A program made the position numbers and the translations under genes. Shown here piece after piece: positions 1-48,613 of a stretch of DNA of 48,613 bases. The stretch lies in the sequence record NC_049828.1; one strand, given 5' to 3'. Positions within the stretch are counted from its first letter, which is position 1. The number at the start of each line of letters is the position of its first letter. Under the pieces are notes generated by a model, which saw only the letters and a list, made by a program, of their open reading frames with translations, searched no databases and had not been told where the DNA came from. Source of the stretch: Escherichia phage haarsle.

Positions 1-57
1 GAGGGGATAGAGAAACGCGATCCTCTCGCATCCTTTCCGGCAATCCTGGCGCGCACA

Positions 58-145
58 TCTGTTATCTTCTGTTATCGCTGTTATGCGTGTTATTCCGGCG
101 TGGAATCGCATAACAAAAAATAACAAGAGAAATCCATATAACATA
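58..145. repeat. Iteron cluster: 4 direct TGTTAT repeats (60-65, 70-75, 79-84, 88-93, ~10-bp phasing) followed by 3 inverted ATAACA copies (110-115, 120-125, 138-143)
   Basis: Read directly from the sequence; helical-turn spacing suggests a protein-binding array (pac, ori or regulator site). Confidence 0.6.
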
Positions 146-149
146 CTAA

Positions 150-300
150 AAAATAAGGATTATTTATTTATATGTATCTATAAATTACTATCTGTTGTGT
201 GTATTATGTGGTCATATTGATGTCTGATGTATTTTTGGTGGTTGTGTGTGGTTGTGTATTGGTTGGTGTGTATATATGGGGTGGGGGCGTATCCGCGCTT
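150..300. repeat. AT-rich tract followed by TG-rich degenerate repeats (GGTTGTGT-like units)
   Basis: Low-complexity composition; the only ORF here (212-445, minus) is a translation of the repeat. Confidence 0.5.
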
Positions 301-407
301 TTTTAGATAACACGCAAAAACAACATTGATTTATAAGAAAAAAAACGCGAATCTTGTTATTTTCTGAAAAGATAACATCGGAAAACCGCCAGTAACAACA
401 AAAACAG

Positions 408-437
408 TTGACACGCCAGGTGGCGGTAAATGATAAT
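408..437 (+). promoter_or_regulatory. Sigma70-type early promoter (TTGACA, 17-18 bp spacer, GATAAT)
   Basis: Consensus -35 at 408-413 and -10 at 431-437, about 30 bp upstream of the first rightward gene; spacer contains CCAGGTGG. Confidence 0.65.
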
Positions 438-468
438 GCAGTCACTGAGTCACGAGGAGGTATAAAGC

Positions 469-939
469 ATGAGTGAATCTGTATTTACAAATGAGCTTCG
501 CAAGGTTGCGATTGCGCTCGCATCTGGATTGCACGAATCGATCCAGATACCTGAAAGATGGGTAAGGCAGCACCTGGAGGGCAAGAAGTCAGCCAGCAAT
601 GCTGGATCATATATCCGTCAGATTATGGGGCGCGTTCCAGAAGTGGCGGAGAAGGGGAGAGTTTCAGTATCAAAGAAACCTTACGGCCCTGATAGCGAAT
701 ATTTCGGAGAAAATTACTTTGATGTGGCGATTGTTAGTGCGCCGAATCGCAGGGTGTACAACAAGGCCGCGCTTGAGAAGGCTGTAGCGAAAGCAAAACG
801 CCAGGTTGCTGAGTCGATGCTTAAAGTCTCACCAAACCTAGCGAACTACTCGCCAGATGAATATGAAACACTTGCTAAGGCGATCGCAGACTTTCACGCG
901 ATCATTAAAGAAACATATCTTAACGATGAGGAACAATAA
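469..939 (+). CDS. hypothetical early protein (156 aa)
   Basis: ORF with RBS GAGGAGG 8 nt upstream of the ATG; first gene after the left-end promoter. Confidence 0.6.
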   Translation: MSESVFTNELRKVAIALASGLHESIQIPERWVRQHLEGKKSASNAGSYIRQIMGRVPEVAEKGRVSVSKKPYGPDSEYFGENYFDVAIVSAPNRRVYNKAALEKAVAKAKRQVAESMLKVSPNLANYSPDEYETLAKAIADFHAIIKETYLNDEEQ

Positions 940-940
940 A

Positions 941-1189
941 ATGAGCAAACTTACTCTTGATGAACTGATGGAAAAAATTGATGAAGTGGGCTTTAACAAA
1001 CTGGTTTATTTCCACTTGACCGCATGTGAAATCACCGCGCAGGAGTTTAGCGACATGCTATCTGATGCGAGCGAGATTTACACAAGCCTATGCGGAAGAG
1101 AAATCAAAGTCATTGAAATTGAAATGCCTGGAGATCCGGTATTTGCAAGGCTTGTGTCTGCATTCGATGAGGAGAATGTTGGACTCTGA
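941..1189 (+). CDS. hypothetical protein (82 aa)
   Basis: Start chosen at internal ATG 941 preceded by GAGGA; the longer ORF from 857 overlaps the upstream gene. Confidence 0.5.
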   Translation: MSKLTLDELMEKIDEVGFNKLVYFHLTACEITAQEFSDMLSDASEIYTSLCGREIKVIEIEMPGDPVFARLVSAFDEENVGL

Positions 1190-1195
1190 GCGGAA

Positions 1196-1239
1196 ATAGC
1201 ACTTTTTGTTAAAACGCCAGGTGCGAATCCTGGCATAAT
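1196..1239 (+). promoter_or_regulatory. Promoter-like module P1: ATAGCACTTTTTGTTAAAAC, dyad GCCAGGTGCGAATCCTGGC, CATAAT
   Basis: 20-mer at 1196-1215, 22-bp spacer, -10-like 1234-1239, leader box TCATCGAAACGA, then the gene at 1272. Confidence 0.6.
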
Positions 1240-1271
1240 AGCCTCATCGAAACGAGATTGAGGAAACAAAA

Positions 1272-1457
1272 ATGGCACGTCGCATCACCAAAGACCTTAA
1301 AGTCCTGAACAAAGAAAACGTAGTTAAAATCCTGGTTATCTGGGGATACAACGAAGAAGCAGCAAAGCAGAAGGTAGAATCAGGTTATGACCTGGCTGTA
1401 AAAGCAATGCCAAACGACGACGCAAAAGGCATTGCAAACTATGTGGCTCTCTTTTAA
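1272..1457 (+). CDS. hypothetical protein (61 aa)
   Basis: ORF with RBS GAGGAAAC; sits downstream of module P1. Confidence 0.55.
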   Translation: MARRITKDLKVLNKENVVKILVIWGYNEEAAKQKVESGYDLAVKAMPNDDAKGIANYVALF

Positions 1458-1472
1458 TTAGCAGGTGAATAA

Positions 1473-1658
1473 ATGAAAACGAAATTAGTCCATAAATCAG
1501 AAATCAAGATCGGCGATACTGTAATTCACAACGGCGAGCTTAGAACGGTTGGCAAAGAGTCAATAAGCCACGATGAATTTATGGGGATCTTGTTGTTCGG
1601 TGACTCTTATCGTCTTGGTTACAAGATGGTTGAGCTTGTGGAAGAGGTGAAATTCTAA
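1473..1658 (+). CDS. hypothetical protein (61 aa)
   Basis: ORF; its TAA stop is immediately followed by module P2. Confidence 0.55.
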   Translation: MKTKLVHKSEIKIGDTVIHNGELRTVGKESISHDEFMGILLFGDSYRLGYKMVELVEEVKF

Positions 1659-1702
1659 ATAGCACTTTTTGTTAAAACTCAAAAGCGATAACCAGGCATA
1701 AT
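1659..1702 (+). promoter_or_regulatory. Promoter-like module P2
   Basis: 20-mer at 1659-1678, 22-bp spacer, CATAAT at 1697-1702; leader contains hairpin GGGCGgcacggcgtCGCCC. Confidence 0.55.
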
Positions 1703-1757
1703 AAATCACATAGGGCGGCACGGCGTCGCCCAGTAAAACCAATCAGGAGAAAGCACC

Positions 1758-1913
1758 ATGTTAAAACTTGCTGACATTAAATTCCCGATCACCTTCCAAT
1801 CAAAAGGAGTCGGACACTTCCACTTCACCAGCCATAATGAGTGCATTATTTATCCTTGCGGCGGAAACGGGCATTGGCATAAAAGCACATGCACAATTGA
1901 TCACATGATTTGA
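1758..1913 (+). CDS. small Cys/His-rich hypothetical protein (51 aa)
   Basis: ATG at 1758 after RBS CAGGAGAAAG; not in the supplied ORF track because under 60 aa. Confidence 0.4.
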   Translation: MLKLADIKFPITFQSKGVGHFHFTSHNECIIYPCGGNGHWHKSTCTIDHMI

Positions 1914-1958
1914 TGCCATAACGATTATTACGAAGCAATCAAAGACTATGGCTACGCA

Positions 1959-2642
1959 ATGCCAGGCTACACATGTTTGCACTATAAGCCATACAAGGGC
2001 CAGGTGTTACCAGTACGCTCACCGGAACGCGCAGAGATTCCGGTGGTAGAAATGAAAACGTGCGACTATAAAAAATTGTGGTGCTTAAGCGTGGATAACA
2101 TCAAGTATCCGATTGTTTTTCATTGTGGCGGTTCAACAATCAGGTTCACATCGCGCGACAATGGCGTTTATAGCGACGGTCAGAAATCAGAGCTTAAGGT
2201 TGATTTTTTTGTTAATGGTCACAACAAATTCAATCCGCACAATGAAACGAGCAAGGTGTACTACGTGGAAGACATTACAAAACACTTTTTTGGCGATGCG
2301 CCAATTGGCGGAGGTAAATCATATTTTGCTCAGGCAATAGATAACGCTGCGCGACGCATTGGTGAGCAGATTCACAGTCAAACAATCAATGGGCCTGGCA
2401 TTATTGCGCGAAACCTCGTAAGTCAGAGCGCCATTGAAGATATGCCAGTTTCAGCCACGCTAAAAGGAGTCCGGCTTGATGACGGCACCTGGTATGAATT
2501 AACGGCTACACCAAAGACAATCGAAATTCATGATGACGTTTTTATCCTCCTGCTTCACTATGGCAGTGCGAAAAACCGGACTGTGGCAGGAGAGATAAGC
2601 ATCAAGCGCGGAACGATGGTTAAGTGGAAGGTTAATGTGTAA
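1959..2642 (+). CDS. hypothetical protein (227 aa) with Walker-A-like motif APIGGGKS
   Basis: ORF; motif read from the translation; weak RBS so the start is uncertain. Confidence 0.5.
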   Translation: MPGYTCLHYKPYKGQVLPVRSPERAEIPVVEMKTCDYKKLWCLSVDNIKYPIVFHCGGSTIRFTSRDNGVYSDGQKSELKVDFFVNGHNKFNPHNETSKVYYVEDITKHFFGDAPIGGGKSYFAQAIDNAARRIGEQIHSQTINGPGIIARNLVSQSAIEDMPVSATLKGVRLDDGTWYELTATPKTIEIHDDVFILLLHYGSAKNRTVAGEISIKRGTMVKWKVNV

Positions 2643-2686
2643 ATAGCACGAATTGTTAAAAGCGGGGCGCAATGCATCGCTATAAT
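2643..2686 (+). promoter_or_regulatory. Promoter-like module P3 (variant 20-mer ATAGCACGAATTGTTAAAAG, TATAAT)
   Basis: Follows the TAA stop at 2640-2642; 22-bp spacer to TATAAT at 2681-2686. Confidence 0.55.
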
Positions 2687-2716
2687 GCAAACACCAATCA
2701 ACGAGAGGAAATCATC

Positions 2717-3118
2717 ATGGTAGAGTTAAACGACATTCGCGTTGGAACAAAATTTCGCGTAACCTGGGCAGATGAATATTGCGGCGTTAGCAAGGGCCAG
2801 GTTGTTACTGTGGATAGTATTTATCGCGGATGCAGCAAAGACTTTCGCCGCCCACGCATCAAGAATGGATATATCATTACTCGCCGTTTTGGCTTTGAGC
2901 ATTATTACGTAGTGGCGACTCAAGGAGTTTTGATTGAGCTTCAGCGAATCAGCGATCATCGCGGCTGTCATGTCAAAACAACGAAGATACCATTTCAGCG
3001 AGCGAGATACGATGCGCGACGGATGCGCCGACTTGCTCGAAATGCGATCAAGTTCAAGAAGCATGGTGGTAACTTTTACCGAATGTACAAAGGGATTGCG
3101 CGAAATGCTGGAAAATAA
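2717..3118 (+). CDS. hypothetical protein (133 aa)
   Basis: Start at ATG 2717 with RBS GAGAGGAAA; the upstream in-frame ATG at 2672 lies inside the promoter module. Confidence 0.55.
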   Translation: MVELNDIRVGTKFRVTWADEYCGVSKGQVVTVDSIYRGCSKDFRRPRIKNGYIITRRFGFEHYYVVATQGVLIELQRISDHRGCHVKTTKIPFQRARYDARRMRRLARNAIKFKKHGGNFYRMYKGIARNAGK

Positions 3119-3236
3119 CAACAACGCAACCAATCCAAAGCCGCCATTTGATTTTCATGAAATCATGATTGTGTTATTCTTGATTCTCTTAGTTGTTTAT
3201 TCAGTGAGGGCCGCAACATGGTTTTTAATGCACTAA
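3105..3236 (+). CDS. small hydrophobic protein (43 aa, one predicted TM helix)
   Basis: ATG 3105 with RBS AAGGGA; hydrophobic core IMIVLFLILLVVYSV; overlaps neighbouring genes. Confidence 0.35.
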   Translation: MLENNNNATNPKPPFDFHEIMIVLFLILLVVYSVRAATWFLMH

Positions 3237-3481
3237 AACGAATCTTTAAACCTGAATACCGGATAGTTGCTTGCACAGAATGCAAGATTTATTACCTGCA
3301 ACGCCGCCGCGTTATCAGTGGAGATTGGGAATATCTGACGGATGACGCTTTCGGCTTTTGGGCTATGGAGTTCAATAGCTACAGCGAAGCGCGTGAGTAC
3401 GCTAAAAAGTTGCACAAGTTCCGACCTTACAAGCTGCGTTTGCTGGTTGTCAAAAAATGCGACGTATGGGATCACGAATGA
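3218..3481 (+). CDS. hypothetical protein (87 aa)
   Basis: ORF with RBS GAGGG. Confidence 0.55.
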   Translation: MVFNALKRIFKPEYRIVACTECKIYYLQRRRVISGDWEYLTDDAFGFWAMEFNSYSEAREYAKKLHKFRPYKLRLLVVKKCDVWDHE

Positions 3482-3654
3482 AAAGAGTAATTATCACCTT
3501 TATTGCACTTATCGCTGGTTCCCACTTGGCTTATGGGTATAGCGGCATTGTTGAGTCAATCGGCGGAATGATTATCTTCCTGGCTGGCGCATGTTACGGC
3601 TACGGCGATGGATTTAAAAATGGCAAGCGTTACATCCTGACCGGGAAGAAATAA
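3478..3654 (+). CDS. small membrane protein (58 aa)
   Basis: ATGA start/stop overlap with the upstream gene; hydrophobic segments. Confidence 0.45.
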   Translation: MKRVIITFIALIAGSHLAYGYSGIVESIGGMIIFLAGACYGYGDGFKNGKRYILTGKK

Positions 3655-3698
3655 TGTTTAACCGCGCCGCTTCGGTGGCGCTAAAAGGAGGAATCAAA

Positions 3699-3836
3699 AT
3701 GGCTAAAAGCAATCGTAAAATGTTGATTAACGCATTCGAAAAGGCAGCGCTTGAGCGTGGTTGGAATGACTCATTTCACACAGCAAACTGTATCCGCCGT
3801 TACGGATTCAAGAATTGCCGCTCCTGGGCACGTTAA
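3699..3836 (+). CDS. small hypothetical protein (45 aa)
   Basis: Strong RBS AAAGGAGGAA before ATG 3699. Confidence 0.4.
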   Translation: MAKSNRKMLINAFEKAALERGWNDSFHTANCIRRYGFKNCRSWAR

Positions 3837-3986
3837 ATGGCTTCATGGTATGATCTTGATGCGCATTACCTTGATATGGATTGCGCCATGGTTGAAATGA
3901 TTGAACAGGCCGCACTAGAGGATCGACCATTAACGCAATCTGATTTTGACGATTTTGTGCGCGATGAAATCTATTACATGAGCTAA
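3837..3986 (+). CDS. small acidic hypothetical protein (49 aa)
   Basis: ATG directly after the upstream stop; its stop TAA abuts module P4. Confidence 0.4.
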   Translation: MASWYDLDAHYLDMDCAMVEMIEQAALEDRPLTQSDFDDFVRDEIYYMS

Positions 3987-4030
3987 TAGCACTTTTTGTT
4001 AAAACTTCCGCGAGGGCATTTGTTAAAGTG
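3986..4030 (+). promoter_or_regulatory. Promoter-like module P4 (20-mer present, -10 not obvious, partial duplication TTGTTAAAG)
   Basis: 20-mer at 3986-4005 overlapping the TAA stop; leader GAAGCGAAACAGAGGAAAG. Confidence 0.45.
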
Positions 4031-4061
4031 TCCTCATTGAAGCGAAACAGAGGAAAGCGCA

Positions 4062-4319
4062 ATGTCAACCTTAAAAGATAAAAATTTTATTGGTCATGTT
4101 AGAGTTAAGTTAATCAATGTTGACTACAGACCAGATCCAGAATCGCCGACATTGCGCGAGTGGGCCGGATTCGAAAACGGAAAGGAAATGGTTGTCGAGC
4201 TTTACAAAGATGGTGAGATGTGGGCGATGGCTGGCATTAATCACAACGGCGAATTTGGCGAAGTAAAAGAAACAGATTGGTTTAGTCTTACAGAGAATGA
4301 AGCGGAGATTATCGAATGA
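4062..4319 (+). CDS. hypothetical protein (85 aa)
   Basis: ORF with RBS GAGGAAAG. Confidence 0.55.
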   Translation: MSTLKDKNFIGHVRVKLINVDYRPDPESPTLREWAGFENGKEMVVELYKDGEMWAMAGINHNGEFGEVKETDWFSLTENEAEIIE

Positions 4320-4549
4320 TCACGATTAACCTTTCAGAGAAGCAAGCATATCAAGTGATGAGCTACATTTCTGGATTTGGTATGGAAGGAGCTATGGGTG
4401 AAGTTGCGGATCAGATTTGCCGTCAACTTACACCAGCACCAACGCGAGCGGCAGAAACTGCCGCATGGCGTAACGAGGCAGGATACATTCAGAAGGCTAT
4501 TGAAGACTGGAAGCGCAAAAACGAGACGGCGGAGGATGCTGGATTATGA
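4316..4549 (+). CDS. hypothetical protein (77 aa)
   Basis: ORF with ATGA overlap, translationally coupled. Confidence 0.55.
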   Translation: MITINLSEKQAYQVMSYISGFGMEGAMGEVADQICRQLTPAPTRAAETAAWRNEAGYIQKAIEDWKRKNETAEDAGL

Positions 4550-4860
4550 TTTACATTCACTACTACCAGATCGGGACAAACGAAAACAAGCAGGAGCGCA
4601 GAGCAATTTGTGACACGCTCGACGATGCAAAAGCACAGCAACGCGTTTTGGGTGGCGTAATTCAGGCTTTTGAGCCAGTTCAAGACATAGAGCACCGAGA
4701 GCATTTGAAAGAGATTGTTGTTGATGAAATTTCATCACTAATCGACGACATGACAAATCACGGGCCTGGTTCTCCGTGGGAAGAAGCCGGATCGACGGAG
4801 TGGGATTGCGCTAAAGTTGCAACGCTTAACAACTTTCGTGAGTTGCTCGACGATTTTTAA
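4546..4860 (+). CDS. hypothetical acidic protein (104 aa)
   Basis: ORF with ATGA overlap to the upstream gene. Confidence 0.55.
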   Translation: MIYIHYYQIGTNENKQERRAICDTLDDAKAQQRVLGGVIQAFEPVQDIEHREHLKEIVVDEISSLIDDMTNHGPGSPWEEAGSTEWDCAKVATLNNFRELLDDF

Positions 4861-4869
4861 TTAAAATTG

Positions 4870-4916
4870 AATGCCTCACACAGCGAACAGGACGCATTTT
4901 GACGAGGCATTTTTTA
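4870..4916 (+). terminator. Putative intrinsic terminator (stem AATGCCTC/GAGGCATT, T6)
   Basis: Inverted repeat with a long loop followed by a T-run. Confidence 0.4.
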
Positions 4917-4930
4917 GGTAAGGTGATTCA

Positions 4931-5059
4931 ATGGATAACTACATAAAACCGTCGCAGTGGTGCGCACAGAAGCAAGAGGAAGCATTAGAACGAGGCGACA
5001 CTGAAACGGCAATGCACTATTTCGAAATGTACAACTTGTGGAAGGGTAGAGGTCTGTAA
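4931..5059 (+). CDS. small hypothetical protein (42 aa)
   Basis: ATG 4931 after AAGGTGA; TAATG overlap with the next gene. Confidence 0.35.
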   Translation: MDNYIKPSQWCAQKQEEALERGDTETAMHYFEMYNLWKGRGL

Positions 5060-5289
5060 TGTTTGGAATGAACGAGGCACAATTCAACGCTGCAAAACGC
5101 CAGGCTAAGAAGTGCGGCGAGGCAATGAAAGCGGATGTTGAAAAGCGCGGAAAGTATGTTGATGAAGTTATGAAGGGCATTATTGCCGAACATTATCAGC
5201 CAGTTGCGCCAATGCTGACAATTACCCAATTCATCTGGTTATGTGGTTATCTTCGTGGGCGATGGGGAAACGCATTTGACCGCGAATGA
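5059..5289 (+). CDS. hypothetical protein (76 aa)
   Basis: ORF, coupled start. Confidence 0.5.
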   Translation: MFGMNEAQFNAAKRQAKKCGEAMKADVEKRGKYVDEVMKGIIAEHYQPVAPMLTITQFIWLCGYLRGRWGNAFDRE

Positions 5290-5435
5290 TTGACAACGAT
5301 TTCCTGATTGGTTAACATCTTAGGTGTTTACATAAGAGCGGCGTTAGTGTCGAACGGGTGGCGCGGTTGCCACGCAACAACGGCGATATGCAGGTTTTTA
5401 CCGTAAGACGTATCGCCTTTTTTATAGGTGGATAT
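5290..5435 (+). promoter_or_regulatory. Sigma70-like promoter (TTGACA-17-TAACAT) plus structured leader with hairpins and a T-run
   Basis: -35 at 5290-5295, -10 at 5313-5318; hairpins GTGGC..GCCAC and GGCGATA..TATCGCC followed by TTTTTTA. Confidence 0.45.
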
Positions 5436-5669
5436 ATGGAAAAGTACAAATTAACTTTCATGTTTAATAGTATGGTGATGAATCCCTTAAATGGTTACGC
5501 TTGCAATAGCTTTTCTGTTACCGTGAATGAGGATGAAATTGATGATGATGGCAAATTCATTCGAATTGGTGAATACTTGTACCCCGTGCACAATATCAAT
5601 TGCATCAAACGCGAGATCGTAAAAGATGAAGTACAAGGTAAGATTGACGATCAGGAGAATGGGGCGTAA
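5436..5669 (+). CDS. hypothetical protein (77 aa)
   Basis: ATG 5436 downstream of the structured leader. Confidence 0.5.
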   Translation: MEKYKLTFMFNSMVMNPLNGYACNSFSVTVNEDEIDDDGKFIRIGEYLYPVHNINCIKREIVKDEVQGKIDDQENGA

Positions 5670-5811
5670 TTGCTCGTCATGCCGACAAAGTTTTGAATGT
5701 GAGGTTGAAGCGCGCGGGGAGCTTGAGGCGGCAGCAATAGCAAAAGAGTTGTCCGGCGCTAATCAAGACACTCACCAGTTTTCAATAGATCTTGTAAGGA
5801 AAATATCATGA
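5659..5811 (+). CDS. small Cys-rich hypothetical protein (50 aa)
   Basis: RBS CAGGAGA before ATG 5659; CSSC motif. Confidence 0.4.
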   Translation: MGRNCSSCRQSFECEVEARGELEAAAIAKELSGANQDTHQFSIDLVRKIS

Positions 5812-6047
5812 GTTCTGTAATTATTGGTTTGGTTGCTTTAATTGTTGGTGTTCTAATCGGTTTTGTTGCTGTATCTTTCGTGTTGGCTGTTGGTGTTCGC
5901 TATAAGTCAAAAAAAGGAGAATTTGCTTTAGCGTTTTGGGATGAAGAACAGAAAGTTTGGCAGGTTCGCGGTCACTACTTATCAATCGGTGGCAAGATTC
6001 ACAGCGCTATGAAAACAAATCCAGAAAAAGTAAAATACAAGTATTGA
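5808..6047 (+). CDS. membrane protein (79 aa, N-terminal TM helix)
   Basis: ORF with RBS AAGGAAAA; hydrophobic N-terminus. Confidence 0.5.
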   Translation: MSSVIIGLVALIVGVLIGFVAVSFVLAVGVRYKSKKGEFALAFWDEEQKVWQVRGHYLSIGGKIHSAMKTNPEKVKYKY

Positions 6048-6054
6048 ACAACTA

Positions 6055-6079
6055 CCCGCCAAATGGCGGGTTTTTTATT
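6055..6079 (+). terminator. Intrinsic terminator (CCCGCC aaat GGCGGG, T6)
   Basis: GC stem-loop followed by TTTTTT at the end of the early region. Confidence 0.8.
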
Positions 6080-6127
6080 GTCTGCAATTTGTCTATAATG
6101 AGGATTTGTTATAAAGGAGGGCGCATT

Positions 6128-6649
6128 ATGGCTAAAAACGTTGAGCCAGCAGTAAAGGCTTGCAATTTTAAAAAACTATATAATAAGCAATATGGCGATA
6201 TTGCAAAAATGACAAAGGCGCACAAGTACACGCCGGAACAGGTGTTTGATCTGGCTGTCCGTTACTTTACGTGGGCCGAGGAAAACCATATACAGGCGGC
6301 GGAAACGGCATCCTTTCAAGGTGATGTATACGAAAGCAAGATTCACAAGCCGCGCGTGTTCACCTTAAATGGATTCCGCTTATTCGCTGGCCTTTCTGCT
6401 TCCGTGCTTGAAAAATGGCGACGCGAGCCAGGATTCAGCGATGTTATGGACTTTATCGACGGCGTTGTTTACGAGCAAAAATTCCAGCTTGCTGCAAACA
6501 ATATTGTTAACGCCGGATTCATTGGTAAAGAGATCGGCATTGAAAAGCCAGCCACCGTTACCATTGAGAATAACACAAGCGCCAGCGTTGACGCTGTAAC
6601 GGCGGAGGAGGTCAAAGAGGCGGTAATTGACATTTTGGAGAAGATATAA
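6128..6649 (+). CDS. terminase small subunit (putative, 173 aa)
   Basis: RBS AAGGAGG; immediately upstream of and overlapping the large terminase; TATAAT at 6094-6099. Confidence 0.6.
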   Translation: MAKNVEPAVKACNFKKLYNKQYGDIAKMTKAHKYTPEQVFDLAVRYFTWAEENHIQAAETASFQGDVYESKIHKPRVFTLNGFRLFAGLSASVLEKWRREPGFSDVMDFIDGVVYEQKFQLAANNIVNAGFIGKEIGIEKPATVTIENNTSASVDAVTAEEVKEAVIDILEKI

Positions 6650-8217
6650 TGCTGATTTGGGAAGACTTAACAGCGGCGCAAAAACGCGCCGTTAAGGAAA
6701 TGAGCGAATATTCATTCGAAAAGATGATCCGCATTTGGTTTCAACTTCTCCAGGGACAAAGGTTCTTAGGAAACTGGCATTTCAGTTACCTATGTAGCGA
6801 AGTTGAAAAAATCATCAAAGGAGAGTCACAGAATGTAATTTTCAACATAACGCCAGGCAGTGGTAAAACAGAGATATTCTCGATCCACATGTCACCTTAT
6901 GCGTCATTGAAAAGTAAGAAGGTGCGAAATCTTAATCTTTCGTTTAGTGATGGCCTTGTCCAGCAGAATAGCAACCGAATTAAGGAGATTATTGGTTCTC
7001 CAGAATGGCAGGAGCTATGGCCTGGGAAACTGGCAAAGGCAAGCGCAAAGGATTTGATTGTAACCGATGGCGGCAAGGTTAAGTTACAAGTTAACTCGCG
7101 TTCTATTGGTGGTCAGGTTACTGGTCTGCGTGGTGGCTACATGGACGATGGCTTTACTGGTATGCTGGTTCTTGATGATCCAGACAAGCCGGATGACATG
7201 CTTTCTAAGGTGAAGCGCGAAGCCGGACACATGCGCCTAAAGAACACGGTTCGATCGCGTCGAATGAAGGACACCACGCCAATTGTGATGGTTCAGCAAC
7301 GCCTACACGTCAATGATTCAACATGGTTCATGACAAACGGCGGCATGGGCGGCATCAAGTTTAAGGTGGTTAGTATTCCGGCGCTCGTTACTAAGGAATA
7401 TCGCGAAACGCTTCCTGATTGGTTAAAGCCTGAGTTTGATCGCGATGTTTTGTCCAGTAAGCCAGTGATGATTGATGGAGTTGCTCATTATTCATTCTGG
7501 CCTGCTAAGGAAAGCGCGGAGGAATTGCTTGCGCTTCGAAATGCTGATCCGTACACGTTCGCTAGTCAGTATCAGCAACAGCCTGTTGCGCTTGGCGGTA
7601 ACGTGTTTAAAACAGAGTGGTTTCAGTATTACGGCAGCAGCGAGAAATGCACGCTACCAAAACCGGATCGCTTTGAATATACATTTATCACGGTTGATAC
7701 CGCACAGAAAACAGGGGAGCTTAACGACTACTCCGTGATCTGTTATTGGGGGATGTATAAAGATCGCGTTTACTTCATTGATGGTGTTCGCGGAAAATGG
7801 GAAGCACCAGACCTTGAGACTAATTTTGTTGCGTTCGTTAATCAGTGCTGGAAGCGCAATAAAGAATGCGGAACGTTGCGAAGGATTCATGTTGAAGATA
7901 AATCGTCTGGCACTGGTTTGATTCAGAGTGCAGCGAAAAAAATAATGATCAAGATCAATCCCGTTCAGCGCGATAAAGACAAGGTTACTCGTGCAATGGA
8001 CGCAGCGCCAGTAATGCGCGCCGGACGCGTAGCACTTCCAGAATCGCATCCTATGCTGGCTGAGATACTCGCTGAAGTTGCGGCGTTTACATTAGATGAT
8101 TCGCATCCTCATGATGATATTGTTGATAACATCATTGATGCGGTTAACATTGAAATGAACATGGCAGATGATCCGGTTGGAAGAATGAAAAAATTGGCAG
8201 GTTTGCGGAACAAATAG
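6649..8217 (+). CDS. terminase large subunit (522 aa)
   Basis: Size, position before the portal gene, ATPase-like GSGKT motif. Confidence 0.85.
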   Translation: MLIWEDLTAAQKRAVKEMSEYSFEKMIRIWFQLLQGQRFLGNWHFSYLCSEVEKIIKGESQNVIFNITPGSGKTEIFSIHMSPYASLKSKKVRNLNLSFSDGLVQQNSNRIKEIIGSPEWQELWPGKLAKASAKDLIVTDGGKVKLQVNSRSIGGQVTGLRGGYMDDGFTGMLVLDDPDKPDDMLSKVKREAGHMRLKNTVRSRRMKDTTPIVMVQQRLHVNDSTWFMTNGGMGGIKFKVVSIPALVTKEYRETLPDWLKPEFDRDVLSSKPVMIDGVAHYSFWPAKESAEELLALRNADPYTFASQYQQQPVALGGNVFKTEWFQYYGSSEKCTLPKPDRFEYTFITVDTAQKTGELNDYSVICYWGMYKDRVYFIDGVRGKWEAPDLETNFVAFVNQCWKRNKECGTLRRIHVEDKSSGTGLIQSAAKKIMIKINPVQRDKDKVTRAMDAAPVMRAGRVALPESHPMLAEILAEVAAFTLDDSHPHDDIVDNIIDAVNIEMNMADDPVGRMKKLAGLRNK

Positions 8218-8273
8218 CACGAATCGACAAACCAATATATAATCAAAGGCTGGTAAATCCAGCCTTTTTTATT
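8214..8273 (+). promoter_or_regulatory. Composite junction: partial module (ATAGCACGAAT...TATAAT at 8237-8242) followed by an intrinsic terminator (AGGCTGG taaat CCAGCCT, T6, 8247-8273)
   Basis: Read from the sequence between the large terminase and portal genes. Confidence 0.6.
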
Positions 8274-8285
8274 GGAGGAAAGATA

Positions 8286-9566
8286 ATGAGTAAATCACGA
8301 ATCGTTAAGGCTGACGGCTACAACGAGATCTTTAAAGGCGAGAATTGCAAATCGCGAGTAGAGCAACCATTCTACATGCAGTCAATGCCATACAAGACGC
8401 TTGCTGACTTTTACGAAAAAGATGGCCTGGCAAAAAGGATTATTGACGTAGTACCAGAGGAAATGGTTTCCCCTGGCTTTACTGTTGACGGCGTGGCAGA
8501 CGAGGCAGCATTCCGTTCTTTGTGGGATGAGAAGCGATTGAATGCAAAAATCATTGATGCGCTTTGCTGGTCGCGTTTGTTTGGCGGATCTGCAATCATT
8601 GCTCTTGTTCAGGATGGGCGTGCGCTCAAATCACCTGTAAAGCCTGGCGCTGTGCTGGAAGATGTTCGCGTTTACGATCGCTATCAGATTCGAGTTGAGG
8701 CGCGCGAAACTAATCCCCGCAAGGTTCGCTATGGTGAGCCAGTGCTTTACACTGTAACGCCAGGCGGAGACTTGCCGGAATACCAGGTACACTACACGCG
8801 AGTTTGCATTATCGACGGTGAGCGGATACCTAACGCAAAACGACGCAGCAATGATGGATGGGGTGAGTCAGTTCTTAACAAGCGACTTATTGAGGCTATT
8901 GTTGATTATAACTATTGTGAAACATTAGCGACGCAATTATTGCGAAGAAAACAACAGGCAGTATGGAAAGCTAAAGGTCTTGCGGACTTGTGTGATGATG
9001 AGGAAGGTGTTAGCGCGGCACGCCTGAGACTTGCGCAGGTTGACGACGAGGGCGGAGTAGGCAAGGCCATTGGTATTGATGCTGAGGATGAGGAATATGA
9101 TGTTCTTAACTCTGACATTAGCGGCGTTGATTCTTTTCTTGAAAAGAAAATGGATCGCATAGTTTCCCTTTCAGGTATTCATGAAATCATCCTGAAAAAT
9201 AAAAACGTTGGCGGCGTTAGCGCAAGCCAAAACACGGCGCTTGAAACATTCTATAAACTTATTGAGCGAAAACGCGTTGAGGATTACAAGCCCATCCTTG
9301 AATTTCTATTGCCGTTCATCATTAGTGAGCAGGAGTGGAGCATTGAGTTTTCACCTTTGAGCGTGCCTAGCGATAAAGATCAGGCTGAAATTCTGAATAA
9401 GAATATCGACTCAATCAGCAAGGCTATTGATGGTCAGTTCCTTGATGTTGAAGAAGCGCGAGACACGTTGCGAGCAATCGCCCCAAGCGTTAAACTAAAG
9501 GACACTAATAAAATCAAGCTGCCGGAGCCATCGGAGCCGGAGCCAGGCACACAGGGGAATGAGTAA
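8286..9566 (+). CDS. portal protein (426 aa)
   Basis: Size and position after the large terminase; RBS GGAGGAAAG. Confidence 0.75.
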   Translation: MSKSRIVKADGYNEIFKGENCKSRVEQPFYMQSMPYKTLADFYEKDGLAKRIIDVVPEEMVSPGFTVDGVADEAAFRSLWDEKRLNAKIIDALCWSRLFGGSAIIALVQDGRALKSPVKPGAVLEDVRVYDRYQIRVEARETNPRKVRYGEPVLYTVTPGGDLPEYQVHYTRVCIIDGERIPNAKRRSNDGWGESVLNKRLIEAIVDYNYCETLATQLLRRKQQAVWKAKGLADLCDDEEGVSAARLRLAQVDDEGGVGKAIGIDAEDEEYDVLNSDISGVDSFLEKKMDRIVSLSGIHEIILKNKNVGGVSASQNTALETFYKLIERKRVEDYKPILEFLLPFIISEQEWSIEFSPLSVPSDKDQAEILNKNIDSISKAIDGQFLDVEEARDTLRAIAPSVKLKDTNKIKLPEPSEPEPGTQGNE

Positions 9567-10330
9567 TGAAAGTGAAGGGCGTCGTTAAACAATGGCGCTT
9601 TCCTGAAGCAAGCGAGCGGCAATTTAGCCGCTCAATTCAGGAGGCAATTAGAGATCTTGTGGTTCTCATGCGCAAGCGAACAAAAGCGATGAAGTTTGAC
9701 GCAACAGATAATGAGATCAACAGCGCAGAAGATGAAATTAACAGCCTGGCAACTGACCTTATAGCTGGCATTGTTTCAACTCTTCCTGCAATCGCGTTGA
9801 CCATTTATAAATTCAATGCTAAGCAGTTTATCAATGTTGCCAAGTCAACTGGCGGAAAGGATAATACGGCGGTAATTGTTTTGATCGCGGTTGGCGCTAA
9901 CGCTAACGAGGATTGGTATCAGACGCTCTACGGTCAATGGCACGGGCTTACAGAATCATCGCTAAGGAAGTTGTTCACAAATATTGTGTCTGACTGGTCA
10001 ATAAACATTCGCAATGCAAACTTTCGCGGAAGTAATGATAAACAGGTTAATGATCTTGCAGAAAAGAGATTTGCTGTTTATAGCTCTTGGGGCAAAACAA
10101 GATCAGAAAACATTATCGGCGCGTGGAATAGTCGCCTGATGCGCCAGCGTCTTTATGATGCTAAGGTAACTCATTATTTCTGGCATGGAATGTTAGATGA
10201 TAGAGAGCGATTGCAGCATGTGTTATGGGAAGGTAAAAGAATAGCTCTTGATGCAATTCATGATTTCCCTGGTGAGCCGTGGAGTTGCCGTTGCTGGGCG
10301 ATTCCAGATTGGAATAGTAAAGGAGAGTAA
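9566..10330 (+). CDS. minor head protein, MuF-like head morphogenesis protein (254 aa)
   Basis: Synteny after the portal gene; coupled start. Confidence 0.65.
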   Translation: MKVKGVVKQWRFPEASERQFSRSIQEAIRDLVVLMRKRTKAMKFDATDNEINSAEDEINSLATDLIAGIVSTLPAIALTIYKFNAKQFINVAKSTGGKDNTAVIVLIAVGANANEDWYQTLYGQWHGLTESSLRKLFTNIVSDWSINIRNANFRGSNDKQVNDLAEKRFAVYSSWGKTRSENIIGAWNSRLMRQRLYDAKVTHYFWHGMLDDRERLQHVLWEGKRIALDAIHDFPGEPWSCRCWAIPDWNSKGE

Positions 10331-10333
10331 TTA

Positions 10334-11446
10334 ATGAAGGCAAAACAAAGATTTGATAGCGTCCAGGTTAAGGCGCATTTTGATGATAATGGCTTTTTAG
10401 TGGATCGCCCAATTGTGGCGCGAATTGGCTTGCAGGAGTATCACACGCCGTATGGAATCAGACGAGAGTTCAGACCAGCGTCCGAGGTGTTCAAAGCTGA
10501 TTCCCTTGCCACGTTCGCAGGAAAGCCGATCACTATCGGTCACGTCACGGTAACACCGGACAATGCGGATCAGGTTGTTGTTGGTTCATGCGCTGGTGCT
10601 GGTGTTCCAAATGGTGTTGGCGTTGAAGTTCCGTTAAGCATTTACTCAAAGCGAGCAATTGAGAGCGCAAAAAAGAAAGACACAGCCGAAATTTCAGTTG
10701 GTTACACATCCATTGATATTGATAAGCCAGGATGGGGAAACAATAAAACTGGTGATTACTTATTTGAGGAAGATATTAAAGAAGACTGGAAGCCGGATTC
10801 TCCTGATTGGGTAAAATTTGACGCCATTCAGACTAACATCCGAGTTAATCACATTGCGCTTGTCTTTCGTGGTCGTGCTGGCATTGCCAAATTAAATCTT
10901 GATAGTGAACAAGATTTTCCGTATAGTGACGAGGTTCTAAATGACAAAGGAGATGAGGAAATGACAGTAAAAATTAAACTTGATGGCGCGGTAGAATTTG
11001 ATGTTCAAAAGGCCGTTGCTGATCATATTGAGGCGTTAAAGGCAGATGCAAAAGCTGCAACCGAAAAAGCTGATGGCCTTGAGGCCGAGCGCGACGCCCT
11101 GAAAACTAAAGTCGATGGCATTCCGGCGCAGATTGCAGAAGCTGTTAAGAAGGCAAAGACTGACGCAGAAGAACATGCCAAGCTGGTTGCAGATGCAACT
11201 GAAATTGGCATCAAGTGTGACGGCTTGGACGCTAAAGCGATCAAGGTTGCTTACGTCAAAGAAGTCACTGGCGCTGATATTTCAGAAAAAGCCGATGCAT
11301 ATATTGAAACAGCTTTTGACCTTGCGAAGCAGTCTGATAAAATGGCGGCGCAGCGTAAATCTGTTAAGGGCGATTCTTTCGAATCTGGCAAGAGTGAAAA
11401 AACCGACTCCCTTGATCCTACTGCGCGTTTGAAAAAACTTAAATAA
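10334..11446 (+). CDS. prohead protease/scaffold-like protein (370 aa)
   Basis: C-terminal Ala/Lys/Glu-rich coiled-coil typical of scaffolds; sits between the MuF-like and capsid genes. Confidence 0.5.
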   Translation: MKAKQRFDSVQVKAHFDDNGFLVDRPIVARIGLQEYHTPYGIRREFRPASEVFKADSLATFAGKPITIGHVTVTPDNADQVVVGSCAGAGVPNGVGVEVPLSIYSKRAIESAKKKDTAEISVGYTSIDIDKPGWGNNKTGDYLFEEDIKEDWKPDSPDWVKFDAIQTNIRVNHIALVFRGRAGIAKLNLDSEQDFPYSDEVLNDKGDEEMTVKIKLDGAVEFDVQKAVADHIEALKADAKAATEKADGLEAERDALKTKVDGIPAQIAEAVKKAKTDAEEHAKLVADATEIGIKCDGLDAKAIKVAYVKEVTGADISEKADAYIETAFDLAKQSDKMAAQRKSVKGDSFESGKSEKTDSLDPTARLKKLK

Positions 11447-11458
11447 GGAGAAATAAAC

Positions 11459-11971
11459 ATGGCTACAATTGGAGCAAGCTACTTTGCTGTAATGTCTCGT
11501 GCGTTACCTGGTCAGGTTTCTGACACTTCAGCTTATAATATTGATGGCGCTTGTGTTCTTGAGAATGCGGCAGGCAATCAGAATCAGTCTGTTTTTGTTG
11601 GTGTTGCGGTCCAGCATGGCGGCGTTGACGCTATGGGCAATAAGCTAATTAAGCCGATGGCGGCAAGCGGCAAGGCTTACGGCGTTGCAATTCGATCTCA
11701 CTTTCAGACAACTTCGTCTGACGGTCGAATGATTTATGAATCTGGCGGCGGAATCAACGTAATGACTGAAGGGCGTGTTTGGATGTTGGCTAAAGACGCT
11801 TCCGCGCCAGCTTTCGGCACTGCAATCAAACTGTCTGATGATGGTCAGGTCGATACCACGTCTGGCACTATCGAAACAAACTGGATCGCGACTGGTGATT
11901 TCACCAAGTTTCAAGACTTGAAGCTGGTAGAGGTTCAGGTGCAAAAAGTTCCGGCAGTTTCAGCAGGTTAA
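11459..11971 (+). CDS. capsid decoration-like structural protein (170 aa)
   Basis: Position in the head module; paralogous to the next gene (shared G-x-VW-x-L...APxxG block). Confidence 0.5.
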   Translation: MATIGASYFAVMSRALPGQVSDTSAYNIDGACVLENAAGNQNQSVFVGVAVQHGGVDAMGNKLIKPMAASGKAYGVAIRSHFQTTSSDGRMIYESGGGINVMTEGRVWMLAKDASAPAFGTAIKLSDDGQVDTTSGTIETNWIATGDFTKFQDLKLVEVQVQKVPAVSAG

Positions 11972-11978
11972 TAAATAT

Positions 11979-12003
11979 GGCGCTCACTGAGCGCCTTTTT
12001 TAT
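11979..12003 (+). terminator. Intrinsic terminator (GGCGCTC act GAGCGCC, T-run)
   Basis: Perfect 7-bp GC stem plus TTTTTT. Confidence 0.8.
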
Positions 12004-12016
12004 ATTTGGAGTTCTC

Positions 12017-12451
12017 ATGAGTGATTATTCAGTCATTGTTGGCGCTGAGTCGCCAGGGTGCATGGTCGATTCTTCAATAATGGTGATTAACGGATCTTTC
12101 GTGTGCGGAGATGAATTTATTGCGCCAGGTAAGATTGTGCGACTATCACATATAACAAATGGATACAAAATAGCAAGTGTTAATGGGGATCTCGTTATTG
12201 GCGTGGCAGTAAGGCCGCCGGACTCGTGCATATATGAGGAGGGCGATCCAGTTAATGTGGTTAGTCGAGGTAATGTTTGGTGCTTAACTTCTGAGAGCGA
12301 AGCGCCAGAATATGGAGATAAAGTATTTGTAACGCAAGATGGAGATGTGGCATACAGTGAAGGCGACTTGCTGATTGGTTGGATCTTTACTGGCGAACAT
12401 GTAAAGGTTGATAATGATTCATATATTGTCGGGGTAAGCATTGACCCATAA
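12017..12451 (+). CDS. paralogous decoration-like protein (144 aa)
   Basis: Sequence similarity to the 11459-11971 product, seen by eye. Confidence 0.45.
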   Translation: MSDYSVIVGAESPGCMVDSSIMVINGSFVCGDEFIAPGKIVRLSHITNGYKIASVNGDLVIGVAVRPPDSCIYEEGDPVNVVSRGNVWCLTSESEAPEYGDKVFVTQDGDVAYSEGDLLIGWIFTGEHVKVDNDSYIVGVSIDP

Positions 12452-12468
12452 CACAAAATTATGTTGCA

Positions 12469-12488
12469 CGTTTAACAAAAAATGCTAT
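12469..12488 (-). promoter_or_regulatory. Reverse-oriented module copy M1 (ATAGCATTTTTTGTTAAACG on the minus strand) inside the rightward head operon
   Basis: 20-mer present without the canonical 22-bp spacing; may instead contribute TTGCAC-16-TATCAT plus-strand promoter for the capsid gene. Confidence 0.45.
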
Positions 12489-12534
12489 CATTGGTCCGTT
12501 ACATACTAACGACCTTTATATATGGAGGAAGAAA

Positions 12535-13509
12535 ATGGAAAAAGAAAAATTTGATCAGCTAGATGCGGACATTGTTTCTAGCTATCTGGCTACTCGCGGC
12601 GTTAAAGGTGATGCGTCCGATATGGGTATTTGGGCCGCTCAAGAACTGCATAAGATTCGCTCTAATGCTTACGAGAAAGAATATCCGGCAGGTTCAGCGC
12701 TTCGTGTATTCCCTGTAACTAATGAGCTTTCTGATACTGATAAGACTTTTGAATATCAGATGTTTGACAAAGTTGGTTACGCAAAAATTATCGCTGATTA
12801 CACCGACAACCTGCCGACCGTTGACGCGCTGATGTCTAGCGAATTCGGTAAAGTATTCCGCCTGGGTAACGCGTTCTTGATCTCCATTGACGAAATCAAG
12901 GCTGGTCAGCGCACTGGTAAGAGCCTTTCCACTCGCAAGGCAAACGCAGCGCAAAACGCTCATGATCAGGAAGTTAACCGCCTGGTGTTTAAGGGTTCAA
13001 AGCCGCATAAGATTCTTTCGGTGTTCGAACATCCTAACCTGACAAAGATCGTGTCTTCTGGCTGGTTAAGTAATGATGAAAACACTAAGTTCCCACAGGC
13101 TGCATCTGATGAACTGGAAAAGGCTATTGAAACAATTCAGACCATCACCAATGGTGAGCACCGCGCAACCAATATCTTGATTCCGCCGTCTATGCGCAAG
13201 GTTCTTTCCGTTCGAATGGAAAACACCACTGAAAGTTATCTGGAATACTTCCAGAAACAAAACAGCGGAATCACCATCGACTCAATCGCAGAGCTTGAGG
13301 ATATTGATGGCGCTGGAACGAAAGGTTGCCTGGTATATGAGAAAGACCCGATGAACATGTCGATCGAAATTCCAGAAGCATTTAACATGCTTCCGGCGCA
13401 ACCAAAAGATCTGCATTTCAAAGTTCCGTGCACTTCAAAATGTACTGGCCTGACGATTTACCGTCCGTTTACGCTAGTACTTATTACTGGCTTGAAAAAA
13501 TCAGGTTAA
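12535..13509 (+). CDS. major capsid protein (324 aa)
   Basis: Size and position; strong RBS GGAGGAAG; followed by a strong terminator. Confidence 0.65.
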   Translation: MEKEKFDQLDADIVSSYLATRGVKGDASDMGIWAAQELHKIRSNAYEKEYPAGSALRVFPVTNELSDTDKTFEYQMFDKVGYAKIIADYTDNLPTVDALMSSEFGKVFRLGNAFLISIDEIKAGQRTGKSLSTRKANAAQNAHDQEVNRLVFKGSKPHKILSVFEHPNLTKIVSSGWLSNDENTKFPQAASDELEKAIETIQTITNGEHRATNILIPPSMRKVLSVRMENTTESYLEYFQKQNSGITIDSIAELEDIDGAGTKGCLVYEKDPMNMSIEIPEAFNMLPAQPKDLHFKVPCTSKCTGLTIYRPFTLVLITGLKKSG

Positions 13510-13522
13510 TCGTATAACATTG

Positions 13523-13553
13523 GGGAATCCTTAACTGGATTCCCTTTTTTATT
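13523..13553 (+). terminator. Intrinsic terminator (GGGAATCC ttaact GGATTCCC, T6)
   Basis: 8-bp stem plus T-run after the capsid gene. Confidence 0.8.
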
Positions 13554-13565
13554 GGAGGTTATGAA

Positions 13566-13838
13566 ATGGCTAAAGAAAAAACTGTAACGCTAAAGGTTTC
13601 CGGCGTGTGCCTTATCATTGTTGATGGTGAGCATTATCATCCAGGCAAAGAGTTTGACGTAGAAGAATCAAAATTGAAAACAAGCGCGTTTGAATATCTA
13701 ATTGCAAAAGGCGATCTGGAGGTTAAAGACAACTCCGCATTGAACGAAGAAATCAAACAGAGCGCAGCAAGCAAACGTAAAAAAGACCCACGAGAGGGCA
13801 AGAGCAAAGCCGAACTTGAAGACGGCGGCATCTATTAA
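13566..13838 (+). CDS. hypothetical structural protein (90 aa)
   Basis: ORF with RBS GGAGG. Confidence 0.45.
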   Translation: MAKEKTVTLKVSGVCLIIVDGEHYHPGKEFDVEESKLKTSAFEYLIAKGDLEVKDNSALNEEIKQSAASKRKKDPREGKSKAELEDGGIY

Positions 13839-13844
13839 TAAAGA

Positions 13845-13868
13845 GGGCGCTATAAGCGCCCTTTGTCA
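13845..13868 (+). terminator. Weak terminator-like hairpin (GGGCGC tataa GCGCCC, TTTGT)
   Basis: Stem-loop with a short T-tract. Confidence 0.4.
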
Positions 13869-13885
13869 TATCTGGAGGAAACACA

Positions 13886-14302
13886 ATGGTTGATGAATTT
13901 TTCACTGACGCAGAAATCACGCAGCAAATCGTGAAATTAGCTCCACCGATGAAGCAGATTGATCCAGATTTAATGGTGGCATGGATTGAGCTTGCAAAGG
14001 AATTTGTTTGCAAGAAGCGGTTTAAAGAATCATATCCTAAAGCGGTCGCTCTTTATACGTTGCACCTTATGACGCTTGACGGAGCGATGAAACAGGAAGG
14101 GGAAAGCGTAGAGAGTTACTCACGGCGCGTGGCGTCATTTTCCCTGACTGGTGAATTTAGTCAGACATTTGATCGTGTGTCAGGCGATTCAAGCGGAAAA
14201 GAGATCAGGCAAACTCCGTGGGGTAAAATGTATGAAACGTTAAATCGCAAAAAAGGCGGCGGATTTGGTCTTGTTACTGGATTTAGGAGACGTTGCAAAT
14301 GA
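13886..14302 (+). CDS. head-tail connector/adaptor protein (138 aa)
   Basis: Position between the head and tail modules. Confidence 0.4.
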
Positions 14303-14670
14303 ACTATAACGAGATCGCAAGAATGGCAACCGAAGGAATTAACTTCTTTAGTGATGGCAACGGTGAGTTTAAGTGCATAACGCAGCGTGGAAGCGTTGAA
14401 ATCATCGGAGGCGAAGAAGTAGAAAAGCCAGAGATCAGTGTAATGATTAAAGGTTTAATTCGATCCCCAAAATTACGCGAGGTTGACGGAGAGACAATAC
14501 GAGTAACCGATAAGTTGGGAGTTTTTAACAATAAAGTTGAAATTAAGAACGGGTATCATATTGATGTTGATGGTGAATTATATGTTGTAGTTGAAGCAAG
14601 ACCAATCAGACAAACCAATGTCACTGTTGCTTATCGGCCTATTTTGAGAAGGATTTCTGTACATGGCTAA
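14293..14670 (+). CDS. head-tail joining (head closure) protein (125 aa)
   Basis: Position; overlapping coupled genes. Confidence 0.45.
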
Positions 14671-15106
14671 AAACTACACGATAAGAGAATTTCACGGCAA
14701 CATTGATGCGTGGATAAACGCCGTTGATAGTGGACTAAAAGATTGCGTGGAGTTATTCGCCGAAAAAGTACACACAGATTTGGTTAAGCGTTCTCCGGTA
14801 GATACTGGTCGTTACCGTGGAAACTGGCAGGTAACAGCAAATAAGCCGCCATTGTATGCGCTTAACCAGTACGATAAGCACGGCGACAAAACGATCGCGG
14901 AAGGTAAGCGAGCTATATACGCAATATTGAGAGGTGGCGGAGCGGTAAGGGCTATTTATTTTTCAAATATGCTTATTTACGCTAACGCGCTTGAATACGG
15001 TCATTCAAAACAAGCGCCAGCGGGTGTGCTTGGTATTGTTGCCGTGAAGTTGCGTTCATATATGGCTGAAGCAATAAAAGAGTCGAGGGCTAAAAATGCA
15101 CTATGA
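14663..15106 (+). CDS. tail completion/neck protein, HK97 gp10-like (147 aa)
   Basis: DTGRYRGNW motif resembles the HK97 gp10 family signature. Confidence 0.55.
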   Translation: MAKNYTIREFHGNIDAWINAVDSGLKDCVELFAEKVHTDLVKRSPVDTGRYRGNWQVTANKPPLYALNQYDKHGDKTIAEGKRAIYAILRGGGAVRAIYFSNMLIYANALEYGHSKQAPAGVLGIVAVKLRSYMAEAIKESRAKNAL

Positions 15107-15494
15107 ATTAATGCTATCGGCGCGCAAGGCGCTGGCGACTGAATACGAAAACAGATTCATGATCTCTTATGAAAACGTAGAGTTTACGCCACCTGGTGAC
15201 GGTTCGCCGTGGTTGAAGTTTGACTATACCGAAGTTGACACAGAATACTTGTCATTGGATCGCAAATGTGTTTCCTATATCGGAATGATTCAGGTTGGCA
15301 TTGTGTTTCCGCCAGGTTACGGAACTGACAGGCCGCGCGTTCTAGCTAAAGAGATTGCGCAATTCTTTTACGATGGTAAAATGCTGGAGCATGGTTATAT
15401 ATATGAGGGTGCAAGAGTTCACAAGCCGCTCAAGAGTGAAAGCGGTTGGATTCTCCCAATAAGGTTTTATGTTCGAATTGAAACAAAGGAGTAA
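15096..15494 (+). CDS. tail terminator-like protein (132 aa)
   Basis: Position immediately before the major tail gene. Confidence 0.45.
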   Translation: MHYELMLSARKALATEYENRFMISYENVEFTPPGDGSPWLKFDYTEVDTEYLSLDRKCVSYIGMIQVGIVFPPGYGTDRPRVLAKEIAQFFYDGKMLEHGYIYEGARVHKPLKSESGWILPIRFYVRIETKE

Positions 15495-15499
15495 AAATT

Positions 15500-16162
15500 A
15501 TGCATTTACCAAATGGATCGCAAATTTTCGTTGAGAGCAATCGCGGCAGCGAAATCCAAGCAACGGCAGTATCAAACGCTAAAGATCCTGTATTCACCGT
15601 TGCATCTGGTGGCACTGCGTACAAGAAAGGCGATTATGTAATCATCACTGCGTCCTCCTGGGGCAAGCTGATTGATCGTGTTATGCGTGTAAAGGCTAAC
15701 GGTGAAGAAACAAGCGTGACTCTTGAGGGTGTTGATACTACCGATCAGAACGTGTTCCCGACTGGAGGCACTGCATCTTTTGCCAAGATTGATGCATGGA
15801 CTGAGATCCCTTGCGTTCAGGATTTGTCGCAGGACGGCGGAGAGCAGCAATATTACACTTATCAGTGTTTGGCGGACGACCAGGAGCAGCAGTTACCTAC
15901 CTATAAGAGCGCGGTTTCTCTTACCTACACTTTTGCGCACGAATACGATAACGCGATCTATCCGCTATTGCGTTCAGCAGATGAATCCGGTGAAGTAACA
16001 GCACTTCGCATGTATGTACCGAAAGCGAAAGAGATGCGTTGCTGGGCTGGTGTCCTTTCGTTTAACGAAATCCCACAGACCACCGTTAACGAAATGGAAA
16101 CTGTTTCCCTGTCTGTATCCCTGAAAGGTCGATTCACCTTCCTACCTTCTCAAGTAGCATAA
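15500..16162 (+). CDS. major tail protein (220 aa)
   Basis: Position upstream of the G/GT chaperones; followed by a strong terminator as usual for abundant structural genes. Confidence 0.7.
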   Translation: MHLPNGSQIFVESNRGSEIQATAVSNAKDPVFTVASGGTAYKKGDYVIITASSWGKLIDRVMRVKANGEETSVTLEGVDTTDQNVFPTGGTASFAKIDAWTEIPCVQDLSQDGGEQQYYTYQCLADDQEQQLPTYKSAVSLTYTFAHEYDNAIYPLLRSADESGEVTALRMYVPKAKEMRCWAGVLSFNEIPQTTVNEMETVSLSVSLKGRFTFLPSQVA

Positions 16163-16167
16163 TCACA

Positions 16168-16192
16168 AGGGGCGTTGCGCCCCTTTTTTTGT
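16168..16192 (+). terminator. Intrinsic terminator (AGGGGCG ttg CGCCCC, T7)
   Basis: GC stem plus TTTTTTT. Confidence 0.85.
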
Positions 16193-16204
16193 TACTGTAC
16201 AATC

Positions 16205-16248
16205 ATGCTACACGATTCATAATCAATTCTTTTAACAAAAAGTGCTAT
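16205..16248 (-). promoter_or_regulatory. Reverse-oriented module M2 (antisense to the tail operon), -10-like TAGCAT
   Basis: 20-mer at 16229-16248 in minus orientation with a 22-bp spacer; would transcribe antisense into the major tail gene. Confidence 0.45.
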
Positions 16249-16261
16249 CAAGGAGAAAGAA

Positions 16262-16579
16262 ATGTCAAAAATGAAATTGACGATTGGGCCGCTTCCTGAT
16301 TTTAAATTACCAGTGAAATTTGCAATGCCTAACGGAGAAGATCAAACAATTATCTTCACAGTTCGCCACCGCAAAACAAGTGAGATTCACGAGCGCTACA
16401 CGTCAGATACTCCAATGAGCGATGTTGAAATGATCACCTTCCTTGCTTCTGGTTGGAATCTTGATGATGAATTTAACGAAGAAAATATTAAACAGCTTCT
16501 TGATTACTACCCAGCAACAGCAATCGGATTAACTAGCGCATACATGAAAGCGCTTGCGGGGCAGCGAGTAAAAAACTAA
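16262..16579 (+). CDS. tail assembly chaperone (G-like, 105 aa)
   Basis: Position between the major tail and tape measure genes; slippery site at its 3' end. Confidence 0.75.
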   Translation: MSKMKLTIGPLPDFKLPVKFAMPNGEDQTIIFTVRHRKTSEIHERYTSDTPMSDVEMITFLASGWNLDDEFNEENIKQLLDYYPATAIGLTSAYMKALAGQRVKN

Positions 16580-16890
16580 AAAGGGCGGTTTACCTGTTTT
16601 ATCAGAAACCGCCGACAGATGCAGAGCTTGAGGCTGTTGGCCTTACAAGGGCAGACTATGAAGGAGAAGATCCGCCAGAGGTTATATTTGATGAAAGCAT
16701 GATGCAATCATGGGATATATTTTGCGCAATGCAAACGCAATGGAGATGTTCAGGCGGTGGCGCTTACGGATTTGATTATAATGTCTTGCCTATGCTTTTT
16801 GAGATTTACAAGGTTGAGGATCGCGAGATGGCGCTAAACGACTTGCGAATCATGGAGCAAAAAGCACTTGAAATGATGCATTCAAAATAA
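16262..16890 (+). CDS. tail assembly chaperone GT-like fusion produced by -1 programmed frameshift
   Basis: Heptamer A_AAA_AAC at 16570-16576; the -1 frame is open to 16890; downstream stem-loop. Confidence 0.65.
16570..16613 (+). other. -1 frameshift signal: slippery heptamer AAAAAAC plus stimulatory hairpin (stem 16584-16591 / 16606-16613)
   Basis: Canonical X_XXY_YYZ heptamer with a 7-nt spacer to an 8-bp stem. Confidence 0.7.
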
Positions 16891-16913
16891 GCGCCTACGG
16901 GCGCTTTTTTATT
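16890..16913 (+). terminator. Terminator-like hairpin (GCGCC tac GGGCGC, T6) directly upstream of the tape measure gene
   Basis: Stem-loop plus T-run; likely partial (attenuating) termination. Confidence 0.7.
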
Positions 16914-16929
16914 ACCTGGAGGATTAATA

Positions 16930-19602
16930 ATGTCAGAACAATACGCAGGCTTGACGCTTGGGGTTGACGTTTCTCAACTCAACAATGCTGTAAAGTCTTT
17001 GCAGCAATTCAAGAAGGCAAACGACGACGCAAAGGGAAGCGTTGAGAGTTTTGTTGATTCAGAGGTTGTTGCAAGACAAAGAGCCAAACAACTTGCTGAG
17101 GAATTGGCAAAGCAGAAGCAAGAATTTAAAGCAATTCAGTCGGCAATAGATCCGACAGCAAGCAAAATGGATAAGTTGCGCCAGGCTGCGACACAGCTTG
17201 ATGCGCTTTGGAAAAAAGGAATTGTTCCGGATGACACATTCTTTGAATTAGGATCAATTCTTGAGACGCAGCAAAATAAACTGATCGCAACTAAAAAGGC
17301 GCTAACTGAAGAAGGCCGCGCGGCTCTTGAGGAAGCAAAAAATAAGGCAAGAGCAGAGGCTGAGGCAAGAAAGTTTATTGCGGCATTGCAGGCGCAAGCT
17401 GACGCAGCGGAAAAAACAAAGTCAGAGCTTGTCGAAATGAGAGCCGCACAACTTGGAGTTAGTGCAGAGGCCGCGCCATTTATTGCAAAAATGAAGGAGC
17501 AGGAAAAACAAGCCTCAAAACTTGGCGTTTCTATGGGGCAGTACAAGCAAGCAATGGCGCAATTGCCAATGCAGATCACTGACGTTGTTACTTCTCTTGC
17601 TTCAGGAATGCCAGTATGGATGATCGCAATCCAGCAGGGCGGTCAAATCAAGGACTCATTCGGCGGTGTTGCTAATACGTTTAAAGCGCTAATGACATTT
17701 GTCACGCCTTTAAGTGTAGGGATGACGGCGCTGACTGGTGCTCTTGGTTATGCTGCATATAATGCATACAAAGCAAATGCACAACTGAAGGAGATCACAA
17801 AAACCGTTCAGGAGGCAACTGGTCTTTCAGGTGAGTTTGCAGAGCGGATCGCAACTGGAATCCAGGCGCTATCTGACAAGACAGGTGAGAGCGCCGATAA
17901 TCTGGCAAAGGCATACATAAGCACTAAGGATGGAGCAACCGAGGCCATACAAAAACTCGTCGATGTTGGGTTTACCTATGACGAAGCAAAGGTAAAGGTA
18001 AACGAATACAAGAATGCATCAAGTTTTGTAAGTCTCAACAATGAGATTGCTGATCACAAAAACAAGGTTCTTGAGCTTGGCGATTCGTGGTATGAAGTCT
18101 TAAAAGCGAAGAATGATTATGCTTCACCGTCCGGCGGGCTGTTGGGGAAAGAGCTTGGTTATGTAAATCCTATGTTGCAATTTGCGAAGAACACCTATGA
18201 GGATATAGGAAAGATCGTAAAAGATGCGAATAAGGATATGGCGGAACGAGCAGCACGCATCGACAGAGAAAATCTTTCCTTAAACAGAGTTCGAGCGGCG
18301 CAAGAGGCTTTAAACAAAGCCATAGAGGATCAGAAAAATGTAGCAAGGACAGCAGACGAAGAGTTGAAAAAACGAGCAGCCGAGAACGTTGAGTTCAGGC
18401 GAAAAGAGCTTGAAGAGGCGAAGAAGGCACAGCAGCAAAAGGAGAAAGTTGGCGGAGTTGTAAAAGCACCAACAGAGCAGCTTGATAAGGAGCTATATGT
18501 TCTCAAGGCGCAACTTGAAGCGCTGAAAGATCACCGAACTGTAAATGATGTTATTTCACGCCAGAGGCAATCTTTGTGGAGTATTGAAAAGCAGATCCAG
18601 ATCCTTGAGGAAGCGCAAAGCAAACGTAAGCTGACAAAAGCGGAACAGGCGTTACTAAACGAGCAAAAAGCAGTTATTGCTATGGCAAAAGAAAAGGCCG
18701 AGATAGGCGATCAGATTGTTTTGCAACAGAGAAAGAACAAGCAATACCAGGAAGGGCTAAAGTTCATTCAGCAAACTTCAGATGCCATTGATGCTATGAA
18801 CTTGCGACAGTCCGGAGCTACAGATCTGCAAATCCAGCGAGAGCTTGAGTTGAAGAAGTTGCGAACTGATTATGTTGCTGGCGGCGGTAGTATCGACGAT
18901 GAAATTTATCAGCAGATGGAAGCAAAGCTGAAGGAGTATTACGCAACTGAGGATCAACTTAGAAATAACTGGATTGCAGGAGCAAAAAACGCATGGGAGG
19001 TTTACGGACAAGACGCAATGGATATGTACGGAAACGTGCAAGATATTGCAAGCGAGGCGCTCAACGGTCTAACCAACCAAATGGCTACATTCCTTGCAAC
19101 AGGAAAGGCAAACTTTAAGAGCTTCGCAACGTCAATCATCCAAATGATTATCCAGATGATCACAAAGATGGTTATCTTTAATGCCATATCTGGTGCGATT
19201 GGCGGTGACACTTGGACGATTGGAAGCCTTCTTAAAAATGTTGGGTTTGCAACTGGTGGATACACTGGCGACGGCGGGAAGTATGAGCCAGCAGGTGTTG
19301 TTCATAAAGGCGAGTTTGTCATGACGAAGGAGGCCACGAAGCGGATCGGAGTTGGAAACCTTTACAAAATGATGCGCGGTTATGCAAATGGCGGCGTTGT
19401 TGGCGGAACTTCATACACTGGCGGCGGCGTTTCATCTGGAGCCACGAATCTTAATATTGGCGGGATCAGCGTTGATATTAACAACGGAAGCGATCCGAAA
19501 GGGTTGGAGACTGGCGTAAAAATGATTTTCACTGATATGATTAAGCGTTCCTGTACGCAGGGTGGTGAAGTTTACGAATTTGTTATGTCTAAGCGGGGGT
19601 GA
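16930..19602 (+). CDS. tail tape measure protein (890 aa)
   Basis: Length, coiled-coil-rich sequence, position after G/GT. Confidence 0.85.
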
Positions 19603-19955
19603 TAGTGAAACTTGAGCAATTCAAATGGTGCACGCAAACGCAAGGAGGCGGCGGCACTATGACCACATCAAATAACGACAGGGAAATCTCATTTGGTAAT
19701 GGTTACACGCAGGTTGCGTCAGGAGGGTTTAACACGGTACGCAGGGAGTTTTCCATTGTCTATGTTGGCAAGGATTACAGAGACGTTGTTGACTTCCTGA
19801 ATGGACACAGGCTGAAGCCGTTTTTATGGTTTATGCCTGACGGCCAACCTGGTCTATTCAGGGTAAAATCTGGTAGCGTTGGATTAACTCCAATATCAGC
19901 AACCGTTCAGGAAGTGAAAGCAACATTTACTGAGCAATTTACATCAATGCAATAA
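19599..19955 (+). CDS. minor tail protein (lambda M-like, 118 aa)
   Basis: Synteny (tape measure, M, L, K, I, J) and size. Confidence 0.7.
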
Positions 19956-19958
19956 TTC

Positions 19959-19985
19959 AAGCCGCCTTTGTGCGGCTTTTTTATT
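19959..19985 (+). terminator. Intrinsic terminator (GCCGC ctttgt GCGGC, T-run)
   Basis: Stem-loop plus TTTTTTATT. Confidence 0.75.
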
Positions 19986-20016
19986 GATGATACAATGTAC
20001 GAAAGGAGGTGCAATT

Positions 20017-20778
20017 ATGGCTAATGAAACAACAGGTCGCGCGGATCTTGAAAATTGTCTGCAAAGCCTTTACCCTGGCGAGATTATCACGCTAATTGAA
20101 ATTGACGGAACAAAGTTTGGCGCAAATATTTACCGCATACACAATGAGAACATCTCATACACTGCGGAAGAATTATTGCAGGCGCGAGAAACTGGAGTTC
20201 TTCCGCCGAAAGAGATTACATTCCGTGGCGAGGTTTACGGCGCGCGCCCGTTCGGAATATCTGGAATCAACTTCACAAGCAACGGAAAGGCTGATAAGCC
20301 ACAATTGATACTATCAAACCTTGATAGCCAGGTGAGCGCGATGATTCGCAACTTTAACGGCATGATGCAAGCTAAGGTTACAATCTGGATTACGCCAGCG
20401 GAATTAATGGGGAAAGATGGCAGCATTAAAGATGGAGCTTCAAGAAAGCTGGTTTACTACATTGAGCGCCCAAGCCATTACAATAGAATGATGGCGAAAT
20501 TTGACCTGACATCGCCTTATGATATGGATGGAATAATGATTCCTCCGCGAATAACTCAAAGCGTTTGTTACTGGGCGCAGCGTGGATGGTATCGCAGCGG
20601 AAAAGGTTGCGGATACAATGGGTCGCGAATGTTTGACAAAGACAACAATCCTGTAACAGATCCATCTCAAGACTTTTGCGCAGGAACTGTAACAGCGTGC
20701 AAACTTCGTTTTGGTGCAGATCAGCAGCTTGATTTTGGCGGTGCACCAGTAGCAAGCCTGTTAAGGAGAAATCAGTGA
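20017..20778 (+). CDS. minor tail protein (lambda L-like, 253 aa)
   Basis: Start at ATG 20017 with RBS AAAGGAGG; synteny. Confidence 0.75.
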   Translation: MANETTGRADLENCLQSLYPGEIITLIEIDGTKFGANIYRIHNENISYTAEELLQARETGVLPPKEITFRGEVYGARPFGISGINFTSNGKADKPQLILSNLDSQVSAMIRNFNGMMQAKVTIWITPAELMGKDGSIKDGASRKLVYYIERPSHYNRMMAKFDLTSPYDMDGIMIPPRITQSVCYWAQRGWYRSGKGCGYNGSRMFDKDNNPVTDPSQDFCAGTVTACKLRFGADQQLDFGGAPVASLLRRNQ

Positions 20779-21509
20779 TGATTAGTGCAAAAATAAAACT
20801 TGAAATAATGCAGCACGTAAAAGATGAATACCCGCTCGAGGCGTGCGGTGTTATCACTCAAAAATCACGCGTGCAAAAATACCACCGCATAACCAACGTG
20901 CATGATGATCCTGAAAATCATTTTGAGATGGACGCAATTGAATACGTTGAAGCGTGTGAAAGTGGCGAGCTTATTGCTGTTGTGCATAGCCACACTGGAG
21001 ACGGGGCAAGTACAATTCCAAGCGCCCATGATACATGCATGTGTGATGAAATGGGTGTTTCATGGGTTATTGTGTCATGGCCCGAAGGTGATATGAGAAT
21101 CATTGAGCCTGAATCTCGTCCTCTGATTGGTCGCCCGTGGTCGCTTGGGGCGTATGATTGCTGGGGGCTTATTATGGCATGGCACAAGCAACATGGCGTT
21201 ATCCTGAATGATTTCAGGAAACCATATGAATGGTGGAAGCCCGAGCACGGGGAAAATCTTTACCAGGAAAATTATCTGAAAGAGGGTTTTGTTGAAACAG
21301 GAGAGCCGCCAAAACCTGGTGATATGGTTATCTTTCAGCTTTCCGCGCCAGTGTGGAATCATGCAGGCATTTATCTTGGCAACAATCAGTTGCTTCATCA
21401 TGCCTTTGGTAAGTTGTCAAGGGTTGATTTGTATTCTGGATGGTATCAGGAACATGCAAAAATGGTTTGTAGACATAAGGATCTGAAATATGACTTTGAA
21501 GGTAATTAA
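20775..21509 (+). CDS. tail assembly protein (lambda K-like; MPN/JAMM plus NlpC/P60 domains, 244 aa)
   Basis: HSHTGDGASTIPSAHD JAMM-like motif and Cys/His hydrolase-like C-terminus. Confidence 0.8.
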   Translation: MMISAKIKLEIMQHVKDEYPLEACGVITQKSRVQKYHRITNVHDDPENHFEMDAIEYVEACESGELIAVVHSHTGDGASTIPSAHDTCMCDEMGVSWVIVSWPEGDMRIIEPESRPLIGRPWSLGAYDCWGLIMAWHKQHGVILNDFRKPYEWWKPEHGENLYQENYLKEGFVETGEPPKPGDMVIFQLSAPVWNHAGIYLGNNQLLHHAFGKLSRVDLYSGWYQEHAKMVCRHKDLKYDFEGN

Positions 21510-22086
21510 ATTGTCTGGATCTTTAGGGCGAAGATTTGGTGTATTTCATAAGCTGGCTGTTGACTCATACCCTGAAGCAATCCGTGCGCTATCTTCGCAG
21601 GTGGAAGGATTCAAGGACTACATGCAAAGCGAAGTGGGATCGCGAATGCGTTACGCTGTATTTGTTGACGGTAATAATGTAGGACAGCACGATGAAAAAG
21701 CGTGGCAATGCGCAAAGGAAGTGAGGATTATTCCAATCCCAACAGGTTCAAAGTCTGGCGGGTTGTTTCAGGTTGTTCTTGGCGCGGTTATTATGGCGAC
21801 TGCATTTTTCACTGGCGGCGCTTCACTTGCTTTGATGGGTGCTTTTGCATCGTCTGCTTTCATGATGGGTGGTGCTATGGTGCTTGGCGGCGTAATGCAA
21901 ATGATTTCACCGCAGCAAGGGGGATCAAGATTGTCATCACAGTCAGCAGAAAACAAGCCGTCTTATGCTTTCGGTGGCGCTGTTAACACAACAGCAGCAG
22001 GATACCCAATACCATTGCCATACGGTCAAAGGACCGTCGGCGGAGCTATCTGGTCGGCTGGCAGCTATGCAGAGGATAAGGCTTAA
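21490..22086 (+). CDS. tail assembly protein (lambda I-like, 198 aa)
   Basis: Synteny; Gly/Ala-rich hydrophobic C-terminal half. Confidence 0.75.
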   Translation: MTLKVIKLSGSLGRRFGVFHKLAVDSYPEAIRALSSQVEGFKDYMQSEVGSRMRYAVFVDGNNVGQHDEKAWQCAKEVRIIPIPTGSKSGGLFQVVLGAVIMATAFFTGGASLALMGAFASSAFMMGGAMVLGGVMQMISPQQGGSRLSSQSAENKPSYAFGGAVNTTAAGYPIPLPYGQRTVGGAIWSAGSYAEDKA

Positions 22087-22092
22087 TATAAA

Positions 22093-22122
22093 AGAGTCGC
22101 GCGTTGCGCGGCTTTTTTTTTG
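22093..22122 (+). terminator. Terminator (GC-rich imperfect stem, T9)
   Basis: GTCGCGCGTTGCGCGGC followed by TTTTTTTTT. Confidence 0.65.
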
Positions 22123-22166
22123 CCCGTATAATTCAACAAATCAAATAGCACAAAAGGTGAAAAAGC

Positions 22167-25100
22167 ATGGCTGAAAATATGATAACTGGCAGTAAGGGTG
22201 GATCATCAAAACCTTATGTTCCAAAAGAGATGGAAGATAACCTGATCTCAATCAATAAAATCAAAATCCTTCTTGCAGTTTCCGATGGCGAGTGCGATCC
22301 AGATTTTACACTTCGCGATCTGTATCTTGATGATGTTCCGGTAATTGCAGACGACGGAACTGTTAACTACCAGGGCGTGAGCGCAGAGTTTCGCCCAGGC
22401 ACACAGACTCAAGATTACATCCAGGGATTTACTGACACATCAAGCGAAGTGACGCTGGCGCGTGATATTACTACATCAAATCCTTATGTGATTTCCGTAA
22501 CCAACAAAACATTATCTGCTATCAGAATCAAAATGCTAATGCCAACAGGCATTAAGCAAGAGGATAACGGCGATCTTGTCGGCGTTAAGGTTACTTATGC
22601 TGTTGACATGGCTGTTGACGGAGACTCTTACAAAGAAGTATTGCGAGACACTATCGAAGGTAAAACGCGTTCAGGTTACGACAGAAGCAGAAGGATTGAC
22701 CTTCCGGCATTTAATGATCGCGTATTACTTAGGGTTAGAAGGGTTACGGCAGACAGCACATCTTCTCGTGTTACTGATCTGATTAAGCTACAAAGTTACG
22801 CTGAGGTTATTGATGCAAAATTCCGTTATCCTCTGACTGGTCTTGTATACGTTGAATTTGACAGTGAGCTATTCCCTAACCAGATCCCAAATATTTCAAT
22901 CAAGAAAAAGTGGAAACTGATTAATGTGCCAAGCAACTATGATCCTGTATCTCGTGAGTATAGAGGTTCATGGGATGGAACATTCAAAAAAGCCTGGTCA
23001 AACAATCCAGCATGGGTGCTTTACGACATCATTACAAATCAGCGTTATGGATTAGATCAGAGAGAGCTTGGTGTACAGGTTGACAAATGGAGTCTTTACG
23101 AAGCGGCGCAATACTGCGATCAGAAAGTGCCGGACGGAAAAGGCGGCACAGAGCCGCGTTATCTATGCGACGTTGTGATTCAAAGCCAGATTGAGGCTTA
23201 TCAGCTTATTCGTGATATTTGCTCAATCTTCCGAGGCATGAGCTTTTGGAATGGGGAGAGCTTGTCAATCGTCATTGATAAGCCGCGCGATCCGTCGTAC
23301 ATCTTCACCAATGACAACGTTGTTGATGGTGATTTTCAGTACACAACAGCAAGCGAAAAGAGCATGTACACGCAGTGCAACGTGACGTTCGACGACGAAC
23401 AAAACATGTATCAACAGGACGTAGAGGGCGTATTCGACACCGAGGCAGCATTGCGCTTTGGATACAATCCTACAAGCATAACCGCGATCGGATGTACACG
23501 CAGGAGTGAGGCTAATCGGCGCGGTCGATGGATACTAAAAACAAACTTGCGCAGCACTACGGTAAACTTTGCTACTGGACTGGAAGGCATGATCCCATCA
23601 ATAGGTGATGTGATTGCTATTGCTGACAATTTTCACAGCAGCAACCTTAAATTAAACCTATCAGGGCGCGTGATGGAAGTTTCCGGCTTGCAGGTGTTCG
23701 TTCCGTTTAAGATTGACGCGCGACCAGGTGATTTCATTATCATCAACAAGCCTGACGGAAAGCCAGTTAAGCGCACAATCTCAAAAGTAAGCGGTGACGG
23801 AAAAACCATTGAGCTAAACATTGGGTTTGGGTTTGAAGTTAAGCCGGATACAGTTTTTGCAATCGACCGCACTGACATTGCGTTGCAGCAATATGTTGTA
23901 ACGAGTATCGGAAAAGGTGATGATGATGATGAATTTACATACTCCATCACGGCTGTTGAATATGACCCTAACAAATACGACGAGATTGATTACGGAGTAA
24001 ACATTGACGACAGACCAACTTCAATTGTCCAGCCTGACACGATGGCAGCACCGGAAAACGTGCAAATATCCTCATACTCGCGAATTGTCCAGGGTGCAAG
24101 CGTTGAAACAATGGTTGTGTCGTGGGATAAAGTACCTTACGCATCGCTGTATGAAATGCAATGGCGAAAAGGCGATGGCAACTGGCTGAATACGCCGCAG
24201 ACAGCTAACAAAGAGATAGAGGTAGAAGGGATTTACTCAGGGAACTATCAAGTAAGGGTTAGATCTGTTTCTGCGAGTGGGAACACTTCCCCGTGGTCAA
24301 AGATTGCAACCGCCACACTGACAGGTAAAGTTGGCGAGCCAGGAGCGCCGATTAATCTTACAGCTTCTGATAATGAAGTTTTTGGCATTCGTGTTAAGTG
24401 GGGGATGCCAGAAGGGAGCGGAGACACGGCATACATTGAGCTTCATCAGTCGCCGGATGGAACGGCTGAAAACTCAAGCCTGCTAACGCTGATCCCGTAT
24501 CCACAATATGAATACTGGCATGGAACGCTTCCGGCTGGTCATGTTGTATGGTATCGGATCAGGAGCGTAGACAGGATCGGCAACGTTTCCGGTTGGACTG
24601 ATTTTGTTAGAGGTATGGCTTCAGATGATGTGGAGGCTGTTTTAGGAGATATTCTTGATAAGATTTTTGATACTGAAGCAGGTCAGGATCTGAAAGAGAA
24701 CGCCATTGACAGTGCAAACAAGATAAAGGACCAGGCGCAAAGCATCATTCAAAACGCATTAGCGAATGATACTGACGTTAGGATTATGAGGAAGGAAAAC
24801 GGCAAGCGCAAAGCCGAGTTTAGGCAATCAATCCAATTGATCGCAAATGAAACTGAAGCGCGCGTCACCGCAATGACTCAACTAAAGGCTGAATTTGACG
24901 AGGAGATAACTAGCGAAGTAACGAGACTTGATCAGGCAATTGCAACAGAATCGGAAACGCGAGCCACAGCCATTGAGGAATTGAAATCACAGATTGGAGA
25001 TGATATTCAGGGGCAATTAACGAGAGTTGAGGAGGCGATTGCAAGCGAAACAGAGGCGCGCGTTTCGGCTGATACAGCATTAACAGCGAAGTTTGGAGAT

Positions 25101-25592
25101 GTTGAATCAGCGCTGACTGAGAAACTTGATTCATGGGCTGGCGTTAATGGAGTTGGCGCACAGTACGCAATGAAACTTGGATTGACATACAACGGGCAGA
25201 AGTACAGCGCCGGAATGGTCATGCAGTTATCAAACAGCAATCAAGGGTTGATCTCACAAATCCTGTTTGATGCTGGCAGATTTGCGATCATGACGAGTTC
25301 TACTGGAGGATCGTATACATTGCCTTTTGTGGTAGAAAATAACCAAGTTTTCATTAACAGCCTGTTAGTAAAAGACGGTTCAATCACAAATGCTATGATC
25401 GGTAATTATATTCAGTCGAATAACTTTGTTGCTAATCAGCAGGGGTGGAGGCTGGATAAAAACGGCAGACTTGAGAACTACGGATCAACTCCAGGAGAGG
25501 GAGCTACTAAATTCACCAACGAAGGATTGAAGGTAAAAGATGCAAACGGAGTATTGAGGGTTGAACTCGGAAGGATTACCGGAAGCTGGTAA
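22167..25592 (+). CDS. tail tip/central fibre host-specificity protein (lambda J-like, 1141 aa)
   Basis: Length and position after the I-like gene; TATAAT at 22125-22130 and a partial AAATAGCAC element upstream. Confidence 0.85.
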   Translation: MAENMITGSKGGSSKPYVPKEMEDNLISINKIKILLAVSDGECDPDFTLRDLYLDDVPVIADDGTVNYQGVSAEFRPGTQTQDYIQGFTDTSSEVTLARDITTSNPYVISVTNKTLSAIRIKMLMPTGIKQEDNGDLVGVKVTYAVDMAVDGDSYKEVLRDTIEGKTRSGYDRSRRIDLPAFNDRVLLRVRRVTADSTSSRVTDLIKLQSYAEVIDAKFRYPLTGLVYVEFDSELFPNQIPNISIKKKWKLINVPSNYDPVSREYRGSWDGTFKKAWSNNPAWVLYDIITNQRYGLDQRELGVQVDKWSLYEAAQYCDQKVPDGKGGTEPRYLCDVVIQSQIEAYQLIRDICSIFRGMSFWNGESLSIVIDKPRDPSYIFTNDNVVDGDFQYTTASEKSMYTQCNVTFDDEQNMYQQDVEGVFDTEAALRFGYNPTSITAIGCTRRSEANRRGRWILKTNLRSTTVNFATGLEGMIPSIGDVIAIADNFHSSNLKLNLSGRVMEVSGLQVFVPFKIDARPGDFIIINKPDGKPVKRTISKVSGDGKTIELNIGFGFEVKPDTVFAIDRTDIALQQYVVTSIGKGDDDDEFTYSITAVEYDPNKYDEIDYGVNIDDRPTSIVQPDTMAAPENVQISSYSRIVQGASVETMVVSWDKVPYASLYEMQWRKGDGNWLNTPQTANKEIEVEGIYSGNYQVRVRSVSASGNTSPWSKIATATLTGKVGEPGAPINLTASDNEVFGIRVKWGMPEGSGDTAYIELHQSPDGTAENSSLLTLIPYPQYEYWHGTLPAGHVVWYRIRSVDRIGNVSGWTDFVRGMASDDVEAVLGDILDKIFDTEAGQDLKENAIDSANKIKDQAQSIIQNALANDTDVRIMRKENGKRKAEFRQSIQLIANETEARVTAMTQLKAEFDEEITSEVTRLDQAIATESETRATAIEELKSQIGDDIQGQLTRVEEAIASETEARVSADTALTAKFGDVESALTEKLDSWAGVNGVGAQYAMKLGLTYNGQKYSAGMVMQLSNSNQGLISQILFDAGRFAIMTSSTGGSYTLPFVVENNQVFINSLLVKDGSITNAMIGNYIQSNNFVANQQGWRLDKNGRLENYGSTPGEGATKFTNEGLKVKDANGVLRVELGRITGSW

Positions 25593-25620
25593 AAAAAGGG
25601 GGCATAGCCCCCTTTAATTT
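25591..25620. terminator. Bidirectional intrinsic terminator (A7 GGGGGC ata GCCCCC TTTAATTTT)
   Basis: Hairpin flanked by an A-tract and a T-tract between convergent genes. Confidence 0.7.
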
Positions 25621-26232
25621 TAATCATAGTGTGATGCATTTATAACCAAAACAGATGAGGCGGTGTAAATACCAACAGGTCCAGGGGTTTGTGCAACCTG
25701 CCTAGAAAAAGAGTAGATCCCGTTACCATACGCGGCAGCTTGAGACTCAAAAATCATAAATCCACCTAAAGCCGGATTAGGTACAGAGTTTAACGCTGTT
25801 AGTGATGGCATTATTGCGCAAGGGTAGCCAAGGTTAACATCAAACGCGATCCCGCTCACACCAACTTGCTTTGCATCAAGCGGCCTCATTTTTCCATGAT
25901 AAACCATTTCACCATGAGCGTTATAAAACGCTATGCCGTGACTACCTGGAGGAGTCACCATGTTACTAAAAGCATAAACAATAACCTCCCCTTGATTATC
26001 AGATCTATCAATTCTTATTGCGTGCCTTCCGCCATTGTTAAATTGCGTAAATGATATGTATGATTTAGCAGTCAATCTAACAAAGAAAAAACATACCCTA
26101 TCAACAGGAATTGACGAAGTAAAAACTGTTCCGGTATTAGCAGATATTACGGCGCGATCAATTAGATTAACTGGAGTGAAATCTGGGCTTAGCCATAATG
26201 ATCCATCTGATTTTTTTATGCTCATTCCGTAC
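25620..26232 (-). CDS. hypothetical protein (204 aa) with internal repeat related to the upstream 92-aa protein
   Basis: ATG at 26232 with RBS GGGGGTGA (the ORF track used an upstream TTG); motif GIAFYNAHGEMV resembles GYAIYDDRGREV. Confidence 0.5.
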
Positions 26233-26236
26233 ATTA

Positions 26237-26515
26237 TCACCCCCAAAAAGTATATATATATCTTGAATCAGAACCAGAAAGTCCATCCCATGTAACGGTA
26301 TCGCCACTTACACCTAAATTTGGAGCGCCAGGATCGCCACCGCGCCAGGAGTTCATGCCAACATATATTGCTTTCAATGATTTACCTGGCGGCCTGTTTT
26401 GATAAGTCTTACTACCGGATGGTTGAGTGAATTTATCAAGGAAGAAAACAGGCGTTAAAAGTCCTGTAACTTCCCTTCCTCGATCGTCATATATTGCATA
26501 CCCATACTCAGCCAT
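26237..26515 (-). CDS. hypothetical protein (92 aa)
   Basis: RBS GAGG 7 nt before the ATG; overlaps the lipoprotein stop (coupled). Confidence 0.5.
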   Translation of the reverse strand: MAEYGYAIYDDRGREVTGLLTPVFFLDKFTQPSGSKTYQNRPPGKSLKAIYVGMNSWRGGDPGAPNLGVSGDTVTWDGLSGSDSRYIYTFWG

Positions 26516-26789
26516 TTTTGCACCTCAAATCAATAAATTTACTTTCATTTTGCCAACGGTTGATAAATTTAACTTCTTTATTGTCAACGCTCAACCTGTA
26601 TTGTTTTTGGCTGAATCTGTTTTCGCGTACTGCATTAATTTTAACTTCATGGAATCCGTTAACAGGGAATGTTTTAACGTTAAATTTTGCCGTGCAGTCG
26701 ATCTCATTGAAGTTGCCAGTAGGAGACGCTGCGCAACCGGTCAGAGCGGTTACGGTGGCGATAACTGCGATTAATTTTTTCATCTTCAA
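26508..26789 (-). CDS. lipoprotein (93 aa; lipobox LTGC); Cor-like superinfection-exclusion candidate
   Basis: Signal peptide plus lipobox read from the translation; RBS GGAG; position after tail genes and own promoter are typical for a moron. Confidence 0.55.
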   Translation of the reverse strand: MKMKKLIAVIATVTALTGCAASPTGNFNEIDCTAKFNVKTFPVNGFHEVKINAVRENRFSQKQYRLSVDNKEVKFINRWQNESKFIDLRCKNG

Positions 26790-26814
26790 TACTCCTTAGT
26801 TGTCGTTGCCTGTA

Positions 26815-26857
26815 ACTATACACGATCCGACAAGCGGCGTTTAGCAAAAAGTGCTAT
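26815..26857 (-). promoter_or_regulatory. Promoter-like module M3 (variant ATAGCACTTTTTGCTAAAC, TATAGT)
   Basis: Minus-strand 20-mer at 26839-26857, 21-bp spacer, -10-like; drives the lipoprotein cassette. Confidence 0.55.
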
Positions 26858-26886
26858 TCTGTTCTTTTTGTTCTCGCGTGTTCTCA
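26858..26886. repeat. 3 direct TGTTCT repeats at ~10-bp phasing (26860-65, 26869-74, 26879-84)
   Basis: Read from the sequence; analogous to the left-end TGTTAT array. Confidence 0.55.
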
Positions 26887-26929
26887 AATCTGCGGAGTCT
26901 TAAATTTAGCTCAAAAAGTGAACAATAAT

Positions 26930-27115
26930 AGAGCGCAATACATACAGATAAATATATATACATACATATAAATCAATAAGTTAGTAGTATATATATTTAT
27001 ATTTGTTCTTTATTGTTATCTGTGTTTTGTGTGATTTTGTGTTTCTGGTGATTTTTATGTGATTATGCATGTGTCAGTGATTATGTGTGTCTATATATCT
27101 ATATCCGGCGCAAAT
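26930..27115. repeat. AT-rich tract followed by TG-rich GTGATT(T/A)T repeats
   Basis: Low-complexity region; resembles 150-300. Confidence 0.5.
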
Positions 27116-27116
27116 T

Positions 27117-27145
27117 GAGGAACAAGAGAACAAAAAGACAACAAA
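27117..27145. repeat. Inverted (AGAACA/AACA) copies of the TGTTCT repeat
   Basis: GAGGAACAAGAGAACAAAAAGACAACAAAG read from the sequence. Confidence 0.45.
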
Positions 27146-27227
27146 GATATTTATCAATCACTTACATGTAAGTTTTGTTATCCAAGTTGACGAGAACGTT
27201 GTTAAAACAGAAAAAACAAAATAACTA

Positions 27228-27255
27228 TTGACTAAACGCATCAAATAGCTACAAT
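27228..27255 (+). promoter_or_regulatory. Sigma70-type promoter (TTGACT-16-TACAAT) for the recombination operon
   Basis: Near-consensus hexamers about 30 bp upstream of the exonuclease gene. Confidence 0.65.
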
Positions 27256-27284
27256 GCAGACATACCAACCAATGAGGGCAAATC

Positions 27285-28346
27285 ATGAATAAGTTTATGG
27301 CGTACACCAGCGAAGAAATGAGCAATGAGCTTTATCACGATCCAGAAGCGTGGACGGCTGATTATGTTAGCGGATCAAGCCTTGCAGAGATTTACAGCAC
27401 ATGCCCGGCGGCGTGGAAGTTCAAGCCTCGTGACGATAAGAGCAAGGCGCTTGTTTTCGGTACGCAGTCGCATACCAACTTTGAAAGCAAGGAGTTATTC
27501 GAAAAAACCTATCGACGCGCGCCAGCGCCAGAAGACTTTAAGGATCTGATAACTAGCCAAACTGCGCTTGCCGCAAAACTGAAATCATTTGGCCTGAAAG
27601 GTACAACCGGAAATACTTACCCAGAACTTATAAAAATGATGGTTGACTGTGGCGAAGACCTTAACGTTATGTGGTTGATTGAGATGATCGCAGAAAGCCA
27701 AGCTATGACCGACGGAGTGCAGTTAATCGACGCTAAAGACTACGACGCTTGCGTTGCAATGCGCCAAGTTCTGGAATCAATACCGGAACATAACGCATGT
27801 ATGAATAGCAAGACAGCACAACGTGAATTATCGTTGTTCGGTGAAATCAACGGCGTAAAAGTCAAAGTGCGATGCGATCACGTTGACGTAACAAAGAACG
27901 TCACCGCAACGCTGATTGATGGTTACGATGAAAAAGGTCAGCCGATTTGCCGCGATATTATTTATCCAGAGGCCATTGTGATCACAGACTACAAAACCAC
28001 AATGAGCGCGAATCCGGCTGAGTTTATGCGCCTGGCTTACAATCACGGCTATTATTTGAAAATGGCGTTGCAATGTGATTTATTCAGGAAAGCGTATCCA
28101 GAAGAAAAGCGACCTATAGTTGTTCGCCTGTTAGCCCAGGAGAAGAAAGAGCCTTATTTGCCGCTGGCTTTCCGCATGAACAACGAGCAATTGAAGATTG
28201 GGCGCATTCAGTACATGAGCGTAATTAACCAGTTTGCCATGTGCCAGCAACATGACGTTTGGCCTTCGTATTCAAACGGTGAGCCTGAGGTTTGCCTTGA
28301 TACTCCTGATTGGGTGCGCCGCCAGTTTAAGCAATATCTTATTTAA
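27285..28346 (+). CDS. recombination exonuclease, PD-(D/E)xK family (353 aa)
   Basis: Nuclease-like motif region (ITDYKT); first gene of an exo-ERF-SSB module. Confidence 0.55.
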   Translation: MNKFMAYTSEEMSNELYHDPEAWTADYVSGSSLAEIYSTCPAAWKFKPRDDKSKALVFGTQSHTNFESKELFEKTYRRAPAPEDFKDLITSQTALAAKLKSFGLKGTTGNTYPELIKMMVDCGEDLNVMWLIEMIAESQAMTDGVQLIDAKDYDACVAMRQVLESIPEHNACMNSKTAQRELSLFGEINGVKVKVRCDHVDVTKNVTATLIDGYDEKGQPICRDIIYPEAIVITDYKTTMSANPAEFMRLAYNHGYYLKMALQCDLFRKAYPEEKRPIVVRLLAQEKKEPYLPLAFRMNNEQLKIGRIQYMSVINQFAMCQQHDVWPSYSNGEPEVCLDTPDWVRRQFKQYLI

Positions 28347-28352
28347 ACAGCA

Positions 28353-28388
28353 CAAATAGCTAAACAAATGAAAAATGTGGTGTTATAA
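28353..28388 (+). promoter_or_regulatory. Extended -10 promoter candidate (TGT-TATAAT at 28380-28388)
   Basis: TGnTATAAT read from the sequence upstream of the gene at 28428. Confidence 0.45.
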
Positions 28389-28427
28389 TTCACCGCATAA
28401 GTTAACAACAAGCGTAAGGAAATAAAC

Positions 28428-28706
28428 ATGGAAAACAAACAAGTTTCAGAGGTAGCAGTTCGTATCAATAATTTTGCAACTGGCATGGGTATGTTGCTTC
28501 GTGACTTTGTAGCGCCGCTTGATCCAACGGCAGGCACAGAAGAAATGGAGTACATCAGAAAAGTAATTGATGCAGTCGATAACGTCGTACTTGTTGCAAC
28601 AATGAGCGAAGACAACGAGGAAGCAATCAAGGCGGTAAAAGAAAGTTCCGATCGCATGATGGAAAATCTGATTAAATTACACACTAAAGAAGAAACAAAG
28701 CATTAA
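28428..28706 (+). CDS. hypothetical acidic protein (92 aa)
   Basis: ORF with RBS GTAAGGAAA. Confidence 0.5.
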   Translation: MENKQVSEVAVRINNFATGMGMLLRDFVAPLDPTAGTEEMEYIRKVIDAVDNVVLVATMSEDNEEAIKAVKESSDRMMENLIKLHTKEETKH

Positions 28707-28751
28707 CAGCAATAAGGAGGCGAAAGCCGCCATGAATTACGGGAATTAATC

Positions 28752-29408
28752 ATGAAACTATCAGAGCAATTCGACAAGGTTTTACCAGCGCTGCATAAGG
28801 CTCGCAGCTTGTTTGTGAAGGTTAAAAAGGACAAGCAAAACACTCACCTTAAAAATCGTTACGCAACGCTTGATGCAGTTCTTGATGCAATCACTCCGGC
28901 GCTAAACGATAACGAATTAATGCTTATGCAGGATATGATTGAAAGCGATCAGCCAAATAGGATTAAAGTTGAAACGACAGTGCTTCATGTGTCCGGTCAG
29001 TACGTTAAATTCTATGCTGAGTTGCCAATCGTTAAAAACGATCCTCAAGGTGTCGGATCTGCATTCACATACGCGCGTCGCTATGCAGCAGCAGCAGCAT
29101 TTGGCTTAAGCCAGGCAGACGATGACGCACAGATTGCCGTTAAATCTGCAAACGACTGGAAGCGTGACATTGAGAAATGCGAAAGCGTAAACGAATTACA
29201 AGAAGTGCTCAAATCAGCATGGAAGGCAAGCGATCCGGCAAGCAAGCAGGTAATTAAAGAGCATTACGAAAAGCGCAAGGCAGAACTTGAGATCGGAAAA
29301 GCACGAGGATTTAATCCAGCGCAACCAAAACAAAATCTTGCCGCTCAAGACGTTGACACAAAAAACGACGAGCAAGTAAAATCACAAAGCATAACTGATT
29401 TTGAATAA
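28752..29408 (+). CDS. ERF-family single-strand annealing protein (218 aa)
   Basis: [12 protein letters not shown] and FTYARRYA motifs resemble the ERF superfamily; located between exonuclease and SSB. Confidence 0.65.
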
Positions 29409-29414
29409 TTGACA

Positions 29415-29438
29415 TGGGGCGCTTGCGCCCCTTTATTG
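29415..29438 (+). terminator. Terminator-like hairpin (GGGGCGC ttg CGCCCC, TTTATT)
   Basis: GC stem plus a short T-tract between ERF and SSB. Confidence 0.5.
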
Positions 29439-29452
29439 CAGGAGAATAAAAC

Positions 29453-29893
29453 ATGCATATTATTACTGGTGAGATCCGAAAAGAGCCGCGAGTAAAGCAA
29501 ATGCCTAACGGCAGCACGCTTTATGTAGTTGAGCTTTCAGAGCGATACAAAGATAAAGATGGAAACTGGCAATATACAAACTACAGTTTCTTTTTTAATG
29601 CTAAAACAGAAGGTCTTAATGGTTGGTATGCTGAGGCGTTCCAGGTTGGAAAGGTTATTTCTGTATCTTGCGACACGCTTCGCATAGAAACGCGTGAATA
29701 TAACGGAAAGATGTATTCAAGTTTAATGCCTGGTGGATTCGCAAATCTTATATTCAGCCAGCGCGGAGAAGGCCAGCCGCAACAGCAACAACAAGGAGGA
29801 TGGGGCCAACCACAGCAACAGAATCAACAGCAACAACAACCAAAACAAAGCAATCAGCCTCCTATGGACTTTGACGACGACATTCCTTTCTGA
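29453..29893 (+). CDS. ssb: single-stranded DNA-binding protein (146 aa)
   Basis: OB-fold-like N-terminal region, Gln/Gly-rich linker and acidic C-terminal tail DFDDDIPF. Confidence 0.85.
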   Translation: MHIITGEIRKEPRVKQMPNGSTLYVVELSERYKDKDGNWQYTNYSFFFNAKTEGLNGWYAEAFQVGKVISVSCDTLRIETREYNGKMYSSLMPGGFANLIFSQRGEGQPQQQQQGGWGQPQQQNQQQQQPKQSNQPPMDFDDDIPF

Positions 29894-29897
29894 TCAA

Positions 29898-29922
29898 CAA
29901 AGGGGCATTACGCCCCTTTTTC
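29898..29922. terminator. Bidirectional terminator (AGGGGC atta GCCCCT, T5)
   Basis: Hairpin between convergent SSB and the leftward block. Confidence 0.7.
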
Positions 29923-30165
29923 ACTTTCAGCCACTCCAAGCACGGCAATAACCTTGACAGCAATTCGCTTTGCAAGTTCAGTTTGATTCGCGTTCAGCTT
30001 TCCGGTGGTCATTATTGACAACATTCCGCTCATACTTCCAAGCCCGTTAAAATCTGACATTGCCGATTTCATGATTGATATTGGTGAATGACCTTCATCA
30101 GCTATTGTGTGCGCTCTCTCTGACAGGTCTTTAACTACCTGATCTATTCCTTCACTTTTCGTCAT
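29908..30165 (-). CDS. hypothetical protein (85 aa)
   Basis: ORF with RBS AAGGAAAAG. Confidence 0.5.
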   Translation of the reverse strand: MTKSEGIDQVVKDLSERAHTIADEGHSPISIMKSAMSDFNGLGSMSGMLSIMTTGKLNANQTELAKRIAVKVIAVLGVAESEKGA

Positions 30166-30643
30166 TTACTTTTCCTTCAGGAGTTGATTGCTGTTCTGGC
30201 ATTACAGGCCACGGGCTAATTGATTCCCTTTCTGCTACTGGTTTTTCAGGTTCAATGCCTAAAAACTTTCCTACAAACTCACCAACAAAATTTGAACTAT
30301 CGCTTACATAAACATGCATTCTGTCAAGATCTGCAACTGTAACGCTATTTGGTGCGATCATAATTCGCTGTTGGTGAAAACCGATATACATCACATTTGC
30401 CGGACGCTCAATAGTCCCCATATTTGGCGCAATTACGCCCATTATCCAACAATAATGAATGTTGCCATCAAGCGGTTCACATCCAGCGTTAAGCCAGTTT
30501 ACTTTCTGGTGAGGAAACGCCATTGATGAATCAGTAGCATCACGCCGCAACGACCATTTAACGCCGCCAATCTCAATGATTTGTTTTGGCCTCATTCCGT
30601 TGAATTGAGTCACGCCAGCGCCATTTTGATTAATGTTTTGCAT
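30152..30643 (-). CDS. hypothetical protein (163 aa)
   Basis: ORF with RBS GGTGA. Confidence 0.5.
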   Translation of the reverse strand: MQNINQNGAGVTQFNGMRPKQIIEIGGVKWSLRRDATDSSMAFPHQKVNWLNAGCEPLDGNIHYCWIMGVIAPNMGTIERPANVMYIGFHQQRIMIAPNSVTVADLDRMHVYVSDSSNFVGEFVGKFLGIEPEKPVAERESISPWPVMPEQQSTPEGKVNDEK

Positions 30644-30657
30644 ATCGGTTCACCTTG

Positions 30658-30981
30658 TTACATTGATTTCATTTTACGCAATGCGCAGATACAAGCGGCA
30701 GCAAGATCGGTTAATTCTTTCTCAATGCCATGATGCGAGCCGTCTGCCTTTTCGGTCATTAGCTCTTTGTATTCCATTTCTACAATCGACATTAAGCCAC
30801 CTGGCTTGTCAATGTGCGCGTCCCATGTTTTAGGATAGTGTTTAGTTCTTTCAATAACACTTCCCATAACTGCATCATGTTCATGATCTCGATCATAATC
30901 TCTATCATGGACATTCCCTCCAATTACCACTCGCGGCAAATGCACGCGCGGTAAATGATAGCCAGCGACACGAATTTTCAT
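30658..30981 (-). CDS. hypothetical His/Asp-rich protein (107 aa); tentatively MazG-like NTP pyrophosphohydrolase
   Basis: EMEYKEL...EKELTDLAAACICAL is loosely MazG-like; weak. Confidence 0.3.
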   Translation of the reverse strand: MKIRVAGYHLPRVHLPRVVIGGNVHDRDYDRDHEHDAVMGSVIERTKHYPKTWDAHIDKPGGLMSIVEMEYKELMTEKADGSHHGIEKELTDLAAACICALRKMKSM

Positions 30982-30993
30982 GAGTATATCCCC

Positions 30994-31020
30994 TTATAAA
31001 AAAGCGCCCCGAAAGGCGCT
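30994..31020 (-). terminator. Intrinsic terminator on the minus strand (AGCGCC ccgaaa GGCGCT, T6)
   Basis: Hairpin preceded by A6 on the plus strand, i.e. a T-run on the minus strand. Confidence 0.7.
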
Positions 31021-31027
31021 TGATTTA

Positions 31028-31732
31028 TTAGCAACCACAGCAACCAGTCGGCGGAGTCGCCGGAGTTGGTAGCTTGAAGTTTACCAGTTGATTGACTTGG
31101 TTGATTTTGCAGTTGAGTTCCGAAGTCTGCTTCTCTTGAGAAAGAGCAAAGCGCGCTTCCTGCAACTGAGCTTTCATATCGCAAATCAAAACAGCCTGAG
31201 AATCAGCAAACTGTTGGCGCATCAGATCTCGCGTTGCATTGCCTTGTCGCTCAATATTCAGGTTTGTCTCACAGCAACATCTCTCCGCTGCAATCTGTGC
31301 CTGATAGGAACGCTCAAGAGCATTAACATCAGCAGCATTAATCGCAGCAACTGTTTGGTTAGTACCGCTAACAATCGCGGTATTCAGTCCGGCGAAACCT
31401 TGCACCGATGCAAGCAGGTTTTGCGTATTCTGGCTGGTAATGCCGTTAAAGGTTGATGCGGCGGAGCGCTCAACGGTAAGGTTTGTGGAGTTTTGGCCTT
31501 GCAGAGTTTGCAGCCCCAGGTTGTTTACGCCTGTCTGGATGTTATTAATACCATCAAGAACAGCGTTAGCACCGACAGCAACAGCCGCACCATCACCACC
31601 ATAACCACCACGACCATTAAAGCCGTTACCAAACCATGACCCAATCAGGCCGCCAACAGCACCGCCAAGACCAGCCGCGCCAGCTTCGCCACCAAAACCA
31701 CCACCAGTAGGGAGTAAAGTCATATCTGACAT
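31028..31732 (-). CDS. Gly-rich / Gln-Asn-rich protein with C-terminal CCGC cysteine cluster (234 aa)
   Basis: Start at MSDM with RBS AAGAGG; composition read from the translation; immediately downstream of the tail fibre gene. Confidence 0.5.
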   Translation of the reverse strand: MSDMTLLPTGGGFGGEAGAAGLGGAVGGLIGSWFGNGFNGRGGYGGDGAAVAVGANAVLDGINNIQTGVNNLGLQTLQGQNSTNLTVERSAASTFNGITSQNTQNLLASVQGFAGLNTAIVSGTNQTVAAINAADVNALERSYQAQIAAERCCCETNLNIERQGNATRDLMRQQFADSQAVLICDMKAQLQEARFALSQEKQTSELNCKINQVNQLVNFKLPTPATPPTGCCGC

Positions 31733-31867
31733 AGTAAATTCCTCTTTGACGTTAAAAAAAATTAAAAAAGTTTGCAACATTTATGTTACGACAAAGAGTA
31801 TGCGCCCAATTACCAGGAATAGATATGAAACATTTGTAAGCGATATGTCAGCAAATGGCATAAAGAC

Positions 31868-31895
31868 GAAAAAAGGCGCAGCCGTAGCCGCGCCT
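31868..31895 (-). terminator. Minus-strand terminator (GGCGC..GCGCC, T-run)
   Basis: Hairpin with a plus-strand A-run upstream, after the tail fibre gene. Confidence 0.6.
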
Positions 31896-31910
31896 TGTGA
31901 TTATTTTTTG

Positions 31911-33962
31911 TTAACTTTCCAGCGTTGTTGGCTTGTCGAGTAACGCCGCCACCGCCTCTTTGAGATCTGCAATTTCAGATTTAAGTGTTTCGATCTCCTC
32001 TTGTTGCTTGTCAACTTTTGCCTTTTGCTCTTTGAATGCGTTAACCAAAAGAGCCACAACTCCATTATAGTTAATTCCTTTGATTGACTCACCTTTTGGA
32101 TCTAATCCCCCATCATTGTTTAAAGAGTGAACAGCTTCCGGCAAAACCCTTTCAACATCTTGAGCGATCAATCCAGCCTCAATGCTATAAACGCTGTTTT
32201 CATCTTCTATAAGATTATTGCGCTTGTAGTAAGTATAACCAGTTAGATAATCAATTTTGTCGGATGCCGTTTCAATCTCTGTTAGTTGCGCTTTCATCCT
32301 TATGTCTGACGTAGAAATCCATTGGCTACAAGTAGCATTTCCAGCGCTATTGAAAATGAATTCACCACCCTTTACATAAAGGTGAGTTTCAGCGCCGCCA
32401 CCAGAAAAGCTAATGGCATCCATTCCAGCAATCCAATCATCACCCCAATGAACAACCTTGAATACGTTAAAGGCTGAGTCTTTTCCTGTAATCTCGCAAA
32501 GCAACCCACAACCACGATCACGCCAACCAGCAAAAGAGCCTCCCCCAATTTGACCGGCAATCATGGCACTTCCACCACCTGACCTAACGCCAGCAACCCT
32601 AATTGCATTATCATCAACAGGATATATGGTTAAACGACCATCAAAACGAATGTTTTGAGGAGAAAATGATGCAATACTTCCACCATTACAATAAACCTGC
32701 AATATTCCGTCACCGCCCCATTTAAAACCTGTATCATTATCTCCAATTGCTATTGAGTATTCACCAAGAGTATTTCCTTTTTCACCAGTAAGTTCAATTA
32801 TGTTATCGCTTCTAAAAACTCTTTTCCAACCACGCCAGTTACCGTTATCGCAAACATTTTCCCATTTGTTACCAGAGTGACCTGTTACTGAAAGAAGACC
32901 ATATAGCAATTTACTTTCATCACTAGTCTTTCCGTGAACATGTAAATTATACATCCACCAAGCGCCGACTTCCGGCAAACCTACAACGTCGCCACCAGAA
33001 GAATAATATCCGCTTTCTGGATTGTTTATAAAAAAACTGAGAATATCAGTCTTGTCAGCAAGTCCAACAGCCATATTACCAACAGGAATATTCAGGTTCT
33101 TTCTTGCTCCAGCTTCACTATTAGATCCAGTGCCTCCAGCATAAATTGGAAGAGGAATAAAACGTTGCAATGCGGTATCCCAGTAACCCCAATAATCGTT
33201 ACGAACTGTAAGGAATTTGATCTTATCCGGCGACTGAATAAACGTTTCGCCATCGGCCTGATTAAATCGGTCAACCTTCAATGCTTCCCTTGCAAGGTCT
33301 TTATTTTCCAGATCATTTAGGTTTTGATCTTTATGTAGCAGATTTTCAGCATTAAGGCTTTTGGCAAATTCTTCAGCCTCATTGCGCGCAGTAACAGCTC
33401 CGTTTTTTGCAGTTTCAGCGGCGCTATTTGCAGCCTGAGCGCCATTCATGTATTGCTGTGCGGAATCTCTTGCTGAAATAGCTTCGTTTTTCAGACTAGA
33501 AACATCACCCTTTATCTGTTGAGTGTCGTTTTTCAGTTGTTCAGTAGCAGCACGATCATTTGCCGTTTTCTCTGCATCGCCTTTAACCTGATTAGCCAGA
33601 TCTTGCAATTGTTTCAGGTCAAAGTTTTTGAAAAATTCAATAGCCTCCTCGATCTGAGTTTCTTTGCTTTGATAGTAACGCAGCGTTTCCGCAACATCTT
33701 GCGCCAGGCCGTCAACAGTGATTGAGTCATGCAGCAAAATAATGTAGTTGCTTCGCCCAATTTCTGCGCCGCCAGTTGTGATGGCGCGGATTTGTGTATC
33801 GCTGATAACTTCACTGATCACAGCCGCCTGAAAAGGAGCATCAATAAAAAAGATTGTTGCGCCAGGGCGAATGAGTGTTAGTTGTTCTCGCCATTTTGTG
33901 TCGTATCCAGTAATATAACCTTGCGCGTCCATTGACGCTTGTCCGGTTCTGTAAATTGCCAT
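31911..33962 (-). CDS. tail fibre protein with C-terminal intramolecular chaperone (peptidase S74-like) domain (683 aa)
   Basis: C-terminal TSDIRMK...YSIEAGLIAQDVERVLPEAV resembles self-cleaving fibre chaperone domains; start at MAIYRTG with RBS GGGAGA. Confidence 0.7.
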   Translation of the reverse strand: MAIYRTGQASMDAQGYITGYDTKWREQLTLIRPGATIFFIDAPFQAAVISEVISDTQIRAITTGGAEIGRSNYIILLHDSITVDGLAQDVAETLRYYQSKETQIEEAIEFFKNFDLKQLQDLANQVKGDAEKTANDRAATEQLKNDTQQIKGDVSSLKNEAISARDSAQQYMNGAQAANSAAETAKNGAVTARNEAEEFAKSLNAENLLHKDQNLNDLENKDLAREALKVDRFNQADGETFIQSPDKIKFLTVRNDYWGYWDTALQRFIPLPIYAGGTGSNSEAGARKNLNIPVGNMAVGLADKTDILSFFINNPESGYYSSGGDVVGLPEVGAWWMYNLHVHGKTSDESKLLYGLLSVTGHSGNKWENVCDNGNWRGWKRVFRSDNIIELTGEKGNTLGEYSIAIGDNDTGFKWGGDGILQVYCNGGSIASFSPQNIRFDGRLTIYPVDDNAIRVAGVRSGGGSAMIAGQIGGGSFAGWRDRGCGLLCEITGKDSAFNVFKVVHWGDDWIAGMDAISFSGGGAETHLYVKGGEFIFNSAGNATCSQWISTSDIRMKAQLTEIETASDKIDYLTGYTYYKRNNLIEDENSVYSIEAGLIAQDVERVLPEAVHSLNNDGGLDPKGESIKGINYNGVVALLVNAFKEQKAKVDKQQEEIETLKSEIADLKEAVAALLDKPTTLES

Positions 33963-34020
33963 GCGGTTTCTCCCGTGTTGCATGTTAATGTCAATGCAGA
34001 TAATAGCATTTGCTAAGGCA

Positions 34021-34043
34021 AAAAAAAACCCCGCAATGCGGGG
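34021..34043 (-). terminator. Minus-strand intrinsic terminator (CCCCGC aat GCGGGG, T8)
   Basis: Perfect stem with A8 on the plus strand. Confidence 0.8.
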
Positions 34044-34060
34044 CAAAGTAGCAGTGACAT

Positions 34061-34993
34061 TTAGAGAAGTGATTCAGGTTTGTAAACCTTCCTCTCTATC
34101 CCTTTCCTGTAATTATCATTAATCGGCATCATAATTTCAAGTCCTCTTTCCTCGGCAGCAATGATCGCGTCACGGTCTGTACTCTTACAGACAACTCTCA
34201 TTCTTCTGTTTCCCTTATACCTGTAAGCCACAATCTCAATGTTAGTTGCATCAAAGCAGGCCCAAACCTCTTGACCAGTTGCAAGGTGAATATGTTGCGC
34301 ATCAATCCAGTCAACGCAAAGATAGATCGTCTTATCTGTGCTTCCTGTTCTCACAACAGACCCGCGCGTGTAGTCCTTTGCGAGAAAAGACTGTTTACCC
34401 TCTTCATCAATGAAAAGCACATTGCACATTTCATCATCAATATCATCGGAATGCACCAGGTAACATGGTAACGCGTGAATGTATCGACCATCTTTAACGC
34501 CGCATTCATAATAACCATCTTCAGGAGGATATATCCCTTCATAGGAGCTTAACGGCGTGCGATCAAATTTTAGTGTTTTTGACATAACGCGCTCGCAGCA
34601 TTCATGGCTTGCCTGTTTCCCAAACGAATAACCAGAATCACGAGACACTCGCTTATTTGCCTTAATTCTATAGTCCTGCGGAACTTTTCCAAGAAAGCGA
34701 CCCAAAATATTGATCACTTCGCTGTAAGGTTCTCCGGTTAGCTTCATGATCCAACCGATTCCAGTATCGTTTCCGCACACGTTGCAGATAGCGCCGCCGT
34801 CGCCTTTTTTATCTCCAAGTTTATCCGTCCATCTAAAGCGATCCTTTCCGCCGCAGTGGGGGCAAGATTGATGCTTGCCGTTAAAAACTTCATTTGGAAG
34901 ACCGCAAATACTTTGTAGCGCCTCACGCCATAATCCCTGCATATATGGGAGAACATCTTCCTTTTGATAAACCATAAAGTTTTCGTTGTTCAT
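34061..34993 (-). CDS. DNA primase (zinc-ribbon CPHCGGKDRF plus Toprim-like region, 310 aa)
   Basis: Primase-type zinc-binding motif; start at MNNENF with RBS GAGG. Confidence 0.7.
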   Translation of the reverse strand: MNNENFMVYQKEDVLPYMQGLWREALQSICGLPNEVFNGKHQSCPHCGGKDRFRWTDKLGDKKGDGGAICNVCGNDTGIGWIMKLTGEPYSEVINILGRFLGKVPQDYRIKANKRVSRDSGYSFGKQASHECCERVMSKTLKFDRTPLSSYEGIYPPEDGYYECGVKDGRYIHALPCYLVHSDDIDDEMCNVLFIDEEGKQSFLAKDYTRGSVVRTGSTDKTIYLCVDWIDAQHIHLATGQEVWACFDATNIEIVAYRYKGNRRMRVVCKSTDRDAIIAAEERGLEIMMPINDNYRKGIERKVYKPESLL

Positions 34994-35005
34994 ATGCACC
35001 TCAAA

Positions 35006-35046
35006 CAAAAAAGCCTGACAGATGATAACATCATGCCAGGCATTGT
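35006..35046 (-). terminator. Terminator-like hairpin (GCCTG..CAGGC with flanking A/T runs)
   Basis: Inverted repeat with a long loop. Confidence 0.4.
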
Positions 35047-35048
35047 TT

Positions 35049-35522
35049 TTAGCAATTAGTGCTTTCAGGTTTATACAGGAATCCGCCAGGCTCATAATCT
35101 GACATTCTTACCACTCGCAACATTTCACGCTTATCACATCTCTTTGTGAGCGGTTTGCCATTGGAATCAAATCGCAGGTCTGGGCGGCAGAATGATGCGC
35201 GATAGCCTTGACATCCATATTTTTTGTAATCGTTATGCACCTTTTGAGCGCCAGCGGCTGAAATCATACCGCGAACACGCCACTGATTTACAGTTTGCTG
35301 GCTAACGTTAAGACGTTTTGCCATTGCTGACACACTTCCGTAATACTCAATAAGGATGTCAAGACGTGCTTTTAGTCCGGCGCGCACTTCATCTTTTAGT
35401 ACATAATATCCTGTAGGGCGCTTGCGTTTCTTCTTATCCTTGCCTCGTCTGGTTCCGTTATTGCCATTAATTGTGCGCTTGTCAATCTTGCCAGTTGATA
35501 CTGCGATTCGCTGTTCTTTCAT
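35049..35522 (-). CDS. helix-turn-helix DNA-binding protein (157 aa)
   Basis: HTH-like segment AMAKRLNVSQQTVNQW and basic N-terminus; RBS GGAG. Confidence 0.55.
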   Translation of the reverse strand: MKEQRIAVSTGKIDKRTINGNNGTRRGKDKKKRKRPTGYYVLKDEVRAGLKARLDILIEYYGSVSAMAKRLNVSQQTVNQWRVRGMISAAGAQKVHNDYKKYGCQGYRASFCRPDLRFDSNGKPLTKRCDKREMLRVVRMSDYEPGGFLYKPESTNC

Positions 35523-35534
35523 TACTCATTCTCC

Positions 35535-35578
35535 AATAGCATTTTTTGTTAAACGATGATTTAATGATTGTGTATTAT
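35535..35578 (+). promoter_or_regulatory. Promoter-like module P8 (ATAGCATTTTTTGTTAAACG, TATTAT) in the divergent region
   Basis: 20-mer at 35535-35554 with 21-22 bp spacer to a -10-like hexamer; upstream of the helicase gene. Confidence 0.5.
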
Positions 35579-35611
35579 ACACGCCAAATGGCATTACTCA
35601 AAGGTTTTAGA

Positions 35612-37657
35612 ATGATTCCAAACATTGAAAAGCAAATATCAGCACTTGGTGAAGCGGTAATTAAATCCATTCAGGAGCGATTCACTGTTGGCGATATTGT
35701 GCCTTACCCTTACCAGTGCGTTGCATACGCTGAGATCGCAAAGCGTATGAAAAATTATAAGCATCCATTCTTTGTTAAAGCGTCGGTATCGGCTGGCAAA
35801 ACATTGATGTTTGCAATGGTTGCTCACCAGTGCCGGAAAATGGGCTTGAAAATGATGGTCCTTGCTCGCCAGGCTGAGATTGTTGATCAGGATTCTGAAG
35901 AGATAACAAATCTTGGCGTTCCGAACTCAATCTATTGCGCAGGGCTGAAGACAAAAAGCGCATACTTTCCTATCGTTGTTGGTTCTGAGGGCACTGTAGT
36001 TAATGGACTATTTAAAGCGCTTGGCGACTATGTTCCGCACGTTATCGGGATTGACGAGTGTCACCAGGTGGATTGGGAAGACCTTGCCGACGCAATAGAG
36101 AAAGACGAGTCATTTTTACAAATGACGACAAAGAAAGGCGAAAAAGTACCAAATCCAGATTATGACATAACAAAGGGAAGCAGGAACAGAAATACAGAGT
36201 TCCTGATTGGTGAGGATGGCTTTCCAATGGAGGGAACAGGCCGCACGCAATACACTGTCATTATCATGGAAATGATGCGACGTTGCAGGAAAGCATACTG
36301 TCATGAACTGCGCATATTTGGTATGACTGGATCGGAGTTTCGCGGTGTAGTCCCAATACTGGTAGAAGATAAAAAGCAGAAAGGATTTTGGCGTGAACAG
36401 GTTACTAATATTGACACCAACTACCTGATCAAGTTCGGTTCTGTTGTTCCGACTAATTTTGGCGACGTTGGCGATCTCGGGTATGACCTTTCAGAGTTTG
36501 AGGCATCCAGTGAGGATGGCGTTGCAGACTTTGACGCTAAAACGCTTCGTAGGATGGAACAAAAAATTCATGAAGAAGCGACCATGACAAAGCGCATCAT
36601 GGCGAAAGTGCACGAGATCTGTAAAAACCGTAACGGTGTACTTGTGACATGTGCAGGTGAAAGGCACTGCAAAGAGGCAGCGGCAGCATTGCCACCTGAA
36701 ACGACTTACAGGATCATTACTGGTAAGACTGGCGATAACCAGCGCAAGGAGTGGTTGAAAGAAGCATACGAGGGAAAGGTTAAATACATCTTCCAGGTGC
36801 AGGCGCTAACTACTGGCGTTAACGTGCCGTTTTGGGATACGTCTGTTATTCTGCGTAAGATTGGATCTCTTACGTTGCTGATTCAGCTTTTAGGTCGCGG
36901 AATGCGACTACTTAAGAAGTGGCATAAGGAGCAAGGATTCCAGAAGGATGATCATCTAGTCATGGATTTTTCAGGAACGATGGACGAGCTAGGGGAGCTT
37001 TATTTTGATCCGATACTGGAACAGGCGCAGCACCAGAAGAGATTTAGGAACGGTAAAGATCCGAAGCCTTGTCCTGTTTGCGGAACTCTTAACAGCTATT
37101 ATGCTCGTCGTTGTATGAACGTAGACGAAAACGGCAACAGATGCGAGTGGTTCTTTAAATTCAGGACATGTGATGATCAGATTGACCCGCGCACTAAAAA
37201 GATTATTCATCGCGGTTGCGGAACGAAGAATGATATTGCGGCCAGGGTATGCAGACATTGCGACATGTCATTGATTGACCCTAACGAGAAGTTAAGCGGA
37301 AAGCACTACACAAAAAACGACTGGTTCCATGTGCAATCTTTCGCGGTTGATATGACTAAAAACCAGAAAGGGATAATATTTAATTATGAGCTTTCCGATG
37401 GCATAGATACTTTCAAGGCGAGAGAGATATTTTTCCCTGAATCTGAGAGCCAAATTTGCCGCGCAAAATGGCGAAGCGTTGCTCTTAAACACATACCAGA
37501 TCGCCGCATTGCTGGTATGGTGGCGAGCTATCGCAATGCGCGTAAAATCATGCAATATGTGAATCACATCATGCCGCCATCGCGCGTGACTCACCGCAAG
37601 ACTAGCAAGGGCGAAGATAATTTGTACAAGAAGGAATTTAATTATGGCAATGACTGA
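35612..37657 (+). CDS. superfamily-2 DNA helicase (Walker A SAGKT, DECH box) with C-terminal zinc ribbon (681 aa)
   Basis: Motifs read from the translation; start at MIPNIEK. Confidence 0.7.
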   Translation: MIPNIEKQISALGEAVIKSIQERFTVGDIVPYPYQCVAYAEIAKRMKNYKHPFFVKASVSAGKTLMFAMVAHQCRKMGLKMMVLARQAEIVDQDSEEITNLGVPNSIYCAGLKTKSAYFPIVVGSEGTVVNGLFKALGDYVPHVIGIDECHQVDWEDLADAIEKDESFLQMTTKKGEKVPNPDYDITKGSRNRNTEFLIGEDGFPMEGTGRTQYTVIIMEMMRRCRKAYCHELRIFGMTGSEFRGVVPILVEDKKQKGFWREQVTNIDTNYLIKFGSVVPTNFGDVGDLGYDLSEFEASSEDGVADFDAKTLRRMEQKIHEEATMTKRIMAKVHEICKNRNGVLVTCAGERHCKEAAAALPPETTYRIITGKTGDNQRKEWLKEAYEGKVKYIFQVQALTTGVNVPFWDTSVILRKIGSLTLLIQLLGRGMRLLKKWHKEQGFQKDDHLVMDFSGTMDELGELYFDPILEQAQHQKRFRNGKDPKPCPVCGTLNSYYARRCMNVDENGNRCEWFFKFRTCDDQIDPRTKKIIHRGCGTKNDIAARVCRHCDMSLIDPNEKLSGKHYTKNDWFHVQSFAVDMTKNQKGIIFNYELSDGIDTFKAREIFFPESESQICRAKWRSVALKHIPDRRIAGMVASYRNARKIMQYVNHIMPPSRVTHRKTSKGEDNLYKKEFNYGND

Positions 37658-38063
37658 TAAAGGCGATTATCTGGAGTTTTACGAAAGAGATCCGACAGAT
37701 ACGCTAAAAGAGGAATCGCACCAGATCGGGGCGTTTCAATGGTTGACTTATGCCTACCCTGAATTGCTGGCATGGCATACGAAAAACGAGGGCGACAAGG
37801 GGATCGCTACAGCAATGATGGATCAGCAGGCTGGGCTTGTTAAGGGCGTAAGTGATTTTATCATCCTGATTGGATTAAAAGGCCGTTACCCGTTCGCGGC
37901 AATTGAGATGAAGCGCGTCAATAAGTCCGGCAAGGGTAAGGCTTCACCAGTCAGCAAAGAGCAAAAAGCCTTCTTGCGACGTGTGCGTGAGCTTGGCGGA
38001 TTCGCCGCCGTAACATACGGATATAAGCAATTCATGATCGCTGTAGAATACATGATGAAATAG
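37644..38063 (+). CDS. VRR-NUC domain nuclease (139 aa)
   Basis: GVSDFIIL...AAIEMKR motif arrangement; typical partner of phage helicases. Confidence 0.55.
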   Translation: MAMTDKGDYLEFYERDPTDTLKEESHQIGAFQWLTYAYPELLAWHTKNEGDKGIATAMMDQQAGLVKGVSDFIILIGLKGRYPFAAIEMKRVNKSGKGKASPVSKEQKAFLRRVRELGGFAAVTYGYKQFMIAVEYMMK

Positions 38064-38103
38064 CACTTTTTGTTAAAACAGGCGCGAAGAATTGCGCCAT
38101 AAT
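38060..38103 (+). promoter_or_regulatory. Promoter-like module P6 (dyad GGCGCGAAGAATTGCGCC, CATAAT)
   Basis: 20-mer at 38060-38079 overlapping the TAG stop at 38061-38063; 22-bp spacer. Confidence 0.6.
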
Positions 38104-38137
38104 AACACCAGTTCAACAAGCAACAGGTAATTAAGAA

Positions 38138-38839
38138 ATGAGCAAAGAAACCGAAGTGACATTTGAACAAATAGAACGCGAAACATTCATTGGCAATGCT
38201 CTTGCTACTGGTGGTCATTACCAGGCTGTTAAACCAAATCAATATTTCAAAGTGACTGGCAACCGCTATAACGGAAGCAATACGCCGGACATTGTGCGCG
38301 ATTTGTGGTCTACTCCGTCTGAGCTTGTTGCATGGATGGAAAGCGAATACGGTGATTATGACATCGACGCGGCGGCGAGCAAAGAAAATGCTGTATGTGA
38401 AAAATTCTACAGCAAGGAAACAAATTGCTTAAAGCGTTGGTGGGGTAGTAATAAGCATATCTGGCTTAATCCACCGTACAGCAATATTACTCCATTTGTT
38501 AAGAAGGCGATTGAGCAAATGGAGCACAACAACCAGATCGACATACTGTTACCTTGCGACACATCAACAGGATGGTTTTATGAAGCGCAACAGCGCGCAG
38601 CGGAAATCATCTGGATCACTGGAGAAGTTTACCAGGAGGACGGAACAGAATATTCCCGCACCGGACGCCTGGCGTTTACTTCCGCGCTTACAGGTAAACC
38701 AGTGCAGGGCAACAACAAAGGCAGCGTTATTTTCATCATGCGAGAACTTAAAGAAGGTGAGCAGCAGAAAACGCGATACGTTAAAATCAGCGACATTTGC
38801 CCTTCGGTGGCAGACCGTCGCGCACGGAAACGGAGCTAA
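38138..38839 (+). CDS. dam: DNA N6-adenine methyltransferase, phage Dam type (233 aa)
   Basis: NPPY catalytic motif (WLNPPYS). Confidence 0.8.
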   Translation: MSKETEVTFEQIERETFIGNALATGGHYQAVKPNQYFKVTGNRYNGSNTPDIVRDLWSTPSELVAWMESEYGDYDIDAAASKENAVCEKFYSKETNCLKRWWGSNKHIWLNPPYSNITPFVKKAIEQMEHNNQIDILLPCDTSTGWFYEAQQRAAEIIWITGEVYQEDGTEYSRTGRLAFTSALTGKPVQGNNKGSVIFIMRELKEGEQQKTRYVKISDICPSVADRRARKRS

Positions 38840-38843
38840 AACC

Positions 38844-39083
38844 ATGCAGAAAGAAAGAAGCGTTTATTTAAATGAAACTGGAGAGTGGTTGTTATTTCGC
38901 GCTATGGTTTGCGAGGCGCTTGATAAAAACGATTTCATAAAACCGCTATTAGGTTGCGATCCGTGGGAGTTTACAAGCGCGCTTGATATGAGCTTTGAGG
39001 AAACAAGAAAACTACCGCTTGAAAAATGGCATGAGCAGATCGGTAAAGACTTGCAAGAGTTTTACGAATCCGCGTCAAAATAG
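38844..39083 (+). CDS. hypothetical protein (79 aa)
   Basis: ATG 38844 with RBS GGAG; stop TAG lies inside module P7. Confidence 0.5.
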   Translation: MQKERSVYLNETGEWLLFRAMVCEALDKNDFIKPLLGCDPWEFTSALDMSFEETRKLPLEKWHEQIGKDLQEFYESASK

Positions 39084-39123
39084 CACTTTTTGTTAAAACG
39101 CCCGGCCTTGTGTCGGGCATAAT
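39080..39123 (+). promoter_or_regulatory. Promoter-like module P7 (dyad GCCCGGCCTTGTGTCGGGC, CATAAT)
   Basis: 20-mer at 39080-39099; 22-bp spacer; leader box TCATCAAAACGA. Confidence 0.6.
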
Positions 39124-39155
39124 TACTTCATCAAAACGAACAAGAGGAAAACAAA

Positions 39156-39335
39156 ATGGTTGTTTACGATCCACGCGCTTTTAAAATTGCTCAAGAAGTT
39201 TCACGCGAGTCTGTTGCTGGCGGTTCGGTTAACGGCTATCAGTTTGATTGGTCGGCAGCAATGACCTTGCTTAAGGTTGCATATGGTCACGCGCCAATTG
39301 AAACAGCGGAGGAATATTATAAGCATGAAGGTTGA
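39156..39335 (+). CDS. small hypothetical protein (59 aa)
   Basis: ATG after RBS AAGAGGAAAAC. Confidence 0.45.
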   Translation: MVVYDPRAFKIAQEVSRESVAGGSVNGYQFDWSAAMTLLKVAYGHAPIETAEEYYKHEG

Positions 39336-39567
39336 GCAAGGTAGGCAGGCTGTATGGGATCACGCAAAGGAATGCGGGATCGCAGAAGACATATCCAGGA
39401 TAGCGAAATATTTTGATATTGCTGACATAAGCATTATCAGCGGCGACAAAATGACATTTCTCAATGAACGCCCGCGCAAGATGCATCGCGTACCAGCAAT
39501 ACCAACAAAGATTGATTTCAAAGAGGCTATGGCGAAAATTCGCGAGCCGCGCAAATACTACAAATGA
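39325..39567 (+). CDS. hypothetical protein (80 aa)
   Basis: Coupled start overlapping the upstream stop. Confidence 0.45.
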   Translation: MKVEQGRQAVWDHAKECGIAEDISRIAKYFDIADISIISGDKMTFLNERPRKMHRVPAIPTKIDFKEAMAKIREPRKYYK

Positions 39568-39665
39568 GGATTATTATCATGTGGCGTTTGTTACTTTTGC
39601 CCTTACCTGTTATGATGGCGATCTCTATTGTATATGTTGTCATAATGAAATAAGGAGAATTTTTG

Positions 39666-40781
39666 ATGAAGCAAATCAAAATCACAGATGAACAATTTAT
39701 CAATGAGCGCAAGCAGGGAAAGACATATAAGCAGATCGCTAATGAGTATGGCATGAACGTTCGCAGCATTGAGCGCCGCGCGGCACGATTAGCAAAGCAA
39801 GGTAAAGTTACAACCATCGGATCACCTGGTTTTGGTGTTACTGGAGAATCAAAGCTAATTGATCAAGATGGCAATGTGGTTATGACATGGATTAAGACAA
39901 GCAAGGACCGCGAACAGTTAGAAGCATTAATGCAGGCCGCTATGGATGCATTTAGCGAAGAAGTTCCGCGACTTGATCCGCAACCAGAATCACAAAAGGA
40001 TTATAGCGAGACGTTATCACTGTATCCGATCTTTGATATGCACTTGGGCGCAATGGCGCATAAGCATGAATGCGGAGAGAATTGGGATACAGCAACAGCA
40101 GAGCGCGTAATGAATAATTTCATTGATTATTCCATCCAGTGCGCGCCGGATAGTGAAAAAGCTGTCTTGCTGATTGGTGGTGATATGCTTCACAGCGACG
40201 GACTGGAGGCGGTAACACCTGCAAGCGGTCACGTATTGGATCAAGATAGTCGATACGCAAAACTTGTTTACGTTGCCATCCGGTCAGTGCGTCGGGCAAT
40301 AGCAAAGCTGTTATCAAAACACAAAAACGTCGAGATTCAGATAATTGAAGGCAACCACGACCAAAGCGGCATGATCTGGTTGCGCGCAGCAATGGCGGCA
40401 GCATATGAGAATGAGCCGCGAGTGCATGTTGATGTGTCTCCGCGAGTAGTTCATCACACACAATATGGCAAAACATTCCTGGCATACCATCATGGGCACA
40501 CTATCCGCAAGCCTGAAACATTGCTCATGATGTGCGCGGCAGACTGGCGCGAAGACTTCGGAAATTCAAAAATGATGTATGCTCACGTAGGGCACTGGCA
40601 TCATCAGACAGTAACTGAAACAAGCCTGGGCATTGTTGAAGTGCATAGCACTATGGCGGCAAAAGATGCATATGCGGCGCGCGGTGGATGGCGTTCCCGT
40701 CGCCGTGCGGCTGTTATTGTTTACGATAAAGAATACGGAGAAGTAGGGCGATTTATGCATTATCCAGAAATGGCTGATTGA
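39666..40781 (+). CDS. HTH domain - metallophosphoesterase fusion protein (371 aa)
   Basis: N-terminal HTH-like TYKQIANEYGMNVRSIERR; phosphoesterase-like motifs GGDMLHSDG, GNHD, HHGH; RBS AAGGAG. Confidence 0.5.
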   Translation: MKQIKITDEQFINERKQGKTYKQIANEYGMNVRSIERRAARLAKQGKVTTIGSPGFGVTGESKLIDQDGNVVMTWIKTSKDREQLEALMQAAMDAFSEEVPRLDPQPESQKDYSETLSLYPIFDMHLGAMAHKHECGENWDTATAERVMNNFIDYSIQCAPDSEKAVLLIGGDMLHSDGLEAVTPASGHVLDQDSRYAKLVYVAIRSVRRAIAKLLSKHKNVEIQIIEGNHDQSGMIWLRAAMAAAYENEPRVHVDVSPRVVHHTQYGKTFLAYHHGHTIRKPETLLMMCAADWREDFGNSKMMYAHVGHWHHQTVTETSLGIVEVHSTMAAKDAYAARGGWRSRRRAAVIVYDKEYGEVGRFMHYPEMAD

Positions 40782-40825
40782 ACTTTTAATTATTAAAATA
40801 CCAATATAAATCATAAATTTAATTG

Positions 40826-40860
40826 GGCGAGGCATTTTGCTTTGCCCTTTTTTTATTCCT
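40826..40860 (+). terminator. Terminator (GC stem, T7)
   Basis: GGGCGAGGCATTTTGCTTTGCCC followed by TTTTTTTATT. Confidence 0.55.
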
Positions 40861-40927
40861 TTTTATGCGTTCAATGGTTAGGATACAATCAATTAATTGT
40901 TGACTTTTATTTACAGGAGATCTAATC

Positions 40928-41143
40928 ATGAAAGATTTTTTAAACGCTGCAACTTCCGGCACTGGCGGCGCGTCAATCACTGGCGCGGTAACTGGTCAAA
41001 CAACCATTGCAATAGCCAGCTTCGTTTTGATGGCTGCATTTGGTATGTGGGGGGCTTATCTTCGCTGGCGTGATAGTAAGGCGCTACGTGACGCGCTTGA
41101 ATGCGGAGATATTAAGAAAGCTATTGAAATCAGGGGTAAATAA
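40928..41143 (+). CDS. holin (putative pinholin, 71 aa, one TM helix)
   Basis: Small TM protein directly upstream of the SAR endolysin. Confidence 0.6.
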
Positions 41144-41631
41144 TGAGCATAAAACAAAGAGTGACCGCTGCGGCTTTTGGCGTTGCTCTTGCTCTTACTT
41201 CTCCGTTGCTGGAGGAAATAGAAGGAGTAAAATATAAGCCGTACAAAGATATTGCTGGAATATGGACGGTTTGCGCCGGAATAACTGGACCTGACGTAAT
41301 ACCAGGTAAGACGTACACGCAGAGAGAATGCGATGCGCTACTGGCAAAGCATATCAAGATCGCAAAGGATGAAGTTGATAAGCGTGTTAATGTTGATATT
41401 CCTGATACAATGCGCGCGGCAATGTATTCATTCACATACAATGCTGGCACTGGTGCTTTTAGAAATTCAACCATGCTTAAGCTGATTAATAACGGTCGTT
41501 ATATGGAAGCGTGCGAGCAGTTATGGCGATGGACAAAATACACCAATCCAAAAACAGGAAAGAAAGAAACGTCTAAAGGACTGCGAAACCGCCGCGCTGT
41601 GGAATTTAAATATTGCATTAAGGATCTGTAA
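41143..41631 (+). CDS. SAR endolysin (lysozyme, phage P21 R-like, 162 aa)
   Basis: N-terminal signal-anchor-release segment; [23 protein letters not shown] closely resembles P21 R as recalled. Confidence 0.85.
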
Positions 41632-41633
41632 TT

Positions 41634-42032
41634 ATGAGAAAGTTATCAATAATCGTGATCGCTGTTATTTTGTCTGGATGTTCAAGCGTTATGCCACTGA
41701 CCGGATTAATCGGTAGTAAGCCGGAAATCACAGCACAGGCAGGAGCGGAGAACGTAAAGCAGACCGTTGGCGTTACCGCAAAGCAGGACACCAGCACAAA
41801 ACAGGAAACTACAATAAAGGAATCTGCGGTTGATAAGGTGGACACTTCCAGCAAGAAGGATTTTACTACGTCAACCATTCAGGCTAACACCATCAAGGCT
41901 GATAAAATCCAGGTCGTGCAAGGTGGGCAAAGGAATTGGTACGATCCTATAATCTATTGCGCGGCAATTTTTAGTGGTCTTTTGTCAATGCTTTACTTTT
42001 CCTACCGCAAAGGCAACAAAAAGGAGGCTTAA
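41634..42032 (+). CDS. unimolecular spanin (132 aa; N-terminal lipoprotein signal LSGC plus C-terminal TM helix)
   Basis: Lipobox at the N-terminus and hydrophobic C-terminal segment, the architecture described for the T1 u-spanin. Confidence 0.7.
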   Translation: MRKLSIIVIAVILSGCSSVMPLTGLIGSKPEITAQAGAENVKQTVGVTAKQDTSTKQETTIKESAVDKVDTSSKKDFTTSTIQANTIKADKIQVVQGGQRNWYDPIIYCAAIFSGLLSMLYFSYRKGNKKEA

Positions 42033-42050
42033 CGCCTCCTTTGTTTTATA
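42022..42050. terminator. Bidirectional terminator (AGGAGGC ttaac GCCTCCT, TTGTTTTAT)
   Basis: Hairpin between the convergent spanin gene and the leftward block. Confidence 0.65.
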
Positions 42051-42267
42051 GTGAATCCATCAAATCTTGAAAGCTGTTTCCGCTATAATCATTCTCGACA
42101 AGAATGTAAGCACCTTTCTTCTTTATATCCCATAACATTTCATTGTATTCGTAACGATTTATTTCAAACGTGCTACCATCTTCTCTTGTCGCAGTTCCTT
42201 TGTCGTTGAAAACATCAAAAGTTACATTGATGATTTTTGTTTCTTTTTTTGTTACTTTGATAGCCAT
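42046..42267 (-). CDS. hypothetical protein (73 aa)
   Basis: Start at MAIKV with RBS GAGGA and the conserved leader. Confidence 0.55.
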   Translation of the reverse strand: MAIKVTKKETKIINVTFDVFNDKGTATREDGSTFEINRYEYNEMLWDIKKKGAYILVENDYSGNSFQDLMDSL

Positions 42268-42300
42268 TTTTAAAATCCTCATATTCGTTTCGATGAAACA

Positions 42301-42344
42301 AATATACCCGATACGAGATCGGGTGTTTTAACAAAAAGTGCTAT
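42301..42344 (-). promoter_or_regulatory. Promoter-like module M4 (dyad ACCCGATCTCGTATCGGGT containing GATC, TATATT)
   Basis: Minus-strand 20-mer at 42325-42344 overlapping the TAG stop; 22-bp spacer. Confidence 0.6.
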
Positions 42345-42535
42345 TCAATACGCTTTACAGTAACCAACAAAACTCCGTCCTCATCACACAAATTATGCTC
42401 TGATATATCAAACGCTCGCATGTCAGAATGAATGAGCGTTAACATTGCGTGCATGAAGTCGTCATGTGAGATTGAACTTACGGCGCAGAACTTCAATATT
42501 TTGTCTATTAGCATTTGACGTAAACAATTCTTCAT
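42341..42535 (-). CDS. hypothetical protein (start uncertain)
   Basis: ORF overlaps the 3' end of the upstream gene; no clear RBS. Confidence 0.3.
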   Translation of the reverse strand: MKNCLRQMLIDKILKFCAVSSISHDDFMHAMLTLIHSDMRAFDISEHNLCDEDGVLLVTVKRIE

Positions 42536-42854
42536 CGCTCATTTCTCCGATCCGTAAAACATCTCTTACCCATTCGTTTTGCATACCTTCCAGGCTGTAA
42601 AGTTCAAACGAGAAAGGGCGATTTGCTGATCCTTTCTTACACCAGAACTTTCCACCAACTCCATCAAGATAACCAGCGGTCATCATTCTTGCGCAAAATT
42701 CTTTTGAAACGGCAGTTGCAAACATCCTCGGAGTAAATCCTGCGGCCCTTGCGAGCCGCTCACATTCTCTGTGCTGAAAGATAAATTTTGCTATATGTTG
42801 ACGTGTAAACCATTCGAATGACTCACACCAGCGATACAGATCCAGAAGAAACAT
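42462..42854 (-). CDS. hypothetical protein (130 aa)
   Basis: ORF immediately downstream of the P-loop protein gene. Confidence 0.5.
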   Translation of the reverse strand: MFLLDLYRWCESFEWFTRQHIAKFIFQHRECERLARAAGFTPRMFATAVSKEFCARMMTAGYLDGVGGKFWCKKGSANRPFSFELYSLEGMQNEWVRDVLRIGEMSDEELFTSNANRQNIEVLRRKFNLT

Positions 42855-42856
42855 AA

Positions 42857-44440
42857 TTACCCCAGCAATGTTGGATTTACAAAAACAACGCCATTAATCA
42901 CACAAATATAATTTCTTTCTTCAAGCATCGGCAGCAGTTGCGTTTCCATACGCTTCATTACGCCAGCCTGGCCAACAAACGGCTTAACTTTTCGTGCAGC
43001 CTCATATATGGCGCGCACATTCAAGATCCCCTTGTTAGCCTTACCGTGTCGAGTGATGATCTCGATTAGTTTACCCATTTCAGCATCATCACCAGCATAG
43101 CCAGAAGCGTTGGCGGCGCTAATGTATGTTTTGCTCAACTCGCTAAACATCAGCAATGCTTCCTGAACGGTTTCAACCTCAATCTCTTTCGACTTCTGAG
43201 GGTATCCACCAGGATTAAACCAATTGCGGATAGTGTGCAAAACCGAAGCAATCCTGATCACCTGCTTATCCATTTTGCCAAGCGCACCTCGCAGCATTGT
43301 ATGCGAATACTTTCCGCCATCAGCAAGATGCGGTTCCATCTCCTGACGAGCCATGTTAAGCACTCGCATTGCGGATTTGCTGATCTTAAGCTGGATGCTT
43401 GATTCGCTCATGATGTTATGGATCAGCTTAAAATATTGGCTTTTCAGTTCTCCATCAACAGGTTCATAAGTCGAATCACCGTTATCATCAACAAATTTTC
43501 GACGACCTAAAAATGATTCTTCACGCACAAGCAAATAACGTTCACTCACACCGATACCGCGCGATCCTGCATCCATGATGGCATTAATTGTTTCATCCTG
43601 GGCAATTACTGCCATACAGCCAAGAGCTTTAAAACTCATGTTATTGTCTGCGTTTGCGCGAGCTATAGAAACATGACCGTGATCCCATGCTTTCAGCACA
43701 AGTTCGCTGTTGGTTTTACGTTCGCTATTTGCATATGTCAGACCTAAAAGGCTGTTAATACTCGTTGCCTCGTCTGAAATTACAGCAAAGTTACCCTGGC
43801 GATTGTTGATTCTTGCAAGTCCTTCAGGTGTGGTATCGGACACAGGGAAAACAATGTCACACATCTTTTCAAGTTTTTCTTCAAGATCTTCTTTCTCCTG
43901 GTATAGCGATTCCATATCAGCGCCAGATCGCTCGCTTTTCATCTCTTTTGCAAGACCTGCCAACTTTGCCTGAATCTTTTTCCGCTCCTTCTTTCGCTGA
44001 TCATTAATTCTTTCCACTTCAGCAACCATAGGAGCAAGAGCCAGGCTGTTAACGGCAGATTTACCAGTTGAAGGAGGCTGGCTTGTGACAACATAAAGAG
44101 CGGTTGGCTGATCCGTTCCGTGATACTCAACCGTGAATCGCCCAAGCATTGCAGCAGACACACAGCCGATAAAATGCATATATGCCGATGATTCAGGGAA
44201 TTGAACAGATCGAGCAATGTTTCGCGCCAACTTTCCAACAACATCAACATCATTGCCAAGAGAAATTACAGGGTAGCGATCGTTTCCGTTATTAACATCA
44301 TTAACCTCACCCCAAAAGCTGGACGATTGACGGTATCCGTTAGCCTGAATGGACACGCGCACCGGAGACAATCCTTGTGCATCAGCTAATTCGATAATTT
44401 GTTTTGGTGTTAGTTTATTGGTTTCAAACGAAAAATTCAT
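42857..44440 (-). CDS. P-loop NTPase-like protein of unknown function (527 aa; Walker A SQPPSTGKS)
   Basis: Start at MNFSFE with RBS AAAGGAG; Walker A read from the translation. Confidence 0.5.
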   Translation of the reverse strand: MNFSFETNKLTPKQIIELADAQGLSPVRVSIQANGYRQSSSFWGEVNDVNNGNDRYPVISLGNDVDVVGKLARNIARSVQFPESSAYMHFIGCVSAAMLGRFTVEYHGTDQPTALYVVTSQPPSTGKSAVNSLALAPMVAEVERINDQRKKERKKIQAKLAGLAKEMKSERSGADMESLYQEKEDLEEKLEKMCDIVFPVSDTTPEGLARINNRQGNFAVISDEATSINSLLGLTYANSERKTNSELVLKAWDHGHVSIARANADNNMSFKALGCMAVIAQDETINAIMDAGSRGIGVSERYLLVREESFLGRRKFVDDNGDSTYEPVDGELKSQYFKLIHNIMSESSIQLKISKSAMRVLNMARQEMEPHLADGGKYSHTMLRGALGKMDKQVIRIASVLHTIRNWFNPGGYPQKSKEIEVETVQEALLMFSELSKTYISAANASGYAGDDAEMGKLIEIITRHGKANKGILNVRAIYEAARKVKPFVGQAGVMKRMETQLLPMLEERNYICVINGVVFVNPTLLG

Positions 44441-44467
44441 TGATGATAACTCCTTTTTGATGCGGCA

Positions 44468-44511
44468 ATAATACCGCACCAATGCTACCCGCATTTAACA
44501 AAAAATGCTAT
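44468..44511 (-). promoter_or_regulatory. Promoter-like module M5 (ATAGCATTTTTTGTTAAATG, TATTAT)
   Basis: 20-mer at 44492-44511 overlapping the TAG stop at 44508-44510; 22-bp spacer. Confidence 0.55.
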
Positions 44512-44729
44512 TTTATCCGCTCTATGCTAACTAAGATTTTTTCTGGTTCCTTTGCACTATGGCAATGCGCGGTTACAGAATCAACAAAATCAAAGTAAAG
44601 TGATTTGTGATATGAGAATCCAATCAGCCACCCAACCATCGTTTTCTTTATTGGCCTGACTACATCGCCAGGCTTGAAGGTTTTTGTTGCTGAATAAGTC
44701 ACCTTATAGCGATATTCAGTCTTGATCAC
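44508..44729 (-). CDS. hypothetical protein (73 aa)
   Basis: ORF with coupled ATGA overlap. Confidence 0.5.
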   Translation of the reverse strand: MIKTEYRYKVTYSATKTFKPGDVVRPIKKTMVGWLIGFSYHKSLYFDFVDSVTAHCHSAKEPEKILVSIERIK

Positions 44730-45112
44730 TTATACATAGCCTCAAACAAATGACAGCCACCAGCGGAAAACCCTACTTCTTCGCGGTATAGCGTCCAGCG
44801 GTCGCCAGCTTCATCAAACACATAACCAGCAACAGCGCCAAGCGCGCGGCCTTGCTCAATCTGGTAGCGCTTTCCTTCTTTGAAATGCTTTTTACAAGGG
44901 ATCTTGTGATCTACAAAGGTGCATTTAATTGTTTTTGTCTTGATATGACGATAGTCAGACTCAACAGCGTTTTGCCACTTACTACCCTTTGTAATGCTCT
45001 TTACCTGGAATTGTTCCAACTCGATCACATCATCGCTACCAGCAATTTTTTCGTATACAGCTTTATAACGACCGTTCATCAAAACGTTGGTTTTATTGCA
45101 GATAACTTTCAT
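44726..45112 (-). CDS. hypothetical protein (128 aa)
   Basis: RBS AAGGAGAAATAA; downstream of module M6. Confidence 0.55.
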   Translation of the reverse strand: MKVICNKTNVLMNGRYKAVYEKIAGSDDVIELEQFQVKSITKGSKWQNAVESDYRHIKTKTIKCTFVDHKIPCKKHFKEGKRYQIEQGRALGAVAGYVFDEAGDRWTLYREEVGFSAGGCHLFEAMYK

Positions 45113-45143
45113 CGTTTATTTCTCCTTTCGTTTCGGTGAAGTG

Positions 45144-45187
45144 ATTATGCCAGGCTTTTACACCTGGCTTTTAACAAAAAGTGCTAT
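45144..45187 (-). promoter_or_regulatory. Promoter-like module M6 (dyad GCCAGGTGTAAAAGCCTGGC, CATAAT)
   Basis: 20-mer at 45168-45187 overlapping the TAG stop of the cytosine methyltransferase gene; dyad nearly identical to that of P1 and holds two CCWGG sites. Confidence 0.6.
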
Positions 45188-45894
45188 TTTGCGTTAGCTT
45201 CAAAGATTGCGCGAGCAAAACCGCGCGGTGTTAGGGAGCGGATCATCTTTGTACGAGATGATTTTCCGCCAGTTTTGGCCCAGCCAGGATTATCCTTGTC
45301 GTCCTCTTTCGGTAGGATCGTTGCGCGCGGAGGAATAACAAATCCGTTACCAGTCCAAAGGCATGTTTTCTTAAAGTACCGATCCCGCGCCGGAATAATA
45401 TCAGGGAAGTCGGGATGTTTATCATCTTCCGGCAGATAGCCAGCGTAATCGCACGGATGGAACGTATAATCAGGCTTACGCCATAACGTTGACAGCTTGC
45501 CTACAGGATTCTCTATCATGTAAGGAACACCGAAATAATCAGCGATATGCGCGGCTATTTTGCAAGTGTCGGCGGCCTCATTTTGGAAGTTAGGATTTTC
45601 CATGCGCTTTTTAGCCCAATGGCGAGATCCGCTGTTTGCTAATTGTGTGCAAGGTGGGAAGGCCATAATGAAATCAGGCTTACCCCAATTTTCAAGTTTT
45701 GCGGTATATTTGAATAGATCATCAATCCACACATTAACGTAAAAAATGTTATCATGGATTATGCGCACTGATTGGTAATCGCCGTGATCGGCATCATCGT
45801 AATTAAAGCAAATGCATTTATAACCAGCATCAGCCCAATCTTTAACAGCCTTACCAGATCCATCAAACAAAGAGAAAATTAAACCTTTATACAT
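45184..45894 (-). CDS. DNA (cytosine-5)-methyltransferase (236 aa)
   Basis: Motif I FDGSG, motif IV PPCTQ (Pro-Cys), motif VI ENV (MIENPVG). Confidence 0.7.
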   Translation of the reverse strand: MYKGLIFSLFDGSGKAVKDWADAGYKCICFNYDDADHGDYQSVRIIHDNIFYVNVWIDDLFKYTAKLENWGKPDFIMAFPPCTQLANSGSRHWAKKRMENPNFQNEAADTCKIAAHIADYFGVPYMIENPVGKLSTLWRKPDYTFHPCDYAGYLPEDDKHPDFPDIIPARDRYFKKTCLWTGNGFVIPPRATILPKEDDKDNPGWAKTGGKSSRTKMIRSLTPRGFARAIFEANAK

Positions 45895-45903
45895 TTCATC
45901 ACC

Positions 45904-46128
45904 TCAAAACGGAAAGCATCGCGGGCAGTTAGGATCAAAATTGCAGCCGCAATCATTGACAATCATAGTTGGATCTGCAAATGCAGCGCCGCATTCATGA
46001 TCCATATCCATTTCACCAAGCGCATCATCAAGCGTCCTGATCTTATATGCAACTTCAAGCGCTGCCTCTTTATTTAATCCGGCATCTTCAGCCATTTGCA
46101 GGCGCTCAAAAAATCCGTCCTGACTCAT
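45904..46128 (-). CDS. hypothetical protein with C-terminal Cys cluster CGCNFDPNCPRC (74 aa)
   Basis: RBS AAGGAGA; coupled to the upstream small ORF. Confidence 0.5.
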   Translation of the reverse strand: MSQDGFFERLQMAEDAGLNKEAALEVAYKIRTLDDALGEMDMDHECGAAFADPTMIVNDCGCNFDPNCPRCFPF

Positions 46129-46238
46129 TTCATAATCTCCTTTATAGCAACCAAAATAATAGCAAGACCAGCAGTGACAACAAAAAGACCAGCAAGGCCA
46201 ATCATCACTCCAAATAAAATATCAAGAAATTTCATCAT
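46125..46238 (-). CDS. small membrane protein (37 aa, single TM)
   Basis: RBS AAAGGTGA; hydrophobic MMKFLDILFGVMIGLAGLFVVTAGLAIILVAIKEIMK; ATGA overlap with the next gene. Confidence 0.35.
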   Translation of the reverse strand: MMKFLDILFGVMIGLAGLFVVTAGLAIILVAIKEIMK

Positions 46239-46246
46239 TATTATCA

Positions 46247-46285
46247 CCTTTATTTAAAGGGAGGCGAAAACCTCCCGTTTATTAA
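46247..46285 (-). terminator. Terminator-like hairpin (GGGAGG..CCTCCC)
   Basis: Stem-loop with a weak T-tract on the minus strand. Confidence 0.45.
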
Positions 46286-46513
46286 TTAGACAGCCTTCCA
46301 GCTTTCAATGAACATGCTGTTTTCTTCCAGCAGTTTAATCAATTCTTCGCGTGTATATTTGCGGATTTTACTACCAGGATGCGAGCCAACAACAAACACG
46401 CCTTTACCGCCTGTGATTGTTAACTGGTTGATTCCGCAAGATTTATCCATTTTCACAGCGACGCGGTGATGTGCATCAACAGTGTGCATGATGTTAGTTA
46501 CTTTAGCTTTCAT
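46286..46513 (-). CDS. hypothetical protein (75 aa)
   Basis: ORF with RBS GAGGA. Confidence 0.5.
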   Translation of the reverse strand: MKAKVTNIMHTVDAHHRVAVKMDKSCGINQLTITGGKGVFVVGSHPGSKIRKYTREELIKLLEENSMFIESWKAV

Positions 46514-46621
46514 TTAAATATCCTCAATTGAAATATGAATGACGTGGCGCTCTTTTTCCGTCGCCGCCGTAATGGTCATTTGCAACCGCTACCATCCAGG
46601 CATTTTTGAAAATAAATAGCC

Positions 46622-46834
46622 TCATTTCTTATTTTTCATCTTAAATTTATGGCCTGGAACACCAGCGCCAATATAGCCATCGTTGTATTCCATTAAATAA
46701 AGGTGAAGACCATTATCTGAAATTATATGAGGATCTTCTTTGAGATTTCCCATTAGTGGATATTCTTTTTCGCGCGTGAATCTCCAAGCTGAGTTATAAG
46801 TTTCTACGCATTTAAGTTTTAATTGCTTTGCCAT
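46622..46834 (-). CDS. hypothetical protein (70 aa)
   Basis: RBS GGAGG; TAATG overlap with the upstream gene. Confidence 0.5.
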   Translation of the reverse strand: MAKQLKLKCVETYNSAWRFTREKEYPLMGNLKEDPHIISDNGLHLYLMEYNDGYIGAGVPGHKFKMKNKK

Positions 46835-47031
46835 TAGATGACCTCCATGTATGTTTCAAAGCCATTTAACTTGAACATGCCGTTTTCACATTTGTGCACG
46901 TTCCAAGTTAGTCCTGAGTGGTACGCAACAATATCCTCAAGATCAATGGTGATGATAGCGCCTTTCTTAAAGATTCCTTTCTCGTGAGTGGTGTCACGCT
47001 GTACAACTTTAACATCAACCTGTGTTTCCAT
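46834..47031 (-). CDS. hypothetical protein (65 aa)
   Basis: Conserved leader and RBS GAGGATTTAAAA. Confidence 0.5.
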   Translation of the reverse strand: METQVDVKVVQRDTTHEKGIFKKGAIITIDLEDIVAYHSGLTWNVHKCENGMFKLNGFETYMEVI

Positions 47032-47062
47032 TTTTAAATCCTCGTTCGTTGTCGATGCGCTT

Positions 47063-47106
47063 AATATACCAATCAGAGGCGCATCGGTTTTAACAAAAAG
47101 TGCTAT
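47063..47106 (-). promoter_or_regulatory. Promoter-like module M7 (TATATT)
   Basis: 20-mer at 47087-47106 overlapping the TAG stop; 22-bp spacer with dyad CGATGCGC..GCGCATCG. Confidence 0.6.
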
Positions 47107-47393
47107 TCAACAACAGATCCAGTTAAAGAGATAAGCTGTCTTGTGATCTTGTGTCTGCGATACTGACGCGCAACAACCGGAAGATTTTCACCGCTCTGAT
47201 GACCGAAGCAGATCGGCAACTCATCCTCAAGAGAGCGGAAGCCGCCAAATTCAAGATCCCGCACTGGCCTTGATCGCCACGCTTCAATAAATCCGCGTTC
47301 GTCACGCGTGATATAGCGGTATATGTTCGGGAGGGGCAATTGTATCCCCTCAAAATCCACGGTATCGGTATAGCTGTAAAACTTAGAACTCAT
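47103..47393 (-). CDS. hypothetical protein (96 aa)
   Basis: Start at MSSKFY with RBS GGAG; the ORF track start at 47453 overlaps the upstream gene. Confidence 0.5.
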   Translation of the reverse strand: MSSKFYSYTDTVDFEGIQLPLPNIYRYITRDERGFIEAWRSRPVRDLEFGGFRSLEDELPICFGHQSGENLPVVARQYRRHKITRQLISLTGSVVE

Positions 47394-47535
47394 AATCAAC
47401 AACTCCAAATTCGTTAACAATTTGCGCCTTATAGAAGCCGCCATTTTTCGCAAGGTTGTAGCAGGCCGCTACAGTTTCAAATTCGCGCACTTCCGGCTGG
47501 CTGTTTTCGTGTTCCCAGGTAATCAGAGTAACCAT
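47383..47535 (-). CDS. small hypothetical protein (50 aa)
   Basis: Conserved leader and RBS GAGGATTTGAAA before the ATG; not in the ORF track because under 60 aa. Confidence 0.45.
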   Translation of the reverse strand: MVTLITWEHENSQPEVREFETVAACYNLAKNGGFYKAQIVNEFGVVDYEF

Positions 47536-47568
47536 TTTCAAATCCTCGCATTCGTTGTCGATGTGTGT

Positions 47569-47612
47569 AATGTACAGGAATACGAGGATTCAGTTTTAAC
47601 AAAAAGTGCTAT
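47569..47612 (-). promoter_or_regulatory. Promoter-like module M8 (TACATT)
   Basis: 20-mer at 47593-47612 abutting the TAA stop at 47613-47615; 22-bp spacer. Confidence 0.6.
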
Positions 47613-47879
47613 TTAGTCCAAGAGTTCGATTTCGCGCTCGCCAGTTAACGGATCTACAAGCCAGAATCCGAGCGCCTCGCCGTAAACACCGCCATAGAAT
47701 CCAAGCGCCGCCAGATCTTCACCTTTAACGAATACCAGATCCCCGCTACTGCTTACGTGAGACACGTTAACGATAACAGGAAAGGTGCGATCCTTAAATG
47801 CAGGCCGCAGGGCGTATCATCCGTTGTTGAGCAAACGGGCTTTGCGTTTCACTGGAATGGGTGCATTGATTCGCGCCAT
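47613..47879 (-). pseudogene. Gene interrupted by an in-frame TGA at codon 21 (47817-47819); uninterrupted product would be 88 aa
   Basis: Strong RBS AAGGAGAAATAAAA + ATG; same frame open before and after the TGA; gene ends at a canonical module junction. Confidence 0.5.
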
Positions 47880-47892
47880 TTTTATTTCTCCT

Positions 47893-48138
47893 TCATTGTT
47901 GATCGTGTTTAACTACCATCATAACATCACAGGACTCGTTAATGAATTTAGCCATACGTTTATCATCACCAGCAGGGATTAGCGCGTTAAACTCGCGCTT
48001 GCTACTGAATACCGTAACTTTATGAAACGATGCGAACGGCATCGACGGGAACTCGACTGTTTGCTTCAAGATCCGCAACCCCATCTTTTTGGCCCTTACC
48101 TGGGCCTCTGCAAGTTCAAAATCCATCTCATTAATCAT
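47893..48138 (-). CDS. hypothetical protein (81 aa)
   Basis: RBS GAGGAG; ATGA overlap with the upstream gene. Confidence 0.5.
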   Translation of the reverse strand: MINEMDFELAEAQVRAKKMGLRILKQTVEFPSMPFASFHKVTVFSSKREFNALIPAGDDKRMAKFINESCDVMMVVKHDQQ

Positions 48139-48407
48139 TTCTTGATCTCCTCAGCAATAAACTTCAATACCTGGCGCAAAAACACTTCGTTGTTGATGGT
48201 CGCTGGCAATTCTTCTTTCACTTCTTGCGGCAGATAGATATTGCCGTGCCAGGTCAAGCAATCGTAGTTGATACGATAAGAGCAGAGCCACTCGCAATCG
48301 TTATCTGCTTCCCAAATGCAGAGTTGCAGAACATCGCCAAAATCTTCAACAGTCAGATCCAGACCGTGACGCTTAGCGAAGTTGAAAGTGGTTTTACTGA
48401 TGTTCAT
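48135..48407 (-). CDS. hypothetical protein (90 aa)
   Basis: RBS CAGGAGA; first gene after module M9. Confidence 0.55.
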   Translation of the reverse strand: MNISKTTFNFAKRHGLDLTVEDFGDVLQLCIWEADNDCEWLCSYRINYDCLTWHGNIYLPQEVKEELPATINNEVFLRQVLKFIAEEIKK

Positions 48408-48442
48408 TTGCTATCTCCTGAGAGGTTCGTTTCGATGTGTGT

Positions 48443-48486
48443 AATGTACCCGATCAGGCGGATTCAGTTTTAACAAAAAGTGCTAT
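48443..48486 (-). promoter_or_regulatory. Promoter-like module M9 (TACATT; spacer contains GATC)
   Basis: 20-mer at 48467-48486; 22-bp spacer; leader CATCGAAACGAA. Confidence 0.6.
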
Positions 48487-48494
48487 TTCTCAAC

Positions 48495-48613
48495 TGGCGA
48501 TTATTCCATCTATTCCATTAATCAGGAATAACAGGAATAACTCATTCGAGATCACCTGGATTGTGAGATCTTGAGTTTGATCAATTTTAATCAGTTGATT
48601 AACTTTTTGTGTG
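48495..48613. repeat. Right-end repeat region: 2 TATTCCAT, 2 AGGAATAAC (9-bp phasing, mutually inverted), 3 GATC sites within 33 bp, palindrome TTGATCAA
   Basis: Read from the sequence; non-coding. Confidence 0.5.

Follow-up and report, generated by a model that had tools for sequence, protein, structure and literature searches.

A conserved, exchangeable repeat module at the left end of the T1-like Escherichia phage haarsle genome: a candidate replication origin with a second copy in mid-genome

Bacteriophage T1 belongs to the classic T phages, and phages related to it are frequent contaminants in laboratories and industry. To our knowledge, the replication origin and the initiator of T1 are not known, and its packaging signal (pac) was never defined at the sequence level. 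The genome of the T1-like Escherichia phage haarsle (NC_049828.1) carries, close to the start of its record, short TGTTAT and ATAACA repeats beside AT-rich DNA, for which the original prediction had offered a replication origin, a terminase recognition (pac) site or a regulator-binding array. Which of these functions could the repeats serve? The window analyzed here is the complete, circularly permuted Hanrivervirus genome of 48,613 nt, the first 1500 bases of which are 93-97% identical to the Hanrivervirus phages EC147, vojen, damhaus, and pSf-1 (Drexlerviridae, Tempevirinae). The two ends of the window adjoin (...ttaactttttgtgtg|gaggggatagag..., unbroken in vojen), so that the array sits in a single divergent intergenic region of 674 bp (48408-48613 plus 1-468). 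The control region extends beyond the window edge, with another 206 bp of it at 48408-48613.

On the left, this region borders the first gene of a leftward operon (48135-48407, minus strand), whose 5' leader (48408-48494, minus strand) contains one copy of a 21-nt direct-repeat element, ATAGCACTTTTTGTTAAAAC (48467-48486, minus orientation). On the right follows gp1 (469-939, plus strand; 156 aa, Pfam DUF7174 / phrog_4841), the first gene of the rightward early operon and the candidate repeat binder, and then gp2 (941-1189, plus strand; 82 aa, phrog_31863). The genes for the small terminase TerS (P22 gp3-like, ~6146-6649) and the large terminase (6649-8217) are located 6 kb to the right of the region. 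An Rfam search of 1-1300 gave no relevant match, and a related-locus search on viral contigs returned two loci only.

A pattern search located TGTTAT on the plus strand at 60, 70, 79, and 88 (spacing 10, 9, and 9) and at 355, and ATAACA at 110, 120, 138, 307, and 372, with the extended forms GATAACA at 306 and 371 and TTGTTAT at 354. The four direct repeats predicted for 60-93 at ~10-bp spacing and the three inverted copies predicted for 110-143 were both recovered, as were the further GATAACA/TTGTTAT copies, which had been expected at 310-380 and are present at 306-377. Ten of the 50 TGTTAT/ATAACA hexamers of the genome fall within 318 bp (60-377), and every other 400-bp stretch holds at most three; a dinucleotide-shuffled genome gave a mean of 30 matches in total against the 50 observed. 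The Poisson probability is ~4e-12 for at least ten hexamers in 330 bp and ~7e-12 for at least seven in 84 bp, and these seven phased units, far above chance, are of the kind looked for in an iteron-type origin. Independently of the pattern search, Tandem Repeats Finder reported a repeat at 58-93 with a period of 9-10, 3.8 copies, and the consensus CTGTTATCG. One additional hexamer is found at 48528, on the other side of the window junction but still within this intergenic region.

The array itself (60-143) is built of a left arm of four direct TGTTAT units with 9-10 bp phasing (60-93, plus strand), a GC-rich centre, TCCGGCGTGGAATCGC (94-109), and a right arm of three inverted ATAACA units (110-143, minus strand). 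The centre, with a small hairpin ATTCC-GGCGT-GGAAT (90-105), is a member of a recurrent YCCGGCG(TAAA) motif found once per half of every module. The left and right arms together form an imperfect palindrome over 62-131, and the array as single-stranded DNA folds with a dG of -14.2 kcal/mol (z = -4.3). A cruciform or hairpin could accordingly be imagined as the functional element, and strong single-strand folding was also found in the arrays of JakobBernoulli (z -5.3), E6, and L025. The arrays of tiwna, Stevie, TLS, L024, and L029, as well as the second module of haarsle, showed no excess hairpin stability. With stable folding in four cases and none in six, we rejected a conserved hairpin or cruciform and treated the folding as a by-product of the inverted arms. 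Besides structure, winged-helix response regulators of the host could be considered as readers of the repeats. The ArcA core consists of TGTTA repeats and the PhoB pho-box of CTGTCAT repeats; a single base separates CTGTTAT from a pho-box half-site, and three units match the PhoB CTGTCAT with one mismatch. The units are spaced by 9-10 bp, not by the 11 bp typical for ArcA and PhoB, and they vary among phages that share a host (TGTTAT, TGTTCT, CGATTAACA, CTAGACA), which makes a host factor, like a purely structural role, highly improbable. No DnaA box, Chi, or Fis pattern was matched in the pattern search, and the array contains no GATC. The repeats probably constitute a real, phage-specific protein-binding array.

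Immediately to the right of the array lies an AT block (144-195, ~18% G+C), a candidate DNA-unwinding element. The AT-rich tract of the original prediction is thereby borne out, with a start at ~126-144: the stretch 126-200 has 18% G+C, and only one other stretch of the genome forms a less stable duplex. The repeats are adjoined by an easily melted AT-rich element, as is sought in iteron-type origins. Within the block, the conserved motif CTATAAYACATTGAAAAATAAG..ATTTATTTATAT recurs across Tempevirinae. The AT block is followed by a GT-rich, nearly C-free tract (196-296, plus strand), at whose end stand a run of G and a weak hairpin of the terminator type with a T run (281-304). Only 7 C occur in the 107 nt from 190 to 296, three of them before 288, and the GC skew rises up to +1.0; no other 100 nt of the genome are as poor in C, with 3 C against a median of 20. 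Tandem Repeats Finder detected in it a period-10 repeat, GTGGTTGTGT (238-270, 3.3 copies), and the tract appears to be a degenerate expansion of the TGTK units of the array. The TG-rich degenerate repeats that had been placed at 230-295 are thus present, but they start at ~196 and do not seem to be a separate feature. Among candidates dropped for these stretches were a terminator at 281-304, which is weak (5 pairs) and unconserved outside the close group, and T7-type primase sites in the GT tract, where a single TGGTC was found that is unconserved in vojen. A promoter inside the AT block that would transcribe the GT tract for R-loop priming stays speculation, as no consensus promoter was found there.

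Beyond the GT tract, the promoter-proximal sites (297-407) comprise a TCCGCGC centre, GATAACA (306-312), TTGTTAT (354-360), GATAACA (371-377), and an A-rich UP-like stretch. The proximal pair 355/372 is an inverted repeat, which has changed symmetrically to TGTTGT/ACAACA in four relatives. The region closes with a predicted sigma-70 promoter for the rightward early operon (408-437, plus strand), composed of TTGACA (408-413), an 18-nt spacer, and GATAAT (432-437), 31 nt upstream of the gp1 start codon. With 11 of 12 consensus matches it is the sole consensus match in 1-1500, and its hexamers are kept in nine phages. By its hexamers, a spacing within 16-18 bp, its conservation, and its place upstream of a gene, the predicted promoter qualifies as real by consensus, as had been proposed.

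The neighbourhood of a promoter brings up the main rival of an origin, namely control of early transcription. In this scenario, gp1 or another early protein would bind 60-143 and 306-377, loop the AT/GT segment, and repress or time divergent early promoters, with the gp1 operon, the leftward operon, and the exoVIII-Erf-SSB operon at the second module as targets. The resulting switch, in a phage using only host RNA polymerase, would be comparable to Cro or to phi29 p4/p6. Such a role would suit the position of gp1 as the first gene behind the promoter, which is usual for autoregulators, as well as the symmetric change of the proximal pair in relatives. In T1, moreover, the -10 region of the gp1 promoter is flanked by two GTGTAACA/TGTTACA units, and this unit recurs about seven times in the second module of T1. 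However, no consensus promoter coincides with the main array, whose distance to the -35 hexamer downstream is 265-350 bp, and no unit lies over the -35/-10 region in the haarsle window. Simple operators, furthermore, seldom have such an unstable AT block plus a 100-nt C-free tract.

The conservation of the region bears on the same choice. In an alignment of nine close phages, we expressed variability as the share of variable columns per stretch. The array (60-143) and the AT block (144-195) have 4.8% and 3.8% variable columns, compared with 16.8% in the gp1 coding sequence (79/471), 27.7% in the GT tract, about 30% in the stretch 354-437, and 32% in the stretch 1-59. The segment 60-195 is the most constrained part of the region, with 6 of 136 columns variable versus 18-32% in its flanks. 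This near-total conservation, spacers included, exceeds what hexamer operators would need. The GT tract has kept its composition among the nine phages while its sequence varies, and the block to the left of the window junction (48495-48613) has a mean pairwise identity of 94%.

The order of the elements is also kept in the distant Tempevirinae tiwna, E6, STSR3, Stevie, TLS, SP-126, and Samwise and in six metagenomic contigs. It starts with the leftward 21-nt direct repeat, phage-specific left repeats, and a G-rich box; then come three to four direct TGTTNN units ~10 bp apart, a GC-rich centre, often CCTCCGCA or CCGGCG in these distant phages, and two to three inverted NNAACA units. The conserved AT block, the GT-rich tract, and a second CCGCG-type centre with AACA units follow, and a TTGAC(A/T/G) promoter and gp1 end the series. 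The arms match within each phage, TGTTAT being paired with ATAACA or TGTTC with GAACA. The haarsle array is unusually regular; most relatives have degenerate units within one phage, for example TGTTTT, TGTTTC, and TGTTCC, and the specificity of the binding protein may therefore be low. The repeats are thus a real cis element under strong constraint and form part of a highly conserved and swappable control module of T1-like phages.

The architecture occurs a second time in the genome. A paralogous module (26785-27284, plus strand), hereafter module 2, is bordered by the Cor exclusion cassette on one side and by the exonuclease VIII-Erf-SSB operon on the other, with exonuclease VIII (27285-28346) directly after it. 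It carries a 21-nt direct-repeat element (26838-26857, minus orientation), then TGTTCT three times, a ctgcggag centre, GAACA, and an AT block, which is the least stable duplex stretch of the genome. After the AT block follow a GT-rich, C-poor tract, a tccggcgc centre, GAACA twice, and a promoter, TTGACT-17-TACAAT. Module 2 has neither the TATTCC/GGAATA palindrome nor the TAATCAGTTGATTA palindrome nor the G-box, and otherwise repeats the left-end architecture. It was also found in JakobBernoulli, tiwna, SP-126, and T1 and is ~90% conserved across phages with very different gp1 alleles. The window contains no gp1 paralogue that could read module 2. Since module 2 is conserved despite the divergence of gp1, its reader would be either gp1, by way of the shared TGTT core, or another protein.

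Module 2 also adds to the case for early-transcription control. A near-consensus sigma-70 promoter closes each of the modules at about the same distance, both transcribed regions start with GCAG after the -10 hexamer, and module 2 of SP-126 keeps the association with a promoter even without a divergent partner. Weighing this against the remote position of the main array and the constraint on 60-195, we regard a primarily transcriptional role as possible and only somewhat less likely than an origin.

Does the array mark the end of the genome? The pac site of T1 and its relatives has been placed in this untranslated region (PMC7718038), and the array lies only 60-143 bp from the record start, within the intergenic region to which pac is assigned in T1 and TLS (PMC11447400). 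The small terminase would, under this explanation, assemble on the array for the first (pac) cut, in the manner of P1 pac or the SPP1 pacL/pacR boxes. In P1 pac, 4+3 hexamers flank the cut, and an IHF-like site is close by. The 4+3 hexamers around a 16-bp centre in haarsle recall this arrangement, and an IHF-consensus palindrome is found nearby (48587-48600). A pac signal is expected at a single site per genome, whereas an array of the same architecture exists at 26.8-27.3 kb, far from any genome end; only the left block and the G-box are unique. Co-variation with the small terminase was not found either: TerS is 97-100% identical in ~60 records that include at least four array/gp1 types, with gp1 identities of 95-99%, 43%, and 24% and, in one type, only N-terminal similarity. 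Even among phages with TerS 99-100% identical, the array is exchanged as a whole for an unrelated one.

The elements confined to the left end are instead found left of position 60. The left block (48495-48613, no strand assigned), present only at the left-end region, contains a palindromic pair, three GATC sites, and the IHF-consensus palindrome. The pair, TTATTCC-ATC-TATTCC / GGAATA-ACA-GGAATAA (48501-48540), occurs nowhere else in the genome and remains conserved out to T1, and the palindrome TAATCAGTTGATTA (48587-48600) gives the sole perfect match to the IHF consensus. A G-box, GAGGGGATAGAG, at the window junction and a GC-rich spacer make up 1-59; T1 carries gagaggggggatctag at the place homologous to the haarsle G-box. 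The stretch 1-59 is the last sequence common with JakobBernoulli-type phages before a mosaic breakpoint at ~60-65. In T1, the record begins ~55 bp to the left of this homologous box, with 1-2800 annotated as the terminal repeat. The record of TLS starts 45 nt left of the G-box equivalent, a pac position that was derived from restriction digests and adjusted by resemblance to the P22 pac (PMC11447400). The published pac positions, at restriction-map resolution, thus fall left of the array. The original prediction of a genome end or packaging region at the window start is reasonable insofar as it coincides with the left ends of T1 and TLS; the mapping is coarse, however, and its positions are left of the array.

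The left block is retained in phages with the same TerS but a different array. In tiwna-type phages, conversely, the left block differs while the right arm and AT block are 94% identical and gp1 60%; TerS of the tiwna relatives NorthRox and tunus is 73% identical (TerS of tiwna was not among the matches listed). These patterns indicate that the left block follows the TerS-containing backbone and the array follows gp1. On account of module 2, of the independence of array and TerS, and of the left-end-unique elements left of 60, we hold with good confidence that the array is not the recognition site of TerS, and a packaging signal at the array is highly improbable. Of the three proposed functions, the pac option is thereby the one that lacks support, and what stands is a constrained cis element beside AT-rich DNA. 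The best candidate for a pac or terminase signal, judged by its uniqueness and its association with TerS, is the left block at 48495-48613. Two more specific ideas about this block were set aside. The GATC cluster at 48550-48582 was considered as a P1-like, Dam-regulated pac element, and two of its three sites are lost in close relatives. The T1 region was also compared with the lambda P-Q region, where the old esp-lambda site for packaging lies; both of the best short matches fell on the T1 record start, GTTGCATGGTGTGCAAC, and with E values of 0.05 and 0.75 were too weak.

If the array follows gp1, how far does this association reach? The cassette 60-1193, comprising array, AT and GT tracts, promoter, gp1, and gp2 as its last gene, exchanges as a unit, and similarity among Hanrivervirus genomes resumes at ~1194. 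In JakobBernoulli, KarlJaspers, and aalborv, the sequence left of position 60 is 88-95% identical to haarsle and TerS is 99.4% identical, whereas the array is unalignable (21-22/84 matches) and gp1 only 24% identical, with similarity back at ~1194. The clearest sign of a link to gp1 came from T1 and the Logan contig L028. Their left and AT blocks are 90-95% identical, and their repeats differ to the left and right of the AT block as well as beside the promoter: T1 has six copies of CGATTAACA/TGTTAATCG, and L028 has four copies of CTAGACA and three of GTGACA. The two gp1 proteins are 60% identical overall; the N-terminal part has diverged, and 97% identity is kept over the last ~60 residues. 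A DNA-binding domain and its sites would be expected to behave in this way, with one domain of gp1 varying in concert with scattered sites. Adjacent DNA and genes can co-diverge by linkage alone, which weighs against reading co-variation as recognition; the T1/L028 divergence is a patchwork, and linkage alone would give one diverged block. On this comparative evidence, the array is probably bound by the neighbouring phage protein. Residue 51 of gp1 (Q/N with TGTTAT-type arms, T/M with TGTTC-type arms) was tried as a specificity marker and is suggestive only, because the lineages are not independent.

The N-terminal domain of gp1 is weakly winged-helix-like, the features looked for being an H-S-H-H-S-S topology and significant structural matches. 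Searched against initiator families (Phage_rep_O, Rep_3, and similar), gp1 gave only DUF7174 in Pfam and nothing in NCBIfam, and a profile search against PDB sequences found no match. The family is narrow, with 95 clusters at 50% identity among 1.84 billion proteins in a distant-homologue search, and none of the 95 clusters contributed an informative domain. In every case examined, among annotated phage records and ~50 kb contigs, gp1 is the first or second gene of the early operon.

Our preferred interpretation, held tentatively and built on analogy with lambda ori-O and SPP1 oriL/oriR, is an initiator-binding array beside an unwinding element. The array would be a binding platform for a phage-encoded sequence-specific protein, most likely gp1, whose operon starts 325 bp downstream. 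Units spaced by a helical turn, four plus three on opposite strands and converging on the GC-rich centre, would load the protein on one face of the DNA, and a looser second set of sites (306-377) would do so beyond the AT block and the C-free GT tract. Protein on both flanks could then open the AT block, aided by negative supercoiling from the divergent early promoters, after which the phage primase and SF2 helicase, or host replication proteins, would be recruited. The module would thus represent an iteron-type origin with an adjacent initiator gene, and its paralogue at 26.8-27.3 kb a second origin. We infer binding of gp1 to the repeats, melting of the AT block, and the start of replication at this place from the likeness to such systems.

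We favour an origin because the repeats adjoin very meltable DNA, with second sites on the far side and an extremely strand-asymmetric tract, and because 60-195 is nearly invariant, a candidate binder is adjacent, gp1 has an O-like split, and there are two sites as in SPP1. The scan of ~20 ORFs, including primase, SF2 helicase, exoVIII, Erf, and SSB, brought up no other initiator candidate, which further favours this interpretation. In TLS, too, no origin was identifiable (PMC11447400). Against a replication origin read by gp1 stand the failure of gp1 to match any known initiator family by sequence, the absence of a DnaA box in the pattern search, and the coupling of both modules to a strong predicted early promoter, which a transcriptional role fits equally. 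The array looks most like an origin and not like the packaging signal, with an early-promoter operator array as the main rival.

Lambda ori-O is among the closest known systems. Here as there, phased repeats adjoin a (candidate) unwinding region that is rich in AT and strand-asymmetric, and the gene for the (candidate) binder, an early product, is next to the site. In both systems, too, site and N-terminal domain vary between relatives and the C-terminal part of the binder stays conserved, the classic pattern of O/ori type specificity. However, the lambda iterons are four inverted repeats of 18-19 bp inside the O gene, whereas the haarsle units of 6-7 bp, four direct and three inverted, lie upstream of the gene. 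With 156 aa, gp1 has no Phage_rep_O match, and the haarsle module is present twice; a P-like helicase loader was not identified in haarsle. SPP1, with oriL and oriR bound by G38P, likewise is a virulent pac-type siphophage with two distant regions of repeats and AT-rich DNA, and one of its two origin regions adjoins the organizer gene. Binding of G38P was shown experimentally, whereas haarsle is known from sequence; furthermore, both haarsle modules are fused to a sigma-70 early promoter and have a C-free GT tract. Iteron plasmids (RepE/Pi) resemble haarsle in combining direct repeats at the origin with an inverted half-site pair near the initiator promoter (355/372 here). Their iterons are longer (17-22 bp) and their Rep proteins have two winged-helix domains, and the inverted pair of haarsle is upstream of the -35 hexamer, not over the promoter. 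P1 pac shares with haarsle the 4+3 hexamers round a short centre near a genome end and the IHF-like site close by, but the P1 hexamers carry Dam sites and are recognised by PacA/PacB, while the haarsle array has no GATC and a mid-genome duplicate and varies independently of TerS.

Repeats with AT-rich DNA and a neighbouring binder are a familiar kind of element; unfamiliar are the geometry of the units, the duplication of the module, the GT tract, and the family to which gp1 belongs. We found no earlier description of the arrays, of module 2, or of DUF7174 in the searchable literature, and the 2004 T1 and 2006 Rtp genome papers might contain one. The TLS paper reports no iterons in its genome and leaves the TGTT arrays unmentioned (PMC11447400). 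That T1-like phages carry two copies of an undescribed origin module, read by a new family of small DUF7174 initiators and swapped together with their binding domain as a specificity cassette among virulent phages that are nearly identical elsewhere, is a doubtful proposition as a whole. If true, it would provide the first origin and initiator for Drexlerviridae, explain how replication starts in a phage without a polymerase or a recognisable initiator, and amount to a lambda-like swap of origin specificity in virulent phages. Should the module be an early-promoter switch instead, the main regulatory sites of the family would be defined. For either function, the left-end control region divides into a terminase-linked block and an exchangeable block of repeats, unwinding element, and gp1, and the latter has a twin upstream of recombination genes and gives DUF7174 a candidate function.

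The 21-nt direct-repeat element of the leader was already described for TLS (PMC11447400). These intergenic direct repeats of TLS and T1 (aaATAGCACnnnTTGnTAAAA) occur in the same genomes as the TGTT arrays, are separate from them, and do not form phased arrays. In the haarsle window, the element is found as 15 dispersed single copies upstream of genes, and one copy flanks each of the two modules on the left.

The whole left-end control module has a second copy at 26785-27284, upstream of exonuclease VIII-Erf-SSB. This copy comprises three TGTTCT units, a GC centre, GAACA, an AT block with the lowest stability genome-wide, a C-poor GT tract, two further GAACA units and TTGACT-17-TACAAT. This second module is ~90% conserved across all Hanriverviruses and is still recognisable in tiwna, SP-126 and T1. 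Each half of every module bears a single GC-rich YCCGGCG(TAAA) / CCTCCGCA-type motif, at 94-109, 288-296, 26890-26900 and 27103-27112 in the window, as well as in five compared loci (L006, L014, L022, L034 and L035). The motif is always flanked by TGTT-type units on one side and AACA-type units on the other, and it may be the site of a second protein or the centre of symmetry.

Alignment of loci L018-L021, L004 and L005 revealed that in damhaus, ESh4, A14b and 2019SD1 both arms of the promoter-proximal inverted pair at 354-377 change together, with TGTTGT/ACAACA replacing TGTTAT/ATAACA. GTTTC...GAAAC takes the place of this pair in pSf-1 and one metagenomic contig. T1 has two distinct repeat types, located in its second module (L033, T1 29851-30377) and its left-end locus (positions 470-510 of L003). 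There, CGATTAACA is confined to the left-end module; GTGTAACAG/TGTTACA occurs in about seven copies in the second module, with two more around the -10 region of the gp1 promoter.

Just left of the window junction, we found a palindromic array, TTATTCC-ATC-TATTCC / GGAATA-ACA-GGAATAA (48501-48540), which occurs once in the genome and is conserved as far as T1, and the palindrome TAATCAGTTGATTA (48587-48600), which perfectly matches the IHF consensus. Both make better pac-signal candidates. The T1 record itself starts with a palindrome, GTTGCATGGTGTGCAAC (L003, 1-20). When the T1 intergenic region was compared with lambda 39000-44600, the two best short matches (39898-39910 and 42844-42854) both fell on GTTGCATGGTGTGCAAC. 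The T1 terminase reportedly initiates packaging at a site lying between P and Q of lambda, an older finding to which these matches may be connected.

The window also contains 15 copies of the 21-nt element ATAGCACTTTTTGTTAAAAC, at 1196, 1659, 3986, 12469, 16229, 26838, 35536, 38060, 39080, 42325, 44492, 45168, 47087, 47593 and 48467, mostly in the orientation of the downstream gene. This element is the TLS direct repeat, which has already been described (PMC11447400).

Among the relatives, Tlsvirus SP-126, Henuseptimavirus Samwise and several metagenomic contigs have an additional gene of 95 aa that separates the gp1 homologue from the promoter (at about 1000-1290 in loci L010, L015, L023, L025 and L026). 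About 20 records labelled 'UNVERIFIED Campylobacter phage' (MG065636-MG065687) are Hanriverviruses with a small terminase 98-100% identical to that of haarsle; they probably represent contaminating or mis-hosted T1-like phages.

Follow-up and report, generated by a model that had tools for sequence, protein, structure and literature searches.

Repeats of 21 nt, DR1 to DR18, have been described in phage TLS and also in T1, Rtp and Rogue1; they run along the direction of transcription, ~76 nt before start codons, and a stoperator, an enhancer or an UP element were proposed as their candidate functions (PMC11447400). The sequence family aaATAGCACnnnTTGnTAAAA is common to TLS and to the DNA analysed here (a stretch of 48,613 nt, hereafter the window), which belongs to a T1-like siphophage (Drexlerviridae, Hanrivervirus). 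Two copies in the window, M1 and M2, depart from the TLS rule: both are reversed relative to the flanking genes and end 46 nt and 13 nt, respectively, before the next ATG. M1 is the ortholog of TLS DR7, marked 'neg' (15044..15024), which directly precedes terminator T35; the TLS paper does not discuss this reversal, its list lacks M2, and it does not mention the marbox match described below (PMC11447400).

The marbox has the consensus 5'-gcannwwntgnnaaa-3'; in class I promoters the site is in reverse and centred at -56 to -85 from the start site, and in class II promoters it is forward, centred at -36 to -55, and overlaps the -35 position ahead of an ordinary -10 (PMC12052159). The micF promoter of E. 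coli, with its marbox centred at about -41, reads GCACTGAATGTCAAA-N20-TAGAAT-7 nt-start.

A marbox-like repeat and its promoter geometry

The ~20-bp repeat occurs in the window as 17 exact matches to the marbox pattern GCANNWWNTGNNAAA, against 1.7 expected, and none of the shuffled sequences reached 17. A search for the 20-mer family with up to 3 mismatches gave 15 matches (0.05 expected), and the older marbox form AYnGCACnnWnnRYYAAAY, with at most 1 mismatch, gave 20 (1.3 expected). All 17 copies, M1 and M2 included, fit 5'-gcannwwntgnnaaa-3' exactly, as do 16 of the 18 independently listed TLS repeats. Written as 21-nt repeats, M1 (tgATAGCATTTTTTGTTAAAc) and M2 (tgATAGCACTTTTTGTTAAAa) both conform to aaATAGCACnnnTTGnTAAAA, and they share 17/18 and 18/18 bases, respectively, with the promoter motif at the DNA level. 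The change from T-class to G-class copies (GCACTTTTTGTTAAA to GCACGAATTGCTAAA), which includes M1 in Webervirus, leaves every consensus position other than n and w as it is. The phage copies are near-uniform, far more so than host marboxes, with AATAGCAC and TAAAA almost invariant.

Fifteen of the 17 copies point along their downstream genes. In these the site is forward, is centred at about -42 and has no accompanying -35 element, and the distance from the 15-mer to the -10 hexamer is 20 nt (N20) in 13 and N19 in 2. This class II arrangement, ending in TAnnnT, is found in all 15 gene-oriented copies and, on the minus strand, in M2; on the minus strand of M1 the hexamer position holds TATGGG. 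In the Klebsiella phage KP36 there are 14 forward exact copies, 13 of which have a clear -10-like hexamer at N20. Many phage copies also have a GC hairpin within the spacer. As class I sites, M1 and M2 were rejected because their starts would land at 12534-12563, within the capsid gene, or at 16294-16323, within the chaperone gene, where no promoter is expected.

An earlier note on this DNA had placed M1 and M2 within 1-2 nt of the positions found here, and had correctly seen that they oppose the rightward genes around them. In our count they are the only two copies that do. Its 22-bp spacing from M2 to TAGCAT, counted from TTGTTA, is the N20 used here; M1 has the TATGGG just mentioned at that place. 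It missed the host marbox match and the 1-nt distance between the antisense and plus-strand -10 elements at M2.

Table 1. Features of the M1 and M2 regions and of related loci in the window
Feature	Position	Strand	Remark
A-rich tract aCACAAAAttatg, possible UP-like element	12452..12463	+	right after stop codon of upstream gene (12449-12451)
-35 hexamer TTGCAC, major-capsid promoter	12464..12469	+	
M1, reversed marbox-type repeat, 19-mer ATAGCATTTTTTGTTAAAC	12470..12488	-	15-mer core 12471-12485
Extended -10 TGcTATCAT, capsid promoter	12483..12491	+	hexamer 12486-12491; T12483, G12484
Hairpin GGTCCGTT-acatact-AACGACC, then TTTATATAT	12493..12523	+	between -10 and ribosome-binding site
Capsid ribosome-binding site GGAGG	12524-12528	+	capsid ATG 12535
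Intrinsic terminator, major tail gene, GGGGCG-TTG-CGCCCC + T7	16167..16192	+	terminator scan
-35-like hexamer TTGCGC	16175-16180	+	from terminator loop and 3' arm; 17 nt before TACAAT
-10 TACAAT, tail chaperone and tape-measure promoter	16198..16203	+	
-10-like TAGCAT, antisense module	16205..16210	-	1 nt from plus-strand -10
Antisense spacer, 20 nt	16211..16230	-	length invariant, sequence free
M2, reversed marbox-type repeat, ATAGCACTTTTTGTTAAAA	16230..16248	-	15-mer core 16231-16245
Chaperone ribosome-binding site AAGGAG, adjoining M2	16250-16255	+	ATG 16262
Homolog of T1 ST23/Pir, 60% identity	35049-35522	-	sole phage transcription regulator recognised
Gene-oriented module (marbox, N20, CATAAT)	1196..1245	+	
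Gene-oriented modules built alike	1659, 2643, 3986, 35536, 38060, 39080	+	
Gene-oriented module (marbox 42327-42344, N20, TATATT)	42295..42344	-	
Gene-oriented modules built alike	26840, 35048, 44494, 45170, 47089, 47595, 48469	-	

The reversed copies M1 and M2

M1 takes up all 16 nt of the capsid promoter's spacer and 3 nt at the start of its -10 (Table 1), or about -28 to -10 relative to a start predicted at ~12498. The layout TTGnnn-N16-TAnnnT, with a reverse marbox in the spacer, was present in 41 of 43 unique sequences. TTG is invariant in the -35 hexamer of these 41 (TTGCAC, TTGACG, TTGACC, TTGCCT, TTGCTG or TTGATT), and T1, A2 and T6 are retained through the -10 variants TATCAT, TATTAT, TATTCT and TATATT. 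The KP36 GenBank record annotates the equivalent promoter (15358..15385). Upstream of the capsid promoter ATAACAcAAAAAc is kept across lineages in the alignment; the A-rich tract may act as an UP-like element. The earlier note had proposed this TTGCAC-16-TATCAT promoter as something that the sequence "happens to create"; the promoter sequence is there, with a TGn extended -10, and its conservation speaks for design in place of accident.

Among the 41 aligned unique sequences, the embedded marbox was exact in 33, while 6 more had 1 mismatch and the last 2 had 2; the exact ones span major capsid protein identities of ~54-100%. On the minus strand at N20, TATGGG, TATGCG, TATAGC, TATTGG, TATACA or TATGGT was found, and T-7 is never kept. 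M1 as an antisense promoter was rejected on this ground, no lineage having a usable -10 there. The predicted capsid start sits within the 5' arm of a terminator-like hairpin, which would serve against read-through from upstream. Hairpin and T-run occur in most lineages with differing stem sequences; in the window the hairpin is weak (-6.6 kcal/mol, z 0.34) and was missed by the terminator scan. Its TLS equivalent is listed as terminator T35 (PMC11447400).

M2 follows the terminator of the major tail gene, which is annotated at the equivalent place in phage G29-2. The terminator loop TTG, part of the -35-like hexamer of the plus strand, and its spacing of 16-17 nt are conserved, T1 and KP36 included. 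The plus-strand -10 is TAAAAT, TAGAAT or TACAAT in all M2-bearing sequences, and TAATAT or CATAAT in M2-lacking lineages; the plus-strand hexamers and their spacing are conserved in all sequences of the M2 region, those without M2 included. A sigma-70 consensus scan missed both this promoter and that of the capsid gene because their -35 hexamers fit at only 3 of 6 positions. Starts are predicted at ~16210 on the plus strand and ~16198 on the antisense strand, which puts the centre of M2 at about +30 of the former and about -42 of the latter.

In every M2-bearing sequence the antisense hexamer lies exactly N20 from the marbox. It occurs in nine variants (TAGCAT, TATCAT, TATCTT, TAGGAT, TAGAGT, TAGATT, TATATT, TACGAT and TAAGAT), all T-A-n-n-n-T; TATCAT is that of the closest relatives, and TAGCAT recurs at N20 in modules of T1 (40311) and KP36 (47538) that are gene-oriented. 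The distance from M2 to both -10 elements is fixed, whereas that to the ribosome-binding site varies from 1 to 13 nt, and M2 and its spacer are present or absent as one block. The invariant spacing and the retention of T1, A2 and T6 support the reading of M2, also made in the earlier note, as a full antisense module, in our terms of class II type and facing the tail-chaperone promoter. The same three bases of the hexamer form, together with the plus-strand -10, a 13-bp near-palindrome (TAGnAT-N-ATnCTA); a dimer might bind there instead.

Both copies keep their place and orientation in relatives down to ~67-70% major-tail-protein identity, T1 included, and M1 is additionally retained in Webervirus at ~55% identity. 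This conservation contradicts the earlier suggestion of relic modules. Neither site is indispensable, because the M1 marbox decays in KP36 and two other Webervirus sequences (L049 and L060), where the promoter stays, and M2 is missing from 22 unique sequences that retain the plus-strand promoter. The decay amounts to 2 mismatches to the 15-mer in both loci.

A predicted marbox and the alternatives

The repeat as such was known already as a "21-nt direct repeat"; what we put forward from the sequence is that it is a predicted marbox, an asymmetric site of 15-20 bp for monomeric activators of the MarA family (host MarA, SoxS and Rob, or RamA in Klebsiella). We lean, with moderate confidence, towards this explanation as a whole. 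It is built on sequence and geometry: the match, the spacing, and the conservation of both sites and of both plus-strand promoters are observed, and from them we infer which protein binds, where transcription starts, whether regulation goes up or down, and any role in timing. No gene for a MarA/SoxS-like protein was found in the phage by tblastn (best E 0.56), and no AraC-type domain among 30 small ORFs; T1 module promoters work in uninfected E. coli reporters. The earlier proposal of orientation-independent protein-binding sites comes close to the marbox reading, except that the site is asymmetric and that its position relative to the core promoter matters.

The 15 gene-oriented modules, early and middle, would be activator-assisted sigma-70 promoters, since a forward site at about -42 that lacks a -35 and precedes a good -10 by N20 is class II architecture. 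M1 and M2 would be the same marbox set in reverse on two late promoters that follow internal terminators. A protein on M1, which in a conserved manner overlaps the spacer and core of its promoter as the marbox of pbpG does, would occupy the site of RNA polymerase and most likely keep the capsid promoter down while activator is free. Which way M1 regulates is uncertain, since the sigma-28 promoter flgBP2 is activated through a marbox at -16 to -30. At M2, a polymerase recruited by the activator would occlude the tail-chaperone and tape-measure promoter and collide with read-through from the tail gene, as TAGCAT is 1 nt from TACAAT; it would also yield a short antisense RNA over the tail-gene terminator. 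The leader of the Pir homolog carries a reversed copy (35536-35553), which also drives the helicase gene in the opposite direction. Promoters in the pir/helicase region face each other as they do at M2, and in T1 the promoter that reads across this reversed site is repressible. The match to the site of MarA, SoxS and Rob, with reversed copies within conserved capsid and tail promoters, suggests that this phage family may time and run its genes by a host stress switch.

Some observations weigh against host activators. Unstressed cells contain little MarA and SoxS, and their Rob is mostly inactive, yet T1-like phages thrive in ordinary broth. A Keio screen with the T1-like phage LL5 did not include rob, marA or soxS among the reported genes; the three are redundant. 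The near-uniformity of the phage copies could also mean a more specific binder, and we consider it possible, if unlikely, that the repeat is the operator of a phage regulator such as the Pir/ST23 homolog, a dimer of which would sit on the partial dyad TAGCA-N5-TG(C/T)TA. Activation would come from sites at about -42 and repression from those within core promoters (M1) or leaders (M2, pir), and the likeness to the marbox would be coincidental. The core does hold an inverted repeat of 5 bp, which is perfect in copies of the G class and in those with TGCTA, and Pir is conserved throughout the family, with a helix-turn-helix of the YdaS/Cro type (scoring near the Pfam threshold or under it). In T1, Pir activates Pdam, where the copy is gene-oriented, and represses its own promoter, where the copy lies in the leader. 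However, T1 Porf65 has a perfect gene-oriented copy and is reported to be Pir-independent, whereas Phol and PrecE respond to Pir with no copy of the repeat. Most copies in the window have TGTTA, which breaks the dyad. Unlike a symmetric operator, the repeat has conserved, asymmetric flanks and keeps a strict orientation to the -10. The exact marbox match and the micF spacing would be left unexplained. The other T1 regulator, Orf65, has no homolog in the window.

We give less credence to the view that the reversed copies bind no protein, M1 being an inherited spacer with an extended -10 and M2 a dead module from an old rearrangement, so that only the plus-strand sigma-70 promoters matter. These promoters do outlast decay or absence of the motif, and the TG of the motif doubles as the extended -10. 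Spacers normally vary, yet most of those at M1 are exact marboxes and the class switch fits the consensus; at M2 the 20-nt spacing and TAnnnT are kept despite drift of the spacer sequence, unlike in a relic.

It is quite improbable that both copies are antisense promoters whose RNAs tune capsid and tail protein levels, as the earlier note had offered: M2, a complete module, suits the idea, but the minus strand of M1 does not. That the reversed copies act as RNA, like the boxA of rrn and lambda (consensus UGCUCUUUAACAA) loading Nus factors for read-through of tail-operon terminators, is hardly credible: their plus strand contains the partly similar CUUUUAACAA and the operon whose leader holds M2 has several internal terminators, but the M1 motif is upstream of the predicted start and so absent from promoter-derived RNA, M2 is held at a fixed distance from the -10 and not from the ribosome-binding site, there was no Rfam match, the leader gave no structure signal, and the bases shared with the DNA-level motif would go unexplained.

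Comparison with known systems

The closest likeness of the gene-oriented copies is to the class II marbox promoters micF, lpxC P2, lpxL P1 and rfaY P1 of E. coli: the copies fit the consensus exactly and likewise lie forward at about -41/-42, across the -35 position. As in micF, 20 nt separate the 15-mer from the -10, and M2 is so built on the minus strand. Unlike the mar/sox/rob regulon, the sites are in a virulent phage, in 15-25 near-identical copies per genome and with predicted binding, and M2 has no downstream gene.

In coliphage 186, pR and pL face each other and interfere, one excluding the other or colliding with it. Two promoters likewise fire toward each other at M2, and the pir leader of this genome shares the layout with a reversed site; at M2, unlike in 186 and pir/helicase, only 1 nt separates the -10 elements and the antisense partner lacks a gene of its own.

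M1 resembles the E. coli pbpG promoter, at which MarA, SoxS and Rob act as repressors, in having a marbox that separates the -35 from the -10 in a sigma-70 promoter; it differs in that its bases also make up the TG of the extended -10 and 3 nt at the start of the hexamer, and repression is suggested by this analogy. In flgBP2 of E. coli, MarA bound within the core promoter activates by distorting base pairing (PMC12781870). The M1 15-mer, at about -27 to -13, similarly lies beside the -10, but the sigma factor is another one and M1 already has a strong -10.

The stoperators of mycobacteriophage L5 are an analogy raised for the TLS repeats (PMC11447400). Like them, the phage repeats are asymmetric sites in transcribed regions, M2 covering about +21 to +39 in the plus-strand RNA for the chaperone. 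Stoperators depend on a repressor from the phage and keep no set distance to a -10, whereas 15 of the 17 repeat copies are locked at N20 to one.

Orientation and conservation of the two reversed copies

In the 5 kb around M1 and M2, the two repeat copies lying at the major capsid promoter and between the major tail gene terminator and the tail chaperone gene, respectively, the window shares 96-98% identity with Shigella phage SFP17 and Escherichia phages aalborv, herni, grams and G29-2; because these belong to Drexlerviridae, Tempevirinae, Hanrivervirus, the phage is classed by sequence similarity as a T1-like siphophage of that genus, and Dhillonvirus was dropped. The gene order, taken from the annotation of relatives, is terminase, portal, protease, a gene without assigned function, major capsid, head-tail, major tail, tail chaperone and tape measure, with early and replication genes on both arms. 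A 65-aa ORF on the minus strand (46834-47031) matches Pfam PF25180, 'Phage antiviral trigger protein Gp54' (E 1e-37), and small ORFs beside it match DUF7421, DUF7174, DUF7180 and DUF7299.

On the plus strand M1 reads cgTTTAACAAAAAATGCTATCA and M2 ctTTTAACAAAAAGTGCTATCA. The earlier note had described both as antisense to the surrounding genes, and an alignment of all copies in one orientation confirmed that they are the only ones opposing their neighbours. With up to three mismatches, the 20-mer was matched 15 times in the window against 0.05 expected; 13 of these matches are gene-directed copies reading AATAGCACTTTTTGTTAAAA (15 with two diverged copies added), which have a -10 hexamer (CATAAT, TATAAT, TATATT, TACATT or similar) downstream at a fixed distance. 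Among 61 loci around major tail protein relatives from IMG/VR, M1 was found in the same place and reversed orientation in every locus of at least ~67% tail-protein identity that spans the capsid-gene start, and M2 in most M1-bearing loci of this identity; no further repeat copies were found in the 10-kb structural regions of those loci. T1 also has both reversed copies, at 15069 (M1) and 18833 (M2). Since place and orientation are conserved across relatives, T1 included, the suggestion that M1 and M2 are relic modules is contradicted.

A 2024 re-annotation of phage TLS (PMC11447400) reported a 21-nt direct repeat, aaATAGCACnnnTTGnTAAAA, in 21 copies lying "in the direction of transcription" ~76 nt upstream of start codons, found it also in T1, Rtp and Rogue1, and suggested stoperators, enhancer sites or UP elements as functions. 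One copy in its supplementary table, DR7, is on the negative strand (15044..15024), directly before the plus-strand terminator T35. DR7 is the ortholog of M1, and a reversed copy had therefore already been tabulated, never discussed. The repeat family and the tabulated presence of M1 are thus already known; the proposed marbox identity, the capsid promoter with its embedded spacer site and the face-to-face layout at M2 appear to be new.

Identity of the repeat

The Grainger laboratory (PMC12052159) gives the marbox as 5'-gcannwwntgnnaaa-3' and sorts its sites by orientation and position: a forward site with its centre between -36 and -55 is class II, a reversed one between -56 and -85 is class I, and sites that overlap the core fall between -35 and +25. 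Exact matches to this pattern number 17 in the window where 1.7 would be expected, and all of them are the phage repeat; an older consensus, AYnGCACnnWnnRYYAAAY, has 20 matches with at most one mismatch, against 1.3 expected. The 15-mer fits exactly 16 of the 18 repeats in the TLS authors' independent list, and the differences between the "T" class (GCACTTTTTGTTAAA) and the "G" class (GCACGAATTGCTAAA) of the repeat are confined to n or w positions of the consensus. The distance to the -10 hexamer of the gene-oriented copies is exactly 20 nt (N20) in 13 of 15 and N19 in the other two, and these modules are without a -35 hexamer, which fits class II promoters. In the Klebsiella phage KP36 (Webervirus), a clear -10-like hexamer stands at N20 in 13 of 14 exact forward copies; the fourteenth reads ATTATA. 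The micF promoter of MG1655 reads GCACTGAATGTCAAA, 20 nt, TAGAAT, 7 nt and then the annotated 5' end; its marbox was placed at ~-41 in the RamA cryo-EM paper. Sequence and geometry together support the identification of the repeat as a putative marbox, the asymmetric site of MarA/SoxS/Rob.

T1 module promoters are active in reporters in uninfected E. coli. No MarA/SoxS-like gene was found in the phage by tblastn (best E 0.56, in a DUF7174 protein), and a Pfam scan of 30 small ORFs detected no AraC-type domain. A literature search returned no paper tying marboxes, MarA, SoxS or Rob to T1-like phages and no start-site study of Drexlerviridae; published host-factor screens were uninformative.

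It is improbable, in our estimate, that the repeat is bound instead by the phage regulator Pir/ST23, although its core forms a partial dyad (TAGCA-N5-TGYTA) and the Pir/ST23 homolog, 60% identical to that of T1 and with a Cro/YdaS-like helix-turn-helix, is the one recognisable phage regulator. T1 reporter data fit such binding only partly: Pir activates Pdam, which has a copy, and represses Ppir, which has one in its leader, but Porf65 is independent of Pir despite a perfect copy, and Phol and PrecE, which carry no copy, respond to it. The four Pir-responsive T1 reporter fragments all contain the word TTTAC(A/G), and the cor-recE intergenic region of T1 (29850-30378) contains many TGTAAC/GTTACA-type words and long TATATA runs; it could be a Pir site or an origin region. 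T1 Orf65 was rejected as binder, having no homolog in the window. None of the sites for sigma-54, sigma-32, sigma-28, sigma-E, IHF, CRP or FNR, nor the T4 MotA box, fits the repeat, and an UP element is out because the invariant positions are GCAC and TG, not A/T tracts.

Several copies and modules show further features (see the table). Of two further diverged copies, ATAGCACGAATCGACAAAC, where terminase and portal genes meet, lacks class II spacing, with TATAAT only ~8 nt off, and ACAGCACAAATAGCTAAAC, after recE, has TATAAT at N19. In T1 a forward copy (8362-8379), with no exact counterpart in the window, is only 16 nt upstream of the small-terminase start codon, too near for a class II promoter role; it may instead serve in the leader or as a roadblock. 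Many modules have a GC-rich hairpin of variable sequence between marbox and -10 or straddling the -10 (GGGGTA...TACCCC, AAGGCC...GGCCTT), and several of these are annotated as rho-independent terminators in the T1 record. Terminator and promoter appear to be fused in one compact unit; only about one third of the hairpins fold clearly better than shuffles. A block reading CATCGAAACGA, CATCGACAACGA or CATCAAAACGA is conserved 5-6 nt past the -10 of many modules, around the predicted early-transcript start; it is also found in T1 and KP36, is missing at M1 and M2, and might act as an initial transcribed sequence or within the leader.

Positions of genes, promoter elements and repeat-associated features in the window, except where T1 is named
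Feature	Position	Strand	Remark
Gene without assigned function, upstream of major capsid	12017-12451		relatives' annotation
M1	12470-12488	-	reversed copy
Major capsid protein	12535-13509		relatives' annotation
Major tail protein	15500-16162		relatives' annotation
Tail-chaperone promoter -35, TTGCGC	16175-16180	+	conserved; TTG from terminator loop
Tail-chaperone promoter -10, TACAAT	16198-16203	+	17 nt past TTGCGC; elsewhere TAAAAT, TAGAAT, TAATAT or CATAAT
M2	16230-16248	-	reversed copy
Tail chaperone	16262-16579		relatives' annotation
Further diverged copy, terminase/portal junction	8214-8232	+	
Further diverged copy, after recE	28347-28365	+	
Hairpin-bearing N20 spacers (examples)	1214-1233, 38078-38097, 39098-39117, 42307-42326, 45150-45169		
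Hairpin-bearing N20 spacers, T1	39994-40013, 41974-41993		
Block past the -10 (examples)	1245-1256, 39129-39140, 42284-42294, 47046-47057, 47552-47563, 48425-48436		

Predicted promoters at M1 and M2

In 41 of 43 unique sequences aligned at the capsid start, an A-rich tract is followed by TTGnnn, 16 nt and TAnnnT. The TTG of the -35 (TTGCAC, TTGACG, TTGACC or similar) is invariant, the -10 reads TATCAT, TATTAT, TATTCT or TATATT, and a TG is present at -15/-14. These conserved hexamers and their N16 spacing, together with the annotation of the same promoter in the KP36 GenBank record (15358..15385), uphold the plus-strand sigma70 promoter earlier proposed for the capsid gene. The reversed repeat fills its 16-nt spacer and the first 3 nt of the -10; among the aligned sequences the marbox is exact in 33, with one mismatch in 6 and two in 2, and the Webervirus spacer has changed to a G-class marbox that is still consensus. 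In KP36 (15358-15385) and two other Webervirus loci (L049 and L060) the marbox has decayed, with -35, spacing and -10 intact: GTGCTAT is replaced by GTGATAT in all three, and L049 and L060 have two mismatches to the 15-mer. These three are natural variants in which capsid-gene timing can be compared.

The minus-strand hexamer lying at N20 from M1 (TATGGG, TATACA, TATAGC, TATTGG or similar) never keeps T-7, and the idea of M1 as an antisense promoter therefore had to be abandoned. Because spacer and promoter are conserved and this hexamer is not, M1 is, as predicted from these alignments, a marbox-type site embedded at ~-28 to -10 in the core of the conserved sigma-70 promoter for the capsid gene. 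A class I role of M1 or M2 for downstream promoters was rejected, as start sites would land inside coding sequence.

A hairpin and T-run (T35 in TLS) directly follow the capsid -10; the stem sequence differs among lineages and the structure persists, being weak in the window. Since the predicted capsid start (~12498) is within its 5' arm, upstream read-through may end at this hairpin and promoter-derived RNA escape it. Upstream of the primase gene (34990-35065, minus strand) come a marbox module with -10 TATCAT, a strong hairpin with T-run and then the ribosome-binding site, an order also seen in T1 (35900-35995); as at M1, a promoter is followed by a terminator-like leader structure, which may serve attenuation or antitermination control.

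Past the tail-gene terminator, a predicted plus-strand promoter is kept in every lineage. The TTG loop of the terminator (GGGGCG-TTG-CGCCCC; 16167-16203 region) and its spacing to the -10 are conserved from T1 to KP36; a promoter-scan candidate, TGTACA-16-CATAAT (16196-16223), was discarded in favour of TTGCGC-17-TACAAT, as only the latter is conserved in relatives. In M2-bearing lineages an opposite-strand hexamer lies 1 nt beyond the plus-strand -10, in all of them exactly 20 nt from the marbox, the spacer sequence being free. Its variants (TAGCAT, TATCAT among the nearest relatives, TATCTT, TAGGAT, TAGAGT, TAGATT, TATATT, TACGAT and TAAGAT) keep T at position 1, A at 2 and T at 6 and are free at positions 3-5, a pattern characteristic of -10 elements; TAGCAT recurs at N20 of gene-oriented modules in both T1 and KP36. 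In 22 unique sequences marbox and spacer are missing as a block and the plus-strand promoter is kept. How far M2 lies from the ribosome-binding site differs among lineages, which argues against an RNA-level role.

The antisense promoter proposed earlier for M2 is thus supported by the fixed N20 to a TAnnnT hexamer with invariant ends; given also the block loss, M2 is best read as a predicted class II-type antisense promoter, face to face with the tail-chaperone promoter. Open complexes at the two could not coexist, and antisense RNA from ~16198 would cross the terminator hairpin and enter the tail gene at its end. Terminator scan and folding revealed no clear minus-strand terminator past this start, and no known RNA families matched over 11800-17000. 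Alternatively, the opposed -10 hexamers, a 13-bp near-palindrome, could be a site for a dimeric protein.

The pir/helicase intergenic region (35536-35553) has the same layout as M2, and the T1 promoter reading through this site is repressible. The pir and helicase promoters (35536-35620; T1 36431-36530) are face to face with overlapping -10s (TATAAT / TATTAT), and the marbox is in the pir leader just upstream of the ribosome-binding site. This arrangement mirrors the one at M2, with genes to be transcribed.

A possible host-driven switch and its precedents

T1 and its relatives are frequent laboratory contaminants and phage therapy candidates, and the transcription programme of T1 and many relatives is a long-standing question; to our knowledge, T1-like phages encode neither an RNA polymerase nor a sigma factor, nor any known late activator. 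One scenario, which we put forward only tentatively, is that host MarA/SoxS/Rob drive nearly all early and middle promoters, that the reversed sites gate the capsid and tail-chaperone promoters, and that replication-coupled titration acts as a timer. Early and middle promoters would be tied to these regulators through consensus class II marboxes, and, through the reversed marboxes, the same host protein that turns early genes on would hold late ones off; replication, multiplying the ~20 sites per genome, would then titrate out the activator and release the late promoters. With such a timer, bile salts, salicylate and oxidative stress would influence how the phage develops.

The TLS re-annotation (PMC11447400) left the repeat unexplained, and the marbox reading makes it testable by simple means. 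If confirmed, it would tie phage development to regulators of antibiotic tolerance in enteric bacteria, growth of T1-like phages could shift with salicylate, bile salts, oxidants or the mar mutations of clinical isolates, and M1 and M2 would show one host protein activating early and gating late genes. If it is wrong, M1 would still mark a conserved capsid promoter whose spacer resembles an operator, and M2 a conserved antisense promoter opposite the tail-operon promoter.

Whether binding at M1 would repress or activate we can only infer by analogy, because the precedents differ. At pbpG a spacer marbox, likewise within the core promoter, leads to repression by MarA, SoxS and Rob, a documented parallel to M1; at flgBP2 the outcome is the opposite, a marbox at -16 to -30 activating a sigma-28 promoter (PMC12781870).

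What the first reader, a model, noticed from the sequence alone, without database searches (positions are those of the whole stretch)
25620..26857. Leftward accessory cassette after the tail genes: lipoprotein plus two repeat-containing proteins
Three minus-strand genes sit between the J-like gene and the recombination module, with their own module M3 promoter and a bidirectional terminator. The first encodes a 93-aa lipoprotein (lipobox LTGC), a candidate Cor-type superinfection-exclusion protein that would block the phage receptor. The next two (92 aa and 204 aa) share an internal motif (GYAIYDDRGREV versus GIAFYNAHGEMV) and have no recognisable function. This placement and independent transcription are typical of morons or host-interaction and defence modules.
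Basis: partly seen in the sequence, partly recalled or inferred. Interest (0 to 1): 0.55.

Follow-up and report, generated by a model that had tools for sequence, protein, structure and literature searches.

The report
Phage receptor-binding and self-exclusion gene cassette
These three genes are the known module that lets a T1-like coliphage recognise its outer-membrane receptor (here BtuB) and probably block that receptor after infection, so it is an ordinary, already described locus and not a defence island.

Summary
Three tightly packed leftward genes lie between the J-like tail-tip gene and the recombination genes. They have their own copy of a dispersed promoter-like motif and share a bidirectional terminator.

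The window is a Warwickvirus (Drexlerviridae), about 90% identical in DNA to phage FritzSarasin (Bas04). The cassette is the published "RBP locus" downstream of gpJ. Its 204-aa protein is 99% identical to that of Bas04, whose terminal receptor is BtuB. The cassette follows receptor, not taxonomy: 55-71% identity to BtuB phage Bas06 (another genus), but at most 35% (35% over 51 residues; 27% over 149) to FhuA phage Bas05 (same genus).

The lipoprotein is a plausible exclusion factor, but its mature domain does not meet the Cor family, and the receptor is BtuB, not FhuA.

The shared motif is real. It occurs four times, including at the J C-terminus, and recurs in other phages.

Verdict: already known locus type; reader partly right.

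The parts
26815..26857 (-). Promoter-like module: ATAGCACTTTTTGCTAAA, then a spacer, then TATAGT as -10. It is one of 16 dispersed copies in the window.
   Evidence: Its distance to the -10 hexamer matches the other copies to within 1 nt. Function as a promoter is inferred.
26508..26783 (-). 91-aa outer-membrane lipoprotein (lipobox LTG|C, Ala at +2, two further Cys). Candidate superinfection-exclusion factor directed at BtuB.
   Evidence: It is distributed together with the BtuB-type RBP pair. It occupies the same position as the solved exclusion lipoprotein Rtp45 / bas18_0026.
26237..26515 (-). 92-aa small tail-tip partner protein (PHROG 557, mislabelled 'outer membrane protein'). Its start overlaps the lipoprotein stop codon.
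   Evidence: It has no signal peptide or TM segment. Its N-terminal half is nearly invariant across homologues.
25620..26234 (-). 204-aa receptor-binding protein of the BtuB type (PHROG 425, mislabelled 'membrane associated protein'). Predicted as two all-beta domains.
25595..25615 (.). Bidirectional intrinsic terminator hairpin shared by the J transcript (rightward) and the cassette (leftward).
22167..25592 (+). J-like central tail fibre (1141 aa), the presumed attachment site of the RBP module.
25521..25562 (+). Hairpin-like motif copy at the J C-terminus (EGLKVKDANGVLRV, residues 1119-1132).
   Evidence: top-scoring position in the window. Conserved in the J proteins of T1, Bas05, Bas06 and Bas10.
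26465..26506 (-). Motif copy at the N-terminus of the 92-aa protein (YGYAIYDDRGREVT).
26190..26231 (-). Motif copy at the N-terminus of the 204-aa protein (YGMSIKKSDGSLWL).
25899..25940 (-). Motif copy between the two predicted domains of the 204-aa protein (HGIAFYNAHGEMVY).

Best explanation
The cassette is the host-recognition and self-exclusion module of a BtuB-dependent T1-like phage: the 'RBP locus' downstream of gpJ.

Proposed mechanism:
- The 204-aa protein is the receptor-binding protein. It sits as a cap on the C-terminal end of the trimeric J fibre and binds the extracellular face of the vitamin B12 transporter BtuB, which triggers irreversible adsorption.
- The 92-aa protein is a second, more conserved tail-tip component that assembles with J and the RBP. 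It is an adaptor or accessory; its exact role is unknown.
- A beta-hairpin-like motif is shared by the J C-terminus, both N-termini and the inter-domain segment of the RBP. It is the likely docking element.
- The 91-aa lipoprotein is exported to the inner leaflet of the outer membrane of the infected cell. It probably binds BtuB from the periplasmic side, so that incoming phages and progeny cannot adsorb. Llp does this for FhuA and Rtp45 for LptD.

All three genes are transcribed leftward from one copy of the phage's dispersed promoter-like motif and are translationally coupled.

Shown here: gene structure, homology, predicted fold, co-variation with the receptor, and the motif statistics. Inferred: BtuB binding by the 204-aa protein, presence of both proteins in the virion, exclusion by the lipoprotein, and the docking role of the motif.
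For: Identity of the phage and locus. The window is about 90% identical in DNA to Warwickvirus phages including FritzSarasin/Bas04. The 204-aa protein is 99% identical to the Bas04 protein. The Bas04 terminal receptor is BtuB (BASEL S5 table). RB-TnSeq top genes for Bas04 and Bas06 are btuB, dcrB and sdaC.

Co-variation with receptor, not taxonomy.
- BtuB phage Bas06, in a different genus, has the same three leftward genes at 65%, 71% and 55% identity.
- FhuA phage Bas05, in the same genus, has the T1-type arrangement. Its large protein is 27% identical and its small protein 35% identical over 51 residues. Its Cor protein matches only in the signal peptide.

Published interpretation. Maffei 2021 matched alleles of this locus to receptors. 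The 2026 preprint confirms this and reports AlphaFold3 RBP-BtuB models for Bas04 and Bas06 that it classes as 'sound'. The second BASEL paper describes the locus as encoding RBPs plus exclusion factors.

Not membrane proteins. The 92-aa and 204-aa proteins have no signal peptide or TM segment.

Conservation pattern. The most conserved blocks of the 204-aa family are residues 1-17 and 86-119, which hold the motifs. The segments between them are variable.

Motif. It shows the same four-copy arrangement in the window, in the Bas06 genome and in the 933W locus.

Published modelling. AlphaFold2-Multimer models of homologous pairs place the monomeric large protein on the trimeric J end and give the best receptor models for it.

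Lipoprotein. It is distributed together with the BtuB-type pair.
Against: - I found no experiment on the BtuB-type proteins themselves. Binding, virion incorporation and exclusion are all inferred.
- The supplementary table of the preprint names the RBP only by a re-annotated CDS number. I could not map that number unambiguously to the 204-aa gene.
- Homologues at 44-50% identity in short-tailed Stx phages appear dispensable for plaque formation by Sp5. This assumes the ORF numbering follows gene order, which I did not verify.
- The 92-aa model has only moderate confidence (pLDDT 70) and no significant fold match.
- The mature lipoprotein has no significant similarity to any characterised exclusion protein.
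- RBP genes transcribed from what looks like an early or middle class promoter motif are unusual for late structural genes.
Confidence: 0.8

Rival explanations
1. All three genes form an extended Cor-type superinfection-exclusion or moron cassette. The 92-aa and 204-aa proteins would be membrane-associated helpers of the lipoprotein in the infected cell, not virion parts.
For: [quoted passage not shown] The three genes are co-transcribed with the lipoprotein from their own promoter-like motif. The KanT1 paper proposes a Sie-related role for the homologous T1-type pair.
Against: Neither protein has a signal peptide or TM segment. The large protein is a structural homologue of a solved RBP. In T1 and Bas05 the pair is transcribed with J, on the opposite strand from cor. 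The cassette is present as some allele in every relative examined and tracks receptor specificity. The hairpin motif is shared with the J C-terminus.
Confidence: 0.07
2. J itself binds BtuB. The 92-aa and 204-aa proteins would be assembly chaperones or non-essential accessory tip proteins that modulate adsorption without determining it.
For: In lambda, and in TolC- or LamB-specific relatives, the J C-terminus carries specificity. J C-terminal features also correlate with receptor. The Stx phage Sp5 homologues seem non-essential, though the ORF mapping is unverified. Lewis 2023 treats J as the RBP.
Against: The last 90 residues of J are similar in BtuB, FhuA and YncD phages, while the downstream pair differs strongly. 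The homologous LptD-type protein binds its receptor directly in cryo-EM. AlphaFold models favour the large protein over the J tip for receptor contact.
Confidence: 0.1
3. The lipoprotein is not an exclusion factor. It would have another envelope role, for example in lysis or in outer-membrane remodelling.
For: Its mature domain has no significant match to Cor, Llp or Rtp45. The family is very small, with four clusters among 1.84 billion representatives.
Against: It holds the same position and has the same type (small lipoprotein with a Cys pair, first gene of the leftward RBP operon) as Rtp45/bas18_0026, and it is adjacent to the RBP as Cor is. It co-varies with the BtuB-type RBP. A collinear profile alignment to Cor aligns both Cys residues. 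The phage has a separate lysis cassette elsewhere, as in its relatives.
Confidence: 0.12

Closest known systems
BtuB-type 'bona fide RBP locus' of BASEL phages FritzSarasin (Bas04) and KarlJaspers (Bas06) (Maffei et al. 2021, PMC8594841; 2026 preprint 10.64898/2026.04.02.716166)
   Same: Same position after J. Same three leftward genes in the same order. Identity to Bas04 is about 97-99% and to Bas06 55-71%. Both phages are experimentally BtuB-dependent.
   Different: Nothing substantive. The window phage is another member of the same group, about 90% identical in DNA across the locus.
LptD-type module of phages Oekolampad and Rtp: RBP_Oeko (PDB 9RPT chain C) and exclusion lipoprotein Rtp45 (PNAS 2025, PMC12685063)
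   Different: Sequence identity is only 17% in the structural alignment. The LptD type has a single 321-aa RBP and no small partner. It does not score with the hairpin PSSM. The receptor is LptD, which is not a TonB-dependent transporter. The lipoproteins are unrelated in sequence.
T1 / N15 / HK022 / phi80 FhuA-type cassette: ST32 (small), ST31 (large) and Cor
   Same: Same PHROG families 557 and 425 for the small and large proteins. The same hairpin motif lies at the same three positions and at the J C-terminus. A small Cys-pair lipoprotein is adjacent.
   Different: In the FhuA type the small and large genes follow J on the same strand, and only cor is leftward. Identity is 24-28% for the large protein and at most 35% over part of the small one. 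The mature lipoprotein is not detectably Cor. The receptor is FhuA.
Small 'Ig-like' plus 'hand-like' tail-tip proteins of Dhillonvirus JLBYU60, Traversvirus tv24B/933W and Littlefixvirus (Matusiak et al. 2025, PMC12309495)
   Same: The same gene pair downstream of a J-like spike that lacks a receptor-binding domain. 933W L0126 and L0127 are 50% and 44% identical to the window proteins. The predicted role is a cap on the spike tip that contacts the receptor.
   Different: Those are short-tailed (BamA) or FhuA phages. In Stx phages lom, not a small lipoprotein, follows the pair. All evidence in that paper is in silico.
T5 pb5 / Llp and BF23 Hrs / Llp systems
   Same: The same logic: a monomeric RBP at the tip of a trimeric fibre, plus a small periplasmic lipoprotein that disables the same TonB-dependent transporter. 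In BF23 that transporter is BtuB; this point rests on my own knowledge of BF23.
   Different: No sequence similarity was found. tblastn with the lipoprotein listed no T5-like phages among the organism groups or rows shown. The genome position and the RBP fold family are different.

Membership tests
[quoted passage not shown] | Encoded directly downstream of the J-like tail-tip gene, before the recombination genes | tested here: met
   J ends at 25592. The cassette spans 25620-26783. The exonuclease gene starts at 27285.
[quoted passage not shown] | The allele matches that of phages with the same experimentally determined receptor, independently of taxonomy | tested here: met
   Identity is 99% to Bas04 (BtuB) and 55-71% to Bas06 (BtuB, other genus). 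To Bas05 (FhuA, same genus) it is at most 35%, and only over part of the small protein.
[quoted passage not shown] | Contains a protein with the fold of a demonstrated receptor-binding protein | tested here: met
[quoted passage not shown] | The protein physically binds the receptor (BtuB) and is part of the virion | not testable with these tools
   Needs binding assays and virion proteomics. Only published AlphaFold3 models exist.
Cor superinfection-exclusion lipoprotein (PHROG 1119; T1, phi80, N15) | Signal peptide with lipobox, and outer-membrane sorting | tested here: met
   MKKLIAVIATVTALTG|CA.
Cor superinfection-exclusion lipoprotein (PHROG 1119; T1, phi80, N15) | Sequence homology of the mature domain to Cor | tested here: not met
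   The mature domain gives no PHROG 1119 hit, whereas mature T1 Cor scores 3e-19. BLAST similarity is confined to the signal peptide. phmmer over 1.84 billion representatives returned only six hits, four of them small (87-97 aa) proteins sharing the BtuB-type pattern that was contrasted with Cor. hhalign gives a collinear alignment with both Cys residues aligned, but E 0.0039 and probability 8.6%. Distant relatedness is therefore not excluded.
Cor superinfection-exclusion lipoprotein (PHROG 1119; T1, phi80, N15) | Blocks FhuA-dependent phages | not testable with these tools
   The receptor linked to this cassette is BtuB, so a FhuA block is not expected. A plating assay is needed.
Small/large tail-tip pair (PHROG 557 + PHROG 425; T1 ST32/ST31, 933W L0126/L0127) | Profile matches to both families, with the genes adjacent in the order small then large | tested here: met
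   PHROG 557 E 8.8e-20 and PHROG 425 E 2.4e-49. The genes are adjacent and translationally coupled.
Small/large tail-tip pair (PHROG 557 + PHROG 425; T1 ST32/ST31, 933W L0126/L0127) | Soluble all-beta proteins without membrane-targeting signals | tested here: met
Small/large tail-tip pair (PHROG 557 + PHROG 425; T1 ST32/ST31, 933W L0126/L0127) | Hairpin motif at the small-protein N-terminus, the large-protein N-terminus, the large-protein middle and the J C-terminus (a feature defined in this study) | tested here: met
Moron / accessory defence cassette | Own promoter and terminator | tested here: met
   These are sequence features only.
Moron / accessory defence cassette | Optional: present in some close relatives and absent in others, with no role in the virion or core life cycle | tested here: not met
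   All examined relatives carry an allele at this site. The literature describes TolC phages, which instead extend J. No PADLOC search was run.

The most novel reading that the evidence does not exclude
It is present at the extreme C-terminus of J (three copies in the trimer), at the N-termini of the small and large tip proteins, and between the two domains of the large protein.

It is conserved across BtuB-, FhuA- and YncD-type cassettes of siphoviruses and in short-tailed Stx phages. It would be the common interface that lets a monomeric or heteromeric RBP module plug onto a trimeric fibre, and that lets cassettes be exchanged between unrelated phages. I did not find this described in the papers I read.
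Probability: 0.35. Interest if true: 0.5.

Novelty: already known. Interest (0 to 1): 0.3.

Why it matters
The locus decides which outer-membrane protein the phage uses, so it predicts host range, resistance routes (loss of btuB) and cross-exclusion among phages.

The analysis has three practical uses.
1. It corrects misleading public labels ('outer membrane protein', 'membrane associated protein', 'Cor') that still propagate. One 2026 paper built a different functional reading on them.
3. The repeated hairpin motif, if it is the docking element, would be useful for engineering receptor swaps.

The BtuB-directed exclusion lipoprotein is an untested but easily testable prediction.

Tried and rejected
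- Pfam gave nothing for the 92-aa and 204-aa proteins, and only sub-threshold hits for the lipoprotein.
- PDB sequence searches with single sequences and with the A1 profile found nothing useful.
- Pairwise BLAST between the 92-aa and 204-aa proteins, and between the halves of the 204-aa protein, gave no significant similarity. The claim of a tandem domain duplication therefore rests only on the motif and the secondary-structure pattern, and I do not assert it.
- A short HMM of the motif was too weak: hmmsearch reported only one of the three cassette copies. I replaced it with a PSSM scan.
- I first thought the 321-aa LptD-type RBP might be a fusion of small and large proteins. By eye, its N-terminus lines up with the large protein's N-terminus (sequences), and it does not score with the PSSM, so I dropped this idea.
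- The sigma-70 consensus scan found no minus-strand promoter upstream of the cassette, and fewer sites than shuffles overall. The promoter claim rests on the dispersed motif.
- Rfam found no RNA family anywhere in the window.
- The 92-aa model gave only weak fold matches to tail-fibre and tailspike beta-sandwiches. I could neither confirm nor reject the published claim of similarity to the lambda gpJ Ig-like domain.
- I could not verify the mapping of Sp5 ORF numbers to 933W L0126/L0127.
Full report
**What is there.** Between the 1141-aa J-like tail-tip gene (22167-25592, +) and the exonuclease / Erf-like / SSB recombination genes (from 27285, +) lie three minus-strand genes. Reading the sequence gives these starts.
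- Lipoprotein: ATG at 26783, 91 aa, with an AAGGAG Shine-Dalgarno sequence.
- 92-aa gene: ATG at 26515, preceded by GAGGTG, overlapping the lipoprotein stop codon (ATGGCTGA).
- 204-aa gene: ATG at 26234, preceded by GGGGGTGA, 2 nt after the previous stop.

All homologues of the last gene are 204-210 aa, mostly 204-205. The three genes therefore form one compact, translationally coupled leftward operon.

**Promoter and terminator.**
- This motif occurs 16 times in the window. The copy upstream of the lipoprotein is at 26857->26815.
- The simple sigma-70 scan did not flag it, so promoter function is inferred.
- The hairpin at 25595-25615 folds stably on both strands and is followed by U7 on the minus strand.

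**What phage this is.**
- The region is about 90% identical in DNA to Warwickvirus phages (Drexlerviridae, Tempevirinae) such as mar001J1, tonnikala and FritzSarasin/Bas04, which have the same gene order.
- The 204-aa protein is 99% identical to the Bas04 protein.
- The 92-aa protein is about 97% identical to its nearest cluster, which includes bas04_0024.
- The mature lipoprotein is 97-100% identical to those of these phages.

**What the locus is known to be.**
- Maffei et al. 2021 showed that allelic variants of the locus directly downstream of gpJ match the terminal receptor in Drexlerviridae and related small siphoviruses. [quoted passage not shown]
- Their S5 table gives BtuB as the terminal receptor of Bas04 (Warwickvirus) and Bas06 (Hanrivervirus), and FhuA as the receptor of Bas05 (Warwickvirus).
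- A 2026 preprint confirms the association. Its RB-TnSeq data list btuB, dcrB and sdaC as top host genes for Bas04 and Bas06. Its AlphaFold3 RBP-BtuB models are classed as 'sound'.

**My test of that association.**
- Bas06 has the same three leftward genes (204, 91 and 89 aa) at 65%, 71% and 55% identity to the window proteins, although it belongs to another genus.
- Bas05 belongs to the same genus as the window phage. It has instead the T1-type arrangement: small and large genes rightward, cor leftward.
- Bas05's large protein is 27% identical. Its small protein is 35% identical over 51 residues. Its Cor protein matches only in the signal peptide.
- The cassette therefore follows the receptor, not the phylogeny.

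**The 204-aa protein.**
- PHROG 425 matches it at E 2.4e-49 under the label 'membrane associated protein'. It has no signal peptide or hydrophobic segment.
- AlphaFold2, run with the family alignment, gives a confident all-beta two-domain model with pLDDT 86.
- Foldseek also ranks 9RPT chain C first.
- Oekolampad encodes this RBP in the same place, leftward and preceded by a small lipoprotein.
- The 204-aa protein is thus a structural homologue of a demonstrated RBP at the homologous locus.
- Within the family, the best conserved blocks are residues 1-17 and 86-119. The segments between them are variable. This is the pattern expected for a conserved attachment part and variable receptor-contacting parts.

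**The 92-aa protein.**
- It matches PHROG 557 ('outer membrane protein', E 8.8e-20) and also lacks membrane signals.
- It always accompanies the large protein: in T1 (ST32/ST31), in Bas05, in Bas10 (YncD type) and in Stx phages (933W L0126/L0127, 50% and 44% identical).
- It is absent from the LptD-type locus.
- It is more conserved than the RBP, and its N-terminal half is nearly invariant.
- Its model is only moderately confident (pLDDT 70). It gives only weak matches to tail-fibre and tailspike beta-sandwich domains.
- Matusiak et al. 2025 modelled homologous pairs as tail-spike tip components. In their models the monomeric 'hand-like' large protein capped the trimeric J end and gave the best receptor models.
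- I take the 92-aa protein to be a tail-tip accessory or adaptor. This is inferred.

**The shared motif.**
- BLAST does not detect it.
- The same pattern sits at the small-protein N-terminus, the large-protein N-terminus and the middle of the large protein in T1, Bas05 and Bas10.
- A PSSM trained only on those foreign copies, scanned over all 37,621 six-frame positions of the window, put four sites on top: J residues 1119-1132, the 204-aa N-terminus, 204-aa residues 99-112 and the 92-aa N-terminus. Scores were 17.1-20.7 against 14.6 for the next site.
- The J C-terminal copy is conserved in the J proteins of T1, Bas05, Bas06 and Bas10.
- The whole pattern recurs in the complete Bas06 genome, where it fills the top four places.
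- In the 933W locus the top five include both L0127 sites, the L0126 N-terminus and the extreme C-terminus of the upstream protein L0125.
- The LptD-type locus does not score.
- The N-terminal copies have low pLDDT in the monomer models, and the tail-proximal part of RBP_Oeko is poorly ordered in cryo-EM. This is consistent with ordering on assembly.
- I propose the motif as the docking element between J and the tip proteins. This is inference only.

**The lipoprotein.**
- The signal peptide and lipobox are clear, and Ala at +2 predicts outer-membrane sorting (established lipoprotein sorting rule).
- The PHROG 'Cor' hit at E 7e-8 depends on the signal peptide. The mature domain alone gives no Cor hit, whereas mature T1 Cor scores 3e-19.
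- A search of 1.84 billion representatives found only four small homologous clusters.
- A profile-profile comparison of the mature domains gives an end-to-end collinear alignment in which both Cys residues and a C-terminal F..W...F...C pattern line up. The statistics are E 0.0039 and probability 8.6%.
- Cor membership is therefore not shown. Distant relatedness remains possible.
- Position, size, Cys pair, co-variation with the BtuB-type pair, and the Llp and Rtp45 precedents make BtuB-directed exclusion the best functional guess.

**Rivals and caveats.**
- A 2026 paper on phage KanT1 reads the T1-type pair as Sie-related membrane proteins. The evidence above argues against that reading.
- J itself could carry specificity, but the J C-termini are similar across receptor classes while the cassette differs.
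- In the Stx phage Sp5 only ORFs 60, 61, 62, 65, 67, 70, 71, 79 and 80 were essential. This suggests that the homologous pair is dispensable there. I could not verify the ORF mapping.
- I found no direct experiment on the BtuB-type proteins.

**Verdict.** This is a correctly observed but ordinary locus. It is the already described BtuB-type receptor-recognition and exclusion module of a Warwickvirus, nearly identical to that of published phages. The moron or defence reading of the other two genes is not supported. Two results go beyond the papers I read: the fold link between the BtuB- and LptD-type RBPs, and the four-copy hairpin motif shared with the J C-terminus.

Noticed in passing
window, 16 sites: 1196+, 1659+, 2643+, 3986+, 12488-, 16248-, 26857-, 35536+, 38060+, 39080+, 42344-, 44511-, 45187-, 47106-, 47612-, 48486-: A dispersed promoter-like module: ATAGCACTTTTTGTTAAA, then about 20 nt, then (C/T)ATAAT-like. 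Many copies carry a G+C-rich inverted repeat inside the spacer, for example GCCAGGTGCGAATCCTGGC. Two copies (12488-, 16248-) point leftward inside the rightward head/tail gene block, so they would be antisense to the late genes.
   Followed up: partly
window 26860-27284: A 495-bp intergenic region between the divergent cassette and the recombination genes. It is very AT-rich (24.5% GC at 26900-27099). It holds perfect inverted repeats (26948-26961 / 26987-27000; 26863-26875 / 27126-27138) and short direct repeats. It could be a regulatory region or an origin. Nothing was tested.
   Followed up: partly
L003 (phage 933W) 5437-7621: Short-tailed Stx phages carry the same small/large pair (L0126/L0127, 50% and 44% identical), followed by lom and not by a small lipoprotein. 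L0126 is annotated as 75 aa, but the match covers 92 aa. The upstream protein L0125 carries the hairpin motif about 20 residues from its C-terminus.
   Followed up: partly
public records MG065643, MG065649, MG065657, MG065681 and others ('Campylobacter phage', 49,946 bp): Records labelled as Campylobacter jejuni phages carry this E. coli T1-like cassette at 51-71% protein identity, and 18 such records match the region in DNA. The host label looks doubtful.
   Followed up: no
window 23232-23273 (J residues 356-369): A fifth, weaker motif-like site in J (RGMSFWNGESLSIV, score 14.6). It is conserved at the same position in the J proteins of T1, Bas05, Bas06 and Bas10.
   Followed up: no
PHROG 557 / PHROG 425 annotations; GenBank records of T1-like and Stx phages: [quoted passage not shown] Neither protein has a signal peptide or a hydrophobic segment, and the large one has an RBP fold. 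The Kalemo record labels the BtuB-type lipoprotein as 'Cor'.
   Followed up: yes
L007 (Bas10, YncD type) 6099-7473: In the YncD-type locus the leftward order is small (101 aa), large (217 aa), then a 110-aa protein with an N-terminal hydrophobic segment but no clear lipobox. The presumed exclusion gene is therefore last here, not first.
   Followed up: no

Follow-up and report, generated by a model that had tools for sequence, protein, structure and literature searches.

A duplicated hexamer-array and A+T-rich module upstream of the exo operon as a candidate replication origin of a T1-like phage

The window analysed here, a stretch of 48,613 nucleotides, is the complete genome of a T1-like phage (Drexlerviridae, Hanrivervirus-like). 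It contains a non-coding gap of 495 bp (26790-27284), which the first-pass annotation had described as a region of 400 bp, bounded on the left by the leftward gene of the Cor lipoprotein and on the right by the rightward exo-Erf-SSB genes. The gap is built of phased hexamers in both orientations around a core of 88% A+T and a GT-skewed spacer, and its right end is a sigma-70 promoter. The left 70 bp of the gap (element 26815-26857, minus strand) is a distinct element of promoter type that has been described before and carries the T1-family 21-nt repeat. Open reading frames of 40 and 45 codons are also present in the gap region. The features, from left to right, are as follows.

26815-26857, minus strand: leftward promoter of the Cor lipoprotein cassette, with the 21-nt repeat ATAGCACTTTTTGCTAAAC (26857-26839), an 18-nt spacer and the -10 hexamer TATAGT (26820-26815)
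26860-26884, plus strand: array A, three TGTTCT hexamers at 26860, 26869 and 26879; positions kept in 26 non-redundant relatives, consensus TTTTGTTcc / TGTTc
26918-26924, minus strand: reverse copy GTGAACA, matching 7 of 8 bases of the P4 type-1 repeat GGTGAACA; relatives have two reverse copies here (AaCAaaAAgAACA)
26925-27003, no strand: A+T-rich core, 12-22% G+C, containing the least stable 60-bp duplex of the genome
26971-26983, plus strand: predicted IHF site, AATCAATAAGTTA fitting the consensus WATCAANNNNTTR, in the loop of the A+T-core inverted repeat
27004-27045, plus strand: array B, TGTTCT (27004), TGTTAT (27014), TGTTTT (27023) and TGTTTC (27040); positions kept in relatives
27029-27099, plus strand: GT-skewed spacer with four GTGATT copies (27031, 27048, 27059 and 27077); sequence and length variable among relatives, with insertions in some lineages
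27105-27115, plus strand: G+C block CCGGCGCAAAT at the right edge of the spacer, consensus CggCG.AAaT; left-module counterpart CCGCGC (286-296)
27119-27143, minus strand: array C, GGAACA (27119-27124), AGAACA (27127-27132) and CAACA (27139-27143); consensus in relatives gtgAACAa.g.gAACA...AACA
27152-27164, plus strand: second predicted IHF site, consensus match TATCAATCACTTA; block aaaATCA...acTtAc kept in relatives
27160-27173: perfect palindrome ACTTACATGTAAGT, overlapping the second IHF match and confined to close relatives
27173-27225: promoter-proximal sites, forward TTTTGTTATC (27173-27182), reverse AGAACG (27193) and A-rich AAAACAGAAAAAACAAAATAAC (27204-27225) adjoining the -35 hexamer
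27228-27255, plus strand: early sigma-70 promoter TTGACT-16-TACAAT, 10/12 match; kept in relatives as gTaTTGACta..TA.AATGCAg
27228-27284, plus strand: promoter-to-exo segment with the conserved AATGCAG start region and the Shine-Dalgarno sequence GAGGG (27274), followed by the exo start codon at 27285

Hexamers of the form TGTT[C/A/T]N were found in forward orientation at 26860-26884, 27004-27045 and 27176 and in reverse orientation at 26918-26924, 27119-27143 and 27193-27225, and the module holds 15 TGTT/AACA cores altogether. Three TGTTCT repeats (at spacings of 9 and 10 bp), inverted AGAACA copies, GTGATT repeats in TG-rich DNA and the promoter TTGACT-16-TACAAT had been reported before and were all recovered at the positions given above; the forward arrays at 27004-27045 and 27176, the reverse copies at 26918-26924 and 27193-27225 and the two IHF-consensus sites had been overlooked. 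The phasing of the hexamers was compared with that in 2000 shuffles preserving local composition: nine same-strand TGTT/AACA pairs at 9-11 or 19-21 bp were observed in comparison to 0.97 +/- 1.1 in the shuffles, none of which reached nine. Over 26 modules, the hexamer spacing peaks at 9-10, 19-20, 27 and 36 bp. A continuation of the phased array through the TG-rich stretch was also considered and was dropped, the power spectrum of TGT positions (26995-27100 and 185-290) having no significant peak at 9-10 bp.

A second module with the same collinear layout as 26790-27284 is located at the left end of the genome.

1-468, plus strand: left module
60-93: four TGTTAT copies, followed by ATAACA copies (110-143) and the AT core (136-195)
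190-290: TG-rich stretch, followed by CCGCGC (286-296) and by reverse and forward copies (305-407)
408-443, plus strand: left-module promoter TTGACA-18-GATAAT

The local alignment of 1-468 with 26790-27284 scored 49 in comparison to 22.2 +/- 2.9 for dinucleotide shuffles (z 9.2), and the z score was 6.4 for shuffles of 40-nt blocks, so that the similarity exceeds what composition would give; the focal tile also outscored every other tile of the window in alignment with the left end, and each copy is followed by a strong sigma-70 early promoter. TGTT[AC]T and its complement form clusters at two places only in the 48.6 kb, namely 1-350 and 26800-27200. The earlier proposal of two copies of one architecture is thus borne out by the alignment and by the hexamer clusters, while its corollary, a shared binding protein, holds up in part. 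Both copies in this phage carry the same hexamer family (TGTTCT and TGTTAT), which makes a shared binder reasonable here, but in T1 and in SRT8 the dominant hexamer differs between the two modules of each genome, so that one binder common to both modules cannot be taken for granted throughout the family. The left modules of relatives were found by BLAST with the left regions of the window and of T1, since the counting of repeated 6-mers was too noisy.

The A+T-rich core stands out by its duplex stability. The least stable 60-bp duplex genome-wide is 26942-27001 (-56.6 kcal/mol in comparison to a mean of -81.6 +/- 4.9), the left core at 136-195 is second, and the two cores, about 5 SD under the mean, are thus the two least stable 60-bp windows of the genome. 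The same property was observed in the complete T1 and SRT8 genomes and in eight other lineages in spite of diverged sequence. The core also contains a 14-bp perfect inverted repeat (26948-26961 / 26987-27000). The IHF consensus WATCAANNNNTTR has eight matches in the whole window, two of which are inside the gap, and 14 of 26 modules have it at one or both of two fixed positions, approximately -317 and -136 relative to the exo start codon, with one mismatch in TLS-like relatives. In the spacer, the GC skew rises to +0.73 and the AT skew falls to -0.78. DnaA boxes of the form TTWTNCACA occur twice in the whole window and in neither module, and the GC skew of the genome tracks gene orientation only and is uninformative on the origin.

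The 43 bp on the left (26815-26857, minus strand), which belong to the Cor promoter, lie outside the repeat and A+T module. The segment 26857-26839 matches the T1-family repeat aaATAGCACnnnTTGnTAAAA with 0 mismatches, is oriented with the downstream gene and is a perfect match to the marbox consensus; the Cor start codon follows 50 nt downstream of the repeat and about 25 nt beyond TATAGT. Approximately 18 elements of this type are present in the window, each followed by a -10-like hexamer. The 21-nt repeat has been reported in TLS and T1, with its function given as unknown (PMC11447400). In TLS-like phages, the repeat is absent from the position beside the module. The placement between divergent operons noted in the first-pass annotation is correct for this phage, with Cor leftward and exo rightward, but it is not conserved: TLS-like relatives have a terminator hairpin on the left of the module and no divergent operon, and the module thus goes with the exo promoter and not with a divergent promoter pair.

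The layout of the module was kept in all 44 relatives examined (44/44), and the hexamer within it varies by lineage among TGTTC, TGTAAC, TGTAAT and TGTCTA, which together point to a phage-encoded binder. The core TGTTC(A)(C) is the consensus of the Tempevirinae modules. Across 26 modules, a convergent pair of TGTTCAC (approximately -400) and GTGAACA (approximately -171) brackets the A+T core, this 7-mer being enriched 16-fold over background, and GTGAACA stands at its fixed position in 17 of the 26. The region is matched by 149 phage records, almost all of which annotate nothing there, although small hypothetical proteins are given in some GenBank records. The module and any T1-family origin are absent from the searchable literature, and an earlier description in the T1 or Rtp genome papers is possible; according to the 2024 re-annotation of TLS, no iterons or origin were found in T1-like genomes (PMC11447400).

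The replication proteins of the phage were then compared with those of known systems. Residues 22-262 of P4 alpha match the primase of the window (34061-35095) with E = 1e-11, demonstrating homology to the alpha primase domain, and the same protein has a Zn_Ribbon_Prim domain. The replicative helicase is a separately encoded, MCM-like DUF3987/SF6 protein (42857-44494), whose family is described as SF6 replicative helicases that carry a winged helix at the C-terminus (PMC4889955). The origin-binding domain and SF3 helicase of P4 alpha had no phmmer match among the open reading frames of the window, T1 and SRT8, and the helicase C-terminus aligned to the P4 alpha C-terminus by hhalign with a probability of 0.3%. 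For the C-terminal domain of the helicase, a profile search of the PDB returned nothing meaningful, a homolog search returned 8 close relatives only, too few for a useful alignment, and the single-sequence AlphaFold model was poor (pLDDT 47.6) and merely compatible with winged-helix topology. Two other proteins were considered and set aside. The Cro-like HTH protein of the ST23 family (35049-35522, minus strand), considered as the determinant of hexamer specificity, has an identical HTH in IME347 and SRT8, whose hexamers differ, and the gap beside its gene has no hexamer arrays. The first gene of the left operon (DUF7174) is without solved relatives and without a paralog in the window, and no homolog of it was detected in T1 or SRT8.

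Among known systems, the ori/crr pair of P4 (NC_001609 annotation) is resembled closely: its two loci, beside A+T-rich DNA, carry TGTTCACC in arrays with a spacing of 9-11 bp and in both orientations. Like P4, this phage has two separate cis repeat loci (approximately 55-445 and 26858-27284), an alpha-type primase and a common TGTTC core, with one 7/8 copy of TGTTCACC (26918-26924), the full octamer being rare. Unlike P4, it is without the alpha origin-binding domain and SF3 helicase and encodes an SF6/DUF3987 helicase separately, its hexamers are looser (TGTTNN) and vary by lineage, and its module is larger, with a GT-skewed spacer and a fused sigma-70 promoter. The modules also resemble the iteron origins of theta plasmids and lambdoid phages (pSC101, R6K and ori-lambda), which have initiator arrays next to readily melted A+T-rich DNA, IHF sites by which the origin is bent, activation through transcription nearby and iterons that co-evolve with their initiator. 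The iterons of those origins are 17-22 bp and about two helical turns apart, unlike the hexamers here; most theta-plasmid and lambdoid origins have DnaA boxes, whereas the modules here have none; and such origins are single per replicon, that of lambda lying inside the initiator gene, whereas two modules are present here. In SaPI and PICI elements, iterons of hexamer to octamer size on both sides of an A+T-rich region are bound by the Rep helicase and are lineage-matched to it, and primase and helicase are the sole replication proteins that the element encodes. The SaPI origin is directly downstream of pri-rep, whereas here a long distance separates both modules from the helicase (42857-44494) and the primase (34061-35095). 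In contrast to the lineage matching of SaPI and PICI, the winged helix of the helicase does not cleanly follow the hexamer class, since contig 2974610512 combines T1-type hexamers with a Tempevirinae-type helix.

The gap module is the best candidate so far for a replication origin of T1-like phages, and no other origin candidate exists in the genome. From its anatomy, its duplication, its conservation, the change of hexamer between lineages, the instability of the duplex and the homology of the primase, we infer protein binding by a phage-encoded factor, melting of the core, loading of the helicase and origin activity itself. The region is best read, with a confidence somewhat short of an even chance, as a composite origin of iterons and an unwinding element coupled to an early promoter and present twice (26858-27284 and approximately 55-445). 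The phased arrays, the adjacent unstable core, the two IHF-consensus sites, the likeness to P4 and the DUF3987 helicase were all counted in favor of this origin, as was the changing hexamer in a constant layout, which is the expectation for pairs of origin and initiator. A fuller version is held more tentatively: the two modules may be two paralogous origins, or an origin and a crr-like enhancer, at which the SF6 helicase and the P4-alpha-type primase would act on TGTTC-type iterons that are bent by IHF and fused to the immediate-early promoter. Two origins would be unusual for a 48-kb phage, with precedents in P4, SPP1 and T4.

Under the proposed mechanism, a phage-encoded initiator would bind cooperatively to the hexamer arrays at their spacing of about 9-10 bp, the arrays facing each other over the A+T-rich core and the GT-skewed spacer, and host IHF would bend the DNA at one or two fixed sites so that the arrays are folded into a compact complex. 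This complex may melt the A+T core, the least stable duplex of the genome, where the MCM-like SF6/DUF3987 helicase and the P4-alpha-type primase would then be loaded. Transcription from the strong early promoter on the right is directed away from the core, as is, in this phage, that from the leftward promoter on the other side, and the two might together generate negative supercoiling, which would make opening easier and tie initiation to the start of infection. The first-pass annotation had suggested a recombination-dependent origin or an early-gene operator. An origin-like or early-operator role fits the anatomy, but the link to recombination is not supported: the neighboring gene is its sole tie, the genes that follow the second copy are unrelated, and a specific cis site is not required for recombination-dependent replication.

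The arrays could instead be purely transcriptional, because both modules run into an early promoter at a constant distance. Under this explanation, which we regard as unlikely on balance but deserving of real weight, an early phage protein would repress or boost the two sigma-70 early promoters for the shut-off or activation of early genes, with the A-rich proximal stretch serving as UP element and the AT core providing bent DNA upstream; possible binders are a small early protein and the Cro-like HTH protein (35049-35522, minus strand). Both promoters are near-consensus and share TTGAC...AATGCAG, and only three intergenic sigma-70 promoters of the window score >=10/12. The same count of three was given for TLS, in which exo is also preceded by a promoter, P51 (PMC11447400). 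The third promoter (35601, minus strand) expresses the HTH protein itself; no repeat or AT module is present beside it, which argues against neither the origin nor the operator. The proximal sites adjoin the -35 hexamer, and the left module of T1 has, downstream of its -10 hexamer, a GTGTAACA / TGTTACAC pair, which is where operators typically lie. In this window, however, the hexamer site nearest the early promoter ends at 27225, upstream of the -35 hexamer, leaving the core promoter free of overlapping sites. The approximately 400 bp and at least 13 sites, extending up to 370 bp upstream, are also far beyond usual promoter control, the extreme and conserved instability of the duplex and the flanking convergent arrays would be left without a role, and the recognition helix of the HTH protein is identical in phages with differing hexamers.

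It is improbable that the binder is a host protein, either a response regulator of the OmpR/TorR/ArcA type whose winged helix recognizes 10-bp-phased repeats, or H-NS, linking early expression to the physiology of the host. Sites of the OmpR/PhoB family are typically direct repeats of 5-7 bp at a spacing of 10-11 bp, much like the phasing of the arrays, the TorR box CTGTTCATAT resembles TGTTCA, and the A+T core would attract H-NS. Such a binder is nevertheless hard to reconcile with E. coli phages that share a host and carry TGTTC, TGTAAC, TGTAAT or TGTCTA in one layout, and nothing similar to the module was found in 5,426 E. coli genomes or 72,556 plasmids.

A role in packaging or as a genome-end element, with the arrays as sites for the small terminase subunit as in the pac of P1 or SPP1 and the focal copy as a secondary or vestigial pac, is more doubtful still. 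In P1 pac, hexamer clusters flank the cleavage region, together with an IHF site, and the left module begins about 55 bp into the record, close to a TTATTCC / GGAATAA palindrome (48502-48540) and to a hairpin (1-28) that is conserved. In the relative L144, the left end runs on from the right end of the window. The hairpin and the palindrome, however, are missing from the focal copy and are thus outside the shared architecture, and in every lineage 27 kb separate the focal copy from the genome end. Packaging in T1-like phages uses a single pac site, and the TLS candidate, placed by similarity to the P22 consensus, is outside the module (PMC11447400).

An untranslated RNA or a small-protein gene, with the repeats as a by-product, is scarcely credible in spite of the annotated small hypothetical proteins and the 40- and 45-codon frames, given that there is no Rfam match in 26300-27700, that folding (six pieces of 136-141 nt, both strands) is unexceptional apart from the A+T inverted repeat, whose symmetry on the two strands makes it a feature of the DNA, and that relatives have indels not divisible by three and variable spacers, with most records unannotated here.

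T1 is a founding T-phage and a notorious laboratory contaminant, and its origin is unmapped according to the 2024 TLS paper (PMC11447400). The module provides two defined, conserved targets of 400 bp which are directly testable. If it is an origin, as favored here, it would give the MCM-like helicase found across the family, together with the P4-type primase, a specific loading site, and it would explain why hardly any of the 149 matching phage records annotate the region; it would also offer a handle to engineer or interfere with these phages, for example through origin-bearing decoy plasmids. If the arrays serve the early promoters only, they still define the immediate-early regulatory circuit of the family. 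Should the fuller version with its helicase and primase prove true, it would give an example from a bacterial virus of the origin-specific loading of an MCM-like helicase, and the origin of a classical T-phage family would have been identified.

The region 26700-27400 matched 114 phage records, the closest being Escherichia phage damhaus (Drexlerviridae, Tempevirinae, Hanrivervirus; 94% for the wider piece and 97.9% for the gap itself), whose annotation names the flanking genes as the leftward Cor superinfection-exclusion lipoprotein and the rightward exonuclease VIII, Erf and SSB. Both ends of the window join up in the related contig L144, so that the window is the whole, permuted genome of a T1-like siphovirus, and its left end is also an internal gap (48408-48613, then 1-468). 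The features used in the analysis, most of them in the focal module (26790-27284), are given below.

Features of the focal module, its flanking genes and two candidate binders
26508-26789, minus: ORF matching the Cor annotation of damhaus
26815-26857, minus: copy of the T1-family 21-nt repeat, then TATAGT; predicted Cor-cassette promoter, a separate element
26860-26884: array A, three forward TGTTCT
26918-26924: single reverse GTGAACA
26925-27003: A+T core, 12-22% G+C
27004-27045: array B, forward TGTTCT, TGTTAT, TGTTTT, TGTTTC
up to 27099: spacer with extreme GT skew, four GTGATT
between this spacer and array C: G+C block CCGGCGCAAAT
27119-27143: array C, three reverse copies
27152-27164: second IHF-consensus match
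up to 27225: forward TTTTGTTATC, then A-rich reverse copies
right-hand end of the module: sigma-70 promoter TTGACT-16-TACAAT
27285-28346, 28752-29408 and 29453-29893, plus: ORFs matching the exonuclease VIII, Erf and SSB annotation of damhaus
35049-35522, minus: Cro-like protein with Cro/YdaS-type HTH, expressed from the third early promoter
42857-44494, minus: DUF3987 helicase

The A+T core holds a perfect 14-bp inverted repeat with an IHF-consensus match in its loop. A perfect 14-bp palindrome, ACTTACATGTAAGT (27160-27173), overlaps the second IHF-like site and was seen in close relatives only. Two ORFs of 40 and 45 codons, 26841-26963 (minus) and 27087-27224 (plus), also lie within the module; their like are entered as hypothetical proteins in some GenBank relatives, their reading frames are disrupted by indels in relatives, and they are probably not genes.

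The first-pass annotation had described an iteron- and TG-rich control region here (26815-27255), and all the elements it listed were found where it placed them. Its proposal that the left end carries a second copy of the same architecture was borne out. Over the 48.6 kb, TGTT[AC]T and its complement cluster nowhere but at the left end and in the focal gap. Nine same-strand pairs of TGTT or AACA cores were spaced at 9-11 or 19-21 bp, in comparison to 0.97 ± 1.1 expected from local-composition shuffles, and none of 2000 shuffles reached nine. When 1-468 was aligned locally with 26790-27284, the best score was 49, in comparison to 22.2 ± 2.9 for dinucleotide shuffles (z 9.2), and z was 6.4 against shuffles within 40-nt blocks; no other tile of the window scored as high against the left region as the focal one, and the global alignment was collinear from the first hexamer array through the promoter. 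BLAST with the left region also retrieved the exo-upstream region of other phages. Taken together, the cluster, phasing, alignment and BLAST results indicate that the two regions are paralogous copies of one module, beyond compositional likeness.

Three observations concern the left end itself. The record begins within a conserved hairpin (1-28, GAGGGGAT...ATCCTCTC) which is internal in related contigs, T1 and SRT8 and may mark the packaging start. Between the left module and the rightmost leftward promoter, two copies each of TTATTCC and GGAATAA make up a cluster of inverted repeats (48502-48540), which recurs in T1 and SRT8 and could be a site for a regulator or terminase. In the L144/L094 comparison, a contig whose exo protein is 98% identical to that of haarsle follows the left module no further than position 84 and carries a different module version and a different first gene beyond it, so that the module is a mosaic breakpoint.

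To examine conservation, 44 related contigs were retrieved via the exo gene, and 26 non-redundant Tempevirinae-type modules, including that of haarsle, were aligned. The positions of all arrays, the G+C blocks, the two IHF-like blocks and the promoter were conserved, with core-to-core spacings peaking at 9-10, 19-20, 27 and 36 bp, while the GT-rich spacer varied in length and sequence. In TLS-like phages the left border is a terminator hairpin, with neither Cor nor a leftward promoter, and a position between divergent operons, as first described, is thus no defining feature.

The layout is constant and the hexamer differs by lineage: TGTTCT/TGTTAT dominates in haarsle and close relatives, TGTTC(A/C/T) in TLS-like phages, TGTAAC/TGTTAC with TGTATA in the T1 genus, TGTAAT (ten copies) in the SRT8 exo module and TGTCTA in the SRT8 left module. 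Each Tempevirinae genome uses one hexamer family in both modules, whereas the modules differ in T1 and SRT8. Since the hexamers change although the phages share E. coli as host, these data argue for a phage-encoded binder. Searches of 5,426 E. coli genomes and 72,556 plasmids found no similar module; all 149 matching phage records have enterobacterial hosts, every one checked for taxonomy or flanking annotation is T1-like, and the module region is unannotated in nearly all those listed. Eighteen GenBank 'Campylobacter phage' records (MG065640-MG065687) contain T1-like genomes with about 91% identity to the coliphage region; either their host assignment is probably wrong or they are contaminants.

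Duplex stability was calculated from nearest-neighbour energies in 60-bp windows over the whole genome. The least stable window was 26942-27001 (-56.6 kcal/mol) and the second 136-195 (-59.3 kcal/mol), in comparison to -64.3 for the third and a genome mean of -81.6 ± 4.9. Complete T1 and SRT8 genomes show the same pattern, their two least stable windows lying inside the two modules, and for eight other lineages the lowest stability of a 20-kb locus lies in the module upstream of exo; low stability is kept despite sequence divergence.

These features (the most meltable DNA of the genome, convergent phased arrays flanking an A+T core, IHF-type sites at fixed positions and lineage-specific repeats), along with a primase and a helicase with a predicted winged helix, give the module the appearance of an initiator-dependent replication origin, a reading we hold tentatively, at slightly less than even confidence. 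Also in keeping with this reading, no DnaA boxes were found in the modules and no other origin candidate in the genome. The link to recombination-dependent replication suggested by the first-pass annotation found no support.

The module also resembles, in sequence layout, the ori and crr of phage P4. These two loci, about 5 kb from each other, carry annotated arrays of 'type 1 repeats', which we read as TGTTCACC (16 copies, in both orientations, with 9-11 bp spacing). Tempevirinae modules have the core of these repeats, TGTTC(A)(C), as their consensus; the 7-mer TGTTCAC/GTGAACA is enriched 16-fold in the modules, at two fixed convergent positions bracketing the A+T core; and the P4 alpha primase domain has a homologue in the primase of the window (E = 1e-11). 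Two further tests of the likeness failed: a P4-alpha-type origin-binding domain was sought and none was detected, and the helicase belongs to a class other than that of P4.

That the arrays control early promoters only is the main alternative, to which we give a somewhat lower probability. A whole-window scan found only three intergenic sigma-70 promoters matching at least 10 of 12 positions (+408, +27228 and -35601), the same number as reported for TLS, where one lies upstream of the exo gene (PMC11447400). Each module ends on the right in one of the first two, and this fusion is compatible with a transcription-activated origin and equally with a purely transcriptional role; the module's size and its absence from the third promoter tip the balance, not decisively, towards an origin. 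A packaging, RNA or host-factor role is a minor possibility.

As for the binder, the Cro-like protein was rejected as the determinant of hexamer specificity, since IME347 and SRT8 have the same HTH but different hexamers; the gap beside its gene lacks hexamer arrays and has a different palindrome, GTGTATTATACAC (35570-35582). This palindrome spans the -10 regions of two back-to-back promoters, one serving the HTH-primase operon and the other the large helicase gene; T1 has a comparable inverted repeat, and the palindrome is a likely operator of the Cro-like protein. DUF3987 proteins are described as replicative SF6 helicases related to MCM, with a winged helix at the C-terminus and usually a primase alongside (PMC4889955), and helicase activity was demonstrated for one member (PMC11724360). 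The final ~85 residues of the haarsle protein form a separable, less conserved unit, whose predicted secondary structure is, at low confidence, compatible with a winged helix. One contig combines T1-type hexamers with a Tempevirinae-type C-terminal domain, so that covariation of helicase and hexamer is not clean.

The 21-nt repeat, ATAGCACnnnTTGnTAAAA, occurs at 26839-26857 (minus), 28347-28365 (plus) and about 16 further sites (such as 1196, 1659, 2643, 3986, 38060, 39080, 42326, 45169, 47088, 47594 and 48468), each followed after about 18 nt by a -10-like hexamer. It matches the published mar/sox/rob box AYnGCACnnWnnRYYAAAY (PMC3709825); with at most one mismatch, this pattern has 20 sites in the window (two perfect) in comparison to 1.34 expected, and 18 of the 20 are the 21-nt repeat. 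The match points to activation of middle or late T1 promoters by a Rob/MarA/SoxS-type protein, a testable lead on a repeat whose function in T1-like phages was posed as a question in the TLS paper (PMC11447400). According to the same paper, neither an origin nor iterons could be located in T1-like phages, which makes the module worth testing as an origin.

Follow-up and report, generated by a model that had tools for sequence, protein, structure and literature searches.

The lateral tail fibre gene of Escherichia phage haarsle and an adjoining Gly-rich gene that may encode a membrane protein of a dispensable four-gene cassette

The stretch of DNA analysed here, a 48,613-nucleotide window of Escherichia phage haarsle (NC_049828.1), carries on its minus strand a 683-aa tail fibre gene followed by a gene for a 234-aa Gly-rich protein with a C-terminal Cys cluster, both where the original prediction had placed them (Table 1). 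PHROG tail-fibre families match the 683-aa product with a best E of 4e-181, and the C-terminal intramolecular chaperone-like domain that had been proposed for it was confirmed by Pfam PF13884 (Peptidase_S74) on aa 552-612, at 41.9 bits against a cutoff of 22 (E = 1.3e-10). The protein is laid out as a conserved virion-attachment N-terminus (aa 1-176), a coiled-coil shaft, a distal receptor-binding part and the chaperone. Its aa 1-176 match the N-terminus of PDB chains 7VYV, 7VZ3 and 7LZJ, which are named 'Depolymerase' (E = 1e-50), and aa 539-671 match PDB 6F45_A, 'Long tail fiber distal subunit' (E = 6e-21), which we take to be the S16 gp37 tip. In the translation, putative cleavage and catalytic residues Ser552 and Lys557 lie inside the motif SDIRMK (Ser-x4-Lys), which begins at S552, and an S-D-x3-K motif is common to the KurtStettler, G29-2 and polluks fibres. 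By analogy with other S74-bearing fibres, the domain would aid trimer folding and then cleave itself off at Ser552, and a mature fibre of about 551 aa is expected after its release.

Table 1. Features of the fibre and Gly-rich gene region (window positions)
Feature	Position	Strand	Remarks
Terminator-like hairpin between primase and fibre genes	34028..34049	-	Annotated terminator at the same place in G29-2
Lateral tail fibre gene	31911..33962	-	PHROG tail-fibre families
Peptidase_S74 intramolecular chaperone domain, fibre aa 552-683	31911..32309	-	Pfam PF13884; C-terminal helix at the end
Strong intrinsic terminator directly past the fibre gene	31873..31896	-	10-bp stem, 7 GC pairs, T-run
Cassette cis element (candidate)	31774..31802	-	-10-like CATACT (31802-31797), then palindrome GTAACATAAATGTTGC (31789-31774)
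Gly-rich, Cys-cluster protein, 234 aa (cassette gene 1)	31028..31732	-	phrog_9288, homologues and alignments
Terminator past the Gly-rich gene, inside the cassette	31002..31021	-	8-bp stem, T-run
Small helical protein, 107 aa (cassette gene 2)	30658..30981	-	65% identical to Sasha gp08
p163 (cassette gene 3)	30152..30643	-	Beta-rich; invariant His, Asp, Cys
p85, small protein (cassette gene 4)	29908..30165	-	64% identical to Sasha gp10; phrog_7239

In a search with positions 30900-34100, the window showed about 96% identity to phage JakobBernoulli, whose lateral tail fibre (bas07_0036) shares 87% of its amino acids with the fibre described here. The two agree residue for residue over aa 1-120, confirming the conserved N-terminal attachment region; the sole difference is a 58-aa deletion that shortens the shaft of the window fibre, which is not new in kind. 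The gene lies between recombination/SSB genes and the primase gene, on the strand opposite to the tail module. Its predicted location inside the replication block, far from the tail genes, was thus correct, but it is not unusual: the site between SSB and primase genes is the usual Drexlerviridae layout, found alike in T1 (ST26, in the order ST27/ST26/ST24 that the window repeats), TLS (Gp55) and the BASEL phages, and described for the family in the S1C Fig legend of the BASEL paper. The Drexlerviridae lateral fibres (T1 ST26, TLS Gp55, JakobBernoulli bas07_0036) and the T5 L-shaped fibre pb1 all have the same attachment N-terminus and coiled-coil shaft, a C-terminal Peptidase_S74 domain with the Ser/Lys motif, and the same position and opposite strand between SSB/recombination and primase genes. 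The open reading frame is the lateral tail fibre gene of a Hanrivervirus (T1-like, Drexlerviridae), and about the fibre itself the locus yields no new information. Co-transcription with the primase gene and an HTH gene, which had been supposed, is not evident because the terminator directly past the fibre gene and the hairpin ahead of it intervene.

The Gly-rich open reading frame is preceded by a good ribosome-binding site, AAAGAGGAATTTACTATG, and its product matches phrog_9288, a PHROG family with no assigned function, over 234/234 profile positions (E = 1.5e-123). This full-length match and 231 homologues show it to be a real gene, and its product, judged by sequence, is a member of that uncharacterised family that does not differ from it in any respect. 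A start at the ATG at 31780, which would give 250 aa, was rejected, as the conserved N-terminus of the homologues is MSDMTLLP. After this N-motif come a hydrophobic glycine-zipper segment (aa ~17-35), a linker of Gly and aromatic residues, a predicted helix rich in N, Q, S and T (aa 51-218) and a Pro/Thr tail that ends in GCCGC. Glycine accounts for 21 of the first 55 residues; residues 56-140 are rich in N, A, T, L, G and Q and include only 5 charged residues; apart from the terminal cluster, cysteines stand at CCC 152-154, C184 and C207. The zipper is a GxxxGxxxGxxxG at aa 23-35, in a segment of borderline hydrophobicity for a transmembrane helix (KD19 = 1.13). Structure prediction of the protein alone, which had been suggested as a check, was of limited use: the AF2 monomer (74 sequences) is one long low-confidence helix of 168 residues with a pTM of 0.20, so that it establishes neither fold nor oligomeric state. 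A canonical coiled coil was dropped after heptad analysis gave weak a/d periodicity.

A terminator was found directly past the Gly-rich gene, as the original prediction had it, and a second lies ahead of it, at the end of the fibre gene. The one ahead is conserved and annotated in G29-2; the one past the gene has annotated counterparts in the same arrangement in Sasha and G29-2, and probably attenuates expression of three genes downstream. Between the upstream terminator and the start codon lies a -10-like box followed by a palindrome, GTAAC-N6-GTTRC, which is kept upstream of the Gly-rich gene in five phages of four genera (the window, G29-2, Sasha, eiAU and SD04, as aligned). From its sequence this element is a candidate promoter plus operator, or alternatively a 5'-UTR hairpin; a generic sigma-70 scan found no consensus promoter at it, nor anywhere between the two terminators. 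The 26-nt sequence that holds the palindrome occurs once in the window, and the reading of it as a genome-wide repeat like the TLS 21-mers was rejected for that reason; the degenerate GTAAC-N6-GTTAC, with one mismatch allowed, has 2 matches in the window, within chance expectation.

The Gly-rich gene is the first of four genes in the order Gly-rich protein, small MazG-like protein, p163 and p85 (31802 to 29908). The second product is probably a member of the MazG-like all-alpha NTP-pyrophosphatase superfamily, to judge from its profile match to PDB 2P06 (AF_0060; E = 8e-4, obtained partly via His-rich stretches) and its conserved motifs MEY-EL and KEL-DLAAA (the MazG-type motifs sought were E-x-x-E and E-x-x-D). 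It has no Pfam match; its homologues have His-rich N-termini, and the KurtStettler counterpart is annotated 'putative pyrophosphatase'. No fold match was obtained for p163. Pfam, NCBIfam, PADLOC and PDB sequence searches with the Gly-rich protein, p163, p85 and distant family members returned nothing significant.

Sashavirus has these four genes in identical order, at 63-68% amino acid identity, between its TerL/homing-endonuclease genes and the portal gene. The cassette was also found in Seuratvirus, eiAU and PY100 (gene 2 of PY100 was not recovered in the searches) and, at 33% identity, in a distant 40-kb metagenomic phage (contig L010), where it adjoins lysis genes. About 140 deposited phage records of several genera, among those searched, carry it, and, genus by genus, the Gly-rich protein and p163 are counted in equal numbers of records. 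For related loci the 'Gly/S74' labels given by the S74 HMM were disregarded, because that HMM was contaminated by the KurtStettler fusion protein described below.

The original prediction had suggested that the Gly-rich protein may be a fibre-tip adhesin or accessory factor setting host range, pointing to Gly-rich segments in phage receptor adhesins and in colicin or microcin translocation domains. Adhesins of the gp38 type (T2/S16-like) are likewise glycine-rich and encoded after a fibre gene with a chaperone-like C-terminus. In gp38, however, the glycine motifs are C-terminal and split by hypervariable loops, whereas the glycine stretch of the window protein is N-terminal, contiguous, hydrophobic and conserved, is replaced by a hydrophobic helix in distant homologues, and stays constant when the fibre tip changes. 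The GP38 Pfam gave no match even at E <= 5, family searches found no homology to Tfa or to colicin and microcin families, and a profile search of the PDB found no adhesin. In G29-2 the Gly-rich protein is 99.6% identical, yet the fibre aligns over aa 1-292 only and has an unrelated tip. The JakobBernoulli gene carries a TAA at codon 77, and the BASEL authors report that this phage plates on O16-restored K-12, which they attribute to O16 recognition by the lateral fibres. PGN590 has lost the cassette region cleanly by a 1617-bp microhomology deletion and keeps a fibre gene that is about 95% identical; T5-like phages retain decayed remnants only, as a pseudogene; and T1 and TLS lack the cassette, although they have S74-type or similar fibres. 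These genome comparisons show that the Gly-rich protein does not covary with the fibre tip and that the cassette, on the same evidence, is dispensable. Together with the mobility of the cassette they weigh against an adhesin, so that of the predicted interpretation the fibre part stands and the adhesin part is not supported; in its favour there is only a frequent adjacency to S74 fibres and one gene fusion.

A more modest proposal is that the protein helps to assemble the S74-type lateral fibre or forms a minor part of it, perhaps as a trimeric coiled-coil partner for the chaperone after its release or as a distal decoration, and affects host range indirectly. At least five phage lineages have the gene directly 3' of an S74-type fibre gene, namely Drexlerviridae, Seuratvirus, Nonagvirus, Hafnia phage yong3 and T5-like phages, and in KurtStettler the protein is fused in frame to the S74 domain, exactly where the terminal helix of the chaperone would be expected to start. 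Its N/Q/S/T-rich composition resembles that of fibre shafts, and read-through from the fibre gene is possible because the generic scan gave no consensus sigma-70 promoter between the two terminators. The adjacency could be functional instead of positional. A fibre accessory factor is nevertheless unlikely, given the constancy of the protein beside changed tips, the loss or breakage of its gene in phages whose fibre is the same or similar, and the T1 and TLS fibres that exist without it. Moreover, Sasha and PY100 have no annotated fibre gene near the cassette, neither a fibre-sized open reading frame nor an S74 match was found close to it in contigs L009 and L010, and distant homologues flank a conserved gene string on its integrase side. 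The fusion was rejected as proof of fibre function because it is unique to KurtStettler among 874 matching phage records. Known chaperone families (Tfa, gp57 and similar) gave no Pfam, PHROG-function or NCBIfam match. In the literature, no virion proteome was found for a phage carrying the gene; the TLS paper reports virion proteins by SDS-PAGE only, and TLS lacks it.

The same losses speak against a role in the virion as a membrane-penetration or pilot protein, whose zipper would insert into the host envelope at infection and whose long helix would form an oligomeric conduit. The models here are the N-terminal segment of the phiX174 H protein, whose Gly-rich hydrophobic N-terminus leads into a very long polar helix, and the fusogenic part of T5 pb2; the single 168-residue helix of the AF2 model fits such a design. 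An ejection protein should be essential, however, and viable phages exist in which this gene has been deleted, truncated or left to decay; T1 and TLS do not have it at all. Its place is not in the structural modules, its partners are non-structural, and the weak heptad periodicity does not favour a conduit, which makes this role very unlikely.

The wider family to which the Gly-rich protein belongs comprises 132 clusters and is not represented in Pfam. Its proteins are built alike, with an N-motif, a hydrophobic or Gly-zipper segment, a CCC...C domain and a T/P tail, a plan to which the window protein conforms. The CCC motif is present in 97-100% of members, and the family-wide invariant Cys feature is CCC(152-154)...C184; the C-terminal cluster, found in 51% and 98% of the two sets of members (proteobacterial-type and putatively Firmicutes-type taken together), is only one among the Cys features. 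At the zipper position the putatively Firmicutes-type homologues have a hydrophobic helix (for example WLWIIVVFALLFGW) with a mean KD17 of 1.78, and 87% of them reach at least 1.6. In the proteobacterial-type set the N-flank of this anchor is acidic (DE 1.49, KR 0.30) and the C-flank basic (KR 0.81, DE 0.44), a charge bias that hints at an N-out, C-in topology. If the KurtStettler fusion is functional, an N-out topology is hard to square with it. The conserved gene string that has the putatively Firmicutes-type homologues on its integrase side ends in an M78-like gene; a locus search for further relatives (query P0127) found none.

From the gene structure, conserved synteny and natural losses on one side and this family-wide architecture on the other, the reading preferred here, with a probability of roughly 55%, is that fibre and Gly-rich gene are separate, and that the latter opens a dispensable, mobile four-gene accessory operon and encodes a membrane protein of the infected cell. 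The gene would be the first, and probably the most highly expressed, of a self-contained and horizontally mobile operon with its own promoter and palindrome. Its product is most likely a single-pass membrane protein with a short acidic N-terminus probably outside the membrane, the GxxxG-type glycine zipper as a self-associating anchor and the long polar helical domain probably in the cytoplasm, where its invariant CCC...C and C-terminal Cys cluster would serve to bind a metal or to cross-link subunits. Its site of action would be the envelope of the infected cell, not the virion. As for its role, the guess favoured here is an accessory function at the envelope: it might exclude competing phages, or protect or modulate the membrane, possibly in concert with the three partner proteins.

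Known membrane proteins offer partial likenesses. Glycine-zipper proteins (pinholins, VacA, T6SS pore-forming toxins) also have an N-terminal hydrophobic segment of GxxxG repeats, and superinfection-exclusion membrane proteins such as T4 Imm and lactococcal Sie2009 are likewise accessory, dispensable and moron-like in gene placement; Sie genes often occupy a site like the integrase side of the string with the M78-like gene. The window protein differs from both groups in being much larger, in its 170-residue polar helical domain and Cys clusters, and in having no sequence homology to them; the window phage, moreover, is virulent.

A membrane protein of the infected cell could also be a bacteriocin- or microcin-like toxin or a lysis-timing factor that depolarises cells, its partner genes serving maturation or immunity. 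Class II microcins and glycine-zipper pore formers have a similar Gly/Ala-rich hydrophobic stretch, and the cassette of contig L010 is next to lysis genes. In the window the lysis genes are located elsewhere, and the cassette includes a MazG-like protein, p163 and p85, with no double-glycine leader, exporter or immunity gene. At 234 aa the protein far exceeds the size of microcins, and the missing colicin or microcin homology points the same way, leaving a toxin or lysis factor highly improbable.

As a tentative and bolder possibility, which is doubtful at present, enterobacterial siphophages would have, in the unit from 31802 to 29908, a mobile accessory system not described before, with a lead protein that is an envelope-level effector of a new kind, for example in phage exclusion, anti-defence or metal-dependent chemistry at the membrane. 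The lead family would then be a broad, unannotated one, with members in phages of Gram-negative hosts and, putatively, of Firmicutes. New functions in phage-host or phage-phage conflict usually come from modules of this kind. In practical terms the gene, which has been labelled 'sugar-binding protein' or 'fibre chaperone', probably does not determine host range and should not be swapped or engineered for that purpose; it is better used as a marker of a conserved yet dispensable four-gene operon that brings its own regulatory element. For tests of its function, natural knock-outs are at hand in the JakobBernoulli nonsense codon, the PGN590 deletion and the KurtStettler fusion.

Judged by gene neighbourhood across genomes, the 234-aa Gly-rich protein most likely belongs to a four-gene cassette, together with a small, probably MazG-like protein of 107 aa (gene 2), p163 (gene 3) and p85 (gene 4), rather than to the fibre. 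Genomes that otherwise differ greatly share the Gly-rich gene followed by genes 2-4 in this order. In Sashavirus the four products (gp07-gp10) are 63%, 65%, 68% and 64% identical to those of the window, and the cassette has a homing endonuclease/TerL on one side and the portal gene on the other; the 12-kb stretch examined contains no gene annotated as a fibre. It is also found in Seuratvirus (KurtStettler and SD04), in Edwardsiella phage eiAU (gp08-11) and, amid small leftward genes, in Yersinia phage PY100 (ORF29-32; genes 1, 3 and 4 by homology, ORF30 being assigned as gene 2 by position). In a 40-kb metagenomic phage contig all four genes are recognisable adjoining lysis genes (gene 4 by size and position only), and the first of them encodes a protein with 33% identity to the Gly-rich protein. 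The phage collection has 218 records of the Gly-rich protein and 138 of p163; grouped by the first word of the organism name, the two counts match closely for Escherichia (64 and 60), Yersinia (17 and 17), Shigella and Enterobacteria (6 and 6 each), Campylobacter and Edwardsiella (4 and 4 each), and Klebsiella and Enterobacter (3 and 3 each). The exception is Salmonella (103 and 27), where the Gly-rich excess of about 76 records is attributed to T5-like phages having only decayed remnants of the gene.

Coordinates of features in the window and in related loci
Feature	Genome or locus	Position	Remark
J-like tail-tip gene	window	22167-25592	rightward
p85	window	29908-30165	leftward block
p163	window	30152-30643	leftward block
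Small MazG-like protein gene (107 aa)	window	30658-30981	leftward block; His-rich N-terminus
Small MazG-like protein gene	L004	6049-6417	His-rich N-terminus
Small MazG-like protein gene	L006	5529-5894	His-rich N-terminus
Terminator after Gly-rich gene	window	31021-31002	
Gly-rich gene	window	31028-31732	leftward block
-10-like box and palindrome	window	31774-31802 (-)	palindrome 31789-31774
-10-like box and palindrome	L004	~5230-5260	
-10-like box and palindrome	L006	~4765-4795	
-10-like box and palindrome	L007	~4745-4775	
Terminator, fibre/Gly-rich gene	window	31896-31873	strong
Fibre gene	window	31911-33962	leftward block
Terminator-like hairpin, primase/fibre	window	34049-34028	
Primase	window	34061-35095	leftward block
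HTH gene	window	35049-35522	leftward block
Codon 77 stop, Gly-rich gene	JakobBernoulli (L001)	~4600	CAA to TAA
Fibre-like/Gly-rich fusion	KurtStettler (L002)	4981-6513	bas22_0024
Decayed Gly-rich gene	polluks (L003)	5749-6423	
Cassette deletion	PGN590 (L089)	~4001-4009 (join)	= window 30125-31741
TM-CCC gene string	L026	5303-10296	

By its ORF layout the 48.6-kb window looks like a practically complete T1-like phage genome. Its 30900-34100 region shares 96% identity with Escherichia phage JakobBernoulli (Bas07; Drexlerviridae, Tempevirinae, Hanrivervirus), from which the gene names were taken over. The tail-tip gene is the last of the rightward structural genes, and RecE-like, Erf-like and SSB genes follow before the leftward block. 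The fibre and Gly-rich ORFs were recovered as originally predicted. The 683-aa fibre strongly matches tail-fibre PHROGs; its first 176 residues match those at the N-terminal end of three PDB chains named "Depolymerase" (E = 1e-50), aa 539-671 match the long-tail-fibre distal subunit 6F45_A (E = 6e-21), and aa 552-612 form a Peptidase_S74 intramolecular chaperone domain (41.9 bits; gathering score 22) opening with SDIRMK, in which Ser and Lys are five residues apart. With the lateral tail fibre of JakobBernoulli it shares 87% identity, the sole real difference being a 58-residue deletion in the repetitive coiled-coil shaft (window 33435-33600, ~aa 143-151); the distal receptor-binding part is ~97% identical, and O16 specificity may therefore be shared. 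Among the BASEL Drexlerviridae, JakobBernoulli alone plates robustly on O16-restored K-12, which the BASEL authors take as evidence that this O-antigen is used by its fibres (PMC8594841).

The fibre gene had been singled out as lying inside the replication block, transcribed leftward with primase and an HTH gene. Its position and direction are as claimed, but the placement is not unusual and has already been described: in T1 the minus-strand fibre gene ST26 is flanked by SSB-like ST27 and primase ST24; in TLS a 78-kDa structural protein, Gp55, which is related to the T5 L-shaped fibre, comes directly between Gp54 (SSB) and Gp56 (primase); and in all 13 BASEL Drexlerviridae conserved recombination and primase/helicase genes flank the lateral-fibre locus, only the 5' end of the fibre gene being conserved (PMC8594841). 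The fibre and its position are ordinary for the family and already known. Joint transcription is not evident, given the strong terminator after the fibre gene and the terminator-like hairpin before it. The separate terminator proposed for the Gly-rich gene does exist, as a clean structure directly after the gene, and terminators are annotated at all three corresponding sites in phage G29-2.

The original prediction further read the Gly-rich protein as a fibre-tip adhesin or host-range factor, which is not supported. In G29-2 the protein is 99.6% identical to that of the window, but the fibre alignment is limited to aa 1-292 (62%) and the distal part is unrelated, despite an S74-like C-terminal domain here too; the protein thus does not covary with the tip. 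There are also three cases of natural knock-outs, one being the T5-like phages considered below. JakobBernoulli has a stop at codon 77, yet shows the robust O16-dependent plating credited to its fibres; its gene is annotated as two CDSs, one as "putative sugar-binding protein", a label that is probably misleading. In PGN590 (NC_049830) a 1617-bp deletion joined at a 9-bp microhomology takes out the first three cassette genes and the beginning of the fourth, while the adjoining fibre gene is ~95% identical to that of the window. T1 and TLS lack the cassette altogether, and family searches gave no homology of the Gly-rich protein to gp38 adhesins, Tfa-type chaperones, or colicin or microcin domains.

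A genuine fibre-related role of some other kind appears unlikely, even though the gene directly follows S74-type fibre genes in Tempevirinae, Seuratvirus, Nonagvirus, Hafnia phage yong3 and T5-like phages. This adjacency would be explained by the nature of fibre loci, which as recombination hot spots gather accessory genes. What T5-like Epseptimavirus phages retain of the gene is fragments riddled with stop codons, located right behind their S74 fibre gene, and many records have just an unannotated remnant of aa 146-199; in Salmonella phage polluks the decayed copy directly follows the T5-like lateral fibre gene, and cassette genes 2-4 are missing. These copies suggest that the gene hitch-hiked in exchanges of fibre 3' ends. 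A further apparent link is a 510-aa ORF of KurtStettler (MZ501091), annotated as "putative lateral tail fiber chaperone", in which a fibre-like N-part with S74 domain (Pfam E = 1e-14), belonging to a second fibre-like protein, is in frame with the Gly-rich protein. The Gly-rich part starts at "...AGAAGIGGAIGG", and the join is exactly where the last helix of the chaperone would begin. However, the fusion is unique among 874 matching records, all other listed phages with both parts having a separate gene for each, and it lacks the invariant MSDMTLLP N-terminus (the first ~19 residues are gone); it is accordingly read as another tolerated lesion. A 223-aa database protein (P0122), which matches both Gly-rich profile positions 42-167 and 42% of p163, is probably another deletion fusion, within the cassette.

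By its sequence the Gly-rich ORF is a real gene, preceded by a good ribosome-binding site, matching phrog_9288 over all 234 positions (E = 1.5e-123) and having 231 homologues. The Gly-rich N-terminus (21 Gly in the first 55 residues) and the C-terminal Cys cluster (GCCGC) were correctly described; the middle is N/A/T/L/G/Q-rich, with only 5/85 residues charged. Other cysteines are CCC 152-154, C184 and C207. When 1.84 billion representative proteins were searched with a family profile, 132 clusters of common architecture came up, most of them 200-290 aa long: a short acidic motif M-[ST]-D-M-x-L-x-P; a hydrophobic glycine-zipper segment (GGAVGGLIGSWFG, that is GxxxGxxxGxxxG, in the window protein); a Gly/aromatic/Arg linker (GWGNRG); a variable N/Q/S/T-rich region with "QGFAGLNTAI"-like repeats; a conserved C-domain, GYExRLAT...CCC...ATRxLI...LCDAKxKIxxLExQ...SQAAQT; and a T/P/A tail. 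CCC occurs in 97-100% of members, and the C-terminal Cys cluster in 51% and 98% of the two homologue sets. AF2 gave one 168-residue helix at low confidence (pTM 0.20), and heptad periodicity is weak.

In a large set of 55-60-kb contigs, putatively Firmicutes phages going by their gene content alone, the equivalent N-segment is a plainly hydrophobic helix (e.g. WLWIIVVFALLFGW), with a mean KD17 of 1.78 (87% at 1.6 or more) against 1.33 for the proteobacterial type. It is mainly because this helix holds the same position in distant homologues that the glycine stretch is read as a membrane anchor and not an adhesin motif. Our main reading, with a probability of about 55%, is that the Gly-rich protein is anchored in a membrane and acts in the infected cell, and that the four-gene operon encoding it is accessory, dispensable and mobile. 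The N-segment has an acidic N-flank in both sets and a positive C-flank in the proteobacterial type, suggesting an N-out, C-in topology that would place the Cys clusters in the cytoplasm, where they could bind metal. Such a location would fit the tendency of Gram-positive bacteria to keep cysteine out of their exported proteins. An envelope-level role, e.g. exclusion of other phages, is our favoured guess, and only a guess. The putatively Firmicutes-type homologues lie in another conserved co-directional string (IMG/VR contigs of 40-60 kb, L019-L088): integrase, Q/Y/P-rich protein, 76-aa protein, TM-CCC protein, 150-aa protein, acidic protein and M78-like HExxH protein. This is the integrase side of the genome, a common site of prophage accessory and exclusion genes.

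The window and four other phages (G29-2, Sasha, eiAU and SD04), belonging to four genera in all, keep upstream of gene 1 a -10-like (C/T)AT(A/T/G)CT and, ~7-8 nt past it, a palindrome GTAAC-N6-GTT(A/G)C, whose sixth stem pair changes from A-U to C-G and is U-G in the window. The exact palindrome occurs once in the window, where the degenerate pattern is not above chance; an operator and a 5'-UTR hairpin are both conceivable roles. Sasha and G29-2 likewise have the internal terminator behind gene 1, suggesting that gene 1 product is in excess over that of genes 2-4. Gene 2 has a conserved core, PxTW...(I/V)EMEYxEL...KELxDLAAA, and its profile matches PDB 2P06 (AF_0060; E = 8e-4), which we take to be a MazG-like all-alpha NTP pyrophosphatase. 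Its homologues have strikingly His-rich, low-complexity N-termini (HHHHHYHHGHH in Sasha), and together with the Cys clusters of gene 1 these hint at metal handling. Moderate novelty attaches only to the cassette, to the regulatory palindrome and to how widely the "TM + CCC" family extends, none of which appears to be described in the searchable literature.

As listed, the primase and HTH ORFs overlap by 47 nt (35049-35095); since JakobBernoulli (MZ501079) annotates a 933-nt primase gene, the primase start of the window is probably further downstream. "Campylobacter phage" A16a, A15b and A118 (MG065636, MG065637, MG065675) are ~95% identical to the coliphage-type T1-like sequence of the window; their recorded host, "Campylobacter jejuni", looks doubtful and is possibly due to contamination.
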